From the NCBI GenBank assembly GCA_030583725.1, contig CP129472.1, positions 755,096-819,095 of the forward strand: DNA of 64,000 bases, read 5' to 3'. The notes beneath the pieces were generated by a model. That model was not told the origin of the DNA. It did no database searches and saw nothing but the letters and a program-made list of their open reading frames with translations. Below are positions 1 through 64,000 of this stretch, one piece after another (the first letter of the stretch is position 1; each line of letters starts with the position of its first letter). A program made the position numbers and the translations under genes. Source of the stretch: a bacterium (GTDB lineage Bacteria > Patescibacteriota > Microgenomatia > UBA8517).

Positions 1-127
1 ACTTCAGCCATTGATTCGCCTCTAAAAATCACGTTACCGTATGCATTTCTGGCAATGTGCATAATTTTATCTCCATTTTGTGATAGTGAGAATTCGTATT
101 TTTTATATATCATATTAATTTTTTAGA

Positions 128-2566
128 TTATGTAAAGATTGTATCACCTGATCTAATGACAGAAATGTTTGTTGGGTTTGCACCAACAACACTTGAGTCC
201 TGTTCAAAAGGTAAGATATTACCGGCATTTCTGACTCTGGCTCTAATAAAGATATCAGGGTCAGTTGTACTATGAGTAATGGTTACAGACTCGGTTCCTG
301 GTGTTCCTGATGAGCCTGTAGTTTCATAAACATCTATAAATGGAACATACCAAGTATCTTGTGGTGAAGTGGTTGTGGCAACTGGGAGTGTGTTTATTTC
401 ATAAGTGCTACCAGTTGTAAAACCTGCAATTGCTGGAAAAATAGTAACTTGGTTTGCACTTGTAACTTCCGTTATGTATGAAATTCCGGCAGGTGAAACA
501 CCCCTTATGAGGTCACCAACTTTGGCATTAGTGAATACACCAGAGTCAACAATCGTTGTGGTGTTTGATGTTGCATCTGCTGTTAAGCCTGTTGACGAAG
601 CTAGTGTAAACGTTGATCCTGTGTAGCTTGAATATCTCATTCTAAATTCAGTATTTGCTGAAGTATCAACAAGTCTAATTGTTCCACCAGTTGATTTACC
701 TGGAGTATCTGCCGTAATTGTTGCCCCCATTACTGCAGTTGTTGCCCCTGCTGACTGAACTGTTGCGTTGTATTCCGTTTTATCAATATCTCCACCCGAG
801 CCTGTTAATCTAAAGACTGCAATTTTATCTCCCTCTCTAGTGTTACTGACTGTAACAGTGGCTTTAGTAGGTGCGACACGCACAATACCATTGTCGTCAA
901 CAAGTTGAAAATTGTTAGCATCTGCCGTCAAATAATCTTCCAAAACTACTCCTGGTGCACAGAAGAACTTACCACCAGCGAATGTCCCAAATGGCGCTGA
1001 GGCAATAGGTGTAACTGCTGTTGCTGAACCATCTATTTCTACAGTTCCTGCTTGTGAACCTGTTAGGGTGTGGGTGGTTGCATGTGTTGCAAATGTTCCA
1101 CGACAGTTTCTAAGTGTAATGATTTTATCTGTGGTATTAATATTGACAATTGTACCTGTAGCACCTGATGTCTCTTGGGTAACAGTATCACCATCAACTA
1201 ATGTACCAGTTACAGAACCAGTGTAAACTAAACGATAGTCGGATCCGATATAGAACTGTCCCTGCACTCCGTCAGTTGTGGTAGTTCCTGTTTCTCCACG
1301 TCTGGTTGAATATTTACTAAATTGATAGACGTCTGCAAGTCCGTTTTGGTTACAGTCTATGACAATTGAGTAGTTTTCAGGTGTTCCATTTTCGTCAATA
1401 TCATATGATCCACCGGTTGCCAAGCCACCGTGGACAATTGTTGGTGGGCTAGCAAGGTCTGCAGGACCATAAACAGACGAGGAACCATCGATACTTCCAG
1501 TTTTTCCACCAGTTGCTGTAAAACCCTCATTGTTTGAAAGATCGGTGATAGGGTCACCAATTAAATAATATTCAAATGTTCCCGTCGCTGCAGCAGCACC
1601 CACTGATACTGAAGTGACAACGGCACGGGCAACACTGGAAATTGTCAACACATCACCAGCAGCTAGTGTTGATCCGTTTCCGCCATCAAAGTTAATTTGC
1701 TTATAACCTGTTTGGTTATCTAAATCATTACCTGTCTGAAGAGGAATAGGGTTACGACCTCCGTTAGTTAAGTCCACACTGTAATACGAGTATGACTTAC
1801 TATATTGTCTAGCAAAAACCAAGATATATCCCTCATCTGTTTCAACACCCAATTCTTTAACATTAATTAAAATATCAATGTGTCCATCGCCCCACCAGTC
1901 TGTTGAGCCCTTGTAGGCTACCAGATTTGCACTGTTCTGGTTAATATAAATATGGGTATTACTCTCGATTGTACCAAGTGTGTAAATATTACTCCAAAGC
2001 GATTCACCAGCAGAAACAGAGGCAGATGATTGAGTTGCAGTATGGGCATTACAAGTGATTGTTCCAGATGTTGAATCCCAGTCATTGGCGGATGCAAAAC
2101 TGTCAGGTCTAATCCAAAGAATACTTCCAGCTCCTGTTCCTTTAACATCTAAAAGTGTTCCGGCATCACCATCTGCGTGTGTTATATCAAGGCCAATGTC
2201 ACCCGCAACTATGTCAGTGTTATTGCATATAACTTTGACAATACCAACATTTGAACCCGTGACTCTATCCCAGTTTGCAGTTTTTAAAGCACCACCTGTT
2301 AAATGTTCAACTGTCGTGCGGTCTATAAACCATGGATCTTTGGCTCCAGAGTCAATAATTCCAATTGTGTACTCAGTAGGGGTCTGTGCCGACATTGGGA
2401 CACCATCGTCCATTTGGGTTAGTTCGTCAAAGAGATCTTGAAGGGCAGAATATAACTCGTTTACTGTACGAGTTCCTGTTGCTGAACCAGTCCATTCTAT
2501 GCGTTTTTGCCTGTTTTCTACGCCATAATAGACTGTAAAATCTCCACTTAAAATAGTATCTGCCAT
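128..2566 (-). CDS. Large (812 aa) Thr/Gly/Ser-rich protein, probable beta-helix/adhesin-like or fibre-like surface protein; no N-terminal signal peptide visible
   Basis: Uninterrupted 812-aa ORF; strongly T/G/S-biased composition with repetitive beta-strand-like segments; no recognisable catalytic motif. Confidence 0.5.
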   Translation of the reverse strand: MADTILSGDFTVYYGVENRQKRIEWTGSATGTRTVNELYSALQDLFDELTQMDDGVPMSAQTPTEYTIGIIDSGAKDPWFIDRTTVEHLTGGALKTANWDRVTGSNVGIVKVICNNTDIVAGDIGLDITHADGDAGTLLDVKGTGAGSILWIRPDSFASANDWDSTSGTITCNAHTATQSSASVSAGESLWSNIYTLGTIESNTHIYINQNSANLVAYKGSTDWWGDGHIDILINVKELGVETDEGYILVFARQYSKSYSYYSVDLTNGGRNPIPLQTGNDLDNQTGYKQINFDGGNGSTLAAGDVLTISSVARAVVTSVSVGAAAATGTFEYYLIGDPITDLSNNEGFTATGGKTGSIDGSSSVYGPADLASPPTIVHGGLATGGSYDIDENGTPENYSIVIDCNQNGLADVYQFSKYSTRRGETGTTTTDGVQGQFYIGSDYRLVYTGSVTGTLVDGDTVTQETSGATGTIVNINTTDKIITLRNCRGTFATHATTHTLTGSQAGTVEIDGSATAVTPIASAPFGTFAGGKFFCAPGVVLEDYLTADANNFQLVDDNGIVRVAPTKATVTVSNTREGDKIAVFRLTGSGGDIDKTEYNATVQSAGATTAVMGATITADTPGKSTGGTIRLVDTSANTEFRMRYSSYTGSTFTLASSTGLTADATSNTTTIVDSGVFTNAKVGDLIRGVSPAGISYITEVTSANQVTIFPAIAGFTTGSTYEINTLPVATTTSPQDTWYVPFIDVYETTGSSGTPGTESVTITHSTTDPDIFIRARVRNAGNILPFEQDSSVVGANPTNISVIRSGDTIFT

Positions 2567-2699
2567 ACGTTAATAACTAGTTTACTCTATTTAGTCTATG
2601 CCTTGTCAACTGACATTAACTGTATCAAATAAGTCGGAATTGATACATTTAGTCGCTAAAAGTTGTAGTTTAAAAAATTTACGTTCAAATAGAGCTGTT

Positions 2700-3173
2700 T
2701 TAGGGGTTTAAAACAGAAGACTTTGGAGAGTCAGTTTCAACCTTGAGTTCAGTCCCTGTTTGGGGTATTAAAAAGTTGTATATAGCAAGTAAAATGTAAA
2801 CAATGATGGGTATTAAAAGTAAAACTCCAGCATAGGAAATTGCCAAAGTCCAAAGTACTGGGGTAACAGTAGAACTGGTTGCCAAAATTTGAAATGCATA
2901 TATTTCTGCGACAAATCCTAAAACTAAAGAAATTAAAGCTTTTTTAAGATACTGACGTTCCATAATAGAAAGTATTAAGGTCACAGAGAGCATAATAGCA
3001 ACGGATCTGATAACAACTGCAACAAAAGTCATAGGATAAAGCTTGAAATAACTCTCTCTTAAAAAGAAAAGGGGACTGGTGACTACTAAATTTAAACTTC
3101 CTGCAAAGTAATCAAGCGCATATGCAACTATAAAAAGACCAAGTGTGATTACGAAAACTACTTCCTTTTTCAT
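2700..3173 (-). CDS. Small polytopic integral membrane protein (about 5 TM segments), function unknown
   Basis: 157-aa ORF, hydrophobic helices throughout. Confidence 0.45.
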   Translation of the reverse strand: MKKEVVFVITLGLFIVAYALDYFAGSLNLVVTSPLFFLRESYFKLYPMTFVAVVIRSVAIMLSVTLILSIMERQYLKKALISLVLGFVAEIYAFQILATSSTVTPVLWTLAISYAGVLLLIPIIVYILLAIYNFLIPQTGTELKVETDSPKSSVLNP

Positions 3174-3247
3174 ATTTACAATATAATCTATGAAGTCCCG
3201 TTTGTCTACTTGACAAATATTATATTAATAGTTATACTTTTAGTATA

Positions 3248-4489
3248 ATGCAGTTATATAAAAGAAAGGTTTTTGATAAAATTGAGCCCTACATAGGTGA
3301 TGAGACAGTAATTGTGCTTCATGGGGCAAGGCAGGTGGGTAAAACCCATATTTTGTATTATTTACGCGAATGGCTTAACATAAAAACTAAAAAGAATTTT
3401 TATTATGATCTGGAATACCCTGAATTATTAGAATTTTTTAATAAAGGTGCTGATTCTTTGATCTCTAAAATTACAGATGAAGGGTATAAAAAGGGTGAAG
3501 ATTGTTATGTGTTGATAGATGAAATACAGTATTTAGATAATCCAAGTTCGTTTTTAAAAATTATTGCTGATCATTATAAAAATATTCATCTTATTGTTTC
3601 AGGTTCATCTACATTTGAAATTAAATCAAAATTCAAAAACTCACTTGCGGGGAGAACTGTTTCTTTTGAAGTTTTTCCATTGGATTTTGAGGAATACTTA
3701 GAATTTTTAGGAGTTAATATAAAAATAACAGACCCATTATCTGAAATTACTACAGAAAAACTAAAAGAATTATATTTCAAATTTATAAAATATGGCGGTT
3801 ATCCAAAAGTTGTGCTTGAAAATGATGAAGAAAAGAAAAAACAGTTGTTATTACAGCTAATCGATACCTACATCAGAAAAGACATAAAAGACCTTGCAAA
3901 TATTAGTGATATTAAGAAATTTAACAATATGTTAAAAGTATTAGCTTCACAGTCTGGGCAACTATTGGATATGCAGTCACTTTCTCGAGAAATTGAGATA
4001 TCCTTAATTACGCTCAAGAAATATATCTCAATATTAGAAGAAACTTATGTTATTAAACTTGTTTCCCCATATAGTAAAAGTGCAAGTGTTGAAATAACTA
4101 AAACACCGAAGCTATTTTTCTATGATAGCGGTTTGCAGTCTATTTTATGGATGAACAATTTCCAAGATGTTGTTTTAGGTTCTGTTTTTGAAACAAACAT
4201 CTTTGGGGAACTATCTAAGGTATTTGATAGAAAAGATATTTCATTTTGGAGAACTAAAACTCACATGGAAATAGATTTTGTTATTGAAAAAAACATGGAT
4301 CCATACATACCAATCGAAGTAAAATTAAATTTTGGCAATTTCAACCAGAGAGCAATTAATACTTTTAATAAAAAATACAAACTTAATAGTTGGAAAATGA
4401 TTGGATTAAATGGTAAAAAAATAAATAGTAGCTTTATTTATCCGAAGGAAAATTTTATTTATCCTTGGGAGATTAAAACGCTAGTATAA
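3248..4489 (+). CDS. AAA+ superfamily ATPase of the DUF4143/archaeal-ATPase-like family
   Basis: Walker A GARQVGKT near N-terminus, Walker B-like VLIDEIQY, length about 410 aa typical of this family. Confidence 0.7.
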   Translation: MQLYKRKVFDKIEPYIGDETVIVLHGARQVGKTHILYYLREWLNIKTKKNFYYDLEYPELLEFFNKGADSLISKITDEGYKKGEDCYVLIDEIQYLDNPSSFLKIIADHYKNIHLIVSGSSTFEIKSKFKNSLAGRTVSFEVFPLDFEEYLEFLGVNIKITDPLSEITTEKLKELYFKFIKYGGYPKVVLENDEEKKKQLLLQLIDTYIRKDIKDLANISDIKKFNNMLKVLASQSGQLLDMQSLSREIEISLITLKKYISILEETYVIKLVSPYSKSASVEITKTPKLFFYDSGLQSILWMNNFQDVVLGSVFETNIFGELSKVFDRKDISFWRTKTHMEIDFVIEKNMDPYIPIEVKLNFGNFNQRAINTFNKKYKLNSWKMIGLNGKKINSSFIYPKENFIYPWEIKTLV

Positions 4490-4501
4490 TTAATTTTCAT
4501 T

Positions 4502-6826
4502 TTAAACTGTCGTGTCTTCAATCATTGAAATGGTTGTTGAGAAACCAGATGAAGTAATTGTTCCGACAGTTGAAGCGGGGTAATATCTTGTAGTATCACC
4601 ACCTGACGATTTTCTTACCCTAATATAAACGTCAGTATTGCCTGTGTAATTGTAGCTTTCTGTTGCAATTCCACTTGCGTTTGTATCTTCATTCATAAGC
4701 TGTAAGTCATCGCTGGTTCTATAAATTGCAGTTTGTGCGTTTTCAATTGGATTATTACTACCGTCAATAACTGTTATTGACAGAGTAACGGCATTTTGCA
4801 CTATTACTGTAGCTCCTGCCGTTCGGATTGAGGGTGTAGAACCCCCCCCAATAATACTGACCGTCATACTACCACTTGCAATATTTACATAAATAGCCTC
4901 GTTTCCAGTACTTCCATTTGTTTCTGCATAACCTGTAAATGTAACTCCAGTAAGTGTCATATCAGTTGCAGTTCCACTTATTTCAATGGCGTGTTGCGTC
5001 CCAGTGGTTTTTGTAAAGGTTGAATTTGAAACATTATCAGCATCTCCAGGCGAAGCAGAAGTAACTTTAGTATTGTAAAATTCACAATCGATTAAAGTTG
5101 CGCTGTTCTGCGTGAAGCTCGGACAATCTATAAAGACCATGCCGTTCAATGTGACAGTTGAGCGCAGGGTGACATTTGCGCCAATAACAGAAGTACCAGA
5201 GAAATCTATGTCCGCAGATGCGCTGTGACTCGCATTGAAGCGCCAGTAGTACGGAGTGTCCCGCGTGAATACGCAGTTAGTGAAGTGAATGTAATCGTCT
5301 GACCCTGTACCGTAGAACTCTATACCCAACTTGCTGTCATCTACATGACAATCCACATAACCGTTTGCTGGATCGGCTTGTCTAGACCATTGAAATGTTC
5401 GAAGGTTAATCTCTATTCCGATTTTTTCATTACCACCTATCTGGAGAGGTATCCAGACTGATACAGCAGAACCACTTTGGTTAAGTACGGGGATATATCC
5501 ACAACCACCGTTTACTGCAAAAATCAGATCATCGAATCTAAATGGGATGGTTGAAGAACCGCCCGCTAGAATTGCAGTACGCAACTCCCAGAGTTCATTC
5601 CACAGAATTGCTGGGGCTCCATAATAACCTGAGGAACCAAATTGCACGAGATCAAGTGACGCGAAGTTTGGTGTTCCTGCCGAACTATACTGACTTGTGG
5701 AATATGAGGGTTGTACAAGCCAGTTCACGCGAGCGTTTGGTGTGTCTGTTTTACTAAACTGGCCTCCTACGACCCATGCGCGCCAGTTGGATGTGTCCGA
5801 TCCAGCAAGAAAATATTTACCACCACGAGCCACTGTTCCCGAATCAAGATAATCACGCGGAGCGAGATGAAGGAATGTTCCAAAAATGAGATCACCTGTC
5901 GTTACATCTTGTGTCGCGGTCATATTAATTTCTATGGCATTGAGGGCAGTTGTGCTTGATGCTCCCGCATTTCTCGCTGAACCACGGAATGGGTTATATC
6001 CGGAGTCAGCCGTGGTAGTAATAGCTATCCCAGAAACTGTTTTGCCTGCAACGGAGGTGATGGTATTACTGCCCACCGCCGCATAAGTCCCACGGTCAAT
6101 AGCCCCTGTTGTACCTACAAGTGGAGAAATAAGAACAGACGGTACGACATCGAGCGGAATATAGGGTGGTATGCTTGTACCACTTGATCCATCTCTTACC
6201 TCCACCATACCCGCTTTACCATCATCCTGACCTCCACTCCACATACTTGGTGCTGACACTGTTGTTGATGTTGTAGGTTCAAATGAGTATGCTACACAAC
6301 TCCCGCCGTTTGCCGCATCACCGACAAATATGTTAACCCATGGTGGTAAATGTGAGGTGCCTATAGTAGTATCCGAAAAGCGGTGGGAAAATAAAAGCGC
6401 ATTTGCTTGTGATGTGGTTATATTAACACCGGTAAAGGGCAAGGTACTACTTGTGGCGCCATATGCTGTTGAGTTGGGAACAGCGTCGGCAACCGTTGTA
6501 CCATACACATCTCTGATAGAAATGACAGTGCCAACACACGTGTCAATAGCAAGTGGGAAAGTCACGTTTTCGGAAGAAGAAGTTGCCCGCAGCGCATAAA
6601 CTCCACCACCAGCACCGGTACTGGTAGATGACCGGATCAGTGTCCAGTTGCTTGAAGAAACAGGGGTGCCGACAGAGGTGCTTGGAGTTGTGAATGTAGC
6701 AGTACCGTCTTTCCCAACGAACGCTAGAAGTAAATCTCCCGCCTCATGCACGGGCATATCCATAACCATGTTCGCGGTAGTCGCCGCTGCGTAAATTGTT
6801 GTTGCGTAGTCACGAATTCTAGCCAT
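4502..6826 (-). CDS. Large (774 aa) Thr/Ser/Gly-rich beta-helix-like protein, paralog of the 9092-11413 gene
   Basis: C-terminal ~150 aa nearly identical to the 9092-11413 product (GSTGNEAIYVNIASG...PIENAQTA...LMNEDTNASGIATE...IRVRK), shared central parallel-beta-helix-like repeats (CPSFTQNSA..DCEF.N.K.TSA..GD.DN.SN.TF) and shared N-terminal motif M-x-x-IRD...DLL-A. Confidence 0.55.
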   Translation of the reverse strand: MARIRDYATTIYAAATTANMVMDMPVHEAGDLLLAFVGKDGTATFTTPSTSVGTPVSSSNWTLIRSSTSTGAGGGVYALRATSSSENVTFPLAIDTCVGTVISIRDVYGTTVADAVPNSTAYGATSSTLPFTGVNITTSQANALLFSHRFSDTTIGTSHLPPWVNIFVGDAANGGSCVAYSFEPTTSTTVSAPSMWSGGQDDGKAGMVEVRDGSSGTSIPPYIPLDVVPSVLISPLVGTTGAIDRGTYAAVGSNTITSVAGKTVSGIAITTTADSGYNPFRGSARNAGASSTTALNAIEINMTATQDVTTGDLIFGTFLHLAPRDYLDSGTVARGGKYFLAGSDTSNWRAWVVGGQFSKTDTPNARVNWLVQPSYSTSQYSSAGTPNFASLDLVQFGSSGYYGAPAILWNELWELRTAILAGGSSTIPFRFDDLIFAVNGGCGYIPVLNQSGSAVSVWIPLQIGGNEKIGIEINLRTFQWSRQADPANGYVDCHVDDSKLGIEFYGTGSDDYIHFTNCVFTRDTPYYWRFNASHSASADIDFSGTSVIGANVTLRSTVTLNGMVFIDCPSFTQNSATLIDCEFYNTKVTSASPGDADNVSNSTFTKTTGTQHAIEISGTATDMTLTGVTFTGYAETNGSTGNEAIYVNIASGSMTVSIIGGGSTPSIRTAGATVIVQNAVTLSITVIDGSNNPIENAQTAIYRTSDDLQLMNEDTNASGIATESYNYTGNTDVYIRVRKSSGGDTTRYYPASTVGTITSSGFSTTISMIEDTTV

Positions 6827-6949
6827 AGGTCCCCCCTAAGAGATTCTTAAAAATACTTTTGATACATTGGCTATTTACGTTTATGATAAATGTCAAAAAC
6901 GATTCTTCTGAAGGTGTTACAATAACTGATTTAATTTTTCTACCATTTA

Positions 6950-7315
6950 TCATTTTTTGATATTTTTAATTGCTCTTTTGACAAGTTGATCAAGATCTAG
7001 GTCACTTTTAACAATATAATCAGTTGCTCCTCTTGTTCCGTCTTCTGATTCAGTTAAATTTGAGGCAACAATAACGGGTATATTTGCAAGTTTGTTGTCA
7101 TCTTTGACCCTTCTTAAAAATTCGTAACCATCAATTCCTGGAAGTAAAATATCAAGAATAATAACATCAGGCAGCCACTCGTTAAGTATGACCAACCCCT
7201 CTTCTGCGGTTCTGACTGTTTTTACCAAGAAATTAGATTCTTCAAATTTATATTTCATTGCCTTGTTTATAAATTTGTCGTCTTCTATAATTAATACTCT
7301 TTTTTTCATATTCAA
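6950..7315 (-). CDS. Stand-alone response regulator receiver (CheY-like) domain protein
   Basis: 121 aa; acidic pocket (IIEDD), phospho-acceptor Asp in VIILDILLPG, conserved T and K positions. Confidence 0.85.
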   Translation of the reverse strand: MNMKKRVLIIEDDKFINKAMKYKFEESNFLVKTVRTAEEGLVILNEWLPDVIILDILLPGIDGYEFLRRVKDDNKLANIPVIVASNLTESEDGTRGATDYIVKSDLDLDQLVKRAIKNIKK

Positions 7316-7366
7316 ATAAATTAATTGGTTATTTTAATTAACACCTTTTTCTTTTTAACCATATAT

Positions 7367-8968
7367 TTATCTTAGTGGAATTGACACTAAAACTAAAGTT
7401 CCAGTTTTAGTGTTACCTAATTTAATATCGCCTCCGTGGGCTTTAATAATTAGTTTTGATAGGTAAAGCCCCAGTCCTGCACCTTCAGTATCAACCATTT
7501 TTGCATTTGTTGCTCTTGAAAACTTGGCAAAAATATTATCTCTTTCATTGACGGGTATTCCTATACCATCGTCTTTTATTTTAATTACTATACTATTATT
7601 TGATTTATTGATGTTAATCTTTGCAAGCCCTTCTTTGCTAGAATATTTAAAAGCGTTGTGAATTATGTTATATATTGCTTGAAAGAAAAGTTTTTCATCT
7701 ACTTCTAATTTATATATTTTAGCTTGACTTACTAAGTCATATTTTATGTTTTTACTATTAAACTCCTTACTGATTTGTTTTAACGTATCAGTTACTATTT
7801 GGTTAAGATTTACCTCTTTTTTATCAAGTTCTATCTTGTCATTTTCAAGCTTAGTGATATTTAAGACGTTTCCTATCAGTTCAATCATTCTTTTAACTGA
7901 TATGTGAGTATCTTTAAGTATTCTTCTTTGCCTTGAGTTTAGCTTGTTCTTAGAATCTTTAAGTAATATTTCTGTAAACCATTTTATAGAAGTTGCAGGG
8001 GTTCTTATTTGATGAGAAATTAAAGAAATAAAGTCTTTTCTTAAACTGTCAAGTTGATTTAGTTTATCTATAGTTTTTTCAATTAGTGAGTTTCCAATAA
8101 AAAGGCCGATTATGAGAGAAAATGCGGTAATTACAACTGAAATTAATATGTTTTTTATAAACTCTATCTGTATTTCTTTTGCGATGTCGCCTTTAGACTT
8201 ACTGGCCACAATGTATAGACCTTGATCATTTCCTCTAAATATCTCCTTATAAGCATATATTCTTGGTTTACTATCGATCCCTGTCGTTTCTATAAGACCT
8301 TCGTCTTCGTTAAGTAAGCTTAATAGGGGGTCGTTTGGAAATTCTTTTCCAATCAAATTTTCAGTTTCAGGTATTCTCGCTAGAACTACACCTTTTTTAT
8401 CAAGAACTGTAACAACTACGTTCTTATCTATTTCAAGATTTGAGATGAGCTCATCTAGCCAGTCGAGATTTAATGTGGCAAATACAACACCACCTCCACT
8501 GTTTAAAAGTGGATAGCCGAAATTAATACTGGCTTTGTTGGTTGACCTACTTATTACATATTCACCAATACTATAATCCTTGGTTTCAATTGCTTTTTTG
8601 AAAAAAACTCTATCGGAATGATTTATATCTCCATCTGTTTCTATAGCAGAACAGATAAGATTTCCTCTTATGTCAGTCACTCCAAAATTTCCGTATCTAC
8701 GGTATTTTGAAAGGAGCTCGGATAAGTAGGTTGCACACTTATAATCCTTACTCATTACTTCTGGTACTACTGAAAGTGATATTAACAACTGCCTTGCTGA
8801 CTCAACAATCTGAATATTTTCGGATGCCACTATTTGAGTGACATTACTGATATCTTTTTTTGCCTCACTTTCAGATTTTTTATAGCTAGTTACGTTTAAA
8901 TAGATGACAAATAAAAAGATTGGTATTAAGGTTAAGGTGTTTAATAAAAATATTTTTTTCCTAATCAT
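7367..8968 (-). CDS. Sensor histidine kinase with N-terminal TM, ~230-aa extracytoplasmic sensor domain, second TM, HisKA and HATPase_c
   Basis: H-box SHQIRTPATSI, N-box IIHNAFKYS, G-boxes DDGIGIP and GAGLGLYLSK; two hydrophobic helices bracket the sensor domain. Confidence 0.85.
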   Translation of the reverse strand: MIRKKIFLLNTLTLIPIFLFVIYLNVTSYKKSESEAKKDISNVTQIVASENIQIVESARQLLISLSVVPEVMSKDYKCATYLSELLSKYRRYGNFGVTDIRGNLICSAIETDGDINHSDRVFFKKAIETKDYSIGEYVISRSTNKASINFGYPLLNSGGGVVFATLNLDWLDELISNLEIDKNVVVTVLDKKGVVLARIPETENLIGKEFPNDPLLSLLNEDEGLIETTGIDSKPRIYAYKEIFRGNDQGLYIVASKSKGDIAKEIQIEFIKNILISVVITAFSLIIGLFIGNSLIEKTIDKLNQLDSLRKDFISLISHQIRTPATSIKWFTEILLKDSKNKLNSRQRRILKDTHISVKRMIELIGNVLNITKLENDKIELDKKEVNLNQIVTDTLKQISKEFNSKNIKYDLVSQAKIYKLEVDEKLFFQAIYNIIHNAFKYSSKEGLAKININKSNNSIVIKIKDDGIGIPVNERDNIFAKFSRATNAKMVDTEGAGLGLYLSKLIIKAHGGDIKLGNTKTGTLVLVSIPLR

Positions 8969-9091
8969 TTATATTTACTATAGTACTTTAAATAACACCA
9001 TTAGTCTGTAGAGTCGTCATGAGCGAATATTCATTTGATGGTTCAATTTAAGTTTATGCTAAATGATATTCCAAATACTTTGAGTTGTCTA

Positions 9092-11413
9092 TCAGGCGTT
9101 TGGATCTTCAGTTAGAATAATTGTAGTGCTAAAACCTTCATTAGTAATTGTACCAGTGCTTGAGGTTGGTATGTATTTTGGACCGCCCGATGAAGCTTTA
9201 CGGACCCTTATGTATATGGATGTGTTAGAAACATAATTAAAGTCTTCAGTTGCAATACCTGAGGCATTGGTATCTTCATTCATAAGTTGTGTGTCGTCAA
9301 TTGATTTAAAGACTGCTGTTTGAGCATTTTCAATTGGGTTGTTGTTTTTGTCCACTACGGTGATAGTTATATCAACAGTGTTATTGATATTGACTGTGGC
9401 ACCAGCAGTTCTTATGCTTGGCGTGCTACCACCACCCGAAATATTAAGTGTAACTATTCCACTGGCGATGTTGACATAAATAGCCTCATTGCCGGTTGAA
9501 CCATTTGAGGAAGCAAAGCCGGTGAAACTATTACCAACAAAAGAAATAGTTGAAGCTGCACCGCTTACTTCGATAGCATGACCTGTCCCTGATGAAATAA
9601 AAGTACAGTTAGAAATATTATCCAGGTCACCTAAGGTGGCAGAGGTAATTTTGGAGTTGGAAAAGGTGCAGTCGTCAATGACGGCGGAGTTTTGCGTGAT
9701 GGTGGGGCAAGTGGTAAAAGTCATACCGTTAAAAGTGGTGACTGCTCTAAGTTGGACATCTCCTGCACCAATAATGGTGAGTCCTGAAAAGTCGTAGATG
9801 GCGCTAGCTGATGAGGAGGAGTGAATACGCCAGTGATATTTACTTTGGCTGGAAATCACTGATGAGCGGTGAATAACGGTGTCGGTAGCGCCTGCGTAAT
9901 AGGTAAAACCCACTGTGTTGTCAATACCATTGTAGTTGACTATTTTTTTAGAGTAGTTTTTTTGACTGGGAAATTCGATGGCGGTTGAGTCAAGGCTAAG
10001 ATAGAGAGGATTAGTTCCGCCGTCACCAAACTGAATGGCCTGCAAACAAAGCATTTGTGATGAACCTTGTAAAATAGAGGAGTAGCGATTTTTGTTATTG
10101 GCGGCAGATTTGACAATAGCAGGAATATCAATTGGTTCTGTGGAGTTGCCTCCTACTAGGGCAAATGTATCCATTGCCCAAGTAGGTCCAAAGGCTACTT
10201 GTTGAGTTAAGACACCAAGTCCTCCTGTCCATATGCCGTAACGTCTAATATCGGAATTGGTGATTGTGCTATTACTGTCAACCGTATCTGTGTTAGATGC
10301 ATTAATTACAATTGGTACAACAGATCCAGGTGGAGTTGCAACGTCAGAGCCGTGTACTTGCCAGATTTTATAGTTTTGTCCTGCAGTGGTACCTGATTTC
10401 ATACCAAACCATACTCCTCGTCCAGATCCTAGGGTAGACAAGCGCTGATTTTGTACAGGGGTTGCGTGCCTAAAGTGAGTTAGGATGTTTCTTTCCCCCA
10501 CATTATAGCGTGAAGCTGCAACGACTCCCTCTGCACCACTAACTTGATTGGCGGTTGCTGCATTGGTTACTCCAGAGAAAGACATAAACGAACCCTTGTC
10601 GTTGCCGATATCGACTACGGCAGTTGCGACTGTTGCATCGTTGGCGGTTTTACCTGCTAAGGTTGTACCCCAGTTGGTATCGGCGGTTGCAGCAATAGCA
10701 CTGTTACCGTCATATGCAATACCGAATGAGGGGGTGATATAAATTGAGTCATCGCTAGATGGATATGGGGGAATTACGGTCGCACCTCCAGATGGCTGAC
10801 GAATTTCAATAACCGCCTTGGTTCCACTACCCGAGACCATGGCGCTGGCTGTGTAGGCAGTGGTTACACCAGTGCTACGTTTAAAAAACCAACCTAATCC
10901 TAGACCTTCGGCTGAGCCATCAACTTTATTTTCTTCTTGTAAAACAGAGTTGACAAAGTGAATGGATGGGGCTGCGGCAGTACTGGTGACGAGAGTTAAA
11001 ACCAAAGAGTTGGAGTCGGAAGTGGTGAGAGTTGGTAGAGCAATGGCTGTACCTGTTGAAGTTGTATTGGTTTGAAGCATTGGACTACCACCTGTATAGG
11101 ATTGGTAGGCGTCTCTAATTGCGACCACGATACCAGAGTATGTTTCGTTGACGGTTGAAGTAAAAGCTACATCACCTTCACCGGATGCGGCGGCATATTT
11201 CCAGTAAACTGTGGTAGAACACGAGTTGTTACGGTTGAATAAGTTGTTCCATGACCCCACACCATTGGAACAACCCCAAGTAGGGGTACCAGTATCGCCC
11301 ACACAGATAGCGATGAGCAAGTCATTTTCCTCGTAAGCGCAGATGGGAATAGTTAAACCTGCATCTGTTGTGACACTTTCGTAGGCAAATGATGAGTCGC
11401 GTATTGCAGGCAT
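9092..11413 (-). CDS. Large (773 aa) Thr/Ser/Gly-rich beta-helix-like protein, paralog of the 4502-6826 gene
   Basis: See the 4502-6826 feature; the conserved C-terminal module and beta-helix repeats are shared, N-terminal halves have diverged. Confidence 0.55.
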   Translation of the reverse strand: MPAIRDSSFAYESVTTDAGLTIPICAYEENDLLIAICVGDTGTPTWGCSNGVGSWNNLFNRNNSCSTTVYWKYAAASGEGDVAFTSTVNETYSGIVVAIRDAYQSYTGGSPMLQTNTTSTGTAIALPTLTTSDSNSLVLTLVTSTAAAPSIHFVNSVLQEENKVDGSAEGLGLGWFFKRSTGVTTAYTASAMVSGSGTKAVIEIRQPSGGATVIPPYPSSDDSIYITPSFGIAYDGNSAIAATADTNWGTTLAGKTANDATVATAVVDIGNDKGSFMSFSGVTNAATANQVSGAEGVVAASRYNVGERNILTHFRHATPVQNQRLSTLGSGRGVWFGMKSGTTAGQNYKIWQVHGSDVATPPGSVVPIVINASNTDTVDSNSTITNSDIRRYGIWTGGLGVLTQQVAFGPTWAMDTFALVGGNSTEPIDIPAIVKSAANNKNRYSSILQGSSQMLCLQAIQFGDGGTNPLYLSLDSTAIEFPSQKNYSKKIVNYNGIDNTVGFTYYAGATDTVIHRSSVISSQSKYHWRIHSSSSASAIYDFSGLTIIGAGDVQLRAVTTFNGMTFTTCPTITQNSAVIDDCTFSNSKITSATLGDLDNISNCTFISSGTGHAIEVSGAASTISFVGNSFTGFASSNGSTGNEAIYVNIASGIVTLNISGGGSTPSIRTAGATVNINNTVDITITVVDKNNNPIENAQTAVFKSIDDTQLMNEDTNASGIATEDFNYVSNTSIYIRVRKASSGGPKYIPTSSTGTITNEGFSTTIILTEDPNA

Positions 11414-11422
11414 AATTATAAT

Positions 11423-12037
11423 TTAGAATATCATATTGAAATAGTCATATATCAGGTTTGTTCTATTTGGCCAGCCAGTGGTTGCATTGGTAAAGTCTGA
11501 AGCTCCCTTGATATATCTATATGCTCCAGTCGATAATTCTTTTTGTATAAACCATGCACCGTCTTTATTAACAAATCCATAATAAGTATCTGTTCCTGTG
11601 TCATCAACCTCTGTGATGTTATATCCATCTGTTGGCTTTTTCTCAGATGGGTCAATTTTTACACCCGCTGAATCTTTAATAGATATGGTTCCTGGTCCCG
11701 GCATACTTCCAAAGAATGAGGCTTCTGCTTTTCTGGTAAAAACAGTTAAAAGAAAAAGGGAACCACCTGCAGCACCTATTAATTTTAAAAACTTTCTGCG
11801 TTCAGGGTCATAATCTGGGTTTTTAATCTTTTTTATTTGGTCGGGAATAATATCCAAAACTGGTTCAATTGATATAACCTTTTGCTTGACAGGTAGTATT
11901 GCCACCAAAAAATAAAACGCAAGTGGGGAAAACACTAAAGCAATAAAAAGTTCTATAAAATTTTGTGAAGACAGCATTCCTGTTACCAGCATAAAACTGG
12001 TGATTATAAAAGAGTAAAATACTATTAGTTTTCTCAT
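11423..12037 (-). CDS. Membrane protein with two N-terminal TM helices followed by an internal twin-arginine-like motif (ERRKFLKLIGAAGGSLFLL...AEA) and a soluble C-terminal domain
   Basis: 204-aa ORF immediately upstream (same strand) of the 773-aa protein gene; RRxFLK plus h-region plus AxA resembles a Tat signal but is at residues ~80-105. Confidence 0.4.
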   Translation of the reverse strand: MRKLIVFYSFIITSFMLVTGMLSSQNFIELFIALVFSPLAFYFLVAILPVKQKVISIEPVLDIIPDQIKKIKNPDYDPERRKFLKLIGAAGGSLFLLTVFTRKAEASFFGSMPGPGTISIKDSAGVKIDPSEKKPTDGYNITEVDDTGTDTYYGFVNKDGAWFIQKELSTGAYRYIKGASDFTNATTGWPNRTNLIYDYFNMIF

Positions 12038-12040
12038 ATG

Positions 12041-12274
12041 TTATATAAATCTATAGACCGAAATTAGGGACAATACAATTAGAAAAGAAATAAAAAAGAA
12101 AACACTTCTTTTATGCTTTGCTAAATGAAAGTCATTATTGTTTGTCAAAAAAGTTGTTAGAAAATAAACGGGAATGGGTAAAAATATTATTGATAGTGTG
12201 GAATTAGTAATTACAGAACCAACTAGTATAAAAATAGAAAGTATGCAAAGTAAAAATAAAAATAGCTTGTTCAT
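12041..12274 (-). CDS. Small two-TM membrane protein
   Basis: 77-aa hydrophobic ORF in the same minus-strand gene string. Confidence 0.3.
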   Translation of the reverse strand: MNKLFLFLLCILSIFILVGSVITNSTLSIIFLPIPVYFLTTFLTNNNDFHLAKHKRSVFFFISFLIVLSLISVYRFI

Positions 12275-12275
12275 A

Positions 12276-12587
12276 TTATTCTTGCTTTAAATTTTTTACA
12301 AGATTTGAAAACTCTTCAAAAGTAGTGGTTAGACCTAAAACTTCTCTTAAGGCTCTGATTTCTGCCTTAATCATGGTTAGGTCGGCGGTAATGTCGTTTT
12401 CATTTACTACAACGTTTGCGTTTTCAGTAGAAATAGGTTTGTCTGTTGCAATAACTTGCGGTGTTGTTTGTTGCAATGAAGTTACCTTCGCTGTGTCCTT
12501 TAATACCTTAATAGTATAAATGTTTAGCCCAATTGCAAATAGAACTAATATTAGAATTGCAAGCAAAACCCTTGTGTATTTATCCAT
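12276..12587 (-). CDS. Small N-terminally membrane-anchored coiled-coil protein
   Basis: 103-aa ORF, single N-terminal hydrophobic helix then charged helical region. Confidence 0.3.
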   Translation of the reverse strand: MDKYTRVLLAILILVLFAIGLNIYTIKVLKDTAKVTSLQQTTPQVIATDKPISTENANVVVNENDITADLTMIKAEIRALREVLGLTTTFEEFSNLVKNLKQE

Positions 12588-12620
12588 TTTTTTTGTTATT
12601 ATAAATATACCACTAATCCC

Positions 12621-13646
12621 ATGCTTAAGTACACAAAGAATCCATTTTTAATAAGTTTCGCCTTTTTACTATTTTCGATTCTTTTTCTTTCAATATTTTT
12701 TAATAAAATTTCAAGAGATAAGTTGGTTGAACAAATCCAACACAGGCAACAAATGTCAGTTAGGGCCGGTGCGAATTCAGTAGAAAGTTTTTTGACCTCT
12801 GTTGGTAGTATGACTACGCTTTTAGCAATTGATCCAAGAATTGAAGCTTTTGACGAGTTTATAAAAGCTTGGCAAGATGAAAGTATTTCTGGAGTTGTGG
12901 CAGCTGATAAAAATGGTCTTGTTTACTTACATTCTGAAAGGGGTAATGTAGAAAGCGAAGGTCAATCAGTAATAGAAAGGGACTATTTTGAATGGGCAAG
13001 AACAGCAAAAAAAGGTGAATATAAAGTTTTCCCTGCAATTGTCTCGAAGTTGGGCTCATCTAAGGGTAAATATATTTTACCAATTGCATCACCGGTTGTA
13101 AAAAGTGACAACTTTGATGGGGTGGTTGTTGTGGCAGTTGTTTTGTCAGACTTGGTAGAACACTATATTAATGGTTTGGAAATATTAGAGTCAAGCGATT
13201 ATTATCTAGTAACCAATAGGGGAGAAATTATATATTCAACAATACCTAGTTTAATTGGCTATAAATTGGAGGATTTGTTAGCTAATAAATTTTTAGGTTC
13301 ACAAATAATATATGACCTGATCAGAGAAGAAATGGCCAGTGAGGGTGACACTGTGCTAAATTTGGCAATTCCGAACTCGGATAGAAGTCATAAACTAGAA
13401 CCATATTTAGTTAATGCTTCTACAATAAAACTAGCAGACAGAAACTGGAAACTAGTTACAACAACACCTGAAAATGATTTAAAGGCTTTTACCTTTAACT
13501 TTTATAGTAATCAGATTTTGGTAATATTTATTACTGTGGCTATTTTTATAATGTTAACCTTAAGAGCTTCAAAACAAACGGGCTACGACCAAGCAGTAGA
13601 AGATGAACATCAAAGGCATAACTTAGGTAAACACTCCAAATCTTGA
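12621..13646 (+). CDS. Double-TM protein with a ~270-aa extracytoplasmic Cache-like sensor domain and no output domain
   Basis: TM helix at N-terminus and at C-terminus (ILVIFITVAIFIMLTL); architecture parallels the sensor part of the neighbouring histidine kinase. Confidence 0.4.
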   Translation: MLKYTKNPFLISFAFLLFSILFLSIFFNKISRDKLVEQIQHRQQMSVRAGANSVESFLTSVGSMTTLLAIDPRIEAFDEFIKAWQDESISGVVAADKNGLVYLHSERGNVESEGQSVIERDYFEWARTAKKGEYKVFPAIVSKLGSSKGKYILPIASPVVKSDNFDGVVVVAVVLSDLVEHYINGLEILESSDYYLVTNRGEIIYSTIPSLIGYKLEDLLANKFLGSQIIYDLIREEMASEGDTVLNLAIPNSDRSHKLEPYLVNASTIKLADRNWKLVTTTPENDLKAFTFNFYSNQILVIFITVAIFIMLTLRASKQTGYDQAVEDEHQRHNLGKHSKS

Positions 13647-13744
13647 AAAGTTCCACTGTTATTTTAAAAATCTTTTAATATTTTGCCAGTTGACAGTTAT
13701 GTACCAGTTAATTATATTGTGAATAGTTAAAGTAGGCAAAAGAT

Positions 13745-13963
13745 ATGGATGACAAACCAACAAAAATAAAAGTAAAACTAGAAAGTCTCCCTGATTTATT
13801 GACTGTTCGTGAAGTTAGTGACTTGCTTCGTGTTTCACCGCTTACAATTAAAAGATGGGGTAAAAGAGGTAAACTTCCTGCAATTAGAATTAATTCAAGA
13901 GGGGATAGACGTTATAAAAAAGAAGCAATACTTTGGCTTCTGGGTATGCAGGCCAAAGACTAA
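13745..13963 (+). CDS. Small helix-turn-helix DNA-binding protein (excisionase/MerR-like HTH_17 type)
   Basis: 72 aa; LTVREVSDLLRVSPLTIKRWGKRGKLPAIRI is a classic excisionase-family HTH. Confidence 0.65.
   Translation: MDDKPTKIKVKLESLPDLLTVREVSDLLRVSPLTIKRWGKRGKLPAIRINSRGDRRYKKEAILWLLGMQAKD
13915..13952. repeat. Left copy of a ~38-bp imperfect direct repeat (3' end of the HTH gene), repeated at 15288-15326
   Basis: aaaaagaagcaatactttggcttctgggtatgcagg versus aaaaagaagcaatattgtggctcctgggtatgcaaa; about 33/37 identical. Confidence 0.8.
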
Positions 13964-14017
13964 CCCTCTTTACTTCTTGATATGTTTCCACTTTTGGTAT
14001 ATAATTATACTGATTAT

Positions 14018-14564
14018 GGAAACGATAAAATTGTTAAATAACAAAAATGTTCCATTGTTTACTCTAAATGAACTTGGGGGTATTTTTGCTATTTCAAATA
14101 GGGGGACTCTTTATAAAAAAATTGAGCGCCTGATAAGTAAGGGTATATTAAAATCGCTTACAAAAGGTAAGTATGAATATTTACTTCAAAATACCAACGA
14201 TTTTACAAGAGCAAATTTTTTATATCAAAGTTCATATATTTCACTTGAGTCCGCACTTTCTTTTTATTCGATAATTACACAATTTCCATATGAAATAACA
14301 TCTATTGCAGTCAAAAAAACTAAAAATATTACATCCAATGACAAGATGTTTTCGTATGCTCAAATTAGTCCTAATTTCTTTTTTGGATATGAAAAAAAAG
14401 AAGATTTTTTGATTGCAACTCCAGAAAAAGCATTACTCGACTATCTATATTTTGGAAGTAAAGGCTTAAGAAAAATAGATTTAGATGAAATGGATCTATC
14501 TAAAATTAACAAAAAGATTTTTAATAAATGGGGAAGTATAATGGGTGTTAAATATAGATTATGA
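14018..14564 (+). CDS. AbiEi-like antitoxin (type IV TA, wHTH transcriptional regulator family)
   Basis: Start taken at internal ATG (METIKLL...); SYISLESALSFYSIITQFP motif typical of AbiEi; 4-nt overlap with downstream AbiEii gene. Confidence 0.6.
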
Positions 14565-15277
14565 TTACTAACATACAACTAAAAGATTTGTCAAAGTTTT
14601 ATAAAATTGATGAATTTACAATTTTTAGAGAATATTTACAAATTCTAATTTTAAGTTATATCTATCAAGAAAGAAAAAGTGAAAAAATTGTTTTTAAAGG
14701 TGGAACTGCATTGCGATTAATGTATGGATCGTCACGATTTTCTGAAGATTTGGACTTTTCGACCACTTTGACATTTAAAGAAATTAAAGACTTTGTTCTA
14801 AATTTAGGAAATAAGACAAAAAAAGAATTGCCCGAGCTAAAGTTTACAGAAATTTACCAAGGCAAGGAAGGCCTTAGATACAACATTAAATACGAATCAA
14901 AGATTTTCAAGTTTCCTTTAAATTTAAGACTAGATTTTCATATTGTTAAAAGTATTAAAAATATTGATAAGAGTGTTTTGACAACTAGATTCCCAGTCCT
15001 TATTTTCCCAACAATTTATCATTTGAATAAAAAAGAGATACTGTCAGAAAAACTTAGATGCCTTAAAACACGTTTTAAGGGTAGAGACATTTTTGATATC
15101 TGGTATTTATTTTCAACAGGAGAAGTTATAAGTAATAAAAAATATAGTGAAACTTATAAAAAGAATATTCAAGAATTTGATGACAACGACTTAGCTCGTG
15201 ATCTTGGTAAATTTTTACCACTATCTCAAAGAGCAATACTGCCAGAACTTAAAAAAACATTATTAAAGTATTTTTAA
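14561..15277 (+). CDS. AbiEii/AbiGii-family nucleotidyltransferase toxin (DUF1814)
   Basis: Hallmark motif FKGGTALRLMYGSSRFSEDLDFS; size 238 aa. Confidence 0.8.
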   Translation: MITNIQLKDLSKFYKIDEFTIFREYLQILILSYIYQERKSEKIVFKGGTALRLMYGSSRFSEDLDFSTTLTFKEIKDFVLNLGNKTKKELPELKFTEIYQGKEGLRYNIKYESKIFKFPLNLRLDFHIVKSIKNIDKSVLTTRFPVLIFPTIYHLNKKEILSEKLRCLKTRFKGRDIFDIWYLFSTGEVISNKKYSETYKKNIQEFDDNDLARDLGKFLPLSQRAILPELKKTLLKYF

Positions 15278-15287
15278 ATAGAATATG

Positions 15288-15326
15288 CAAAAAAGAAGCA
15301 ATATTGTGGCTCCTGGGTATGCAAAG
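15288..15326. repeat. Right copy of the direct repeat that brackets the AbiEi/AbiEii cassette
   Basis: Near-duplicate of the last ~12 codons plus stop region of the 13745-13963 gene. Confidence 0.8.
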
Positions 15327-15356
15327 TAAGGATTAAACAGATTGGGTTGTTATTTT

Positions 15357-17087
15357 TCAATCCTTTTGTATATTCCACAATTTTGAATAAACTCCATTTT
15401 GATTATTGAGAAGTTTGTTGTGTTTGCCAACTTCTACAATTTGACCTTTATCCATCACAATTATTCTATCTGCCTTTTTGATAGTTGAAAGTCTGTGGGC
15501 TATTATAATTGTTGTTTTGTTTTTGGCATAATTCCAAAAAGCATCTTGGATTAGTCTTTCACTTTCTGAGTCCAGATGGCTAGTTGCTTCATCAAAAATT
15601 ATTATGTCAGGATTACTCATAATCATTCTGGCAATTGCTAACCTTTGTTTTTGCCCTCCTGAAAGTTTGATACCTCTTTCTCCAACATTAGTTTTATATT
15701 TTTCTGGCATACTTTCTATAAAATCAGATAAGTGGGCCATTTTTGCTGCCCCTTTAAGTTTAGCTCCATATTTTTTGTGTGAGTTATCTCCATAACTGAT
15801 GTTGTATCCAATAGTGTTATTAAAAAGGACAGGTTCTTGGGGTACAACACCAAAAAAGCTACGCAAATCTGACTTGTTAAACTTTTTAATATCAATACCA
15901 TCAATTAAGATCTTTCCTCGTTCTGGGTCAAAGAATCGCATCAATAGCTTTGTAATTGTTGTTTTACCACTTCCACTTCTACCAACAAAGGCTACAGACT
16001 CACCTTGATTGATTTTTAAGTTAAATTTTTTAATTGCATTTTTAGTACCTCCAACATATGAGTGAGATACATTTTTAAACTCAATATTACCTGTTACAGA
16101 TTTAATATTAACAGGGTTTTTTGGTTCTTTAACTTCTGTTTCATAATCTAAGATACTAAAATATTTTTCAATATCAGCATAGTTCTTGGCTAAATCTCTA
16201 AAGCCCCAGATTAGATCCCAAAGTTTTGGGTAGAAGTTGCCTAAAAAGCCTGTAATTAAGACAAAGTCTCCAACAGTAAGTTTTAATGAAACAGTTTGTT
16301 TAATTGTTGCATAAAGGACAAAGAAAATACTGATGTTGATTATTGCACCCATTGTTCCGTCAATAACTCTAAATGAGTTACCAAAACCCCAGAGAGTTTT
16401 TAGCCAAGGAACGAAATTTCCTCTTAATCTGTTTTCTTCCCATGATTCTTTAGCAAACAATTTTACTGTTTCAAAATTAATCAAGTTGTCTGTAATAATT
16501 CCTGAGACGTCATCCTCCTCTTTGTTAAATGCCTTTCTTTTATTCATGTTATTTGTTATCAAAAACTTTGTAACAAGTAATGTAACAACAAGTGAAGCCA
16601 GAATCATTAAAACAATATAACTATCAATCCCAGAAAAGAAATAAATCATAACTGCAAAACTTATTGCAACGCCCAACATCTTGTGATGTATGTCGTGGAA
16701 GAAAGAGTAAAATGAACCATCACCCCTTTTAAATGCTGAAATTAACGACCCTGTTGATTTATTGGCGTGAAATGCAAAGTCAAGATCTTGTACCTTTTTA
16801 AATATTGTAGTTCTAGCATCAATTGCAGAACTAAATAATATTATATCTCCTACCCAAAAACTTGCCATGTCAGTAACTACCGCGGAGACTCTAACTGCTA
16901 TATAAATAAACAAAATGTTGAATAACAAACTTTCATTTAAAGAGGGGATAGCATCTACAAATAGTTTATAAAAGTAAGGATTTAGGGAAAATAATATGTT
17001 TGAGACAATAACAAGCAAAATAAAGCCGATAAAAATCAGCCACCTTTTAAGCAAGAAGCCATAGAACGTTTTTAGTATTTTAAACAT
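15357..17087 (-). CDS. ABC transporter, fused permease (6 TM) plus ATP-binding domain, exporter type (MsbA/MdlB-like)
   Basis: Walker A GRSGSGKTT, signature LSGGQKQRLAIARM, Walker B IIIFDEATSHLD, H-loop; N-terminal TM domain. Confidence 0.9.
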   Translation of the reverse strand: MFKILKTFYGFLLKRWLIFIGFILLVIVSNILFSLNPYFYKLFVDAIPSLNESLLFNILFIYIAVRVSAVVTDMASFWVGDIILFSSAIDARTTIFKKVQDLDFAFHANKSTGSLISAFKRGDGSFYSFFHDIHHKMLGVAISFAVMIYFFSGIDSYIVLMILASLVVTLLVTKFLITNNMNKRKAFNKEEDDVSGIITDNLINFETVKLFAKESWEENRLRGNFVPWLKTLWGFGNSFRVIDGTMGAIINISIFFVLYATIKQTVSLKLTVGDFVLITGFLGNFYPKLWDLIWGFRDLAKNYADIEKYFSILDYETEVKEPKNPVNIKSVTGNIEFKNVSHSYVGGTKNAIKKFNLKINQGESVAFVGRSGSGKTTITKLLMRFFDPERGKILIDGIDIKKFNKSDLRSFFGVVPQEPVLFNNTIGYNISYGDNSHKKYGAKLKGAAKMAHLSDFIESMPEKYKTNVGERGIKLSGGQKQRLAIARMIMSNPDIIIFDEATSHLDSESERLIQDAFWNYAKNKTTIIIAHRLSTIKKADRIIVMDKGQIVEVGKHNKLLNNQNGVYSKLWNIQKD

Positions 17088-17182
17088 ATTAAGCGAGGCT
17101 AAATTATAACATATTGGAATTAATCATATAACTTGACAAAACTGCTACTTTATTCTAGAATTAGTCATTAACTTAACTAATT

Positions 17183-17806
17183 ATGGAATATATTGACAAG
17201 TTACCATATTTTAACAAGGTTACTTTGGGGGTAGCCTTATCTAAGTCTGGCCAAAATTTGGATTATTGGATCAAAACAAGGCTAAAGAGTGGGGAAATAA
17301 TTGCCTTTAAAAAGGGGTTGTTTGTATCTAAAATGTATTTAGCTAGAATTGAAGAAAGTACGGGGATATACGAAAAATATATTCAGTTTGTTGCAAACAT
17401 TCTAAGATACCCTTCGTATATATCGCTTGAATATATGCTTAGTTTATATGGAATAATTCCTGAAGGTATTTATGTTATTACCTCAATTACAACAAAATCA
17501 TCAAGACTTTTTACTAATAAACTTGGAAATTTTAGATATCAAAGTATAAAGAAAAACTTATTTACAGGATATAAATCATTAGATTACAGAGATAATCCTG
17601 TAAGAATTGCAACAAAAGCTAAAGCGTTATTTGATACAATTTATTTAAGAAGTTTTGGCAATTCAAGTTTAGAATATGAACTATCTGAGGGTTTAAGGTT
17701 AAACTTTGGAGTTTTCTCAAAAGAAGACATAGATGAATTTAAAAACTATGTCAATTTAAGTAAATCTGTTAAGATGAGAAAGGCGATTAAGATATTAAAA
17801 TGGTAA
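17183..17806 (+). CDS. AbiEi-like antitoxin (second copy)
   Basis: PSYISLEYMLSLYGIIPE motif; 7-nt overlap with the following AbiEii gene. Confidence 0.6.
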   Translation: MEYIDKLPYFNKVTLGVALSKSGQNLDYWIKTRLKSGEIIAFKKGLFVSKMYLARIEESTGIYEKYIQFVANILRYPSYISLEYMLSLYGIIPEGIYVITSITTKSSRLFTNKLGNFRYQSIKKNLFTGYKSLDYRDNPVRIATKAKALFDTIYLRSFGNSSLEYELSEGLRLNFGVFSKEDIDEFKNYVNLSKSVKMRKAIKILKW

Positions 17807-18597
17807 TTATAGAAGAATTAAAAAAGGTAGTAGAAAACAATAAAAGTAATCCCAATCCTGAATATAGAAGGAATATTTTAAAAGAAAGTTTACAAGTTTA
17901 TATATTAAATTTTATATATACATCAAAATATAAAGATCTAATATTTACAGGAGGAACCTGTCTTAGGAAATTTTATGATCTACCCAGAATATCCGAAGAT
18001 CTTGATTTTAATTATGAAAATGCAGATTTTAACTTCGATGATTTTCAAAATGATTTAAACAAATATCTTATAAAACAAGTTGGATTTAGTAACTTTAGCC
18101 TAAAATTTAATGGAAGAACTGTTTTGATTAAATTACCAATACTTAGAGAAGTTGGATTTGCTGGGTCAAATGATTCAGAGGTGCTATATTTAAAAATCGA
18201 TTTTGCGCAGAGTAAAGGTGGAAACACAAATAGTAAGGCATACACCAAAAACGGATTTTCATTTATTGCAAAGTGTTATGATTTGGATACTCTTTTTGTT
18301 AATAAAGTCGATGCTTTTTTAAATAGGGTTTATAAGAGGGGCAATATCCAAAAAGTGAACTTCAAAGGAAGAGATGCGTTTGACATATATTGGATGTTCA
18401 ATGATGGTAGAAAATTGGGGCTTGATCCTAAACTTCTTACTAAGAATTTGGTATCTAAAATATTAGATAAATCAAAGCAGATAAAGCCTGATGAATTATA
18501 TTCTGATTTAAGTAATTTTTTTAGTGATCAAGCTTTTGCCAGACAATTTTGCGATAACTATTATGATCTACTGAAAAGTAGCATTAATAACCTTTGA
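17800..18597 (+). CDS. AbiEii/AbiGii-family nucleotidyltransferase toxin (second copy)
   Basis: IFTGGTCLRKFYDLPRISEDLDFNYE motif. Confidence 0.8.
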   Translation: MVIIEELKKVVENNKSNPNPEYRRNILKESLQVYILNFIYTSKYKDLIFTGGTCLRKFYDLPRISEDLDFNYENADFNFDDFQNDLNKYLIKQVGFSNFSLKFNGRTVLIKLPILREVGFAGSNDSEVLYLKIDFAQSKGGNTNSKAYTKNGFSFIAKCYDLDTLFVNKVDAFLNRVYKRGNIQKVNFKGRDAFDIYWMFNDGRKLGLDPKLLTKNLVSKILDKSKQIKPDELYSDLSNFFSDQAFARQFCDNYYDLLKSSINNL

Positions 18598-18643
18598 TTT
18601 GATATGAGATTCAGCACTTTGTGCTATAATATACCATCTCACT

Positions 18644-19525
18644 ATGAAATTTCTCACATCTCTGGTATTGGCTTTGACTATCCTTTCTTCCTCTAGTAGT
18701 GTTTTGGCCCAAGGAACAACAATTTCACCATCACCTGAGGCTACTGCAATTGTATCACCTGAAGCTACTGAAATACCAAGAGTTGACATAACTCAGAAAT
18801 CTGAAGAGGTAACAGGGCCATTAGAGACACTAATTAGGGATCAGAGAATAGGCAATGTTTGGCCATTTAATCCAATTAAGTATGCTATTAAAAATGCTGT
18901 AGAGTCGGGCGTACCTGCCAATACCATAGTTCTATTGTTATTACTACCAATTGTTGCAACGGTAATGGCCGCAACTCGCCAGATAATAGGTATCCGTGGT
19001 TTTGGTATATTTTTACCAGCTGCATTATCTATTGCCTTCGTGGCTATTGGTCCAATTTTAGGAATATTATTGTTTATGGCAATTGTTGTAATTTCTACAA
19101 GTGTTAGGCTAATTACCAGAAAATTGAAATTAAAACTTCAATATTTACCTAGAATGGCACTTATTTTATGGTTTGTGTCCTTTGGAATATTGGGAATCCT
19201 TTTTGCTTCTCCCTTGATTAATTATCCAGCCTTAAAAAATGTTTCTATTTTCCCCGTCCTTATCTTAACCCTCTTGACAGAGGACTTTACCAGAATTCAA
19301 CTTGGAAAATCATTTAAGACTGCTATTAGACTAACTACTCAAACATTGTTTTTAGCAATTATTTCATACGTCTTTTTGACATATCAGCCATTTAGATCGT
19401 ATGTATTATTAAATCCAGAAATTGTATTAATATCTACATTTTTGATAAATATCGTCTTGGGTAAATATGTTGGTTTGAGGTTTATGGAATACTTAAGATT
19501 TCAAAAACTTATTAGTTCAAAATGA
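18644..19525 (+). CDS. Secreted/7TM integral membrane protein (signal peptide, ~80-aa extracytoplasmic region, then about 7 TM helices); candidate partner of the adjacent ATP-grasp/peptidase
   Basis: N-terminal signal peptide ending ...SVLAQG, then multiple hydrophobic helices; directly upstream of the ATP-grasp-retropepsin fusion gene. Confidence 0.5.
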   Translation: MKFLTSLVLALTILSSSSSVLAQGTTISPSPEATAIVSPEATEIPRVDITQKSEEVTGPLETLIRDQRIGNVWPFNPIKYAIKNAVESGVPANTIVLLLLLPIVATVMAATRQIIGIRGFGIFLPAALSIAFVAIGPILGILLFMAIVVISTSVRLITRKLKLKLQYLPRMALILWFVSFGILGILFASPLINYPALKNVSIFPVLILTLLTEDFTRIQLGKSFKTAIRLTTQTLFLAIISYVFLTYQPFRSYVLLNPEIVLISTFLINIVLGKYVGLRFMEYLRFQKLISSK

Positions 19526-19541
19526 GATACAATCTACGATC

Positions 19542-20855
19542 ATGAAAGCATCTGCACTTCTTGGTTTAAATTCTAGGTCTGTACTTTTTACTGGCAGATA
19601 TAACAGTAGAAAAGCAAAGAGAATTGCTGACTCAAAACTTGCAACTAATAGGGTACTAAGGTTGGCTAAAGTTGCAAAACCGACTGTTTATGCAAAATTT
19701 AACAATCAAAATAGAGTATATGAATTTGACTGGAACAGTTTGCCTGATAAATTTGCACTAAAACCTTCACGAGGTTTGGGCGGTGACGGAATAATCGTTA
19801 TCAAGAGAAGATTAAAAAATGGTAATTTTCTGACAACTAGCAGGGAAGTCAAAACAATTGAAGATTTAAAACTCCATACCTTGGATATCTTAGAAGGAGC
19901 CTATTCAATGGGCAATGAGCCTGACACTGCCTTTGTTCAGGAGTTTGTGGGTAGGCATTCTGCATTTAAAAAAATAGCGTATAGAGGAACACCTGATATC
20001 AGGGTTATTGTTTTTAATATGATTCCTGTAATGGCGATGTTAAGGCTTCCCACTAAAGAGTCCGGAGGAAGGGCAAATTTGCATCAGGGGGCTCTGGGGG
20101 TCGGAGTTGACATCGCGTCAGGTATTACTACAAAAGCAATTGTTAATAATAGAGAAATAATTTACAAGCCAAACAGTAATAAAAAATTAAGAGGAATCAA
20201 GGTCCCATATTGGAATAAGATATTGGATACTGCAGTTAGGGCACAGGTTGCCTCAGGCTTGGGTTATGCTGGTGTTGATATTGTACTTCACCCAGAAAAA
20301 GGCCCAATGGTTATTGAATTAAATGCTCAGCCAGGGCTATCTATCCAGCTTGCTAATATGGAGGGGTTAAAAAAGCGTTTGGATAGAGTTGATGATATAA
20401 CTGTATTATCAGCAGAACACGGTGTAAAAATAGCAAAAGCATTGTTTGCTAGCAAGTTTGTTAAAAGAGTTAAAAATATTGATGATGTAGATACAATTAA
20501 GGCAGTCGAGGAAATAAAATTACTTGATGTAAATGGCAGGGGAATTAAAATCTTAGCAAAAATAGATACGGGTGCGTGGTCATCAGCAATTGACATAAGT
20601 TTGGCTAGACGTTTAGGATTACTTAAGAAAAACAGAATTATTGCAACAAGAAAGAAATTAAGTGCTTTAGGCGAAGATGAAAGGCCTGTTATAGCTTTGA
20701 CCTTTTACCTTGCTGGACGTAAAATAGCAACAAAAGTTACGGTAGCAGACAGAAAAATCTTAAGATATCAGGTTTTAATTGGTAGAACAGACCTGCAAGG
20801 CTTTTTAGTAAGCCCTGATATTGAACGTGATAAACTAGTAAAGGCAAAGTGGTAA
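19542..20855 (+). CDS. Fusion protein: RimK-related (alpha-L-glutamate-ligase-like) ATP-grasp domain plus C-terminal retropepsin-like aspartic peptidase domain (DTGA)
   Basis: ATP-grasp core motifs (KPSRGLGGDGI, ...GRANLHQGALGVGVD..., ELNAQPGLS); C-terminal ILAKIDTGAWSSAID with Asp-Thr-Gly-Ala catalytic signature. Confidence 0.65.
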   Translation: MKASALLGLNSRSVLFTGRYNSRKAKRIADSKLATNRVLRLAKVAKPTVYAKFNNQNRVYEFDWNSLPDKFALKPSRGLGGDGIIVIKRRLKNGNFLTTSREVKTIEDLKLHTLDILEGAYSMGNEPDTAFVQEFVGRHSAFKKIAYRGTPDIRVIVFNMIPVMAMLRLPTKESGGRANLHQGALGVGVDIASGITTKAIVNNREIIYKPNSNKKLRGIKVPYWNKILDTAVRAQVASGLGYAGVDIVLHPEKGPMVIELNAQPGLSIQLANMEGLKKRLDRVDDITVLSAEHGVKIAKALFASKFVKRVKNIDDVDTIKAVEEIKLLDVNGRGIKILAKIDTGAWSSAIDISLARRLGLLKKNRIIATRKKLSALGEDERPVIALTFYLAGRKIATKVTVADRKILRYQVLIGRTDLQGFLVSPDIERDKLVKAKW

Positions 20856-20871
20856 TCTATATAAAAATAAA

Positions 20872-21693
20872 ATGATAAATTTAAACGAAATACTAATCTT
20901 AACTTCAGGAAATATAACAAAGCTTGAGGGGTTTGGGGATAAGGGTGTTATGCTGGGAACTTTTAAGGAGATTAACTATGACAGTAACTCAAATGAGTTG
21001 AAATTAAACGACACAGACTTAAAAAATTATAAAGTAATTTATTTTAGAATGGTTGGAAAAAGTCTAGAGGTTGCAACATTAGTTAGTAATTATGCAAGTG
21101 AAAATGGTATAAAAGTTGTAGACGTTATGTATGAAAAAACCCGTCTTATGCCTATTTCTTTAGGTAAGTCCCTAGAAATGAGAAAACTGTATCAATCAGG
21201 GATTACTATTCCAAGAACTGTATTTGGTGATTTTTCTAAACTTAAATTTCCATATGTTGTTAAATCAACATCTGGTCAAAAAGCAAGAGAAGTATGGCTT
21301 GTTAATAATCAGGAGGAACTGGAATTGTTAAATCAAAAGTTAGATAAACAGAAACTATATTTTGCCCAAGAGTTGGTCCCAAATGCAGAAAGAATTAGGG
21401 TTTTGGTGATTGGGGATAGGGCAATAGGAGCTATAAAAAGACAGACTAAATGGAATAAAAGTCAGACAAAAGAAACCCTTGACCCTATACCAGATGAAAT
21501 AGCAAGGCTTGCAGTGGACTCAGCCAAAGCAGTGGAACTTGAGATATCAGGAATTGACATCCTAGTTAATAGTCAGACAAATGAAATGTGTGTAATTGAA
21601 GCAAACGCTGCCCCAGCTTGGAAACTAATTAATAAATACTGTAATGCGTCAGTTGAAGATGAAATCATTAAATATTTACAAACAAAAATTTAA
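20872..21693 (+). CDS. RimK-family ATP-grasp ligase
   Basis: FPYVVKSTSGQKAREVWLV, RVLVIGDRAIGAIKR, ...VIEANAAP motifs; 273 aa. Confidence 0.7.
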   Translation: MINLNEILILTSGNITKLEGFGDKGVMLGTFKEINYDSNSNELKLNDTDLKNYKVIYFRMVGKSLEVATLVSNYASENGIKVVDVMYEKTRLMPISLGKSLEMRKLYQSGITIPRTVFGDFSKLKFPYVVKSTSGQKAREVWLVNNQEELELLNQKLDKQKLYFAQELVPNAERIRVLVIGDRAIGAIKRQTKWNKSQTKETLDPIPDEIARLAVDSAKAVELEISGIDILVNSQTNEMCVIEANAAPAWKLINKYCNASVEDEIIKYLQTKI

Positions 21694-22285
21694 AGAGTTT
21701 GGTGTTAGCCCACAAGCCCTTCAATGGAAATCAAAAGGAGCTGCTCATCAACGCTTCAGACAGTTTTGGGCGGAGATAGATTTTGATAACAAAAATGTTC
21801 TTGATGTGGGTTGTGGTTTCGGAGAAATGGGCAATTTCTTAACAAAAAGGTACAAAAACGTTAAGTATAAAGGCATTGATATTATGCCAGAATTTATAGA
21901 AAACGGAAAGAAAATTTACCCTGAGCTAGACCTCGAAACGGTCGATTACTTTTCACGACCTTTACCCGTAAGTTATAGTGCCACAAGGTATGATACTGTA
22001 ATTTGTTCTGGTGCATTAAATTCTAATTTTGGAACAAAAGAAGAAAACTTAGAATTTAGAAAAAAGGCAATAAAGACAATGTTTGATCATACGTCAAATG
22101 TTTTAGCTTTTAATATGTTAGGTAGCCATCCAGCAACACAAAACAAAGACGTCAGTAATATTTGGTATACAGATAGCTTAGAAATATTGAAATATTGTAT
22201 GACATTAACTAGGCGAGTAATACTTCGCCATCACTATCATCCAACCGACTTTACAATATTTCTTTACAAAGTGAAAGAAAAGTAA
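21644..22285 (+). CDS. Class I SAM-dependent methyltransferase
   Basis: Motif I VLDVGCGFGEMG; 5' end overlaps the upstream ATP-grasp gene by ~35-50 nt (exact start uncertain). Confidence 0.65.
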   Translation: MRQLKMKSLNIYKQKFKEFGVSPQALQWKSKGAAHQRFRQFWAEIDFDNKNVLDVGCGFGEMGNFLTKRYKNVKYKGIDIMPEFIENGKKIYPELDLETVDYFSRPLPVSYSATRYDTVICSGALNSNFGTKEENLEFRKKAIKTMFDHTSNVLAFNMLGSHPATQNKDVSNIWYTDSLEILKYCMTLTRRVILRHHYHPTDFTIFLYKVKEK

Positions 22286-23098
22286 ATGTTAGATCTTTTA
22301 ATTTTTACACAATATCCAAAGACATATGGGCCAAAGAGACTTTACGAAGAAGCTTTAAAACTTGGACTAAATTGTAAAATAAAATCATATAGCAATACTG
22401 ATTTAAATGATTTGCCTGAGGCTAAATATGTAATTTTCAGAGAACCTACATCTTCTAAAAATATATACGATTTCAGAGACAAACTTTTAAATACCTATAT
22501 TTCTCATAATTCAAAAATATTAAATTGTAAGTCATATCTTGCTTGGTCAATACTTGACAAAAAAACGCAAGAGACTGAATTTAAGAAGGGAAATATACCT
22601 ACTATCTCTGAAGTTGATCCAACAATTGCCAAGTATCCATTCATTGCAAAAAGTAAGTTGGGTAGTCACGGTAGCCATGTTTTTAAAATTGAGAATAAAG
22701 ATGATTTAGACAAGGTATTATTAAAGCACAAAGCAGAAGACCTGCTTTGTCAAGAATTTCAAACTTCCGGTTTTGATTTGCGAGCCATTGTATTAGGTGA
22801 CAGGGTACTAGGGATTATGAAAAGAACACCCAAGAAGGGGGAGTTCTTGTCCAACTTTTCTCAAGGTGGGGAAGTCGAAAAGTTTAAAGTAAATGACATT
22901 GAGAGAATAAATATAGAACAAATAGCCATAAAAACTGCAAAACATTTTGAGCTTGAATTTGTTGGAGTAGATTTGATGATGGGGAACTCGGGAGAATGGA
23001 AAGTTTTAGAAGTAAATCGTGCCTGCCAATTTAAGGGTTTTGAGCGTGCATTAGGCACAAATGTTGCTTTGAGTATACTTAATTACCTCATCAATTAG
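22286..23098 (+). CDS. RimK-family ATP-grasp ligase (second paralog)
   Basis: FPFIAKSKLGSHGSHVF, RAIVLGDRVLGIMKR, VLEVNRACQFKGFE motifs. Confidence 0.7.
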   Translation: MLDLLIFTQYPKTYGPKRLYEEALKLGLNCKIKSYSNTDLNDLPEAKYVIFREPTSSKNIYDFRDKLLNTYISHNSKILNCKSYLAWSILDKKTQETEFKKGNIPTISEVDPTIAKYPFIAKSKLGSHGSHVFKIENKDDLDKVLLKHKAEDLLCQEFQTSGFDLRAIVLGDRVLGIMKRTPKKGEFLSNFSQGGEVEKFKVNDIERINIEQIAIKTAKHFELEFVGVDLMMGNSGEWKVLEVNRACQFKGFERALGTNVALSILNYLIN

Positions 23099-23124
23099 CA
23101 TTCAACCGTGATATACTACAGGGT

Positions 23125-24021
23125 ATGCTGAAGAAAGTATTGATTTTGGTTGATTCTATTGGGCCAAGTAAAAAAAAGCTTAACCGCTATTTAAATTCAA
23201 ATTCTAAAAATAAATATCGTTCATTTTTGTTTTCATTTAAAGATTTGTATTTTGATATAAATCCTAAAAAAGTTAAATTAAAGGTAAAGGATATTGATAT
23301 AACAAAATTTGATTTAGTATTTGTGAGGCGTGCAGGTAAATATGTCAGGTTTATGGGAGCCATATCAAAATACCTTGATTACAAGAAGATTGAGTTTGTA
23401 GATCCTGCATTTCGTGAAATTGGTATGAGTATGGATAAGGCCTCAAGTGCCCTCAGAATGGCGATTAGAAAGATACCTGTACCTCACACCGTTTTTTGTT
23501 TTAAAGAGAATGTCATAAATTGCAGAAAAAGAATAATTAAGTCGTTGGGATTTCCAATAATTGCAAAAGCAATATTGTCACAAAGAAACCAAAATATATA
23601 CATCTTGAGAGATGAGAAAGATTTTGAAAAATTACTGAGTAAGTCAAACAAAGAATTTATATTTCAAAAATATATAGATATAGAGAAAGAATACAGGTTT
23701 TTGATATTGGGTGAAAAAGTTTGCGTACTAGAGCAAAAGTTTAAAAGAAATTATGAAAACTTAAAAGTTGAGTACCAAGACCTGACAGGACCATCTGTTT
23801 TCCTAGAATTAGATTGTGCGACGCAGAATGCAAATAAGATAGCATTAAAGTCTGCAACTATTTTAGGGTTAGATATCGCAGGTGTTGATTTGGCAATTGA
23901 GAAAAGTACAAGGAAGATTTATATAATTGAGGTTAACAAAGGACCGGGAATTGAACCAAATGCAAAAACTTCACCAGAGCTTAAGGCATTTTCAGACTAT
24001 ATCCTCTCTCGCATATCTTAA
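23125..24021 (+). CDS. ATP-grasp ligase (third RimK-like paralog, more divergent)
   Basis: FPIIAKAILSQRNQNIYIL, YRFLILGEKVCVLEQKFKR, IIEVNKGPGIE motifs. Confidence 0.6.
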   Translation: MLKKVLILVDSIGPSKKKLNRYLNSNSKNKYRSFLFSFKDLYFDINPKKVKLKVKDIDITKFDLVFVRRAGKYVRFMGAISKYLDYKKIEFVDPAFREIGMSMDKASSALRMAIRKIPVPHTVFCFKENVINCRKRIIKSLGFPIIAKAILSQRNQNIYILRDEKDFEKLLSKSNKEFIFQKYIDIEKEYRFLILGEKVCVLEQKFKRNYENLKVEYQDLTGPSVFLELDCATQNANKIALKSATILGLDIAGVDLAIEKSTRKIYIIEVNKGPGIEPNAKTSPELKAFSDYILSRIS

Positions 24022-24040
24022 ACCACTAAAAAGAATACAC

Positions 24041-24074
24041 AAAAAACCGCCCTTTCGAGCGGAATTTGTTTTTT
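24041..24074. terminator. Possible bidirectional intrinsic terminator between convergent ATP-grasp gene and rplL
   Basis: aaaaaaccgccctttcgagcgg-aatttgtttttt: short GC stem flanked by A-run and T-run; stem is weak. Confidence 0.35.
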
Positions 24075-24135
24075 AAGTAATTTTGTTTACATTACTTTAA
24101 TGTGGAACTTAATTACTTACAGTGAAACCGAAATT

Positions 24136-24537
24136 TTATTTCAGCTCAACTGTTGCGCCAGCTGCTTTTAATTTCTCACTTGCTGACTTAACATCTTCTG
24201 CTTTTGCGTCTTTTAAGACTTCAAAAGGAAGAGTTTCAGTTGCTGCTTTGGCTTCTTGTAGTCCTAAAGCTTGATTGATTTCGCGTAGTGCTTTAATAAC
24301 TGCAATTTTATTGTCTCCTGTTGCAGCCAAAACTACTGTTTGGTTACCACCTTCTGCTGCTGCGGCTGGTGCATCACCTGCTGGTGCTGCGACTGGAGCT
24401 GCTGCTGCAACTGGCATAGCTGATACTCCAAGTTTGTCTTGGAGTGCTGTTACCAACTCTGAAAGTTCGAGTACTGAAAGTTTACTAATTTCCTCGACTA
24501 ATTTTTCTACCGTTTTATTTGCTTTTTCTTCTGTCAT
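24136..24537 (-). CDS. rplL: 50S ribosomal protein L7/L12
   Basis: Characteristic N-terminal dimerisation region, Ala/Pro hinge, C-terminal domain ending ...GATVELK. Confidence 0.9.
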   Translation of the reverse strand: MTEEKANKTVEKLVEEISKLSVLELSELVTALQDKLGVSAMPVAAAAPVAAPAGDAPAAAAEGGNQTVVLAATGDNKIAVIKALREINQALGLQEAKAATETLPFEVLKDAKAEDVKSASEKLKAAGATVELK

Positions 24538-24570
24538 TCGTACTCACCTCATTTCTTTAAAAATTTATTT

Positions 24571-25122
24571 TTATTTAGCCTTTTGGCTTAAAATATATAC
24601 TAACTTTTGTAAATTTCCTTGTAGTGTTCCTACCAATCCATACATTGGTGATGAAAGTGACCCAACAACTTGAGCGTATAATGTTTCTTTTGATGGTAGC
24701 GTCGAAATTTTTAATAGTGCTTCTTTGTCTTGATATTTACCTTCAACTATACCAACTTTAAAATTTGGAATTTGATTTTCTTTAACAAACTTACCCAAAG
24801 CTTGAATTGGGGCCACTGCATCGCCCTCCGTTAAAATTATGGCTGTTTGACCTGACAATATTTCATCGTTTAAAGCTTCTTCAGGAAGCCCAGCTTCTTT
24901 ACCTGCAATCTTAATTAAAGTATTTTTAACAACTGTCATATCTGAACCGACAGCTTTTAATTCAGCCTTTAATTTTTGTTGAAGAGTAACAGACAAACCT
25001 TGATAGTTAACAAACACAACAGAAGTTGCACTCTTTAATTTTGGAGATAAACTACCAACTAAATCTTTTTTAGCCTGTAAGGCCAAGCTTTGCTTATTTT
25101 GCTTATTCATATTCCTCGACAA
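24571..25122 (-). CDS. rplJ: 50S ribosomal protein L10
   Basis: Position between rplA and rplL, size 183 aa, L10-like sequence. Confidence 0.85.
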   Translation of the reverse strand: MSRNMNKQNKQSLALQAKKDLVGSLSPKLKSATSVVFVNYQGLSVTLQQKLKAELKAVGSDMTVVKNTLIKIAGKEAGLPEEALNDEILSGQTAIILTEGDAVAPIQALGKFVKENQIPNFKVGIVEGKYQDKEALLKISTLPSKETLYAQVVGSLSSPMYGLVGTLQGNLQKLVYILSQKAK

Positions 25123-25468
25123 GACTTGTATTTAAAAACTCTTTTAAAATGCTTGTTTTCTTGGGACAAATTGTATTATATGATAACGAATCGAAAGAAT
25201 CAAGCGGTATTGGACTTGTTTAGACGTCAATCAGAGTATGATTATTTTTTAGGAAACTTCACACTTGTTTCTTCAACGACCCTTTTTTGGTTTCCGAAAG
25301 ATTTTCCAGCGCTGGTTTGAGTGACAGTTTTAAACGGGGGTGTGTTTGCAAGCTTAAGTTTTTTTTGTGCTTCTATCCATTTTTCTCTGTCTTGTGGAGA
25401 TAGGCTTGGGTCTGGCGGTAATCCTTCCATGCATCTATTAGAACATTATAGTTTGTAGATGTCAATTA

Positions 25469-26200
25469 TTATATTTGAATCTTCACACTTGGACTCATTG
25501 TGGATTTAACAAATGCACGAATTATAGATTTTGATTCTCCTAGTGCTGTTATAATGCATTCTGCGTTTTTAACTAATTCCTCTTCCTTTTGAGAAACTTT
25601 TCCAAAAGATGTGTGAATTAATGGTTGTTCTCTTTCAGTTTTAACAGTAATTAAATTACCTTTAAATTTTTCAGCATCACTGTCCTTTTTAATGACTGTT
25701 CCATTTTTTGGATTTGGCATTAAGCCACGTGGCCCCAAAAGTCTTGCATAGATAGCTAGTTTTGGCATCATCTCTGCTGTGGCTAAAAGTAAATCAAAAT
25801 CAATTTTACCAGTCTTTAGTTTTTCTAAAGTTTTTTCAGTTGCTATTTCAACTTTCTTTTGTTTTCCTGTTGAAAAAGGTAGGGTAACTTGTGCTGAAGT
25901 TCCTTGTCTTTTAACAATTAAGTGTAGTTCCATTGTTCCATCAAACTTTGAGTAAGATGACTCTTTTACCATTTTAATTGCATCACTTAGTTTATAAAGA
26001 GTGGTGCTTGAAATGTTTTCTTTAGACTTCAAGTATTTTTTACCTCTGGTGTGAGTTACAACCTTTTTAAGAGTGGCTTCAGGGTGGCTTTCAGAATGCA
26101 CAGTAGATGCTTTTTTTGCTTTTTTCTCAGCATATTTTTCAGCAGAAGTTTTGGTTTCTTCAACCATTCCTTCTACTACTGTTGTTTTCATTTTCCCCAT
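25469..26200 (-). CDS. rplA: 50S ribosomal protein L1
   Basis: ...RLLGPRGLMPNPKNGTV... and overall L1 similarity; conserved operon position. Confidence 0.9.
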   Translation of the reverse strand: MGKMKTTVVEGMVEETKTSAEKYAEKKAKKASTVHSESHPEATLKKVVTHTRGKKYLKSKENISSTTLYKLSDAIKMVKESSYSKFDGTMELHLIVKRQGTSAQVTLPFSTGKQKKVEIATEKTLEKLKTGKIDFDLLLATAEMMPKLAIYARLLGPRGLMPNPKNGTVIKKDSDAEKFKGNLITVKTEREQPLIHTSFGKVSQKEEELVKNAECIITALGESKSIIRAFVKSTMSPSVKIQI

Positions 26201-26201
26201 T

Positions 26202-26633
26202 TTAATTGTCCACCCCTTCTACTTTGATTCCCATTGATCTTGCAGTTCCTGCAACAATCCTAACTCCCATATCAACGTTGTCTGTATTCAAGTCGTCCAT
26301 TTTATCTTTTGCAATTTCCTCAGCCTGTACCTTTGAAAGTGTGGCGTGTACCGCTCTTCCTGCAGTTCCAGATCCCTTTTCAAGACCTAGTTTCTTTTTA
26401 ATCATGTCTGCAACTGGTGCCTTTTTAATAATAAAGGTAAATGTTCTATCTTCAAAAATTGTGATGACTGCTGGAACTACTTCACCCTTCATGTCTTTAG
26501 TTTTGTCATTATATGCTTTGACAAAATCCATAATAGCTACACCGTGTTGACCTAGTGCTGTTCCAACTGGAGGTGCAGGAGTGGCTTCACCACCCTTTAA
26601 ATTAATTTTAACTATTGTTTTTACTTTTGCCAT
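26202..26633 (-). CDS. rplK: 50S ribosomal protein L11 (start placed at internal Met MAKVKT...; ORF extends to 26738)
   Basis: PPVGTALGQHGVAIMDFVKAYN motif; canonical L11 N-terminus MAK(V)K... Confidence 0.9.
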   Translation of the reverse strand: MAKVKTIVKINLKGGEATPAPPVGTALGQHGVAIMDFVKAYNDKTKDMKGEVVPAVITIFEDRTFTFIIKKAPVADMIKKKLGLEKGSGTAGRAVHATLSKVQAEEIAKDKMDDLNTDNVDMGVRIVAGTARSMGIKVEGVDN

Positions 26634-27000
26634 ATATTTATTAGATACTAGATTTAAAATTTTTTTAGATAAACAAGGGGAAACAGTTTTTAAAGAAGTT
26701 TCGACTTGTTTAGTCTCCCACAAATTAACGTGGTGCAATTATTGTATCATTGTAGTAATATTATTTCAATATGGCAGAAGGCGGTAACTCAAACAATGAA
26801 AATTCTGCAACTAAAAATGATTGGGTTATTCCTATTGCAAGAGGTCTTGATTTGAAAAAAGAAAAACATTGGGCAATAGTAGCTTTATACGACTTATTTG
26901 GCTGGAGAACTACTAAAAACAAAGAAGGTTTGTATGATATAGATCAAGAAGTGATTGGTCCAACAGACCCTGAATCAAATGAGCAGTAATTTTTTTTAGA

Positions 27001-27615
27001 TTAAATTTTTGCTATTTGTAAGAAGTCTAGTTCTACTGGAGTTTCTCTTCCAAAGATTGAGACCAAAACTTTTACTTTTCCTTTTTCCTCATCTATCTCG
27101 TGGATTGTGCCTAAAAAGTCAGAAAATGGACCGTCTGTAATTTTAACAGCCTCTCCACTTACAAACTTTGTTTTATATCTTGGAGCAGGGGAACTTACGA
27201 ACTTTTGAATATTTTTAACTTCAATTTCAGATAAAGGTGTTGGTTTGTTTCCAGCACCTACAAATCCTGTGATACCTGCAGTTGTCCTGACAGCCAACCA
27301 AGTTTCGTCATCTAAAATCATTTTAACTAATAGGTATCCTGGGAATATCTTTTCCTTTATTTGTGTTTTTTTACCACCCCTAATTATAATTTTATCTTGT
27401 GTTGGAACCAACATCTCAAAGATAGTAGTCTTTAGGTTCATTGTTTCCACCCTTTGTCTTAAGGTTTCCATAACACGGACTTCATGGCCTGAAGAAGTGT
27501 GAACCACATACCATTTAGCTTTTGGATCCTCTGTTTGATTAATAATCATATGACCTGGAATTTTTTTATTTCCAGTTCCTTTTTCTGAAATTTGTGCAGA
27601 TTGTGTATTATCCAT
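27001..27615 (-). CDS. nusG: Transcription termination/antitermination factor NusG
   Basis: [15 protein letters not shown] domain start, C-terminal KOW ([22 protein letters not shown]). Confidence 0.9.
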
Positions 27616-27636
27616 ATTTTTTTACTTTTTAATAGT

Positions 27637-27822
27637 TTAAAGTGACAATAAATAGTCCAAGGTCTTTGTAAGCGAAAAGTCAATTAAACCTACAAAAGAA
27701 GCTACTATTATTGATAGCACTATAACTAAACTTAGGTAGTTTATCACGACTTCGCGTTTTGGCCAAGTAACTTTTTCAAGTTCTTGTTTAACCTCGACAA
27801 GAAAGTTGGCGATTCTCTTCAT
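27637..27822 (-). CDS. secE: Preprotein translocase subunit SecE
   Basis: 61 aa, single C-terminal TM, canonical position immediately upstream of nusG. Confidence 0.7.
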   Translation of the reverse strand: MKRIANFLVEVKQELEKVTWPKREVVINYLSLVIVLSIIVASFVGLIDFSLTKTLDYLLSL

Positions 27823-28017
27823 TTAATAATTCCTTTTCTTTTCAAGCATACGATTAAATTCAATCTTGTACTTTTTCTCTTTTCTTTTTTCAGAAGGCTT
27901 TTTAAACCTTTCTCGGTCACGAAGTTCCAGCAAAAGACCCGACATTAAAGTCTTCTTTCGAAATCGTGCCAATAAGGCGTCGTCTGACTCTCCCTTTTTC
28001 TTTGTTACTACAAACAT
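27823..28017 (-). CDS. rpsU: 30S ribosomal protein S21
   Basis: ...ALLARFRKKTLMSGLLLELRDRERFKKPSEKRK... aligns with S21 (ALRRFKR...[21 protein letters not shown]). Confidence 0.7.
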   Translation of the reverse strand: MFVVTKKKGESDDALLARFRKKTLMSGLLLELRDRERFKKPSEKRKEKKYKIEFNRMLEKKRNY

Positions 28018-28061
28018 ATTTAAAAAAATCGCCTCCTTTCACCCTTAACATTAGAATGATT

Positions 28062-28183
28062 ATAACATAACAATGTTGAAGTTCATAACATAACAATGTT
28101 GAAGTTCATAACATAACAATGTTGAGGTTCATAACATAACAATGTTGAAGTTCATAACATAACAATGTTGAAGTTCATAACAT
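28062..28183. repeat. Tandem direct repeat, 23-bp unit ATAACATAACAATGTTGAAGTTC x5 plus partial sixth copy
   Basis: Copies start at 28062, 28085, 28108, 28131, 28154 (one G variant), partial at 28177; lies immediately upstream of rpsU. Confidence 0.9.
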
Positions 28184-28189
28184 TTAATT

Positions 28190-28762
28190 TTAGATATTCG
28201 TAGGTGGTACTATATTGGAGTGGTTGTTTTTGTGGTTACTCCCGACTGTTAGATATATAGACAAAATAACTATTAAAACAAAAAGTCCAAACAAATAAAG
28301 AGCATATTCTGCAAAAAACCGATTTTGGTATTCATCTTCTTGCTTCTCAGTTTGTGTTTCAGCAATTGGTTCGATGCTAGGTGTTGGATTTTTTGTTACT
28401 TGAGGAGTTGCACTTACAGTTGCAATGGGTGTTTGGCTGGGTTTTGTTGTTGATGATGGTGATATTGTTGCCTTTGCTGTAGTTGTTGGTGAGCTACAAA
28501 CACAATCTGTTTTTTCTGCACAAATTGGATTTCTACAAAAACCTTCATGACAAAAGAGGTTGGCCTGACAGTTATAGTTACTACCACAAGTACCACCACA
28601 AAAATTTGGTTCACCTTGGGCCCTTTTGTTTAGATTGAAGTTTACATTTAAGGCTGTCCAAACAAAAAGTGGGAGTGCAATTACTGTTGCAAAAAACAGC
28701 CCAGTCAAAAGAGAATTTTTTGCAGTAGGTGGGAGGTTTTTATAGTTAAATGAAGTGGACAT
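28190..28762 (-). CDS. Membrane-anchored protein with a compact Cys-rich module (10 Cys in ~45 aa), Thr/Pro-rich linker and a C-terminal TM helix
   Basis: NFCGGTCGSNYNCQANLFCHEGFCRNPICAEKTDCVC; N-terminal signal-anchor and C-terminal hydrophobic helix. Confidence 0.4.
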   Translation of the reverse strand: MSTSFNYKNLPPTAKNSLLTGLFFATVIALPLFVWTALNVNFNLNKRAQGEPNFCGGTCGSNYNCQANLFCHEGFCRNPICAEKTDCVCSSPTTTAKATISPSSTTKPSQTPIATVSATPQVTKNPTPSIEPIAETQTEKQEDEYQNRFFAEYALYLFGLFVLIVILSIYLTVGSNHKNNHSNIVPPTNI

Positions 28763-28834
28763 ATATACATATTAGAAATATGCCACCAGAATGTCAATTG
28801 TGAAACACAATTGTATTGTGATATTATATTGTCA

Positions 28835-29842
28835 ATGGCAAATCAAAAGGTGTTAATTACTGGAATTACAGGACAAGATGGCTCGTACTTAGCAGAATTT
28901 TTATTAAAAAAAGGATATGAAGTGTCAGGAATAGTTAGAAAAACTTCTCATGAAGACTATGCCAATATTGGTCATCTCCAAGACGACCTAAAGTTATACC
29001 AGGGAGACCTACTTGATCCAGTTTCTTTAAGAGAAATAATACAGAAAGTAGAGCCAGATGAAGTGTACAATTTAGCATCTCAAAGCCATCCATCAGAAAG
29101 CTTTAAACAGCCAATTCACACTGCAGAGATTACAGGAATTGGAGCACATAGGGTTTTGGATGCAACTTTGGATGTTAACCCAAAGACGAAGTTCTATCAG
29201 GCTTCAAGTTCTGAAATGTTTGGATGGGTAAGAGAGATTCCACAGACAGAGGAAACTCCATTTAATCCCGCTAATCCATATGCTGCGGCTAAGTTATATG
29301 CATTTGCAATGACAAAAATTTATAGGGAAAGTTATAAAATGTTTGCAACAAATGGAATTTTGTTTAATCACGAATCCCCTAGGCGTCATTTAGGCTTTGT
29401 AACCCAAAAAGTAACATATGCAGCAGCTTGTGCCAAGTTAGATATTAAAAATTCAATTCATTTAAATGAAGAAGGGGAACCAATTGTTAGAAATAGAAAA
29501 GTATTTTTGGGAAATTTAGAGGCTAAGAGAGATTGGGGATTTGCAGGTGACTATGTAGAAGGTATGTGGATGATTATGCAGGCTACTAAACCTGATGACT
29601 TTGTACTAGCAACAGGGGAAACTCATTCAATACAAGAGTTGTGTGAAGAAGCATATCAGTATGTAGGTTTAAACTGGAAAGATTTTGTAGAAGTTGATAA
29701 AAGATTTATAAGACCAACAGAAACAGGTCCATTAATAGGGAATCCAAGTAAAGCAAAAAAAATTTTAGGTTGGGAGCCAAAAACAAAATTTAAGGAGTTG
29801 GTCAAAATAATGGTAGATGCCCACCTTGCAAGGTTGAAATAA
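28835..29842 (+). CDS. gmd: GDP-mannose 4,6-dehydratase
   Basis: KVLITGITGQDGSYLAEFLL Rossmann start, YAAAKLYA catalytic YxxxK, strong overall GMD similarity. Confidence 0.9.
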   Translation: MANQKVLITGITGQDGSYLAEFLLKKGYEVSGIVRKTSHEDYANIGHLQDDLKLYQGDLLDPVSLREIIQKVEPDEVYNLASQSHPSESFKQPIHTAEITGIGAHRVLDATLDVNPKTKFYQASSSEMFGWVREIPQTEETPFNPANPYAAAKLYAFAMTKIYRESYKMFATNGILFNHESPRRHLGFVTQKVTYAAACAKLDIKNSIHLNEEGEPIVRNRKVFLGNLEAKRDWGFAGDYVEGMWMIMQATKPDDFVLATGETHSIQELCEEAYQYVGLNWKDFVEVDKRFIRPTETGPLIGNPSKAKKILGWEPKTKFKELVKIMVDAHLARLK

Positions 29843-30073
29843 TTTGAAGCTTCAAAAAAAGCGTAGTTCTGGATCAGGAATGTCTTTTAAAAAATTAAGT
29901 TATGCTTTTGCAATTACTGCATATTTAATTTTTTAAATCTAACTACATTCCTGACCCGTAGATCAATTACCGGATTTTCCTCTTTTTTTTCTTGTTTTTA
30001 TCTTTCCCCTTGTCTTTCTTGTTTTCAAAAGTGTTCATGGAATAAGTCTCCTTTCTATTTAGTTTTGGAGAAA

Positions 30074-30340
30074 TTAGTTCATGTCAGCCACAAGTTCTTG
30101 GATGACTTTGTGGTCGATGCCCATCCGGGTGAGCGCGTCTTTGAGATGACGCTGGAGTCTGGTTACATAATAACCTGCTACACCTTGTGGCGTGCATTTT
30201 GTAGCGGGTTCATTGTACAGATTCCATTGGCTCTGCAGGTCATTCCGAATGTAGGTACGGAATGTTGTGGTAGCACCATCTGTTGTTGCCTCGATCCTGA
30301 CTTCACCTGCACCAGACTGAACTATCACTTTGTCACTCAT
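30074..30340 (-). CDS. Hypothetical protein (88 aa) in a locally GC-enriched segment, good SD (aaggagacaac) upstream
   Basis: ORF with ~48% GC versus ~33% window background; no recognisable domain. Confidence 0.35.
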   Translation of the reverse strand: MSDKVIVQSGAGEVRIEATTDGATTTFRTYIRNDLQSQWNLYNEPATKCTPQGVAGYYVTRLQRHLKDALTRMGIDHKVIQELVADMN

Positions 30341-30408
30341 TTTGTTGTCTCCTTGTCAAAGAATTTTCTCATAGCTGAATGCTATGGGATGGTTGAGTAT
30401 AACAATTT

Positions 30409-30780
30409 TTAAGTAAATGTCAAAAGTTTTCCAGTTAGTTCCTCACCGTTTAATTCTTTCCATTTTTCAAGGAGTTTATCTTTTACAAATTTTTTATATT
30501 TTTCATCAGTCTTGCTATATTTTCTTTCCCAAGCTTTTTCTGATGCGTATAGAAAAGATTCAGACTCAGCTGTTTGAGGATTGTCTAAAATACTTTCAGT
30601 ACTTCCAAGGTATTTATCTGGGTCTTTTCCATCAAAAGTAAAAGAAATTACTACAGTTAGTTCCTCAAATATTTGATTACTCGAAGGGACAACGATATAT
30701 TGGAATGAAGCACTATCCAATATTTCAGAACGGGCAGTTGTAGCTCTCTCACCAATTGCCACAATTATATTGTAACACAT
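30409..30780 (-). CDS. Hypothetical protein (123 aa)
   Basis: ORF only; strong hairpin immediately 5' of its start. Confidence 0.3.
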   Translation of the reverse strand: MCYNIIVAIGERATTARSEILDSASFQYIVVPSSNQIFEELTVVISFTFDGKDPDKYLGSTESILDNPQTAESESFLYASEKAWERKYSKTDEKYKKFVKDKLLEKWKELNGEELTGKLLTFT

Positions 30781-30846
30781 GACAGAAGTCGGAGAAGGGG
30801 GATTTTTTGGAATCCTTTTTATTCTCTGACTTCTGTCAAGTTGCGG

Positions 30847-31029
30847 TTAGCAGCCGCGTTCTTGTGAACGGGCAATGTCGATTGCAACGAGGTATTCATC
30901 GTTGCTACCGTGCTCATTGCGCACTTTTGTTTCCAGTTCATCAAGGCTGATCGCTTCTGCAACTAATTTTTTCCCAACCTTAAGCCTGTAACAAGACTGG
31001 AACTTGTGAACTCTTATATCAGCGGACAT
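30847..31029 (-). CDS. Hypothetical small protein (60 aa), GC-enriched
   Basis: ORF only. Confidence 0.25.
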   Translation of the reverse strand: MSADIRVHKFQSCYRLKVGKKLVAEAISLDELETKVRNEHGSNDEYLVAIDIARSQERGC

Positions 31030-31146
31030 TTTAAACTCCTTTTGTTGGAATACTCAAAGCAATTTTGAGTTAGGGATATTATACTATAGGTAAATGACCA
31101 TTTGCAAGTTTAACTGGGATTTAGTAGTTGGGTGTTTTTCCTTCTT

Positions 31147-31342
31147 TGCACCAATCTATGATTTAGCTCGAAAATATTTTATATCAAATTTTTAAGCGAG
31201 CAACAAGGGAGGGGTTAAAGGGGAAGGAATTGTTGCGAAGCTTCGTGTTTCCTCGCTCAGCCACTTCGTGGCTTCGCTAACACACCTGCAAAGCTCGAAG
31301 CTTTGCGCTCACCCCACTTCGTGGGGTTCGCTAACCCAATTG
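31147..31342. repeat. IR-A left copy: 196-bp GC-rich sequence that recurs as a perfect inverted copy at 38571-38766; outer terminus TGCA
   Basis: Base-by-base reverse-complement match over all 196 bp; contains internal direct repeats (ccacttcgtgg..ttcgctaac x2) and palindromes (cgaagcttcg). Confidence 0.95.
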
Positions 31343-31800
31343 AAAGGAAAAGGGGTTTTGTAGTCAGTCGCTTGCGAGCGCCTGACGAAAGTGCCCTTGC
31401 GGTATACCGTAAGCACCTTTACAAAATCCGCAATCGTGTCGTATTATAGGGCATATTGCGGAGTTGCGGTACTGCGGTTGCCGTTGCGGTCACCGCAAGT
31501 CCACATATGAACACAAAAACTAATCCAAACCTATTTTTAAAAGATTTCTAATGTATCATTTCAGTCACAATCTGTCCAACAGGGACAGCTAAACCAAGTG
31601 CTGAAAACAGAACAAGGTGCTTGCGCACAGCACTTGGTTAGAAGACAGGACAACAGAACCATTGCTCCTGAAATATTCCCTTAACAGGGAATCCTGCCCA
31701 GCACAAAGCACCCCAAAGCTACAGGGGTGATGGCTTACGCCATGTGCTAGGCAGGAGAACAAAAACACACCAGCACATACTATTTTTGGTGTTATAATCT
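31343..31800. other. ORF-free, GC-enriched, hairpin-dense stretch with clustered TTGCGG/CCGCAA repeats; candidate structured ncRNA, iteron/centromere-like array or recombinase-binding region
   Basis: No ORF >=60 aa on either strand; TTGCGG repeats at ~31397-31490; perfect 10-bp stem ccaagtgctg...cagcacttgg at 31607-31650; several further 5-7 bp stems. Confidence 0.5.
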
Positions 31801-31807
31801 TAATGTT

Positions 31808-32689
31808 ATGTTTTTACAGAAATCAAAGGAGAATGCATTTATACTAGCAGTTATTGCTGCTTTTTGTGGTGGTTCAATAGTTGTTGCGGCTAAAATTGCA
31901 CTAGAAGTTTTTCAACCATTTACAATAGTTTTTATTAGATTTCTATCTGCTACATTATTTTTAATTCCATTAATTGTTAGGGCAAAAGAATTCAAAGTTT
32001 CTACAATCAAAAAGTTTATACCAATTGGAATAGTTGGAGCATTAAATCCAATACTTTTATTTATAGCTTTACAATACACCAAGGCTTCAGTTTCACCATT
32101 AATATATGCAAGTGTTCCTGCAATGACCGCTGTTTATGTTTATTTGGTTAGAAAAGAAAAAATAAGTAAACAAAGTATATTTGGAATAATTATTGGTTTC
32201 ATAGGAGTTGCACTTATTATTCTTCTCCCACTTATTGAAAAGGGTGTTCCACTAGTTGCATTGAAAGGAAATATCTTAATTTTTGGGGCAGCCATAGCCT
32301 TTATGTATTACGGAATAATGAGCAAGAAACATCAGAATGAGATGAACGCATCTCCAATTGTATTAACCTTTTATTTTGCTTTGGTAACTTTATTTTTGAG
32401 TATACCGTTTGCAATTAATGAAGTTAGAAACGGATTTCTTGGAACGGTTGAGTTAAAACATATATTGGCTGGGATTTATACAGGAGTTGTAGGAACAGGA
32501 ATATTTTATCTTGCTTACCAATATGCTTTAAAGCTTGGATCAGAAATTGCAGCAAATTTATTTACATATTTACAACCAATAGCAACAATTTTACTTGCCT
32601 CACTCTTTTTAGGAGAGAGAATAACGATACCTTTTGTTATCGGTGGTTTGTTGGCAGTAATTGGAGCCAAGATTGCTTCGAAAAAATAA
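31808..32689 (+). CDS. EamA/DMT-superfamily transporter (10 TM)
   Basis: Two ~140-aa repeated 5-TM halves, typical EamA organisation. Confidence 0.75.
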   Translation: MFLQKSKENAFILAVIAAFCGGSIVVAAKIALEVFQPFTIVFIRFLSATLFLIPLIVRAKEFKVSTIKKFIPIGIVGALNPILLFIALQYTKASVSPLIYASVPAMTAVYVYLVRKEKISKQSIFGIIIGFIGVALIILLPLIEKGVPLVALKGNILIFGAAIAFMYYGIMSKKHQNEMNASPIVLTFYFALVTLFLSIPFAINEVRNGFLGTVELKHILAGIYTGVVGTGIFYLAYQYALKLGSEIAANLFTYLQPIATILLASLFLGERITIPFVIGGLLAVIGAKIASKK

Positions 32690-33497
32690 TATATATTGCT
32701 TCTTAATTTCCACAGGTCTAATATTTAAATATACCCTCATGGAAGAAGATGTTTTAAGTCAGATTAAAAGTGAGAATGCAAAGAAACAAACAAGAAGTAG
32801 CAGTGGTAAGTTTGTTGCAAAAGATGATCCAACAAAACTTCCTCCAATCTCAGTATCAGTTAATAATCCAACTTCAGTAAATACAACAACTCCACCTGAT
32901 CTAGTTAATCTAAAAGTAACTAATCCACTTGTATATATTAAATACTGGTGGAAAAGAATAATGGCAAATGAAGGTATTGAAGTTAAGTTTAAAGCAAAAC
33001 CACTAACTGTGTTTGGTGTTGCCTTAATTGGATTTACACTTCTCTTTGGTATTGGTGGAGTTGTTCTACCTATTTTCTTTCCTTGGATGAAGTTTAATAA
33101 TTCTATAATCTCAACTCCAACAAATACCCCAACTCCAGAAATTTTAAAAGATACTGCACTTAAAGGAATACTAACAAAAACAAATACTAATCCTGTTAAA
33201 TTCTATTTAATCACTACCTCAACAGAAGCAGTAACTTTAGAAATACCAGTTGGTTTTAATTTAAATACTCTAGTTGGAAAAAGGATCTTAGCTGTAGGTA
33301 CATATGATTCAAAAAACAAAATACTTGAAGTTGAAGATATACAAGATTTAGAAGTACTTTCAACAACACCAGTACCAATACCAACAACAACTCCAACACC
33401 AAAACCAACTGAAACTCCTATTCCTACAATTGCTCCAACCATGGTTCCAACTGTAGAACCAACGATTGCACCAAGTGAAGATCCAATAAGTTTATAA
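32661..33497 (+). CDS. Membrane protein with a C-terminal Pro/Thr-rich repeat tail
   Basis: Central TM helix (PLTVFGVALIGFTLLFGIGGVVLPIFF), C-terminal TTPVPIPTTTPTPKPTETPIPTIAPT...; start uncertain (overlaps EamA end). Confidence 0.4.
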   Translation: MEPRLLRKNNIYCFLISTGLIFKYTLMEEDVLSQIKSENAKKQTRSSSGKFVAKDDPTKLPPISVSVNNPTSVNTTTPPDLVNLKVTNPLVYIKYWWKRIMANEGIEVKFKAKPLTVFGVALIGFTLLFGIGGVVLPIFFPWMKFNNSIISTPTNTPTPEILKDTALKGILTKTNTNPVKFYLITTSTEAVTLEIPVGFNLNTLVGKRILAVGTYDSKNKILEVEDIQDLEVLSTTPVPIPTTTPTPKPTETPIPTIAPTMVPTVEPTIAPSEDPISL

Positions 33498-33534
33498 ACT
33501 TGCGTTTTTAAAGTCTCTATCCTATAATATACGT

Positions 33535-34095
33535 ATGACAGATATTTTAACTTTCTCGCCTGGTCCAAAGGAGCTAATTGAAAAAGCTTCAAATAGACTG
33601 ACACAAGAAAATGCTGATAAATTTGCCGTAGACAAACCGTTAAATGATGATTTTTTGATATCTTTTACGGCAAGGACACTTCTTGAATTTGACGATGGTG
33701 ATCTTGAACTGAGGATATCCCTTACACAATACAAAAAAACTGGTGAATTAACACAAGAAATATTACTTCAGGAGCCACATGGTAAAAAGTTATATAGATT
33801 AGACATTAGCTCAAGTCCAAAAAAAGACGAAGAAAAATCAAGAATGACATCGTTAGCTAATGAAATGAGCGATAAAAAAGGGACTTCTGCTCTTTCAAAA
33901 ATGCTTTCAGATACTTTTGGCACATCTGGTAATACAACTGTTTCGAGGATGGACAATTGGGCAGAAACTAACATTACTACAGATAGTGCAAGACAATTAA
34001 TAGAAATTGGTACACCTAAGCTACCTGAAGATGCTCGAATAACATTGTTGGAATTTAGACAAAAAGTAGGCCAAAGTTTTCCACTTCTAAAGTGA
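33535..34095 (+). CDS. Hypothetical protein (186 aa)
   Basis: ORF only. Confidence 0.35.
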   Translation: MTDILTFSPGPKELIEKASNRLTQENADKFAVDKPLNDDFLISFTARTLLEFDDGDLELRISLTQYKKTGELTQEILLQEPHGKKLYRLDISSSPKKDEEKSRMTSLANEMSDKKGTSALSKMLSDTFGTSGNTTVSRMDNWAETNITTDSARQLIEIGTPKLPEDARITLLEFRQKVGQSFPLLK

Positions 34096-34098
34096 CAT

Positions 34099-34674
34099 TT
34101 ACACTGCAGAATTTAGAAGTTGATATACAGCCTGTCTTAATTCTTTATTTCCATACCCACTAACTGAATTTTCAGGTTTAGATTCTATTGCATCTGCAAA
34201 CTTCATCATCTCATCAAGCTTGTTGTGTTTTTGTGCAAGTCTTAATTGTCTAACCGTTGCAAATACATGATTCCACTTAACATTTGATGTATTGATTGAC
34301 TTTGTAATTCCAAGTTCTTTTGATTTTCCAAAAGCTATTGGATGATCTTTATCTGACGCTGTTAAATCAAGTGCTGATTCAACTGATTCATGTTCTAAAG
34401 CAAAATCAACTAAATCATCCGGGACTACATCAGTGCTTATCATTGGTAGCTTGTATTTGACAGCAATAATTGCTCCACAACCTTTAAGACCTTTACTGTA
34501 TGTTGTCCAACCTGAAACTATTGGAAGTCTATGGAATCTACCTTTTATGTGTTCGTATGAACCAACAAATGCATCTTTTCTTCTTTGTTCCACTCTTTGT
34601 TCTAAATCATCAGGAAGTCTTAAGATTTCATCTATTTTTTGAATATTCATTATTTCACGAGTAGTACTTTCCAT
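34099..34674 (-). CDS. Hypothetical protein (191 aa), translationally coupled downstream of the PfkB kinase
   Basis: ORF; 1-nt spacing to the upstream kinase gene. Confidence 0.35.
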   Translation of the reverse strand: MESTTREIMNIQKIDEILRLPDDLEQRVEQRRKDAFVGSYEHIKGRFHRLPIVSGWTTYSKGLKGCGAIIAVKYKLPMISTDVVPDDLVDFALEHESVESALDLTASDKDHPIAFGKSKELGITKSINTSNVKWNHVFATVRQLRLAQKHNKLDEMMKFADAIESKPENSVSGYGNKELRQAVYQLLNSAV

Positions 34675-34675
34675 G

Positions 34676-35560
34676 TTAAATTAGTTTTTTAATTTCTTCT
34701 ATCGAATTATCAACCCCTTGATATTTAACTGATTCAGTTGCAATTTGAAGTGCTTTTTTAATGCTTTGGTCAAGATCATTTGTTTTTATATATTCAGAAA
34801 GGAATACTCCTCTGAATATATCTCCTGATCCTGTAGCATCAACTGCGGTTATAGTTTCTGTTGGATAGTGCTTTGGTTCTTTATCAAAAACAACACAGCC
34901 ATCAGTATCAAGAGTAATTATTGCAATACCATCTGTGAAGCTTTTTAATTTAGTAACAGCTTCTAATGCTTCATAAATAGTTGTTATTTTTATATCTAAA
35001 AGTAATTCTGCTTCTTGTCTATTAGGAACTACAAAATCTACAGTTTTAAGTTTTTCTTTATCAAACTCTTTTTGTTGATTTGGAAAATCTAAAAATACTT
35101 TTACATTATCTTTGTTTGCTCTTTCTATCATTTTATATATTTGATCTAACTTCATACTTGTTGCCATATATAAATATTCATAGCCTGAAAGGTTTTGAAG
35201 TTTTGATTCATCAAAAAAGTTAATTGCGTTAAGATTAAGAACAATTGCAGACTGACCATCTTTATCAGTTAATACTAAAACTTCTGCAGTTGGAGATTCA
35301 GAAGTAGTGTATACAAGTTTGGTATCAATACCATATTTTTCTAAATCTGAAATTGCTTGTTTTCCATTGTTATCATTTCCAACAACACCAAACATTGAAA
35401 CAGAATTGCTAGAAGCCAAAACTCTACCTGCATTTATTATCTTGCTACTAGTTAATGTGTTTACAGAGTTAACAAAGCCAACCTCATTTGCGTGAGGTAC
35501 ACTATCCATTAAATATTGTTTCTCTGCACAAATTTCTCCTGCTAGTAATATCTTTGGCAT
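34676..35560 (-). CDS. PfkB-family carbohydrate/nucleoside kinase (ribokinase-like)
   Basis: C-terminal VDATGSGDIFRGVFL matches the PfkB DTxGAGD signature; N-terminal GG-containing substrate motif. Confidence 0.7.
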   Translation of the reverse strand: MPKILLAGEICAEKQYLMDSVPHANEVGFVNSVNTLTSSKIINAGRVLASSNSVSMFGVVGNDNNGKQAISDLEKYGIDTKLVYTTSESPTAEVLVLTDKDGQSAIVLNLNAINFFDESKLQNLSGYEYLYMATSMKLDQIYKMIERANKDNVKVFLDFPNQQKEFDKEKLKTVDFVVPNRQEAELLLDIKITTIYEALEAVTKLKSFTDGIAIITLDTDGCVVFDKEPKHYPTETITAVDATGSGDIFRGVFLSEYIKTNDLDQSIKKALQIATESVKYQGVDNSIEEIKKLI

Positions 35561-35637
35561 ATGATGTCTGAATTATAGCAAAACAAACCTTTATGAACTA
35601 TAATGGGTTCACTGCCCTTAACTAAGGCGGTTTTTTT

Positions 35638-38007
35638 ATGGAAACAATACTTAAATATAAAATCAAAACAGATTTCAGAAATCAAAAATCTGTAAAGACA
35701 GATAAAAGTAATTTTTTAGGTAGAGAAAAATTGATTAGAAGGTTTTCTAATATTGCTGAGAATAGAGTTTCTTCAACTGTATTGATTGGAGGTGCTAGAG
35801 GCATTGGTAAGACATCGTTTGTCAGAGAGGCTTTGTCTATGAACAACTCTTCAATTCCTAAAATTGTTATTCAAATTAGTTTGGCAGAAGTTGATCCAGA
35901 AGATAAAGATATTAGAAAAACAATTTTGAGCACATTAATTCGTGGATTATATTTTGAATTGAAAAATAAAAATAATGGAGATATTTTAAAGGATCCAGAG
36001 CTGTCAGATTCAATTGAGGATTTGTACGAAAAAACATATTATTCAGAGTTTGAGAAAAAAGACTTTGCTGAATTGGTTGCAAGTGTTAAGCAAAGTCAAG
36101 AACAAAAGAGTATTGATGAGAAGAAGTATCATTTTGAATTTGGTAGTGCGATAAAAACTTTGTTAAAGGCAACAATTGGAGCTTTGACAATAACTCCATT
36201 TCTTACAACAATATTAGTTTTGCAAATACCATTATGGGCGGCGATTACACTTTTCTTTTTAGGTCTTGCGTTCTTATTCTTAGTTTTATCAGTAGATGTG
36301 AACATTGTGCATTCAACAATATCAACTGAAGGAATAATGGAAAAGGTTGATTCAAAGTCACAAAAAACCGGTATTGCCAAGTTAGATATATCATCAAATA
36401 CTTTAGAGATTGGTCTAAGACAAATATTACTTAATTTAAGTGATAAAAAGCAGAAAGTTATATTTGTTATTGACGAGTTAGACAAGTTAGATGGCGGCGA
36501 TAGTCCAGATGTGAAACTTGAGGATCACTACATATATAAAGTAATCAAACCTCTAAAAAATCTATTTACCTTGTCAGGTGCTGTATTTGTGTTTATTGTA
36601 AGTAATAGCTTTTACTATGCGGTTACAAAAAAGAAAAAAATTGATCCGTATTCGACATTTCATACATTATTCACAGATCGAATATTTCTAGACCCGTTGT
36701 ATTACAAAGATATCGAACGAATATTGGATAGCTACGTTGATGGTGAAATTGATAAAAGTTATAAAGACGATTATTTCAAATTCAGATACTATGTTAGTTG
36801 GTTAGCTAAAAATCATATTTTTGATCTTCATAATATTGTTGAAAATTTTATTGAATATGAAAATAAAAACACAACAGTACATTTATATAAAGGTAATAGT
36901 GAGGCAAATGGAAGCATAGAAGAAAGATGGGAAGTTGCTTCAGCATTGCAAGTTTTCTTATCTGCTACATTTGATGAAAAATCGTATCCTGCCGATAGTG
37001 AGATGAACGAGCAGTTGTACTTAACTTTACGTCAAGTTGCTGAAAAATTATATTCCGATTTTTACATTGAAGTTAGAGACAATAAATTTATAGATATACT
37101 ATCTGAGAGCGAACAGAAGCAATTAAGACTTGATGTTCTTGATATCAAATCTAAAGAAGATATATCAGGTTCAATAGAAGATATGCTTTTGAGAATGGAA
37201 AGAGTGGATAAATATTGCTTGTTAGTATCAGGTCAGGAAGACGAAGATACTGTCGATGAGTCTAATCCAGAAGGTGAAAAGGAGAAGAAAAGCTATATTT
37301 ATTTTTCGCTGGTTGATAATGACAAATTTCCAGTTATTGATGAGGTTAGAAAAACTAACGCAGTCACGACATACGAGGAGGAATTTATTAAAAAATACAA
37401 TTTACTAGGTTCATCTAAATTAAATCTAGAAAATATTGATCTTCAGACATTTTCTGTTTACGATGGAGAATATAAAAAATTCAGCCAACTTGCGACTAAG
37501 ATTATCAATAATAAACCTAGAAATGAACGGAAAAGCCTAGTCCTAGAGTACTCAAAACGTATTGAGGAAATACAAAACGCTTTATACGGCAACTCTATTG
37601 ACGATTTATTGAGCAAACTAATGAAAGAGGACAGTGGGCTTACAAAATGGGATATCGGATCTGGCAAAACTGGAGTACCACTCTGGGATGCTGATGCTCC
37701 ATTGTCAAAGTTTTATCAAGAATTGCATAATAATACTGATCTGGAATATGAATCTGACTATGTTATCATTCATGACGAAAGTCAAAATAGATACACAGTT
37801 CTTGGGTTTGGTTTGGATACAAAAATTCAAGACATATACAGTTCAGTAAATCGTTTTTATAGATTCAGAAGAACAGAAACAAGAGTTATAAATTTAACTG
37901 GCGTAAATACAAATAATAAAAATATTTGGAAAGTCGTAAATTCTAAAGATGATCTATCGCATCTAAAGGAATATGACAGAGAACTCAGAAGCAGATTTAA
38001 TCTTTAA
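35638..38007 (+). CDS. KAP-family-like P-loop NTPase (PifA-like) with two TM helices inserted between Walker A and Walker B, long C-terminal region
   Basis: Walker A LIGGARGIGKTSFV, inserted hydrophobic hairpin (ITPFLTTILVLQIPLWAAITLFFLGLAFLFLVL), Walker B VIFVIDELDKLD; 789 aa. Confidence 0.6.
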   Translation: METILKYKIKTDFRNQKSVKTDKSNFLGREKLIRRFSNIAENRVSSTVLIGGARGIGKTSFVREALSMNNSSIPKIVIQISLAEVDPEDKDIRKTILSTLIRGLYFELKNKNNGDILKDPELSDSIEDLYEKTYYSEFEKKDFAELVASVKQSQEQKSIDEKKYHFEFGSAIKTLLKATIGALTITPFLTTILVLQIPLWAAITLFFLGLAFLFLVLSVDVNIVHSTISTEGIMEKVDSKSQKTGIAKLDISSNTLEIGLRQILLNLSDKKQKVIFVIDELDKLDGGDSPDVKLEDHYIYKVIKPLKNLFTLSGAVFVFIVSNSFYYAVTKKKKIDPYSTFHTLFTDRIFLDPLYYKDIERILDSYVDGEIDKSYKDDYFKFRYYVSWLAKNHIFDLHNIVENFIEYENKNTTVHLYKGNSEANGSIEERWEVASALQVFLSATFDEKSYPADSEMNEQLYLTLRQVAEKLYSDFYIEVRDNKFIDILSESEQKQLRLDVLDIKSKEDISGSIEDMLLRMERVDKYCLLVSGQEDEDTVDESNPEGEKEKKSYIYFSLVDNDKFPVIDEVRKTNAVTTYEEEFIKKYNLLGSSKLNLENIDLQTFSVYDGEYKKFSQLATKIINNKPRNERKSLVLEYSKRIEEIQNALYGNSIDDLLSKLMKEDSGLTKWDIGSGKTGVPLWDADAPLSKFYQELHNNTDLEYESDYVIIHDESQNRYTVLGFGLDTKIQDIYSSVNRFYRFRRTETRVINLTGVNTNNKNIWKVVNSKDDLSHLKEYDRELRSRFNL

Positions 38008-38048
38008 CCTTTATTGAAAATTAGATATATAAGGTGTAAAAATAATTA

Positions 38049-38567
38049 ATGTCGAATAACAAATTTGTTTTAGTCCCAGTTGATCTTCTTAAAAATTTAA
38101 GAGAATTATCCAAAGGCACAGAATATGAAGACGAAGTCAAAAAAGTTTTAGACTCAAGGGAAGCCATAGAAAATCATGATATTACAAAATTACCAAAGTC
38201 TGCAGTAGTTAAAAGAGTGATAGATGGAGACACTGTAGAGTTATTTAACGGTACTGTTCTTCGCTACACAGCAATTACAGCACCAGAAGATGGAGAATCA
38301 TTTGCAGAAGAAGCTACTAAGTTAAACCAAGAATTAGTTGAAGGCAAAGAAATTAAACTTGAATATGACAACTACACCTCTGACAAATTTGGAAGAATTC
38401 TTGCATATCCAATCATAGACAACAAAAATATTTGTATTGAACTTGTTTCAAAAGGTATGGCTGAATTAGTTATTTACCAAAAAAGAAAGCCATTTATTCA
38501 TCAAGTTCAATTATTAGAAGCACAAGAACAAGCAAAGAAAAACAAACAAGGAATTTGGAAGAACTGA
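38049..38567 (+). CDS. Staphylococcal-nuclease-like (thermonuclease/SNase) domain protein
   Basis: VIDGDTVEL...RYTAITAPE...GRILAY... matches SNase catalytic core (DGDT / R..IDaPE); 172 aa. Confidence 0.7.
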   Translation: MSNNKFVLVPVDLLKNLRELSKGTEYEDEVKKVLDSREAIENHDITKLPKSAVVKRVIDGDTVELFNGTVLRYTAITAPEDGESFAEEATKLNQELVEGKEIKLEYDNYTSDKFGRILAYPIIDNKNICIELVSKGMAELVIYQKRKPFIHQVQLLEAQEQAKKNKQGIWKN

Positions 38568-38570
38568 ACA

Positions 38571-38766
38571 CAATTGGGTTAGCGAACCCCACGAAGTGGG
38601 GTGAGCGCAAAGCTTCGAGCTTTGCAGGTGTGTTAGCGAAGCCACGAAGTGGCTGAGCGAGGAAACACGAAGCTTCGCAACAATTCCTTCCCCTTTAACC
38701 CCTCCCTTGTTGCTCGCTTAAAAATTTGATATAAAATATTTTCGAGCTAAATCATAGATTGGTGCA
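38571..38766. repeat. IR-A right copy (perfect reverse complement of 31147-31342); begins 3 nt after the SNase stop codon; outer terminus ...TGCA
   Basis: 196/196 identity to the left copy in inverted orientation. Confidence 0.95.
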
Positions 38767-38827
38767 TACCCCCGACCTGTCGGGGTCGAGCGAAGCGAAG
38801 ACCACGACTTTTGCCCATCCCCTCGGA
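38763..38827. repeat. IR-B left copy: 65-bp GC-rich sequence, perfect inverted partner at 40363-40427; shares the TGCA terminus with IR-A right copy (4-nt overlap)
   Basis: tgcatacccccgacctgtcggggtcgagcgaagcgaagaccacgacttttgcccatcccctcgga is the reverse complement of 40363-40427. Confidence 0.95.
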
Positions 38828-38912
38828 CAAAACAAAACATCAAAACAAACACAAATTGATATTATTTGATATCTTGATACGTATTATTTACGGGCGTATA
38901 AATAATATTGGT

Positions 38913-40526
38913 ATGACCAATATTGTAAATGATCCTTCTCAAGATAGATATTTTATATACGCTCGCAAGTCTACGGATGTGGAAGATAAACAGGTTCAAT
39001 CAATTGATGGACAACTTGAAGAGTTAAGGTTACTTGCCAAGAGAGAAAATCTGATTGTTGTAGATGAACTTATTGAAAAACAATCAGCTAAAATTCCCGG
39101 AAGACCTGTGTTCAATAAAATGCTTGATAGGATTGAGAAAGGTCAGGCTTCAGGGATTCTCTCTTGGCATCCAGATAGACTTGCTCGTAATTCTGTTGAT
39201 GGAGGAAAAATAATCTTTTTTGTAGATACAGGAAAGATATCTGCCCTCAAATTTAACACCTTTTGGTTTGAACCCACTCCTCAGGGTAAATTTATGTTGT
39301 CAATTTCGTTTGGACAATCGAAATATTATGTGGATTCTTTAAGTGAAAATACTCGTCGTGGGTTACACCAAAAAGCTAGAAATGGATATTTCCCAGGAGT
39401 AGCGCCTTACGGTTATTTAAATGATTCTCGCAATAAAACGATTGTTGTAAATAAAAAAGTTGCTCCTGTTATTGCTAAGGCTTTCGAAATGTATTCTGAG
39501 GGAAATATCCAATTAAGTGATGTTGGTAGCTTTTTGGAAACGCAAAAGGTGTTAAATACACAAGGAAGGAGAATTAGAGACGATCGTGTTAGAAAGATAC
39601 TAAAACAACCATTTTATTGTGGCTTGTTCGAGTATTGTGGAGAAGTGTATGAGGGCAGACATGATCCAATAATTTCAAAGAAACTTTTTGATAAAGTCCA
39701 AGATGTTCTAAAAATGAGAAATAAACAATGGAGCAAAGCTGTTGTTGAAAGAGTTCATAAACCTTATCTTGGACTTTTTAGGTGTGGTGAGTGTGGTATG
39801 GCTATAACAGGAGATATCAAAAATAAGTTTTATCCAATAAAAAATCGTCACGCTAGTTATTGTTATTATCGTTGTACTAAAAAGAATAAAAACATCTCCT
39901 GTAGCCAACCACACATCACTGAAAGTGATTTGGATAAATTACTCACCACACATATCAAAAAGTATTCTTTGAAAAAGATTTACGCAAATCAGATGCTTTC
40001 TAAACTAAAACAAGAGGAATCTGATATTGCTAAATCTTGCCTTGATGCTATTAGTATCAAGAGAAAGGATTCGGAACAAATAGACATTAAAATAAAATTA
40101 CTTCTTGAAAGCTATTTAGATCAGATCATTGATAAGCAGACTTTTCAAGAAAGTAAGCTGGATTTAATGTCTAAAAAGAAAACAATAGAGGAGCAAATCC
40201 TTTCTCTTAAAAGGAATCAAAATAATTGGATCGAACCTTTTAAAAACTGGATAATTGAAGCTAGTAGAGTAGATCAAATAATATCAACTAATGACAAAGA
40301 TGCCAAAAAGGTACTCGCCGAAAAAATTTTCGGCTCGAACTTGTTAATTGAAAACAAAAAACTCCGAGGGGATGGGCAAAAGTCGTGGTCTTCGCTTCGC
40401 TCGACCCCGACAGGTCGGGGGTATGCAAGGGTGGATAGAATCGAACTATCATTACCTGTTTTGGAGACAGGAGGCCTACCATTGACCGACACCCTTATAT
40501 ATTTGGAATTATATCAATTATGGTGA
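38913..40526 (+). CDS. Large serine recombinase (resolvase catalytic domain, recombinase domain, zinc-ribbon, coiled-coil tail)
   Basis: N-terminal YARKSTDVEDKQ (Y-x-R-x-S-T-x-x-Q nucleophile motif), zinc ribbon CGECG...YYRCTKK; ATG at 38913 preferred over the TTG at 38811 that lies inside IR-B; the 3' ~55 codons are encoded by IR-B' and the antisense of tRNA-Trp. Confidence 0.85.
   Translation: MTNIVNDPSQDRYFIYARKSTDVEDKQVQSIDGQLEELRLLAKRENLIVVDELIEKQSAKIPGRPVFNKMLDRIEKGQASGILSWHPDRLARNSVDGGKIIFFVDTGKISALKFNTFWFEPTPQGKFMLSISFGQSKYYVDSLSENTRRGLHQKARNGYFPGVAPYGYLNDSRNKTIVVNKKVAPVIAKAFEMYSEGNIQLSDVGSFLETQKVLNTQGRRIRDDRVRKILKQPFYCGLFEYCGEVYEGRHDPIISKKLFDKVQDVLKMRNKQWSKAVVERVHKPYLGLFRCGECGMAITGDIKNKFYPIKNRHASYCYYRCTKKNKNISCSQPHITESDLDKLLTTHIKKYSLKKIYANQMLSKLKQEESDIAKSCLDAISIKRKDSEQIDIKIKLLLESYLDQIIDKQTFQESKLDLMSKKKTIEEQILSLKRNQNNWIEPFKNWIIEASRVDQIISTNDKDAKKVLAEKIFGSNLLIENKKLRGDGQKSWSSLRSTPTGRGYARVDRIELSLPVLETGGLPLTDTLIYLELYQLW
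40363..40427. repeat. IR-B right copy, terminus ...TGCA overlapping the 3' end of tRNA-Trp
   Basis: 65/65 reverse-complement identity with 38763-38827. Confidence 0.95.
40426..40496 (-). tRNA. tRNA-Trp (anticodon CCA)
   Basis: Hand-folded cloverleaf: acceptor AAGGGTG/CACCCTT, anticodon stem CCTGT/ACAGG with loop CTCCAAA, T-arm GATAG-TTCGATT-CTATC, discriminator G; 71 nt. Confidence 0.75.
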
Positions 40527-40816
40527 TAGAATAGCTAGTTCATATGATAAAAGAAGGATTACTGGTTCCATGCCCTTTTTTTGCTGGTAAATATTGTAGC
40601 GAAGGTTGTTCAAATTTTTACAATGTTTTAGTTGCAACAGCAGAAGAGGCAAGTAATAGAGATGCAAGTTTTGTTCAGGTTGTTGAGGAGATTGTAAACG
40701 CAAGCAACGCAGAAGTGTCTTCGAGGCGAATGACCCTAAAGCATTTAGAAGCTTCTTCACAATGCGATAACAACATGAAGCATTGATTTGTCTAAAAGAC
40801 TATTATAACATCAGAT

Positions 40817-41119
40817 ATGGCTGATAAAAAGGTTGATACAGCAGATACACTTCGTTCAACTAGTGGTAAAGGCTCTTTCGTAAAAGCAACTAAACATGAG
40901 GGTGGGGATACGCGCGGTTCTTGGGAAGACAAAATTGATGCTAGGATGGAGAAAAGTGGGTATATTGCAGGACTAATTGCTAAGAAGTTCGCAGACGAAG
41001 GAATTATAACCATAAATGAGGACGGCAAGACGTTTCACATAGGTGGGGAATATGGCGGCGAAGTTTACAAAATTAAGATGCTTCCACTTGTTTGGGCCGC
41101 CTTGAAAAAGAAAAAATAA
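40817..41119 (+). CDS. Hypothetical small basic protein (100 aa)
   Basis: ORF only. Confidence 0.35.
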   Translation: MADKKVDTADTLRSTSGKGSFVKATKHEGGDTRGSWEDKIDARMEKSGYIAGLIAKKFADEGIITINEDGKTFHIGGEYGGEVYKIKMLPLVWAALKKKK

Positions 41120-41120
41120 C

Positions 41121-41306
41121 TTATTTTAATTTACTTGTTTCTTTGTGAAGTGTTTGTTTTTTGCAGGTTTGACACCATTTTTTAAGTTCAAGTTTACCTT
41201 TACCTTTTGTATCCATATTGACCTTGTTCCTGTCAGTCACATAATTTTGTGATTTACAGTCAGGACAAATCATTCCTACAATTTCTCTTGCTCCCTTTTT
41301 TGCCAT
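41121..41306 (-). CDS. rpmG: 50S ribosomal protein L33 (zinc-ribbon type)
   Basis: MAKKGARE..CPDC....Y.T.KNK.....L.LKK.C..C start/spacing typical of L33. Confidence 0.75.
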   Translation of the reverse strand: MAKKGAREIVGMICPDCKSQNYVTDRNKVNMDTKGKGKLELKKWCQTCKKQTLHKETSKLK

Positions 41307-41348
41307 ATGACAAGTATTCTAACATATAGTAATCTATGTTTGAAGATG

Positions 41349-42575
41349 CGAATTTGGTTTGTTTCAACAAGGATAGCTGGCAACGATGGAGTATCACTTG
41401 AAGCTGTTAGGTGGCGTACAATTTTAACTAGAATGGGCCACAAGGTTACTTTTGTTGCTGGGGAGTTAGATAGGGCAGGAATTTTAATACCAGAGCTTCA
41501 TTTTAGTAACGAATCTGTCATAGATCTTCATGATAAAGTTGTTTTTAGTAAAAATCATTTTAAAGAAATTGAGGCAGAAGTTTTTGAGTTTGCTGGGAAA
41601 ATAGAAGGAAAGCTTCGAGAAGCCTTTAATGGCCATAGGCCTGATATGATAATAATTGCAAATTGTTTATCACTTCCGATGCATTTTCCATTGGCAGTTG
41701 CACTAACTCGTATTATTGAAGAATTTAAAATTCCAACTATAGCAAGACATCATGACTTTTGGTGGGAAAGAAAAAGATTTTTAAAATCCTCTTGTTTTCC
41801 ATTTTTTAAACGTTGGTTTCCTCCGAATAGCTCATTCGTAAAACATGTAACTATAAATACAATTACCCAAAAACAGTTAAAAGAAAAACTGGGGATTAAC
41901 TCATCTGTGATACCTGACACATTTGATTTTGTGGGGACAACAAACAAAGGAGATAAATTTAACAGTACATTTAGAAAAGACTTTGGAATTGCTAAAGATG
42001 ATATTGTGTTTTTGCAAGCTACTAGAATAGTTCCCAGAAAGAGAATTGAAATATCTATTGAACTTGTTAAAAAATTAAATAACCCAAAGATTGTTTTGGT
42101 TGTTGCAGGTAGAGTTGGGGATGAAGGTAGAGATTACTTTGAAAAACTTGAGTCTTTGGTTGCAAAATTGAAGGTAAGAGTCGTCTTTGTGGGTGATTAT
42201 ATTGATTTTAATAGAAAATTAACAGGCAACAGAAAGAAAATTTATACTCTTTGGGATGCATTTATCTCAGCTGATTTTGTTACTTATCCTTCTGAAGTTG
42301 AGGGGTTTGGAAATCAATACATAGAAAGTATTTATTTTAAAAAGCCAGTAATAATTACACCTTACCCGGTATATAAATCTGACATTAAACCATTAGGGTT
42401 TAAATCAATTGAAATAAGTGAAAATTTAAGTGTCAAAGACATAGAACGGGTGAGAACCTTCTTGGAAGACAAAGAAAAAGTTAAAATTATGGTTGAAGAT
42501 AACTTCAGTCTTGGGAAGGCACATTTTTCATACGAAGCTACTGGAAAAAAGATAGGGGATCTTCTCGCAAGATAA
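41349..42575 (+). CDS. Glycosyltransferase, GT4-like (glycosyl transferase group 1 fold)
   Basis: MRIWFVS... N-terminal Rossmann start; C-terminal ...YPSEVEGFGNQYIESIYFKKPVII motif typical of GT-B retaining transferases. Confidence 0.55.
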   Translation, partial: RIWFVSTRIAGNDGVSLEAVRWRTILTRMGHKVTFVAGELDRAGILIPELHFSNESVIDLHDKVVFSKNHFKEIEAEVFEFAGKIEGKLREAFNGHRPDMIIIANCLSLPMHFPLAVALTRIIEEFKIPTIARHHDFWWERKRFLKSSCFPFFKRWFPPNSSFVKHVTINTITQKQLKEKLGINSSVIPDTFDFVGTTNKGDKFNSTFRKDFGIAKDDIVFLQATRIVPRKRIEISIELVKKLNNPKIVLVVAGRVGDEGRDYFEKLESLVAKLKVRVVFVGDYIDFNRKLTGNRKKIYTLWDAFISADFVTYPSEVEGFGNQYIESIYFKKPVIITPYPVYKSDIKPLGFKSIEISENLSVKDIERVRTFLEDKEKVKIMVEDNFSLGKAHFSYEATGKKIGDLLAR

Positions 42576-42585
42576 ATATAATTTG

Positions 42586-42657
42586 AGCCTGAGAGAGGAA
42601 TTGGACCTCCGACCCCCAACTTACCAAGTTGGTGCTCTACCACTGAGCTACCCAGGC
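42586..42657 (-). tRNA. tRNA-Thr (anticodon GGU)
   Basis: Acceptor GCCTGGG/CTCAGGC, D-arm GCTC-AGTGGTA-GAGC, anticodon stem CCAAC/GTTGG with loop TTGGTAA, T-loop present; 72 nt. Confidence 0.8.
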
Positions 42658-42682
42658 TTATGTTACACTAGGATTATACATT

Positions 42683-43561
42683 ATGAATGATATTATTTCT
42701 GCCATAGTTATTTTCTTCTTATCACTTATACCTAGTAATTCAAATATTGATAATATGTTAAAAAATCCACAAACGACCATTCTTTTTGTGGGGGATATAA
42801 TGCTTGGGAGGTCTGTAATGGGTGAGGCTATTGATAAAAATGATTATTTATATCCATTTAGAAACGTCCAAGGTTTTTTGGCAGATGCAGATATCACTTT
42901 TGGCAATCTTGAAAATGCAGTTATTAAAGACTGCCCCAGACAGTACAAGGGAAGCTTTTCATTTTGTACTACTCCAGAAATTGCAAAAGGTTTACAGGAA
43001 TCAGGTGTTGATATTGTAACGCTTGCTAATAATCACAGTTATAATTTTGGTGTTGATGGCTTTGAAGAAACAAAACAGAATTTGAATAATTTAGGAATAA
43101 AGTCAGTTGGATGGGGAAACCTAGAGATAATTGAAAAAAATGGAATAAAATTTGGATTTTTAGGATTTGATTATGTAACTTCAATTAAAAACATTGAATC
43201 TGACTTAAGCTTGATTAAAGAGTCAAACCAAAAAGTTGATCTATTAATTGTTAGTCCCCATTGGGGAGAGGAGTACAAAGCAGTAGCAAATAAGTTTCAA
43301 GTTGAGACAGCCAGAAATATGGTTGAGAGCGGTGCAGATTTAATAATTGGCCATCATCCTCATTGGGTGCAAAATTATGAAGAAATAAATGGGGTGCCAG
43401 TATATTATTCTTTAGGCAATTTTATATTTGATCAGATGTGGAGTGAGGAAACTAAAAAAGGTCTTCTTGTCAAATTTACTTTTGAAGATGGCAAGATAGT
43501 AAATAGGCAAGAGTATAAAACATATATTTCAAAAATTGGCCAACCAGAAATTTTAAAATAG
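42683..43561 (+). CDS. CapA/PgsA-family metallophosphoesterase (poly-gamma-glutamate synthesis/capsule protein CapA-like)
   Basis: FGNLENAV, LANNHSYNFG, GHHPHWVQ, SLGNFIFDQ motifs of the CapA calcineurin-like fold. Confidence 0.7.
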   Translation: MNDIISAIVIFFLSLIPSNSNIDNMLKNPQTTILFVGDIMLGRSVMGEAIDKNDYLYPFRNVQGFLADADITFGNLENAVIKDCPRQYKGSFSFCTTPEIAKGLQESGVDIVTLANNHSYNFGVDGFEETKQNLNNLGIKSVGWGNLEIIEKNGIKFGFLGFDYVTSIKNIESDLSLIKESNQKVDLLIVSPHWGEEYKAVANKFQVETARNMVESGADLIIGHHPHWVQNYEEINGVPVYYSLGNFIFDQMWSEETKKGLLVKFTFEDGKIVNRQEYKTYISKIGQPEILK

Positions 43562-43582
43562 TTTATTAACTATCCGAGTCTG

Positions 43583-43665
43583 TGCCAAGTCTAGGATTCG
43601 AACCTAGGTAGCCTTACGGCGCGAGTTCTACAGACTCGTGTATTTGACCACTCTACCAACTTGGC
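43583..43665 (-). tRNA. tRNA-Tyr (anticodon GUA), long variable arm
   Basis: Acceptor GCCAAGT/ACTTGGC, anticodon stem CGAGT/ACTCG loop CTGTAGA, 14-nt variable arm, T-arm CTAGG-TTCGAAT-CCTAG; 83 nt. Confidence 0.8.
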
Positions 43666-43689
43666 AAAAAACTGACAGATTGTATTATA

Positions 43690-44478
43690 TCAATTCTCCC
43701 AGTCTTCTACTAGGTCTTTATAATTTGACTTGATTTCTAGATATTCTTTTTTAGTTATTAAATCTAGTTGTATCTTTGGAAATCGTTCTCTAAACGTTTT
43801 ATCTCTCATTAACGAGTATTCATTCATAAAGTTTTTGACTTCGACATATGTTTTAAATTCTGAAAGGTAAAAATCAGGTCTATAGGTATGTTTTCCTAAA
43901 TCAAACAGACTTGGAGCATATTCCCATTTTAAACCAATTAAATTGTATATTCTTGCCACATTTGCCTCCCAAGTGCTATAGAAATTTATTGTTGGACTAA
44001 TGTCGATTCTGATACCATTTTTGCCTTTTGAAGCTTTTGGAGAAGTAGTTTTTCTTCCAAGTCTGACTATATTGCAATGGATGCTACAATATTTTTGAGT
44101 TTTGGCTAGGTATGGGACTAATTCAAAGGATTTATGACAATTAAGACAAACAATTTTAATTTTGGGTTTAGAAAAATGTTTTCCTCTCAGTCGGTTTGGT
44201 AGTGCCTTCAATGTTTTAGATATTTTCATTTTGGTAGATTCGGACATTTTTCTACCCGTATTGTTTATGAGTGCAGAGCAACGCTGAGAACAATACGTCT
44301 TGTGGTCATATGGTTTTACTAAAAATTTATTGTTACAGTTGGTTCTTTTGCAAGATCTAGTGACTAAAGCTTTAATTTTGTAGTTATAGATACCTGCTGC
44401 CCAATTCCTTTTTGAGATTTCCGATTGTTTTTTCTTATATTCAGGATCGGTGTAAAAGTCATCGGCAGAGGATGTCAT
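43690..44478 (-). CDS. Zinc-finger (2x CxxC...CxxxC) protein with C-terminal PD-(D/E)xK nuclease-like motif; homing-endonuclease-like
   Basis: CKRTNCNN...CSQRCS and CLNCHKS...CSIHCN ribbons; C-terminal YRPDFYL....YVEVK resembles the PD..(D/E)xK core of Vsr/DUF559-type nucleases. Confidence 0.45.
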   Translation of the reverse strand: MTSSADDFYTDPEYKKKQSEISKRNWAAGIYNYKIKALVTRSCKRTNCNNKFLVKPYDHKTYCSQRCSALINNTGRKMSESTKMKISKTLKALPNRLRGKHFSKPKIKIVCLNCHKSFELVPYLAKTQKYCSIHCNIVRLGRKTTSPKASKGKNGIRIDISPTINFYSTWEANVARIYNLIGLKWEYAPSLFDLGKHTYRPDFYLSEFKTYVEVKNFMNEYSLMRDKTFRERFPKIQLDLITKKEYLEIKSNYKDLVEDWEN

Positions 44479-44537
44479 AAATAAAATATATGCCGAAATT
44501 TATACGAAGTCAATACCGAATTGTAACCAAAAATTTG

Positions 44538-44609
44538 AGCCTCCTAGCCGAAATCGAACGGCTGTCGACGGTTTACAAAACCGTTGCTCTACCATTGAGC
44601 TAAGGAGGC
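44538..44609 (-). tRNA. tRNA-Thr (anticodon UGU)
   Basis: Acceptor GCCTCCT/AGGAGGC, D-arm GCTC-AATGGTA-GAGC, anticodon stem ACGGT/ACCGT loop TTTGTAA, T-arm AGCCG-TTCGATT-TCGGCT; 72 nt. Confidence 0.8.
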
Positions 44610-44822
44610 GTAAAGCGAAGTATACCAAAAAATGGTCCCATCTGAAAAGTGCCTCAGTGAATTTCCTGAATTGCTCAGGTGGGTAGACTGTCAATAATCA
44701 CAAGTGACTACCAAACGCATCCTCCCAATTCATAGATTTAGTCAGGAAAATCTGACCTCGACTCTAAACAAACAGGACCATATATAGTATAGCAGACATA
44801 TCAAACACCTGGTATGTTTAGG

Positions 44823-45437
44823 TTAGGGTATGAGAAGGGCCAAAAATAAATTAAGAACAGGGGAAATAATATTACCTATAAAAGAGGATCCTCCAAAGGT
44901 TGGAAGTATTAAAAAAAGCAAAATAATCATACCAAATCTGTGTAAAAAACTGTCTACTTCGTAGGCGTACCTGCGAGGTAGTAACCCAACTAGTATTTTT
45001 CCTCCATCTAGTGGGTGAATTGGGATTAGGTTAAAAATAGCAAGGGCTACATTTAAAATTATGAAAGGAACCGCAAATATACTAAAGGATGGGCTAAAAT
45101 AGGCGATCAAGGAAATTATTAGGGCAAGAATTAAATTTGACGCTGGTCCTGCAAAAGAAATTAGGGCAGAATCACGCCTTGGGTTTTTTAAGTTATATGG
45201 ATCAAACTCGACTGGCTTTGCCCAGCCAAAAGGAATAACAGGTAAACCCATATACCTCATTATGACTAATACCAATAACAGTGTTGTTCCAATTGGGTCG
45301 TAGTGGACTATTGGATTTAATGAAAGTCTCCCCATTAGTCTTGCTGTTGGGTCCCCAAGTCTATCTGCCATCCAGGCATGAGAAGCCTCATGAATTGTAA
45401 TAGCGACAACGAATGCAAGAATCCAAATTATAATCAT
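44823..45437 (-). CDS. Peptidase M50 (site-2 protease/SpoIVFB-like) family membrane metalloprotease
   Basis: HEASHAWMADRLGD (HExxH in first TM region), polytopic, ...NLIPIHPLDGG second metal-binding region. Confidence 0.75.
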   Translation of the reverse strand: MIIIWILAFVVAITIHEASHAWMADRLGDPTARLMGRLSLNPIVHYDPIGTTLLLVLVIMRYMGLPVIPFGWAKPVEFDPYNLKNPRRDSALISFAGPASNLILALIISLIAYFSPSFSIFAVPFIILNVALAIFNLIPIHPLDGGKILVGLLPRRYAYEVDSFLHRFGMIILLFLILPTFGGSSFIGNIISPVLNLFLALLIP

Positions 45438-45515
45438 ATGTTATCAATAATATTGTCCACCTGATGCGGTCATTGATGAATTTAACTTTTACTAGTATAA
45501 TGCATCATTAACGCT

Positions 45516-45710
45516 ATGTCATTTATTTGTGAAAGTTGTTCAAAGAAAACAGTATTTGGGTCAAGTCAAACCCATGGACGTGGTATTGCTGGAAAAAGAT
45601 GGAAGAAAAGAGCTCAAGAAACAAAAAGGACTTTTACTCCAAACATTCAAAAGTGGTATGGGATGAAACTTTGTACTTCATGTATTAAAAAACTCCGTAC
45701 AAAGGTTTGA
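45516..45710 (+). CDS. rpmB: 50S ribosomal protein L28
   Basis: CxxC...GSSQTHGRG...R.F.PNIQK pattern of L28; 64 aa. Confidence 0.65.
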   Translation: MSFICESCSKKTVFGSSQTHGRGIAGKRWKKRAQETKRTFTPNIQKWYGMKLCTSCIKKLRTKV

Positions 45711-45718
45711 AAAACTAA

Positions 45719-46522
45719 TTAGCTGAATTTGTAGGAATTTTTAAAAGTTTTCCAATCAACAGGATTTTTGCCTTCTAATTGTACAATCACTGGTTCATCT
45801 TTAAATTCTAATATCTTTAGTCTCTTTTCTACACCATTAATAGATATGGTTGTCCAAATTCCAGGCCATGGAGAGTAGGCTCTTAATTTTCTGTCAATTA
45901 ACTCTGGGCTGTCTGTTAAGTTAACAAAACCATCTGCTTTACTAACTAATTTAGTAAAAGTTGCTTTTTCATGAGCTTGTTCTTTTAGATTAACTTTGCC
46001 TTGAATATATGGCTCAATTAAGTTTAGAAGTACATCTGCAGACTTCTCGAACAACCTTTCTCTTAAACTTTGAAAAGTATCATCTAAATTTACTTCTTCT
46101 TTAAATTGAGTAACTATCTTTCCGTGATCCATCTGTTCATCCATTTTAATTATAGTGACACCTGTTATAGTGTCACCATTTGCAATAGTTGTTTGGATTG
46201 GAGATGCTCCACGATATTTAGGTAATAAGGATGGATGAATATTCAAAATTCCATACTTGAAGTTATTGATTACATTTTTTGGTATGATCATACCAAAAGA
46301 GGCACAAACACCCATATCTGCTTTTGGTAAATTATCAAAATCAAAGTGTTTTTCTATTTTTCTTTTGTGTGCCCAACCATCTACCGCTGAAAATTCAAGT
46401 TTTTTCTCCCTTCCAAAAGGTTTAGGTGGCTGGGTAACAACAGCTGTAATCTCGTAGTATTTGTGTAATTTCTCCAAAACTGGGATTACATAATCTGGGG
46501 TTCCAAAAAAAATTACTTTCAT
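45719..46522 (-). CDS. fmt: Methionyl-tRNA formyltransferase (start at MKVIFFGTPDY; ORF extends to 46561)
   Basis: FGTP N-terminus, HPSLLPKYRGASPIQ catalytic region. Confidence 0.85.
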   Translation of the reverse strand: MKVIFFGTPDYVIPVLEKLHKYYEITAVVTQPPKPFGREKKLEFSAVDGWAHKRKIEKHFDFDNLPKADMGVCASFGMIIPKNVINNFKYGILNIHPSLLPKYRGASPIQTTIANGDTITGVTIIKMDEQMDHGKIVTQFKEEVNLDDTFQSLRERLFEKSADVLLNLIEPYIQGKVNLKEQAHEKATFTKLVSKADGFVNLTDSPELIDRKLRAYSPWPGIWTTISINGVEKRLKILEFKDEPVIVQLEGKNPVDWKTFKNSYKFS

Positions 46523-46526
46523 ATAA

Positions 46527-47084
46527 TTAAATTTCCACTTCTTCCCATTCGTCACTTTCATCTAACTTGTATAGTTTTTTCTTTTGCTCTAATAACCTGT
46601 CTATAAAAAGAAATCCATTTAGGTGGTCGATTTCATGCAAAATTATTTGTGCGTTAAAATCCTTAAATTCTTCAATTATTTCTTCTCCATTCTCATCAAG
46701 ATACTTTAACTTAACATAACCATCTCTTTTTAGTGGGCCATAATAGTGGGGAAGTGACAAACAGCCTTCCAAAATTTCATTTTTCTTTTGTTTTTCTTTG
46801 ATAGGTAATTTGACTTTTTTGATTTCAAGCCCAGAGGGCCAAGCTCTGCTTATTATTTCAGGATTAATAACAATCCTTTTTAAGTTTTTAAAACTAACAG
46901 CAAAAACTCTTAAGTTTACGCCAATCTGAGGGGCAGCCAACCCAACACCCTCTGGGTCTTTTTGAACAGAAAGTGTATCTTTTAAATCTTGAATTAATTT
47001 TTGCACCTTTTTGTCAATTTTTTCAACAGGTTTACTCAACCTTCTTAAAGTTGGGTTACCCGACTGGACTATCTTTTGAACCAT
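46527..47084 (-). CDS. def: Peptide deformylase
   Basis: GVGLAAPQIG, EGCLSLP, HEIDHLNG motifs. Confidence 0.9.
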   Translation of the reverse strand: MVQKIVQSGNPTLRRLSKPVEKIDKKVQKLIQDLKDTLSVQKDPEGVGLAAPQIGVNLRVFAVSFKNLKRIVINPEIISRAWPSGLEIKKVKLPIKEKQKKNEILEGCLSLPHYYGPLKRDGYVKLKYLDENGEEIIEEFKDFNAQIILHEIDHLNGFLFIDRLLEQKKKLYKLDESDEWEEVEI

Positions 47085-47124
47085 AATATCTATGATTATA
47101 ACATCTTAATGTTATAATCTCATA

Positions 47125-49029
47125 TCATTTTGAGGCTGATATAGATTGGTCTAAATATTTTTTGATCAATTCGTCATTTGGATCAATATTATTAAGTATG
47201 TATTCCAAGTGTTCTTTTGCATTTTCATAATCTTGAATATCAATGTATGTAAGTCCTAATGCAAACCTACCTTCTTTGTAGTTAGGTTTTAATATAACTG
47301 CTCTTTCTAAATTTTCTAACCCCTCATCCAATTTGCCATTCTTAAGATTCAAAATACCAAGTTGGTAGAAAGACTTTGGATTTGTTGGAGCTATTTGGCT
47401 ACCTGTTAGAGCTATTTCTTCTGCTACTAGTAAATACTCTTTATTCTGGCTTGCGAGCAAGTTTAAGTTGCTTATCAAAATATTTCTGACATTCTGGTTG
47501 TATGGATTTGCATCAAGGGCAACCACTGCATCGTTAATACTTAAGTTTGCTAGAGCTTTTTCAGCCATATAAAGTGGCTCGTTGGGTGTGTATTTTAAGG
47601 CCTTTGTGATTTCTACTAATGCAAGCTCTCTATTTTTTTCGCGATTATAGTTTCTTGCACTATTATAGTGAACGTCTGATCGCCAATAACCTAAGATAAA
47701 ATATAAAGAGAAAGTTATAGCAATAACTACAAAAGCTGTTAATATCATTTGGCTTGTATTTAGTTTTTGTTTTTTTCTTTGTACCGCTTCAGGCGAGGAA
47801 GTTACAATTGCCATTGCAGGAAAAATAAAGAAGAGGAGTGAAACTGCAACAACTGAAAAACCAAAAAAGTTAGTAACTAGAATTGAAAAGTATCCAGCCA
47901 AAAGCGCAATATTTTTTGACTTATAAATAACAACAGTTGAAACAATAATTAAGACAAGGTATGAAATTAAACCTAAAATACCAGTATTTGCCAAGTAATT
48001 TAAGTATTCATTATGTGCTTTGTTGTAAATAAAGTCCCACTCAGACGTCAAGTTGTGTTCGATTGGTTTATGTTTTGGAAACGTATAAGCAAAGGTCTCT
48101 GGGCCGGATCCAAGTAAGGGATAGTTTTTAAATATATTAATTGCTCCAGTCCAAACATATTTACGTATTGTTCCAGATTCTGTCCCTCCCACTTCAAGAG
48201 CGGGACCAACTGAGGTGGTTTCAAGTGGGTTATTTGTGATGTGTGGTGGGTTAATAGCAAAATAAATAACAATAAAAGTAAATAGTAAAATTAAAAACTC
48301 CTTTACAATTTTTGATTTTTCTTTCCAAAACATAAGAGTAAAGAAAATTACAAATTCAATTCCAAAAGCAAGTAATCCTGAACGAGATTTAGTAAACAGA
48401 AGGGTAACAAAAAATAATACTGAAAGTAGGATGTACCACTTGTTTTTAAAACTATAAAGCCAAGAAATGGGTAGTAGTATTACCACTAATGCTGCAAGCC
48501 AATTTGGTTGACCAAGTGTTGAAAAAACCCTAGATTGAACATCCTGGACCCAGCAAGATTCAAAGTATCCCAAACCCATTAGTCCGCACGTTGCAAATAT
48601 TTTGAAATGTTCTAACACGGCTAAGGTAGAAGTGATAGCCGTTGAAATTAGTAGATAGTATAAAGCACTAAGTGATTGTTTTACTGTCATATTTGAGACA
48701 AACGCCCAATAGAGAAGACTAAGGCAGATTTGGGTCAGAAGACCGCCATTAAACCTGGAATAATATCCTAACCACGAAGTTCTTGGGTCAATAGATAGTA
48801 GTGTGCTGGCCAATTGAATGAACAGATAAATAACAATTGGCCAATCCAGTATTGTGCGACGGAAAGTGATACTTTTTTGTGATATGCTGTTTATTGCCCA
48901 AACGGATATTGTTAAAATAGTAAAGACATATAAAACTATGACTTTATTAAACTCAAAAAGCTCAGACGTGTTTTTGAAAAAAATAAGTGGAATTAAAAAA
49001 AATAATGTGTTAAAAAGTAAGGCAATCAT
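47125..49029 (-). CDS. Polytopic membrane protein of the O-antigen-ligase/Wzy_C (PglL-like) family with C-terminal TPR repeats (ORF extends to 49119, overlapping mreB start)
   Basis: >=10 TM helices then ~250-aa TPR-like C-terminus (YNQNVRNILISNLNLLASQNKEYLL..., LGILNLKNGKLDEGLENLERAVILKPNYKEGRFALGLTYIDIQDYENA). Confidence 0.55.
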   Translation of the reverse strand: MIALLFNTLFFLIPLIFFKNTSELFEFNKVIVLYVFTILTISVWAINSISQKSITFRRTILDWPIVIYLFIQLASTLLSIDPRTSWLGYYSRFNGGLLTQICLSLLYWAFVSNMTVKQSLSALYYLLISTAITSTLAVLEHFKIFATCGLMGLGYFESCWVQDVQSRVFSTLGQPNWLAALVVILLPISWLYSFKNKWYILLSVLFFVTLLFTKSRSGLLAFGIEFVIFFTLMFWKEKSKIVKEFLILLFTFIVIYFAINPPHITNNPLETTSVGPALEVGGTESGTIRKYVWTGAINIFKNYPLLGSGPETFAYTFPKHKPIEHNLTSEWDFIYNKAHNEYLNYLANTGILGLISYLVLIIVSTVVIYKSKNIALLAGYFSILVTNFFGFSVVAVSLLFFIFPAMAIVTSSPEAVQRKKQKLNTSQMILTAFVVIAITFSLYFILGYWRSDVHYNSARNYNREKNRELALVEITKALKYTPNEPLYMAEKALANLSINDAVVALDANPYNQNVRNILISNLNLLASQNKEYLLVAEEIALTGSQIAPTNPKSFYQLGILNLKNGKLDEGLENLERAVILKPNYKEGRFALGLTYIDIQDYENAKEHLEYILNNIDPNDELIKKYLDQSISASK

Positions 49030-49063
49030 GTTTTCATTAAAAAGTATACCAAATCCTATTAAT

Positions 49064-50101
49064 ATGATCTTAGGTTTTTTTTCAAATGACCTAGGTATTG
49101 ATCTAGGTACTGCTAACACCTTAGTCTATATTAAAGGTAAGGGGGTTGCTACTCGTGAGCCCTCAGCTGTTGCGAGGCACAAAAAGACCAAAGAGGTTAT
49201 AGCTATCGGTTCACCTGCAAAGAAGATGATGGGTCGTGCCCCATCAACAATCGAAGTAATTAGACCTTTAAGGGATGGTGTGATTGCTGACTTTGATGCA
49301 GCGTCTTCTATCCTCACATATTATATAAAAAAAGTTCATGAAACAGGTGGAAATATGCCAAAAATTCCAAGACCCCATGTAGTTATTGGCATACCTTCTG
49401 GAGTAACTGAAGTAGAACGTAGGGCTGTTGCTGATGCTGCAATAGACGCAGGTGCCAGAAGGGCGGATTTGATTGAAGAGCCAATGGCTGCAGCGATTGG
49501 AGCAGGTCTTGATGTTGAGTCGCCTGAGGGAACATTCATTGTTGATATTGGCGGTGGAACTTCTGAAATTGCAATTATTTCCATGGGTGGAATAGTAATT
49601 GGAAGGTCATTAAGGGTTGCTGGAGATGAAATGGATGAAGCAATTATTAATTACGTTAAACTAAAGTATTCAGTACTTTTGGGTCAACCATCAGCTGAAA
49701 CAGTTAAAATATCTATTGGTTCTGCAGTAAATTTTGACAAACCTAGATCTCAAATAGTTAGAGGAAGAGATTTAGAAACTGGTTTACCTAGGTCAGTTAA
49801 ATTAACAGATGGAGAAATTAGAGAAGCCTTGGGACCAATAATCCACGTGATAATTACTGGAATATCTGACACACTGGAAGAAACTCCACCAGAATTAGTA
49901 TCTGACATTATGGAAAAAGGAATATATTTAGCAGGGGGAGGTTCACTAATTCATGGGATGGATAAAGCAATTGCAGATGCAACTAAAATGCCAGTTTTTA
50001 TAGCTGATGATCCATTAACTTGTGTTGTAAGGGGTTGTGGAAAACTATTAGAAAACCCTCTAATGTTAAGTAGAATCAGAGTTACAAAAGGTATGAAGTA
50101 A
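49064..50101 (+). CDS. mreB: Rod shape-determining protein MreB (start at MILGFFSNDLGIDLGTANT)
   Basis: DLGIDLGTANTLVY phosphate-1 motif, actin-fold motifs throughout. Confidence 0.9.
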   Translation: MILGFFSNDLGIDLGTANTLVYIKGKGVATREPSAVARHKKTKEVIAIGSPAKKMMGRAPSTIEVIRPLRDGVIADFDAASSILTYYIKKVHETGGNMPKIPRPHVVIGIPSGVTEVERRAVADAAIDAGARRADLIEEPMAAAIGAGLDVESPEGTFIVDIGGGTSEIAIISMGGIVIGRSLRVAGDEMDEAIINYVKLKYSVLLGQPSAETVKISIGSAVNFDKPRSQIVRGRDLETGLPRSVKLTDGEIREALGPIIHVIITGISDTLEETPPELVSDIMEKGIYLAGGGSLIHGMDKAIADATKMPVFIADDPLTCVVRGCGKLLENPLMLSRIRVTKGMK

Positions 50102-50143
50102 TAACTCGTTAACCTTCAATATTTGTGATAATCTACTTTATAT

Positions 50144-51643
50144 ATGCAGACTTTGGCTTCATCAAAACAACAACAATCTTGGCTCTCTTGGTTTTTGAGA
50201 GGCGTTTTAATTTTGGGGTTGTTTATTCTAATTGCAAGGTTGGTAGACTTACAGTTGATAAAGGGGGGTTATTATAGAAAACTTGCAGAAGGAAATAGGA
50301 TTGAAAGGGTTAGAATCGTCGCTTCGAGGGGTAGAATTTTGGCACGTGGTGGAGAAGTATTAAGTGGACCCAATTTTGCCCACATTACAGGCTATACTGC
50401 AGAGACCAATGAACAAGAGGTTGGAATAGTTGACCCCAGGTGTATTGAAAAAGGTCCAATGAAGTTAGGCCAAATTATAGGTAGAAGTGGTTTACAAGAA
50501 TATTATAACTGTCATTTATCTGGTGTGGATGGTGAAGAACTTATAGAAGTTGATAGTCTTGGTAATAAACTACGAACGATAGGTACAAAATATCCAATCA
50601 CTGGGCAAGATTTAAAGACTAACATTAACTATGATTTGCAGGTTGAGCTAGCAAATAATTTTGAGGGTCTTACTGGTTCTGCTGTTGCAACAGACAAAAA
50701 CGGTGAAGTGTTGGCTCTTTTTTCATCTCCCACATTTGATCCTAGTGATATTGTAAAAAGTTTAGATGATCCCGAGCTGCCTTTGTTTAATAGGGCAATT
50801 GGTGGTATATATCATCCCGGATCAATTTTTAAACCCCTTGTATCAATTGCAGCTTTGGAAGAGGGAAAAATTGACAGAAACTTTAGATATATTGATACAG
50901 GTGTGGTGACAGTTGAAAGCCCGTATGGCAACTATTCATACACCAATTGGTATTTGACTCAGTACGGTGGCCAAGAGGGTGAGATTGACTTAACAAGGGC
51001 AATGGCCAGATCAACTGATACTTTTTTTTACAAAATTGGTGAATATGTGGGAATTGATAGCCTTGTTGAATGGATGAAAAGATTTGGATTATCTAAACTT
51101 ACGGATATTGACCTTAGAGGTGAAGTCTATTCTTTAGTTCCTTATCCTGAGTGGAAACAAAGAATTAAAGGGGAGAGATGGTTTCTGGGTAACACCTACC
51201 ACTTTTCAATTGGTCAAGGAGATTTGGCACTAACTACTGTGGGTATACATAGAGCTAATTTGGTAGTTTCAAATATGGGTAAACTATGTGATTTAAAAAT
51301 TGTAGGTGACACAAACTGCACTGTTTTAAAAATTAAACCTGATAATTTAAGCTATGTTCAGGAGGGTATGGAAATGACCTGTCAAACTGGCGGAACGGCC
51401 TTTACTTTTTTTGACTTTAGTGAAAAGCATTATGGTTTAGATGTTGCTTGTAAAACAGGTACTGCTGAAACAAATGAGGATGGGAAAAATCACGCTTGGT
51501 TTACTGTTTTTGCACCAGTTGAAAATCCTGAAATACAGTTAACAGTTATGGTTGAAAAGTCTGGTGAAGGAAGTAAAGTTGCGGGACCGATTGCACGAAA
51601 AGTGATGGATAAGTATTTTGAAGGTTATATCAAATATGAATAA
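50144..51643 (+). CDS. mrdA: Penicillin-binding protein 2 (class B transpeptidase)
   Basis: N-terminal TM anchor, SIFKP (SxxK), SxN, KTGT motifs. Confidence 0.85.
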   Translation: MQTLASSKQQQSWLSWFLRGVLILGLFILIARLVDLQLIKGGYYRKLAEGNRIERVRIVASRGRILARGGEVLSGPNFAHITGYTAETNEQEVGIVDPRCIEKGPMKLGQIIGRSGLQEYYNCHLSGVDGEELIEVDSLGNKLRTIGTKYPITGQDLKTNINYDLQVELANNFEGLTGSAVATDKNGEVLALFSSPTFDPSDIVKSLDDPELPLFNRAIGGIYHPGSIFKPLVSIAALEEGKIDRNFRYIDTGVVTVESPYGNYSYTNWYLTQYGGQEGEIDLTRAMARSTDTFFYKIGEYVGIDSLVEWMKRFGLSKLTDIDLRGEVYSLVPYPEWKQRIKGERWFLGNTYHFSIGQGDLALTTVGIHRANLVVSNMGKLCDLKIVGDTNCTVLKIKPDNLSYVQEGMEMTCQTGGTAFTFFDFSEKHYGLDVACKTGTAETNEDGKNHAWFTVFAPVENPEIQLTVMVEKSGEGSKVAGPIARKVMDKYFEGYIKYE

Positions 51644-52220
51644 ACAATTACATTTTGGTCAAGAGTTATACGTTTTAGGAAAGTTGTTAAGAAAAGATAC
51701 AAGGGCGGTTGCCGTTGTGGGGTCCAGAGATATAACTGAAAGGGGAAGGAAGTTAACAGAGCAATTTGTAAAAGAATTAGTTAAAGAGAAAATCACAATT
51801 GTTTCAGGACTTGCAAGAGGTATTGATACAGTAGCTCACGAAACGGCTTTAAATAACGGAGGAAGGACAATTGCAGTAATAGGTTCAGGGCTTGATATTA
51901 TTTATCCAACTGAAAATAAAAAGTTAGCAACACAGGTGTCAAAAAGTGGCGCAATTGTTTCTGGTTTTGATTATGGTACAAAACCATTACCCCAAAATTT
52001 TTTAGCAAGAAATCAACTAATTGTTAAATTGTCCCAGGCAGTTTTGGTTATTGAAGGAAAAAGAAGGTCTGGTACAATCTCCACCGCCAACCATGCAGCA
52101 AATGATGGAGTAGAGGTGTTTGCAATTAAAGGTAGTGAAGCAACTGACTATTTGATTGAAAATGGAGCTACCAGTGTACAAAGTCCTAAAGAGATAGTAG
52201 ATTATTTAAATAACCAATGA
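51618..52220 (+). CDS. dprA: DNA-processing protein DprA/Smf (Rossmann-fold core only)
   Basis: AVVGSRDITERG...VSGLARGIDTVAHETAL...TIAVIGSGLDIIYP motifs. Confidence 0.7.
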   Translation: MKVISNMNKQLHFGQELYVLGKLLRKDTRAVAVVGSRDITERGRKLTEQFVKELVKEKITIVSGLARGIDTVAHETALNNGGRTIAVIGSGLDIIYPTENKKLATQVSKSGAIVSGFDYGTKPLPQNFLARNQLIVKLSQAVLVIEGKRRSGTISTANHAANDGVEVFAIKGSEATDYLIENGATSVQSPKEIVDYLNNQ

Positions 52221-52263
52221 ACAAATTCACATCGAAGATGGAATAATAATATATAAAATACCT

Positions 52264-54225
52264 ATGAAATTCATTATAGTAGAGTCACCAACAAAAGCTA
52301 AAACTTTAACTAAATTTTTAGGAAGTGATTATACAGTTGATTCAACAAAGGGTCATATTTTTGATTTACCAAAAAGTAAGTTATCGATTGACCTTGAAAA
52401 TGACTTTAAGCCAGATTACCAACCAATAGACAAAAAGAAATTAACGATTTCAGACTTAAAGAAAAAGGCAAAATTAGCAACCGCAATATATATAGCAACT
52501 GATCCAGATCGTGAGGGGGAGGCAATTGCAGGTCATGTTCAAGAGGTTGTTGAAAAGGCAAAGAAGAAAACTACAAAGTTAAGTAGAATTTCCTTCCACG
52601 AAATTACACAAAAAGCAGTAGAAGAAGCAATTAGTCATCCAACAGTAGTTAATCAAAATCTTGTGGATGCCCAGATTGCCAGAAGAGTTTTGGATAGGCT
52701 TGTGGGTTATAAACTTTCCCCACTTCTTTGGAAGAAGGTTAGAAGAGGGTTATCTGCTGGTCGTGTTCAGTCTGTTGCTGTTCGCCTAATAGTAGAGAGA
52801 GAAAATGAAATAAAGGCATTTAAACCAGAAGAATATTGGGAAATATACGCAGACTTAAAATGCAAAAATCATAATGCAAAATTCACAGCACAGCTCATCA
52901 AACAGCAAATCACAAACAAGGAACAGGCAGATAAAATTTTAAAAGATTTAGAAAAAGCAGATTATAAAGTTTTAGATATCAAGAAAAGGGAAGTCAAAAA
53001 AAATGCTTACCCTCCGTTTACAACTTCTACTATGACTCAAACTGCAGCTAGAATGTTTGGGTGGACAGCAAAAAAAACGATGTCTGCAGCTCAGAAGTTA
53101 TATGAGGAAGGTCTAATTACTTATCACCGTACTGATTCCTTGAATTTATCAGTTGATGCAGTTAATAATGCACGTAAATTTATTGAAAAAGAATATGGAA
53201 AAGACTACTTGCCCAATACACCCTTGGTGTACAAGACAAATAGTAAATCTGCACAGGAAGCTCACGAAGCAATCAGGCCGACTGATATAAATTCTCAAAC
53301 CGTGACGGGTAGTCAATATGGCGAGGATAAACTATATGATTTAATTAGAAGAAGGTTCATCGCTTGTCAAATGAGCCAAGCCGTTTACAACGAGACTACG
53401 ATCGACGTTGCAGCACAAAGAGCTGATGAAGAAACTGCTTATCTACTTCGTGCAAGTGGTCAGATTATGAAGTTTGACGGTTGGAGAAAGTTGTTTGTGA
53501 TCGGAGGTCATTCATACATAGACCGAGAAGTAATAATTTTGCCAGAAGTTAAAAAGGACGAAGAGTTGATGAAAGAAAAAGTTTGGGGTGACCAAAAGTT
53601 TACACTTCCACCTGCAAGGTATAACGAGGCGTCCTTAATTAAGACTTTGGAAAAATTAGGTATTGGTAGACCTTCAACATATGCTCCAATTATTTCTACA
53701 ATTCAAATTAGAAGTTATGTAGAGAAGACAGAGGGTAAGTTCATACCCACATCAATCGGCTTTGCTGTAACTGAGTTTTTAGTTAAAAATTTTCCTGACG
53801 AGCTTGAATATAGTTTTACTGCAGAGATGGAAGAAGACTTGGATAGAATTGCAGAGGGGAAGATTAAGTGGGAGGTTGAGATGGCAAAATTTTGGAAACC
53901 CTTTTCAAAAAAGTTAGAAAGTGTAGAAAAACTTGCAGAAAGAGTAAAAATAGAAACTGAAAAAATTGGTAGGAAGTGTCCGGATTGTAAAGAAGGGGAA
54001 TTGGTCATTAGAGTTGGAAGATTTGGTAAGTTTATAAGTTGTGATAAATTTCCAGATTGTAAACATATAGAAAAGTATGTTGAAAAAACTGGTTTTAAAT
54101 GTGAAGAATGCAAAGATGGTGAATTAATTGTTAAAAGATCAAAAAGAGGGAAGTTCTTTGGTTGTAGTAACTACCCAAATTGTAAATACGCCACTTGGAA
54201 ACTTCCAAAGAAGGAAGAAGAGTAA
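52264..54225 (+). CDS. topA: DNA topoisomerase I with C-terminal zinc ribbons
   Basis: TOPRIM start MKFIIVESPTKAKTL, catalytic region with active-site Tyr context, three C4 zinc ribbons at C-terminus. Confidence 0.9.
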   Translation: MKFIIVESPTKAKTLTKFLGSDYTVDSTKGHIFDLPKSKLSIDLENDFKPDYQPIDKKKLTISDLKKKAKLATAIYIATDPDREGEAIAGHVQEVVEKAKKKTTKLSRISFHEITQKAVEEAISHPTVVNQNLVDAQIARRVLDRLVGYKLSPLLWKKVRRGLSAGRVQSVAVRLIVERENEIKAFKPEEYWEIYADLKCKNHNAKFTAQLIKQQITNKEQADKILKDLEKADYKVLDIKKREVKKNAYPPFTTSTMTQTAARMFGWTAKKTMSAAQKLYEEGLITYHRTDSLNLSVDAVNNARKFIEKEYGKDYLPNTPLVYKTNSKSAQEAHEAIRPTDINSQTVTGSQYGEDKLYDLIRRRFIACQMSQAVYNETTIDVAAQRADEETAYLLRASGQIMKFDGWRKLFVIGGHSYIDREVIILPEVKKDEELMKEKVWGDQKFTLPPARYNEASLIKTLEKLGIGRPSTYAPIISTIQIRSYVEKTEGKFIPTSIGFAVTEFLVKNFPDELEYSFTAEMEEDLDRIAEGKIKWEVEMAKFWKPFSKKLESVEKLAERVKIETEKIGRKCPDCKEGELVIRVGRFGKFISCDKFPDCKHIEKYVEKTGFKCEECKDGELIVKRSKRGKFFGCSNYPNCKYATWKLPKKEEE

Positions 54226-54266
54226 TGTAACTTGACAAAAGTAATGTAGACTGCTATTATTAATGT

Positions 54267-54512
54267 ATGTACACAGTTTCCATTACATCTCAAGGTCAGA
54301 TAAGTATTCCAACCTCACTTCGTAGGTTGTTTAATCTAAAAACTACGAATAAAGCTAATATCATACCCACTGAAGGGGGACTTTTAATAAAGCCCGTTGT
54401 AGACTTCTTGGAATTGTATGGAAGTTTATCTACAAAGAAGAAACCTCTGTCTAATTCTGCAATCCACAAACTCTTTTCAAAGAGTGTAGCAAATCGTAAG
54501 AATAGAAATTAA
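54267..54512 (+). CDS. AbrB/MazE/SpoVT-fold antitoxin (VapB-like)
   Basis: N-terminal swapped-hairpin motif VSITSQGQISIPTSLRR; immediately upstream of a PIN gene. Confidence 0.45.
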   Translation: MYTVSITSQGQISIPTSLRRLFNLKTTNKANIIPTEGGLLIKPVVDFLELYGSLSTKKKPLSNSAIHKLFSKSVANRKNRN

Positions 54513-54518
54513 CTAAAA

Positions 54519-54911
54519 ATGGTTGAGATGATAATTGACACAAATACAATTTTGAGGTTTGTGCTTAAAGATGTTAGTTCTCAAAATGTTGAGGTTTATG
54601 AATTAATCAAAAAAGCTAAAGACAAAAAAATAAAGTTAATTATTCCTGAAATCGTAGTCTTTGAAACTTACTTCACACTTAAAAGTTACTATGAGTATAA
54701 AAAAGAAACTTTATTAATAGTTTTAGAATCATTATTAAGTGCGGATTACTTCAAAGTAGAAAATAGCCATCTTTTTATGGAGGCTGTTAAGATACTTGGA
54801 AACAGCAATCTTGAATTTGTTGACTGTTTTTTGGCCGCGAAATCAAAATTTTTAGAAACCAAATTGTTTACCTTTGACAATAATCTCAATAAATATTTAT
54901 ATAAAAAATAA
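54519..54911 (+). CDS. PIN-domain ribonuclease toxin (VapC-like)
   Basis: MIIDTNTIL N-terminal acidic Asp, further conserved acidic positions, 130 aa. Confidence 0.55.
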   Translation: MVEMIIDTNTILRFVLKDVSSQNVEVYELIKKAKDKKIKLIIPEIVVFETYFTLKSYYEYKKETLLIVLESLLSADYFKVENSHLFMEAVKILGNSNLEFVDCFLAAKSKFLETKLFTFDNNLNKYLYKK

Positions 54912-55946
54912 CTATTTATTATATTTAACAATATATCCGAAGTTTTTAATTGTTTTAATTGTGTACTTGCTAGCAACCTTATTTTTTAATCTAGACATAA
55001 TTTTGTATATAGCCCAAAGTGAGAAATTGTCGTCTGTCATCTTCATTAAACTGGATATTTTATCAACACTGATCGATGATTTGTTGATTACTAAATAAGT
55101 TAATATCTTTGACTCGTTCACCGATAAGTATGGAAAGTTAATCAACACTTCTTTGTGTCGATATTTATTAAAGTAGTGTCTTAATAATCTTGACTTAATC
55201 AATCCAGATTTGTTTGTTAGTCCAATAATATTCAGTTTGTTCGTATCAGTATTTATGATTAACTCTTTTAAATAATTTAATTCAAAGTTGATCTGGATAT
55301 TATTTATATAATAAGAGTAGTCGTCAAAATTACTTTTTCCGTCAGAAATTTCTTTACAAACATATTTAACTATTCTAGCAATACCTCCAGATAAGTTATA
55401 AATACTTTTGTAACATCTTTCTGGTATTTTCCATTTGTAATATTTTTTCAAAGTCTCAATCATTACTTTTGTTTGCTTAAAGGAAAAAGGTGCGACGTAA
55501 ATAAAGTTTAAAAAGAATGACGTTGTGTAACCTGAGTAAGATTCGGGATCTATTAATGGAGAATGATCAGTGAGGGTAATAAACATAATTTTGTTAGGAT
55601 TTTGATCCTGGATTGATCTTAGTTTTTCCAAAGCATCTCTCCTTTCTTTTATATTCTCCAAGAATCTGATGATAAATATTATTTTTTTGTTATGTGCACT
55701 CTCACATTTTTTGCGAACAAATTCTACAATTTCTGTGCTGTCAACTTCTTGGTTATAAGTAATAATGTTATTGATATATTTTTCTTTTTGTAGTCGAAAA
55801 ATTAAAAATTTATATATTGTTTTGTTGCTTTGTCCATACATTACTGAGATGCATGTATTTTCTTCGTAATTAATAGCATTTTTCACTTTTTGATATATGT
55901 TATCAAAGTAATCAATAGGTAGTGATTCTACATAGTTTTTTTGCAT
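54912..55946 (-). CDS. Hypothetical protein, possible transcriptional regulator with C-terminal OmpR/PhoB-type winged-helix
   Basis: C-terminal ...IYKIMSRLKNKV....IKTIKNFGYIVKY resembles trans_reg_C; weak. Confidence 0.3.
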   Translation of the reverse strand: MQKNYVESLPIDYFDNIYQKVKNAINYEENTCISVMYGQSNKTIYKFLIFRLQKEKYINNIITYNQEVDSTEIVEFVRKKCESAHNKKIIFIIRFLENIKERRDALEKLRSIQDQNPNKIMFITLTDHSPLIDPESYSGYTTSFFLNFIYVAPFSFKQTKVMIETLKKYYKWKIPERCYKSIYNLSGGIARIVKYVCKEISDGKSNFDDYSYYINNIQINFELNYLKELIINTDTNKLNIIGLTNKSGLIKSRLLRHYFNKYRHKEVLINFPYLSVNESKILTYLVINKSSISVDKISSLMKMTDDNFSLWAIYKIMSRLKNKVASKYTIKTIKNFGYIVKYNK

Positions 55947-56041
55947 ATTAAATTGATAATACCATTGTTTGTCAAGTTTTCGTCCAAAATAGGTCAGGTA
56001 CTTGTCAAGCTGTCTAATAGGTTAAGAAGGTATAAATCAAA

Positions 56042-56423
56042 CATGTTAAAAGAAGCGGTTCGAGCAATTATAGCTACGGATCAAAATGAAGTTTTGTTAG
56101 TGAAAAGGGCAGATGGTATTGAAAAAGATAAATATTGCTTACCTGGAGGAAAGGTGGACGTTGGCGAGACAAATGAACAAGCAGTAACAAGAGAAATAAA
56201 AGAGGAATTAGGTCTAGATTTTGATCCAAAAGATTCTTTCATGATATCAAACGATAGTTGGAAGACAACTTATTTTACAGGTAATACTTCAGGGCAAATA
56301 AAAATAGATACCAACGAGGTCAGTGGTGTTGTCTATCTTAGTGGTAAAAAGTTGGATACGGTTGATATCGCTTTTGATCATAAATCCATTTTAGAGGATT
56401 ACTTTTATTTATCGATGTTGTAA
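56042..56423 (+). CDS. NUDIX hydrolase
   Basis: Nudix box GGKVDVGETNEQAVTREIKEELGL (Gx5Ex7REUxEExGU). Confidence 0.75.
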
Positions 56424-56425
56424 GT

Positions 56426-57004
56426 ATGGAAAAGCAACACTTATCTGAACATGAAGCTGAGTGGAATCATTTAGTTTTATATTTGAGAAACAAAGTGTAT
56501 GTTGGTGATCCTTTAGATGGAGAAAAACCGTATCAGTTTTCAAGCATCAAGTTGATAAAGCTTGTGGATCCTTTGACAATAGTGCCTACAGCAAAATACG
56601 TTTTGAGTGACCACCTAAGTAAGATAGAACAGATAAGAAAAAATGAAGTTGATATCTTTAAATTGGATAGGATATTTAGATTAGCAAATGGTTATTTTAT
56701 TTGTCCGCCAATACTTGAGATATGGGACGAAACACCTTATTGTGGTAGACCAGTTATAGTTGATGGGGGACATAGAATATTTCTAGCAAAAAAACATAAA
56801 CTTCCAATAAATTGCATAGTTATATCAGAGCCGATTTTGTGTCCACTACCTGTTTTACCACTAGATGGTTGGCATCAAGTTAACATATTTGATCAGATAC
56901 CTGTAGATAAGCGAAATTATAATCCTAATATTCCAGAACCAGAAAATCCATATAAATATTACAGATTAGATTTGCCAGGGTCTACTGGTCCTAGAAGTAA
57001 ATAA
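56426..57004 (+). CDS. Hypothetical protein, possibly ParB/sulfiredoxin-like nuclease fold
   Basis: PVIVDGGHRIFLAKK resembles the DGxHR motif of ParB/Srx-fold proteins; weak. Confidence 0.3.
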   Translation: MEKQHLSEHEAEWNHLVLYLRNKVYVGDPLDGEKPYQFSSIKLIKLVDPLTIVPTAKYVLSDHLSKIEQIRKNEVDIFKLDRIFRLANGYFICPPILEIWDETPYCGRPVIVDGGHRIFLAKKHKLPINCIVISEPILCPLPVLPLDGWHQVNIFDQIPVDKRNYNPNIPEPENPYKYYRLDLPGSTGPRSK

Positions 57005-57007
57005 AAG

Positions 57008-58045
57008 TTACCTGTATTTAACCACTTCAGTATTTATAAATTCCAATTTAATTTTAGCTTTTTTAAACATTTTTTCTGATTCTTCCCCTGCATGATATTT
57101 GTTAGCTGCAACAACTCTTTTAATCCCAGAGTTAATGAGTAACATTGTACAAGTTCTACAAGGTGTCATATTTACATAACAAGTTGCACCGTCTAGTGAA
57201 ACACCTCTTTTTGCAGCTTGGCAGATTGCGTTTTGTTCTGCATGGACTGTTCTTACACAGTGTTCTGTTACTGTTTCATCTTCGTGGATAACTTTTTTGA
57301 GTTGGTGACCAACATCATCACAGTGGGGCATACCAACAGGAGAACCAACATATCCTGTAACTAATATCTGTCTATCTTTTACAAAAACAGATGAGGCACG
57401 ACCTCTGTCGCAAGTTGCTCTTTTGGCAACAGACCTCATTATTTCTAAAAAGTATTCATCCCAAGATGGGCGAATGTATTTTTCCTCTTTTGTTTCAATT
57501 ATTTTATCGATTTGTTTATACAATTTTTTAAAAGTTGTATTGTTTTTTATTTTAAAGTCAGATAATTTAATGCATTCAAGTATGTTTTGTGCGCTTTTGT
57601 CGCTATTTTGAAATTCTCTTTGTTCTTGAATCTTGAACACTTTAAATGTTACAAAATCTTTGTCCGATGCTCTCTTTTTGATTCTTTTGTAACGAATTTT
57701 GATATCTGAATCAACTGCAATTATTATTCCACCCTTTTTCTTTATAAATCTAACCTCTTCTGGATTTCTAATACTTTCTATTACAGTGTTTGATTTTTGT
57801 TGTTTGGCTAAAGCATATAGCTTTTTAATAACATAATTTGATCCATATTTTTTACGTAGTAAGTTGCCAATATCTTGCAAGCTTGTTCTGTTTATTTCTG
57901 TTTTACCTTTTGTTAATTCACCCCTTAAGTAGTCGCTAACTGAATAATGCTTAAAACCATTTTGCTTCAAGTAATCAACAACAGTACCTTTTCCAGATCC
58001 AGAAGTACCAGTTATACCAATAATTTGCATTCTTACTTTTACCAA
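57008..58045 (-). CDS. Fusion of an N-terminal P-loop nucleoside/nucleotide kinase domain with a C-terminal dCMP/CMP deaminase (ComEB-like) domain
   Basis: Walker A GITGTSGSGKGT; C-terminal zinc-binding HAEQNAICQAAKRG...PCRTCTMLL (H-A-E / PCxxC). Confidence 0.7.
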   Translation of the reverse strand: MVKVRMQIIGITGTSGSGKGTVVDYLKQNGFKHYSVSDYLRGELTKGKTEINRTSLQDIGNLLRKKYGSNYVIKKLYALAKQQKSNTVIESIRNPEEVRFIKKKGGIIIAVDSDIKIRYKRIKKRASDKDFVTFKVFKIQEQREFQNSDKSAQNILECIKLSDFKIKNNTTFKKLYKQIDKIIETKEEKYIRPSWDEYFLEIMRSVAKRATCDRGRASSVFVKDRQILVTGYVGSPVGMPHCDDVGHQLKKVIHEDETVTEHCVRTVHAEQNAICQAAKRGVSLDGATCYVNMTPCRTCTMLLINSGIKRVVAANKYHAGEESEKMFKKAKIKLEFINTEVVKYR

Positions 58046-58099
58046 AAAAATATATTAAACACAATAGACTTCATAGTTTGCTAGATGTAATATTAAACT

Positions 58100-58459
58100 A
58101 TGTATATTGTTGACTTATATACACCTCCAAATAGTAAAGATTTGATAAAGAAAATACTTGATGATTCATCAAATGAACAAAGATCAAAGATATTAAAAGC
58201 AATAGCAACTTTGGAAGAGTTCGGTATAAGTAGAGATATACCAAATTTAAGAAAGCTAAGTGGCACAAAGTTATGGGAGTATCGGATTTTAGGAAAAGAT
58301 AATATCAGATTGATTTTAGTATCAATCATAAATGGGAGAATTGTAGTTCTAAATATATTTGTTAAGAAGAGCCAAAAAACTTCAATCAAAGAACTAAAAA
58401 CATCAAATGAAAGATATAAAATAATGCTTGACAGACTGACATCCAATAAGATATCATAG
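58100..58459 (+). CDS. RelE/ParE-superfamily toxin (HigB/Gp49-like)
   Basis: ...LRKLSGTKLWEYRILGKDNIRLI... characteristic of HigB/Gp49 family; followed by an XRE HTH gene (toxin-first order as in higBA). Confidence 0.6.
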   Translation: MYIVDLYTPPNSKDLIKKILDDSSNEQRSKILKAIATLEEFGISRDIPNLRKLSGTKLWEYRILGKDNIRLILVSIINGRIVVLNIFVKKSQKTSIKELKTSNERYKIMLDRLTSNKIS

Positions 58460-58465
58460 GTATAT

Positions 58466-58762
58466 ATGAAAAATACCAAAATAGTTAAAAATACAGATTT
58501 TAGAGAATACCTTGAAGAACAGTTAAAAGATCCTGAATTCAAAAAAGAATGGGATAGATTGGAACCTGCATATCAAGCACAAAGAGCTTTAATTAGAGCT
58601 AGAATTGATGCAAAAATGTCACAAAGACAACTTGCAAAAAAAGCAAAAACTACACAAGCTGTAATTTCAAGAATAGAAAATATGACAGTAAGCCCTTCTA
58701 TTGGTTTACTCCAAAAAATTGCAGAGGCATTTGGAAAAAATTTAGAAATTAGATTCACATAA
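58466..58762 (+). CDS. XRE-family helix-turn-helix antitoxin (HigA-like)
   Basis: MSQRQLAKKAKTTQAVISRIENMTVSPSIGLLQKIAEAFG HTH_3. Confidence 0.7.
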   Translation: MKNTKIVKNTDFREYLEEQLKDPEFKKEWDRLEPAYQAQRALIRARIDAKMSQRQLAKKAKTTQAVISRIENMTVSPSIGLLQKIAEAFGKNLEIRFT

Positions 58763-58808
58763 CTTCCTTATTGATTTTCAAGTTTTTAATTGCTAAATTG
58801 ACAACGAG

Positions 58809-59162
58809 ATGAAAGCAACTTCTAGTAATTTTAAAGACTTTGATGAGTATCAAAAGTTTTGTAAGAGTACTGCAGTTTACCCAAAGATAGGTAAAAGTTT
58901 TGTTTATCCTTTAATTGGACTTCAGGGTGAAGTTGGCGAAGTTTCAGAAAAAATTAAAAAGTTATTTAGAGATGATAAGGGTATATTGACTAAAGAAAAA
59001 AAAGTTGAAATAACAAAGGAGTTGGGTGATGTATTATGGTATGTATCTCAATTGTCTACAGAGTTTAATTTGAGATTATCAGATATTGTAAAAGGAAATA
59101 TTGAAAAACTGTCATCAAGGAAAGAAAGAGGTAAAATTCATGGAAGTGGAGATAATAGATAA
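58809..59162 (+). CDS. MazG-like nucleotide pyrophosphohydrolase (all-alpha NTP-PPase)
   Basis: GLQGEVGEVSEKIKK ... ELGDVLWYVSQL EExxE/D motif pair. Confidence 0.65.
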   Translation: MKATSSNFKDFDEYQKFCKSTAVYPKIGKSFVYPLIGLQGEVGEVSEKIKKLFRDDKGILTKEKKVEITKELGDVLWYVSQLSTEFNLRLSDIVKGNIEKLSSRKERGKIHGSGDNR

Positions 59163-59166
59163 TAAA

Positions 59167-59649
59167 CTATAACCTCTCAAGTATTTTATATTCATAAGAT
59201 GGATTATTTTCTAGGTGTTGCTCACTAAAGGTTTCTTTCCATTCATCTTCATTAATTTCTGGAAAATAAGTATCCCCGTCATAACTTTTATGAACCTTAG
59301 TCAAATAAATCTTGTTTGCTTGAGGTAGTAATTCTTTATAAATCATCCCACCTCCGATGACAAATAATTCTTCTTCATTTCTTTTTTTAATGAATTCCAA
59401 TGCTTCATTGATGTTAGTGAACACAAAGGCACCGTCTGCTTTGTAGTTCTTTTCAAAAGACAAAATAACATTAGTTCTGTTAGGTAAAACCCTACCTATA
59501 GACTCAAATGTTTTTTGACCCATCAAAATATGATGGCTTGTCGTTAGTTTTTTAAATCTTTTTAAATCATCCGGAATACTCCAAAGAAGTTTGTTTTTTG
59601 CTCCAATTACATTATTTTCAGAAACAGCAACTATTATTGATATATTCAT
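59167..59649 (-). CDS. folA: Dihydrofolate reductase
   Basis: ISIIVAVSENNVIG...LLW..P.DLKRFK..T....ILMGQKTFESIG..LPNRTNVILS aligns with DHFR. Confidence 0.85.
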   Translation of the reverse strand: MNISIIVAVSENNVIGAKNKLLWSIPDDLKRFKKLTTSHHILMGQKTFESIGRVLPNRTNVILSFEKNYKADGAFVFTNINEALEFIKKRNEEELFVIGGGMIYKELLPQANKIYLTKVHKSYDGDTYFPEINEDEWKETFSEQHLENNPSYEYKILERL

Positions 59650-59651
59650 TT

Positions 59652-60590
59652 TTAAACAGATATTGGCGCCTTTATAGACCCATGTGGATTATAGTCTATA
59701 ATTTCAATCCAATCTGACTCAATTTTGTCTATGTTTTTTAATTTTGAATTCAATTTAATTGTAGGTAGGGGACGTGGTATTCTTTTTATCTGTTCTTTTG
59801 CTTGCTTAATATGATTTAAATATAGATGTGTGTCAGCAAGGGTCATTGTCAACTCTCCTGCAATTTTACCTGTAATTTTTGCAACTATCTCAGTTAGTAG
59901 GGCGTAGGAAGCGATATTAAAAGGAAGTCCTAAAAAAGAATCGACAGATCTTTGGACCATGAAACAATTTAATTTTTTACCAACAACCTGAAATTGAAAA
60001 TATAAGTGACATGGTGGAAGTGCCACATCTGATAAAACAGATGGGTCCCAAGCAGTCACAATTATTCTTCTCGAGTCTGAATTATTTCTAATATCGTCAA
60101 TTGCGTTTTGTAGTTGATCTATTGTATCTTTTCCTCTTCCTTTCCATTTTCTCCATTGAAATCCGTATACTGGTCCTAGGTTACCGTGTTTTTTAGCAAA
60201 GCTTTTGTTTGTTTTAATTTTCTCAATAAACATAGTCATTTGATTTTGCCATTCAGGTGTATATTTTGGATATTTTTTATCTAACTTATTAGATACTAAG
60301 TATCTTTGAAATGGCCACTCGTTCCAAATATTTACATTCTTCAAAACTAGTGATCTCAAATTATTTTCTCCTCGAATAAACCATAACAGTTCCTCTTTTA
60401 CCCCATGAAACCAAACCTTTTTAGTAGTAAGAAGAGGAAAACCTTTTGAAAGATCAAATTTTAACATTCTACCAAAAACTTTTTTTGTTCCAGTTCCTGT
60501 TCTATCCTTACTTGCTGTCCCATTTTTAATAATGTCTTTAAGAAGATCTATGTAAATTTTATCTGCTAAGTTTTTTTTGGCGGTTGACAT
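59652..60590 (-). CDS. thyA: Thymidylate synthase (ThyA type)
   Basis: TGTGT, ALPPCH (catalytic Cys), overall length 312 aa. Confidence 0.9.
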   Translation of the reverse strand: MSTAKKNLADKIYIDLLKDIIKNGTASKDRTGTGTKKVFGRMLKFDLSKGFPLLTTKKVWFHGVKEELLWFIRGENNLRSLVLKNVNIWNEWPFQRYLVSNKLDKKYPKYTPEWQNQMTMFIEKIKTNKSFAKKHGNLGPVYGFQWRKWKGRGKDTIDQLQNAIDDIRNNSDSRRIIVTAWDPSVLSDVALPPCHLYFQFQVVGKKLNCFMVQRSVDSFLGLPFNIASYALLTEIVAKITGKIAGELTMTLADTHLYLNHIKQAKEQIKRIPRPLPTIKLNSKLKNIDKIESDWIEIIDYNPHGSIKAPISV

Positions 60591-60620
60591 TGCAACACAT
60601 CATAAAATATAAAGATACTA

Positions 60621-61235
60621 ATGAAAAGGGGAAAATTTGTAGTATTTGAAGGTGGAATGGGATGTGGAAAAACAACTCAAATTAATCTGCTTAAAAAAAT
60701 ATTAAAAAAGAATTGGGATTTCTATCGAGAACCTGGTGGAACTCCGTATGGAGAGAAAGTCAGGGACGCTGTTCAGGGTTTGAATGGATATAGTGTTGAA
60801 GAATATGCTGCAATGTTTGGTTATACTGCAGCTCGGGCGAATTTGATTCGGGGTTTGATTATTCCCCAGCTGGAGAAAGGTAAGAACATAATTTTAGATA
60901 GATACTGGTATTCGACTTACGCATATCAAAGTATCGAAAATGTTGCTAAGAAAGATATTCTAGAGATAAGTAAGATTTCAACCAAAGATTTAAGGCCAGA
61001 TATTATTGTTCATTTTGATTTAGATCCAAAAGATGCAACTCAAAGAAAAAGCGGTAAAGATGATGCCGATAGGTATGATCTCAAAGAAATAGGTTTTCAT
61101 AAAAAAGTAAGGAGAAATTATAAAGAACTTGCGAAAATTGTTGGTACAAAATGGCACACAATAGATGCCTCTGGGACAATAGAAGATATACATAATGATA
61201 CAATTAAGTTGTTGAGAAAGAATAAAATAATTTGA
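60621..61235 (+). CDS. tmk: Thymidylate kinase
   Basis: FVVFEGGMGCGKTTQ P-loop, DRY motif (DRYWYS). Confidence 0.85.
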   Translation: MKRGKFVVFEGGMGCGKTTQINLLKKILKKNWDFYREPGGTPYGEKVRDAVQGLNGYSVEEYAAMFGYTAARANLIRGLIIPQLEKGKNIILDRYWYSTYAYQSIENVAKKDILEISKISTKDLRPDIIVHFDLDPKDATQRKSGKDDADRYDLKEIGFHKKVRRNYKELAKIVGTKWHTIDASGTIEDIHNDTIKLLRKNKII

Positions 61236-62467
61236 AAAATAAAATATCCGAACTTATAAAACTTGAAGAGATTAGACAAGAGGACACGCTTATGCTTATT
61301 CCTTCTGAAAATTATGCTTCTAAAAATGTTAGAGATGCAGTTGGTTCAGTTTTAATGAATAAATATGCAGAAGGATACTCGGGCAAAAGATATTATCAAG
61401 GTAATGAGTTTGTAGATGAAATTGAAACCATTGCAATTGAAAAGGCAAAAAAACTGTTTAAGGTAGAACATGTAAATGTACAACCTTATTCAGGTTCTCC
61501 TGCAAATTCAGCGGTCCTGTTCGGACTTCTGAATTCTAGTGACAAAATAATGGGTTTAAAATTATCTTCTGGTGGACATTTAACCCACGGTCATCCAGAC
61601 ATTACTTTTTCTGGTAAATTTTTTACGTCCGTCCAATTTGGAACGGGCGACGATGGAATCATAGATTACGAAGCCGTCGAACAGTTAGCTAAAAAAGAAA
61701 AACCAAAACTAATGTTCATTGGAACAACTGCATATCCATTAATTTTAGATTGGAAAAGATTTGGTCAAATTGCAGATTCTATTGGTGCGTGGTTAGTTGC
61801 TGACATATCTCATATTGCTGGCCTTGTTGTTGCCGGTGTTTATCCATCACCAGTAAAGTATGCAGATATAGTTACTACAACAACCCACAAGACATTAAGA
61901 GGACCCAGAGGAGCAATGATAATGGTGACGAAGATTGGTATTAAAAAAGATGCAGAGTTACCTAAAAAGATTGATAGAGCAGTTTTCCCAGGCCTTCAGG
62001 GTGGACCTCATAACAACACAACCGCAGGAATAGCAGTTGCCTTAACTGAAGCAGAAAAAAGTAGTTTCAAAAAATATGGACAGCAGGTTGTAAAAAATGC
62101 CATTTGTCTTGCAGAAGAACTTAAAAAAGGAGGATTAACAATTGTTACAAATAAAACAGAGTGTCATCTAATTGTTATAGATTTAAGACCTAATGGCTTA
62201 ACAGGTAAAGTTGTAGCAGAGGCTTTGGAAACAGCGGGTATTGTAGTGAATAAAAATTCAGTACCCAATGATACAGCTGGACCATTTAACCCATCTGGTA
62301 TTAGAATTGGAACCCCTGCAGTTACAACAAGAGGAATGAAAGAAAAAGAAATGAAAATAATTGCTAAGTATATTCTTGATGTTGTTCAGAATTTAAATAA
62401 TCAAAAATACTTAAACAAAATTGCTAAGGAAATCAAAAAATTAAATGAGAAGTTTTCTCTTCCATAG
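61232..62467 (+). CDS. glyA: Serine hydroxymethyltransferase
   Basis: PLP-lysine region TTTTHKTLRGPRG, overall SHMT similarity. Confidence 0.9.
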   Translation: MKNKISELIKLEEIRQEDTLMLIPSENYASKNVRDAVGSVLMNKYAEGYSGKRYYQGNEFVDEIETIAIEKAKKLFKVEHVNVQPYSGSPANSAVLFGLLNSSDKIMGLKLSSGGHLTHGHPDITFSGKFFTSVQFGTGDDGIIDYEAVEQLAKKEKPKLMFIGTTAYPLILDWKRFGQIADSIGAWLVADISHIAGLVVAGVYPSPVKYADIVTTTTHKTLRGPRGAMIMVTKIGIKKDAELPKKIDRAVFPGLQGGPHNNTTAGIAVALTEAEKSSFKKYGQQVVKNAICLAEELKKGGLTIVTNKTECHLIVIDLRPNGLTGKVVAEALETAGIVVNKNSVPNDTAGPFNPSGIRIGTPAVTTRGMKEKEMKIIAKYILDVVQNLNNQKYLNKIAKEIKKLNEKFSLP

Positions 62468-62527
62468 TTTGATACAATATGCCTCATATAACGAAATCTG
62501 ATTTCGATATATCGTATAATATACGCT

Positions 62528-63325
62528 ATGGCAATTATTTTTGATGGAAAAACATATGCATTGAAGAAGAAAGAACTTCTAAAGATAGGAGTAAACGTTT
62601 TAAAAGAAAAGGGGATAATTCCCCAGATTGCAACAATTATAATAGGTAACGATCCTGCAAGTGTCTTGTATGTCAATTTGAAAAAGAAGTTTATGGAGGA
62701 AATTGGTTGCCAACTTGATATATACAGATTGAATAAAAACACATCTTTTAAAGCTATTAAGTTGTTAATTGATTCTTTAAATGAGGACAAGAATCTACAC
62801 GGTATTATGATTCAATTACCACTTCCGTTAGAAGTTGAAGATTTTAAAGAGGAACTTATAAATTTAATTAATGAAGATAAAGATGTTGATGGACTAAAGG
62901 AAAATTCTAAATATTTACATCCAACATCAAAGGCTGTAGTAGAGATTCTTTCGCTTGCAGAAAATGAGTTGAAAACTAAAGTTAAAACTGTTTGTGTTGT
63001 TGGAAGCAATGGAATGGTTGGAAAACCACTTGTTAAAGAACTAAAGAGGTTGGGTATAACTGTGGCTGAGGTTGGCAGAAATACCAAGAATTTTGAGTCT
63101 CTAGTTTCAAATGTAGATTGTGTTGTATCTTCAACTGGTGTAATTAACATAATAGGTCCCGAAATAGTAAAGGAGAACCAGATTATTATTGACGTCGGCG
63201 CTCCGTTTGGTGACGTTAGCCATTTGGTTTCTGAAAAGGTAAGTTTCATAACTCCAGTTCCAGGAGGTGTAGGACCAGTAACTATTACATGCCTTGCTGA
63301 GAACTTGTTGTTATCTGCAAGTTAA
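62528..63325 (+). CDS. folD: Bifunctional methylene-THF dehydrogenase / methenyl-THF cyclohydrolase
   Basis: YVNLKKK lysine motif, GSNGMVGKPL NAD(P) motif, PVPGGVGPVT C-terminal motif. Confidence 0.85.
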   Translation: MAIIFDGKTYALKKKELLKIGVNVLKEKGIIPQIATIIIGNDPASVLYVNLKKKFMEEIGCQLDIYRLNKNTSFKAIKLLIDSLNEDKNLHGIMIQLPLPLEVEDFKEELINLINEDKDVDGLKENSKYLHPTSKAVVEILSLAENELKTKVKTVCVVGSNGMVGKPLVKELKRLGITVAEVGRNTKNFESLVSNVDCVVSSTGVINIIGPEIVKENQIIIDVGAPFGDVSHLVSEKVSFITPVPGGVGPVTITCLAENLLLSAS

Positions 63326-63370
63326 CAAAACATATCTTTACAGAAGTAAGATCTGATATATAATAGGCTC

Positions 63371-63850
63371 ATGGGAAATTCACAAGCACTTCAAATGTCA
63401 GTCCACGCAGCAGTCTCTGCAACAAGTTTAATCGCTCTAATCTGTGATAACACACTAAGTAACGAAAAATACAAAAAAGTTAAAAAAACTGTTTTCAAAC
63501 TCCACAAAGATGTATTGGAATATAACAAAAAACTTCTAATTTTAGAAACAGACTATCAAAAGAATGAAGCGGATAAAATTAAAAAAGAAAGTTTAAAAAA
63601 AGCAATTAAAATATCACTTGAAGTTAGAAAAATAGCTCAGGCAATTGAAAAAGTTGGTTTCAGATTAACTAAAATCGGTGACAAAAATATGCATGCAGAT
63701 GCAAGAACTGCAATTCATCTTGCCCATGCGTCCTCAAAATCAGCACTTGAAAATATAAAAGTTAATAAGCAAAGCTTGACCAAATTGGGAATTGGTAAGC
63801 AAAGCTTGACCAAATTGGGAATTGGTAAGCAAAGCTTGGCAAAATTATAA
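63371..63850 (+). CDS. Hypothetical alpha-helical protein with three C-terminal 10-aa tandem repeats (KQSLTKLGIG); possibly cyclodeaminase/FTCD_C-like (weak)
   Basis: ORF; 30-bp in-frame DNA tandem repeat at 63769-63850. Confidence 0.3.
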   Translation: MGNSQALQMSVHAAVSATSLIALICDNTLSNEKYKKVKKTVFKLHKDVLEYNKKLLILETDYQKNEADKIKKESLKKAIKISLEVRKIAQAIEKVGFRLTKIGDKNMHADARTAIHLAHASSKSALENIKVNKQSLTKLGIGKQSLTKLGIGKQSLAKL

Positions 63851-64000
63851 ATTTTGTAAAAAAGGGTTAATTAAAATTTAACAATTGTAAAAAAGTGATC
63901 ACTGGTTTATAATTGCACCAAGCACACAGATTTAAGCTTCCTGAAACTTACTAAATCTGTGGGAGGATAAGGAAGCAAATTATCAAATTATGGTAAAAAT

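Follow-up and report, generated by a model that had tools for sequence, protein, structure and literature searches.

The window analysed here is a 64,000-nt stretch of a Patescibacteria chromosome, and all coordinates are positions within it. On its forward strand, a gene for a 789-residue KAP-type membrane P-loop NTPase (35638–38007) is followed, after a 41-nt spacer (38008–38048), by a gene for a 172-residue protein with a staphylococcal nuclease (SNase) fold (38049–38567). The right arm (X', 38571–38766) of a 196-nt perfect inverted repeat begins 4 nt past the SNase stop codon, and the left arm (X, 31147–31342) is the first part of a block of some 620 nt (31147–31764) that is conserved and non-coding. 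A large serine recombinase gene (38913–40526, forward strand) lies 0.9 kb downstream of the KAP-type gene and is flanked by the arms of a 65-nt perfect inverted repeat (Y, 38763–38827; Y', 40363–40427). Y' abuts the 3' end of a tRNA-Trp (CCA) gene on the reverse strand (40425–40496), which flanks this cassette. The recombinase matched the Resolvase, Recombinase and Zn_ribbon_recom models at 75, 51 and 40 bits, each above its cut-off, which places it in the large serine type. Its true start is likely the ATG at 38913, and its open reading frame passes through Y' and runs antisense over the tRNA. Rfam searches of the repeats and the conserved non-coding block, at gathering thresholds and at E ≤ 1, returned nothing. 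An earlier note on this DNA had described a recombinase-associated segment bounded by inverted repeats, and the perfect 196-nt repeat and the recombinase bear this out.

The same note had proposed that the larger protein is a KAP-type NTPase with a two-helix transmembrane insertion between its Walker motifs, and that an SNase-fold protein is encoded downstream on the same strand. Profile searches and structure prediction, which it had suggested as checks, agree with this, and both proteins pass the respective Pfam cut-offs. The KAP_NTPase model matched residues 44–320 of the 789-residue protein at 26.8 bits (E = 3.8e-6; gathering score 20), over profile positions 19–189 of 293; this is a marginal score, and AAA_16, also above its cut-off (33.8 against 32.6), and Orc1/Cdc6-like P-loop models score similarly. 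Four relatives that were tested gave KAP_NTPase scores of 28.5–45.3 bits. Walker A (GGARGIGKTS) occupies residues 51–60 (35788–35817) and Walker B (VIFVIDELDKLD) residues 274–285 (36457–36492), with VIFVIDELD at 274–282. Residues G52, R54, G55, G57, K58 and T59 of the former and F276, D279, E280, L281, D282 and K283 of the latter are invariant in 14 relatives. In line with these motifs, the Foldseek matches were all to P-loop/AAA+-type NTPases, namely ClpY, RdrA, Cdc6/Orc1 and MuB. Between the two motifs lies a hydrophobic insertion (residues ~170–216, 36145–36285) that AlphaFold2 models as two helices (170–194 and 199–216), and Kyte-Doolittle peaks of 1.6–3.5 occur at the same position in 14 of 14 aligned family members. 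The protein therefore shows the features looked for in KAP family P-loop NTPases (PF07693; Aravind et al. 2004, as relayed in PMC13552941), namely Walker A of the form GxxxxGK[ST], Walker B of the form hhhhDE, predicted transmembrane helices between them and a score above the Pfam threshold.

The remainder of the protein is a 424-residue C-terminal region (residues 366–789, 36733–38004) that is kept across the close family, whose members are conserved over their full length (764–789 residues). It was modelled confidently (AlphaFold2 pLDDT 84, pTM 0.82). No Pfam domain was found in this region and Foldseek against the PDB gave no match to a solved structure (best E 0.31). The KAP-type gene differs from its counterpart at locus L011 by 23 nucleotides and only 4 amino acids (dN/dS ~0.05), so it is under purifying selection. 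The protein is 99% identical to P0001, which comes from an independent assembly.

The earlier note had called the protein PifA/KAP-like, and the two halves of this description fared differently. PifA, the founding KAP member, excludes phage T7 from cells carrying the F plasmid; like the window protein, it matches the KAP_NTPase model, is the product of a single gene and resides in a mobile or variable element. The sizes are 740 and 789 residues, respectively. However, PifA scores 148.5 bits against the KAP_NTPase model compared with 26.8 bits here, the hhalign alignment is confined to the P-loop (61 columns, probability 30%), and the two proteins have unrelated C-terminal regions. PADLOC gave no match of the window protein to its PifA profile, and tblastn found no match to the protein in 72,556 plasmids. 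Thus, the assignment to KAP stands, and the specific likeness to PifA is not supported.

A closer parallel is found in single-gene KAP NTPases with uncharacterised C-terminal regions, which were found in experiments to block phages (PLoS Biol 2026, PMC13552941). The tested set comprises EF_KAP and three metagenomic examples; protection depends on Walker B and requires the C-terminal region, and the genes lie near serine recombinases (PMC13552941). As judged from the published description, the window protein shares with this group a single polypeptide, a KAP-type P-loop domain with an internal transmembrane helix, and a long C-terminal region without known domain or structural match. It differs in that its insert has two transmembrane helices and its N-terminus lacks any, and its host is a member of the Patescibacteria. 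The serine recombinase beside it in the variable region is of the large type, whereas the linkage marker for the published proteins is a small serine recombinase (PMC13552941).

The SNase assignment is clear. Pfam SNase matched the 172-residue protein at 66.2 bits against a cut-off of 21, and it aligns to the Staphylococcus aureus nuclease with E = 9e-16. These matches assign it by sequence to the SNase fold (PF00565), with which it shares the DGDT motif, D21, R35, E43 and R87. It differs from the staphylococcal enzyme in lacking a signal peptide, which indicates that it acts inside the cell, in carrying a 50-residue N-terminal extension that is conserved in its family, and in having Thr at the position of Asp40. 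In staphylococcal nuclease, Asp40 is a ligand of Ca2+. The position is Thr in all of the best 120 homologues (82–94% identity, among 897 matches), and it is uncertain from these residues whether the window protein would have classical Ca2+-dependent activity. An exact-match look-up found no contig with an exact copy of the window gene.

In the earlier note, the two genes were proposed to form a defence pair with the NTPase as sensor and the nuclease as effector; in such a system the NTPase would act as sensor or switch and the SNase would degrade DNA. Several observations are consistent with this idea. The genes are on the same strand, 41 nt apart and without a predicted terminator between them in a promoter/terminator scan of 35400–39000, so that co-transcription in the window is possible; the sites found in that scan were no more numerous than in shuffled sequence. 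The adjacency is repeated in the independent assembly L011, the SNase is predicted to be intracellular, and it matches the PADLOC profile 'SNc+LTD' (2.9e-11). However, L011 carries a copy of this element that is 96% identical in nucleotide sequence, and so does not count as an independent occurrence; it is also the sole case of this adjacency outside the window. A tblastn survey found no SNase within ~10 kb in any of 151 other KAP-like loci, and a profile HMM search of the 11,307 open reading frames in those loci, run with positive controls, also found none. Within two genes on either side of the KAP relatives there was no conserved partner of any kind (36 non-redundant loci). The earlier note had itself named a failure of the two genes to co-occur in other genomes as grounds for rejecting the pair, and this is the outcome. 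Abundance also differs, with hundreds of near-identical SNase homologues against 18 word-index matches to the KAP-type protein. Finally, the spacer itself contains the boundary between cargo and SNase block, at about 38031. Homology to loci L154 and L155 begins at 38031 and homology to L153 at 38036, so the sequence conserved across genomes starts just 18 nt ahead of the SNase start codon. These data indicate that the KAP-type and SNase genes are accidental neighbours, and we regard a two-gene system as very improbable.

The idea of the NTPase as a defence candidate holds. Its family is rare and patchy (besides the word-index matches, a profile search gave 1605 clusters at E ≤ 1e-3), with hosts among Patescibacteria, Saccharibacteria, Actinomycetes, Gammaproteobacteria, Caldisericia, DPANN and Thaumarchaeota. 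One close relative adjoins an EcoRI restriction-modification (R-M) system, another has an MvaI/BcnI R-M system with a LexA-fused methylase nearby, a third has a serine recombinase and SocA_Panacea nearby, and a fourth has two large serine recombinases and Terminase_2. The recombinases of these last two loci, L005 and L007, are of the large type. Among 113 neighbours at the 36 loci, the recurrent families were R-M components, HEPN_AbiU2, HepT, NYN and MADS-like genes that match the mad2/mad5 profiles.

It could be argued that the KAP-like protein is not antiviral and acts instead in exclusion of conjugative DNA or control of its entry, in membrane signalling or in element maintenance. The surroundings of one close relative include TraG/VirD4-like and SLT genes, and PADLOC returned nothing significant for the window protein (best PDC-S27, E 0.003). 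As summarised in PMC13552941, KAP proteins were at first suggested to regulate complexes associated with membranes, and phage exclusion may not be the primary role of PifA. Against this, R-M, Abi and toxin–antitoxin genes and recombinases recur beside the relatives, and all four tested proteins combining KAP with an uncharacterised region gave phage protection (PMC13552941). On balance, a non-antiviral role seems unlikely to us. We infer an antiviral function for the KAP-type protein as a candidate assignment, against which the marginal Pfam score and the outcome with PADLOC have to be set.

The SNase gene is strongly conserved. It occurs without a KAP gene in at least four other contexts (L153, L154/155, L156–160 and L210/211). 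In related Microgenomates genomes it stands directly before a large serine recombinase flanked by inverted repeats, and the genes upstream are always different. These include R-M genes, a Cas4-like nuclease, FtsK_gamma, a CapP-like peptidase and PDC-M36A. Directly upstream are a 521-residue protein of no assigned family and an HTH protein in L154, FtsK_gamma in L156, and the CapP-like peptidase with a 134-residue protein of no assigned family in L210. In four of five contexts the SNase has a close upstream neighbour on its own strand; the two genes are 41 nt apart in the window, 35 nt in L154 and 173 nt in L210, and overlap by 4 nt in L156.

This pattern raises the possibility of a modular locus in which one downstream effector, the SNase, would serve several interchangeable upstream genes that act as alternative sensors or regulators. 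The spacing, the frequent matches of upstream genes to defence profiles, and the family-wide change of D40 to Thr together with the N-terminal extension, which suggest a regulated, non-classical SNase, would fit such an arrangement. On the other hand, the upstream gene in L153 is divergent, the SNase there is followed by NUDIX and Ham1 and in L210 by Ham1, which points to nucleotide housekeeping, and KAP relatives occur without any SNase. Moreover, a core gene that borders a hotspot yields the same pattern without a functional link. We therefore consider the modular locus improbable, and we hold in equally low regard the fuller version in which a conserved, cytoplasmic D40T-type SNase with its N-terminal extension would serve as shared effector or anchor, upstream sensors or regulators (the KAP NTPase in the window, other defence-type genes in sister genomes) would be swapped, and the exchangeable recombinase cassette with its inverted repeats would mediate swapping or inversion of cargo. 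If true, such a locus would be a previously undescribed platform for defence-gene capture in CPR bacteria.

Because NUDIX and Ham1 genes occur downstream in two other genomes, the SNase probably has a role in nucleic-acid or nucleotide housekeeping. Alternatively, it may be linked to the recombinase cassette. ParB of RP4/RK2 is a putative SNase homologue. In the parCBA operon of those plasmids, a gene annotated as a nuclease (parB) likewise sits beside a serine recombinase gene (parA; PMC7314908). By contrast, ParA belongs to the small resolvases, SNase and recombinase are separated by NUDIX and Ham1 in L153, and the recombinase cassettes of L156 and L157 differ although their SNase flank is identical. 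These last two differences argue against a fixed SNase–recombinase pair. A simple inversion relating L156 to L157 was rejected on the same grounds, their sequences being identical to the edge of the inverted repeat and then continuing into the different cassettes.

Alignment with L154 by blastn defines a variable region in the window between the conserved GDP-mannose dehydratase gene and the SNase gene (29850–38030). In L154 the order is rplA, rplK, nusG, secE and GDP-mannose dehydratase, then the variable genes, then SNase, X', Y, recombinase, Y' and tRNA-Trp. The gene set upstream of the SNase is wholly different in the two genomes. Sequence similar to X' follows the SNase, or the SNase–NUDIX–Ham1 group, in L153, L154 and L156, and the Y/Y' layout recurs in L154 (66 nt, 100%) and L156 (94 nt, 100%). 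Inverting the segment from X to X' once does not produce the arrangement of L154 from that of the window. An origin in a prophage was rejected because IMG/VR holds no relative of the KAP-type protein and only distant SNases (≤41% identity).

Perfect repeats of 196 and 65 nt are of the kind that commonly break or misjoin metagenomic assemblies, and the ends of contigs L160 and L210/211 fall on the repeats or close to them, so the arrangement bounded by inverted repeats might be an assembly artefact. However, the order SNase–X'–Y–recombinase–Y'–tRNA is repeated in the independent assemblies L153, L154 and L156, the order PfkB–KAP–SNase is repeated in L011, and a flip of the segment between identical arms would leave the KAP–SNase adjacency unchanged. 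We thus give an artefact hardly any credence.

Variable slots between conserved genes, with a site-specific recombinase at the edge beside a tRNA gene, resemble the core-gene-flanked hotspots and recombinase-marked islands in which defence genes are often found (PMC10250203, PMC10121019, PMC13552941). The window differs from those in its CPR host, in a right anchor made up of the SNase gene and a hairpin-rich repeat, in a recombinase that sits in its own cassette of perfect inverted repeats, and in cargo that is largely metabolic or transport-like. The earlier note had seen the pattern of a phage-defence island here. The variable, recombinase-marked slot is borne out; however, the other slot genes are mostly of the EamA and PfkB kind and gave no PADLOC matches, so this is not a pure defence island. 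Taken together, the comparisons make the KAP-type gene a defence candidate that stands alone in a hotspot marked by a recombinase, a kind of gene that is already known, and do not support a KAP–SNase system.

The explanation that we favour, though with some reserve, is that the KAP-type gene is a stand-alone, probably antiviral gene in a variable slot and that the SNase, a resident gene independent of it, borders that slot. The 789-residue protein would then be a single-gene conflict or defence module that needs no nuclease partner. The two-helix hairpin between Walker A and Walker B would act as membrane anchor, so that the NTPase core and the 424-residue C-terminal region would both face the cytoplasm. 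A cue derived from a phage or another mobile genetic element could be sensed through the C-terminal region, and binding and hydrolysis of NTP would power a change of conformation or oligomeric state by which infection is blocked at the membrane or close to it. The gene itself would be exchangeable cargo in a slot of ~29.85–38.03 kb between conserved genes of a Microgenomates/Woesebacteria-like Patescibacteria chromosome. The SNase would mark the right edge of the slot, followed by the hairpin-rich X' and then by the repeat-flanked recombinase cassette beside the tRNA 3' end.

The negative result on co-occurrence strikes a false 'NTPase plus nuclease' system from the list of candidates, and shows that a nuclease gene next door can simply be a sign of a hotspot's border. 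The slot anchored by SNase and recombinase could be used as bait in the search for more defence genes of Microgenomates. The C-terminal module, for which the predicted model has no structural relative, is a candidate for a new effector or sensor. Little is known of the immune repertoire of Patescibacteria, whose phages have not been cultured. If the KAP-type gene is antiviral, the recently validated class of single-protein KAP NTPase defences would extend to these ultra-small bacteria.

Both open reading frames proposed earlier are present in the window, a 789-aa KAP-type NTPase at 35638-38007 (+) and a 172-aa staphylococcal nuclease (SNase) at 38049-38567 (+), separated by 41 nt. Profile searches bore out both assignments. 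The KAP protein, with GGARGIGKTS at residues 51-60 and VIFVIDELDKLD at 274-285, scores 26.8 bits against Pfam KAP_NTPase (gathering threshold 20; residues 44-320) and 33.8 bits against AAA_16 (gathering 32.6). NCBIfam gave weak Orc1/Cdc6-type similarity only, and there was no significant match in PADLOC (PDC-S27 at E 0.003). By score this protein qualifies only marginally as a KAP-type NTPase; by topology it does so clearly. The 172-aa protein is unambiguously an SNase, with 66.2 bits in Pfam and a match at E 9e-16 to structures of S. aureus nuclease. The KAP gene is intact and under purifying selection, with 23 nt and just 4 aa differences from a sister contig, L011 (dN/dS ~0.05). The earlier note also called the protein PifA-like. 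However, F-plasmid PifA scores 148.5 bits against KAP_NTPase compared with 26.8 for the window protein, and only 61 P-loop columns align between PifA and the window KAP family (hhalign probability 30%), so the closeness does not extend beyond being KAP-type.

A word-indexed search returned 18 KAP relatives, of which 14 are full-length proteins of 764-789 aa at 30-58% identity. The alignment of these 14 shows no variation in the Walker motifs or at many C-terminal positions, and each member has a block of hydrophobic residues separating Walker A from Walker B. Searching 1.84 billion representatives with a profile gave 1605 KAP-like clusters at E<=1e-3, of which 154 reached 1e-30; for most clusters the similarity is confined to the N-terminal 400-470 residues. 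Distant relatives of this N-terminal module were seen in archaea (Iainarchaeum, Nitrosopumilus, and Nitrososphaeraceae; loci L014, L024, L025, L056, and L072) and in many bacterial phyla, which indicates wide horizontal spread. By tblastn, no KAP relatives were found in 72,556 plasmids, 50,697 phages, or IMG/VR. AlphaFold2 on the KAP alignment (pLDDT 77, pTM 0.69) predicts that the insert forms two helices (170-194 and 199-216), and Foldseek matched this model to NTPase cores only in the PDB (ClpY, RADAR RdrA, Cdc6/Orc1, archaeal ATPases, and MuB). Residues 366-789 modelled alone gave a confident prediction (pLDDT 84, pTM 0.82) with no significant match in the PDB (best E 0.31).

Gene tables around five close relatives contain no nuclease partner of KAP. 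The neighbourhoods hold HAD and EcoRI restriction-modification (R-M); SLT/HTH_17/TraG; a serine recombinase and SocA_Panacea; two large serine recombinases, Terminase_2, and an ADP-ribosylglycohydrolase; and MvaI/BcnI R-M with a LexA-methylase. We also used 141 further KAP-like loci from species-representative genomes and JGI metagenomes. In tblastn against the KAP-like loci, the window SNase matched L011 only, which is the same element as the window (96% nt identity over 34689-38225). A profile HMM from 47 diverse SNases recovered 4 of 4 positive controls and no SNase from loci L001-L152 (11,307 ORFs). All-against-all comparison of the two neighbours on each side in 36 non-redundant loci revealed no conserved KAP partner. 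The pair is not conserved, and the two-gene KAP+SNase module that had been proposed does not hold. Recurrent neighbour families were N6_Mtase, HSDR_N, Methylase_S, Eco57I, EcoRI, R.HinP1I, HEPN_AbiU2, HepT, and NYN, and recurrent PADLOC profiles were mad2/mad5 and type I/II/IIG R-M. Such neighbours without a fixed partner are what is typically seen when a gene resides in defence islands on its own.

The earlier interpretation is therefore partly supported: the proposal that KAP is a candidate defence gene carried as cargo holds, in view of the recurring R-M, HEPN_AbiU2, and HepT genes and of the architecture of single-protein antiphage KAP NTPases (PMC13552941). In that study (2026, PLoS Biology), which used small serine recombinases as bait, phages were blocked experimentally by single proteins that combine a KAP P-loop NTPase carrying TM helices with a C-terminal part whose function is unknown. 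Protection depended on Walker B as well as on this C-terminal part, and the mechanism was not abortive infection; the authors name PifA as the sole older example. The window KAP protein fits this architecture, and its genomic setting is similar, although the recombinase nearby is a large rather than a small serine recombinase. We found no paper joining KAP and SNase in defence, which agrees with the earlier remark that no such pairing was known to be described; the present data indicate that the reason is that the two are not a system.

SNase homologues numbered 897 at E<=1e-3. The best 120 of these (P0019-P0138) are 82-94% identical, and those with names are Microgenomates/Woesebacteria/Patescibacteria. 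All 120 keep DGDT, R..(I/V/M)TAPE, and D(K/N)FGR, have Thr fixed at Asp40 (a Ca2+-ligand position), and carry a 50-residue N-terminal extension; none has a signal peptide. For this lineage, such a level of identity between proteins from many different samples is unusually high.

A 745-kb contig, L154, is syntenic with the window through rplA, rplK, nusG, secE, and epimerase/GDP-mannose dehydratase to the SNase gene, which is followed by 2 kb of sequence sharing 88% identity with window 38568-40519 and then by tRNA-Trp. The dehydratase-SNase interval is 5.5 kb in L154 versus 8.2 kb in the window with essentially nothing in common, and homology restarts at 38031, 18 nt ahead of the SNase start. 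Upstream of SNase are a 521-aa unknown and a mad1-like HTH gene in L154, type I/IIG R-M, Cas4-like PD-(D/E)XK, His_Phos, and FtsK_gamma in L156-160, a PDC-M36A-like gene (1.4e-25) in L153, and a CapP-like M78 peptidase (2.5e-28) in L210/211. Downstream are NUDIX and Ham1 in L153 and Ham1 in L210. From this synteny and the differing upstream genes, SNase is a conserved, resident gene that borders a variable slot prone to hold defence genes, and KAP occupies the adjoining position in the window genome. Left of the PfkB gene, L011 1-749 and window 34099-34688 are unrelated, and a 209-aa + strand ORF in L011 takes the place of the window's 191-aa - strand ORF translationally coupled to PfkB; the slot is thus mosaic even among close strains. 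A 278-aa ORF (32661-33497) has no Pfam or PADLOC match; its Thr/Pro-rich coding units, repeated at 32869-33410 (direct-repeat family D2), hint at a surface protein or one rich in linkers.

The window has exactly two pairs of long perfect inverted repeats (IRs). X/X' (196 nt; 31147-31342 and 38571-38766) encloses EamA through SNase, and Y/Y' (65 nt; 38763-38827 and 40363-40427) encloses a large serine recombinase gene. The likely recombinase start is ATG at 38913, and the ORF crosses Y' and, antisense, tRNA-Trp before its stop (40363-40526), so the final ~55 codons are encoded by repeat and tRNA gene. The order X'-Y-recombinase-Y'-tRNA was found again in other assemblies. In L154, Y/Y' is 66 nt at 100% and X/X' is ~88%, with X on the recombinase's other side. 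In L156 the IRs are perfect and 94 nt long, the recombinase gene lies on the other strand, and another IR pair, of 77 nt, surrounds a gene for 289 aa. L156 and L157 are 99.96% identical over 7828 nt to the outer IR edge and have differing cassettes past it. Because the order recurs and these cassettes differ on a near-identical flank, the recombinase cassette is an exchangeable unit inserted beside SNase-X'; recombinase and IRs look like a self-contained mobile or invertible cassette. The description of a recombinase-associated, IR-bounded cargo holds in the window, but X/X' enclosure of the cargo is not conserved in sister genomes. Cassettes within perfect 65-94-nt IRs lie at window 38763-40427, L154 11233-12897, and L156 7825-9470. 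The cassette abuts a tRNA 3' end (Trp in the window, Arg in L153), and its orientation relative to SNase varies among genomes.

A GC-richer, hairpin-rich non-coding block of ~620 nt (31147-31764) begins with 196 nt that repeat, perfectly and in inverted orientation, the sequence following SNase. At the nt level the block is 80-84% conserved in L154 (14680-15279) and L153 (9010-9567), more than the neighbouring ribosomal-protein/nusG genes (77-78%). L154/L155 also hold a third, partial copy, which matches window 31557-31762. In every case an array of + strand genes follows closely downstream. Rfam returned no match for the block, which may represent a structured RNA or serve as a promoter/leader module. 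Elsewhere, a 23-nt unit, ATAACATAACAATGTTGAAGTTC, is repeated six times in tandem at 28039-28199, intergenic between the rpmG/secE/nusG cluster and ORF 28190-28762. At 40425-44609, - strand tRNAs Trp, Thr(GGT), Tyr, and Thr(TGT) are interleaved with protein genes on both strands, namely rpmG (41121-41306), a GT4 glycosyltransferase (41307-42575), PGA_cap (42683-43561), and an unknown gene (43690-44478). Because rpmG adjoins tRNA-Thr in L154, the glycosyltransferase gene looks like an insertion.

Points of modest interest are the structurally novel C-terminal region of KAP, its CPR host, and the hotspot anchored by SNase and recombinase.
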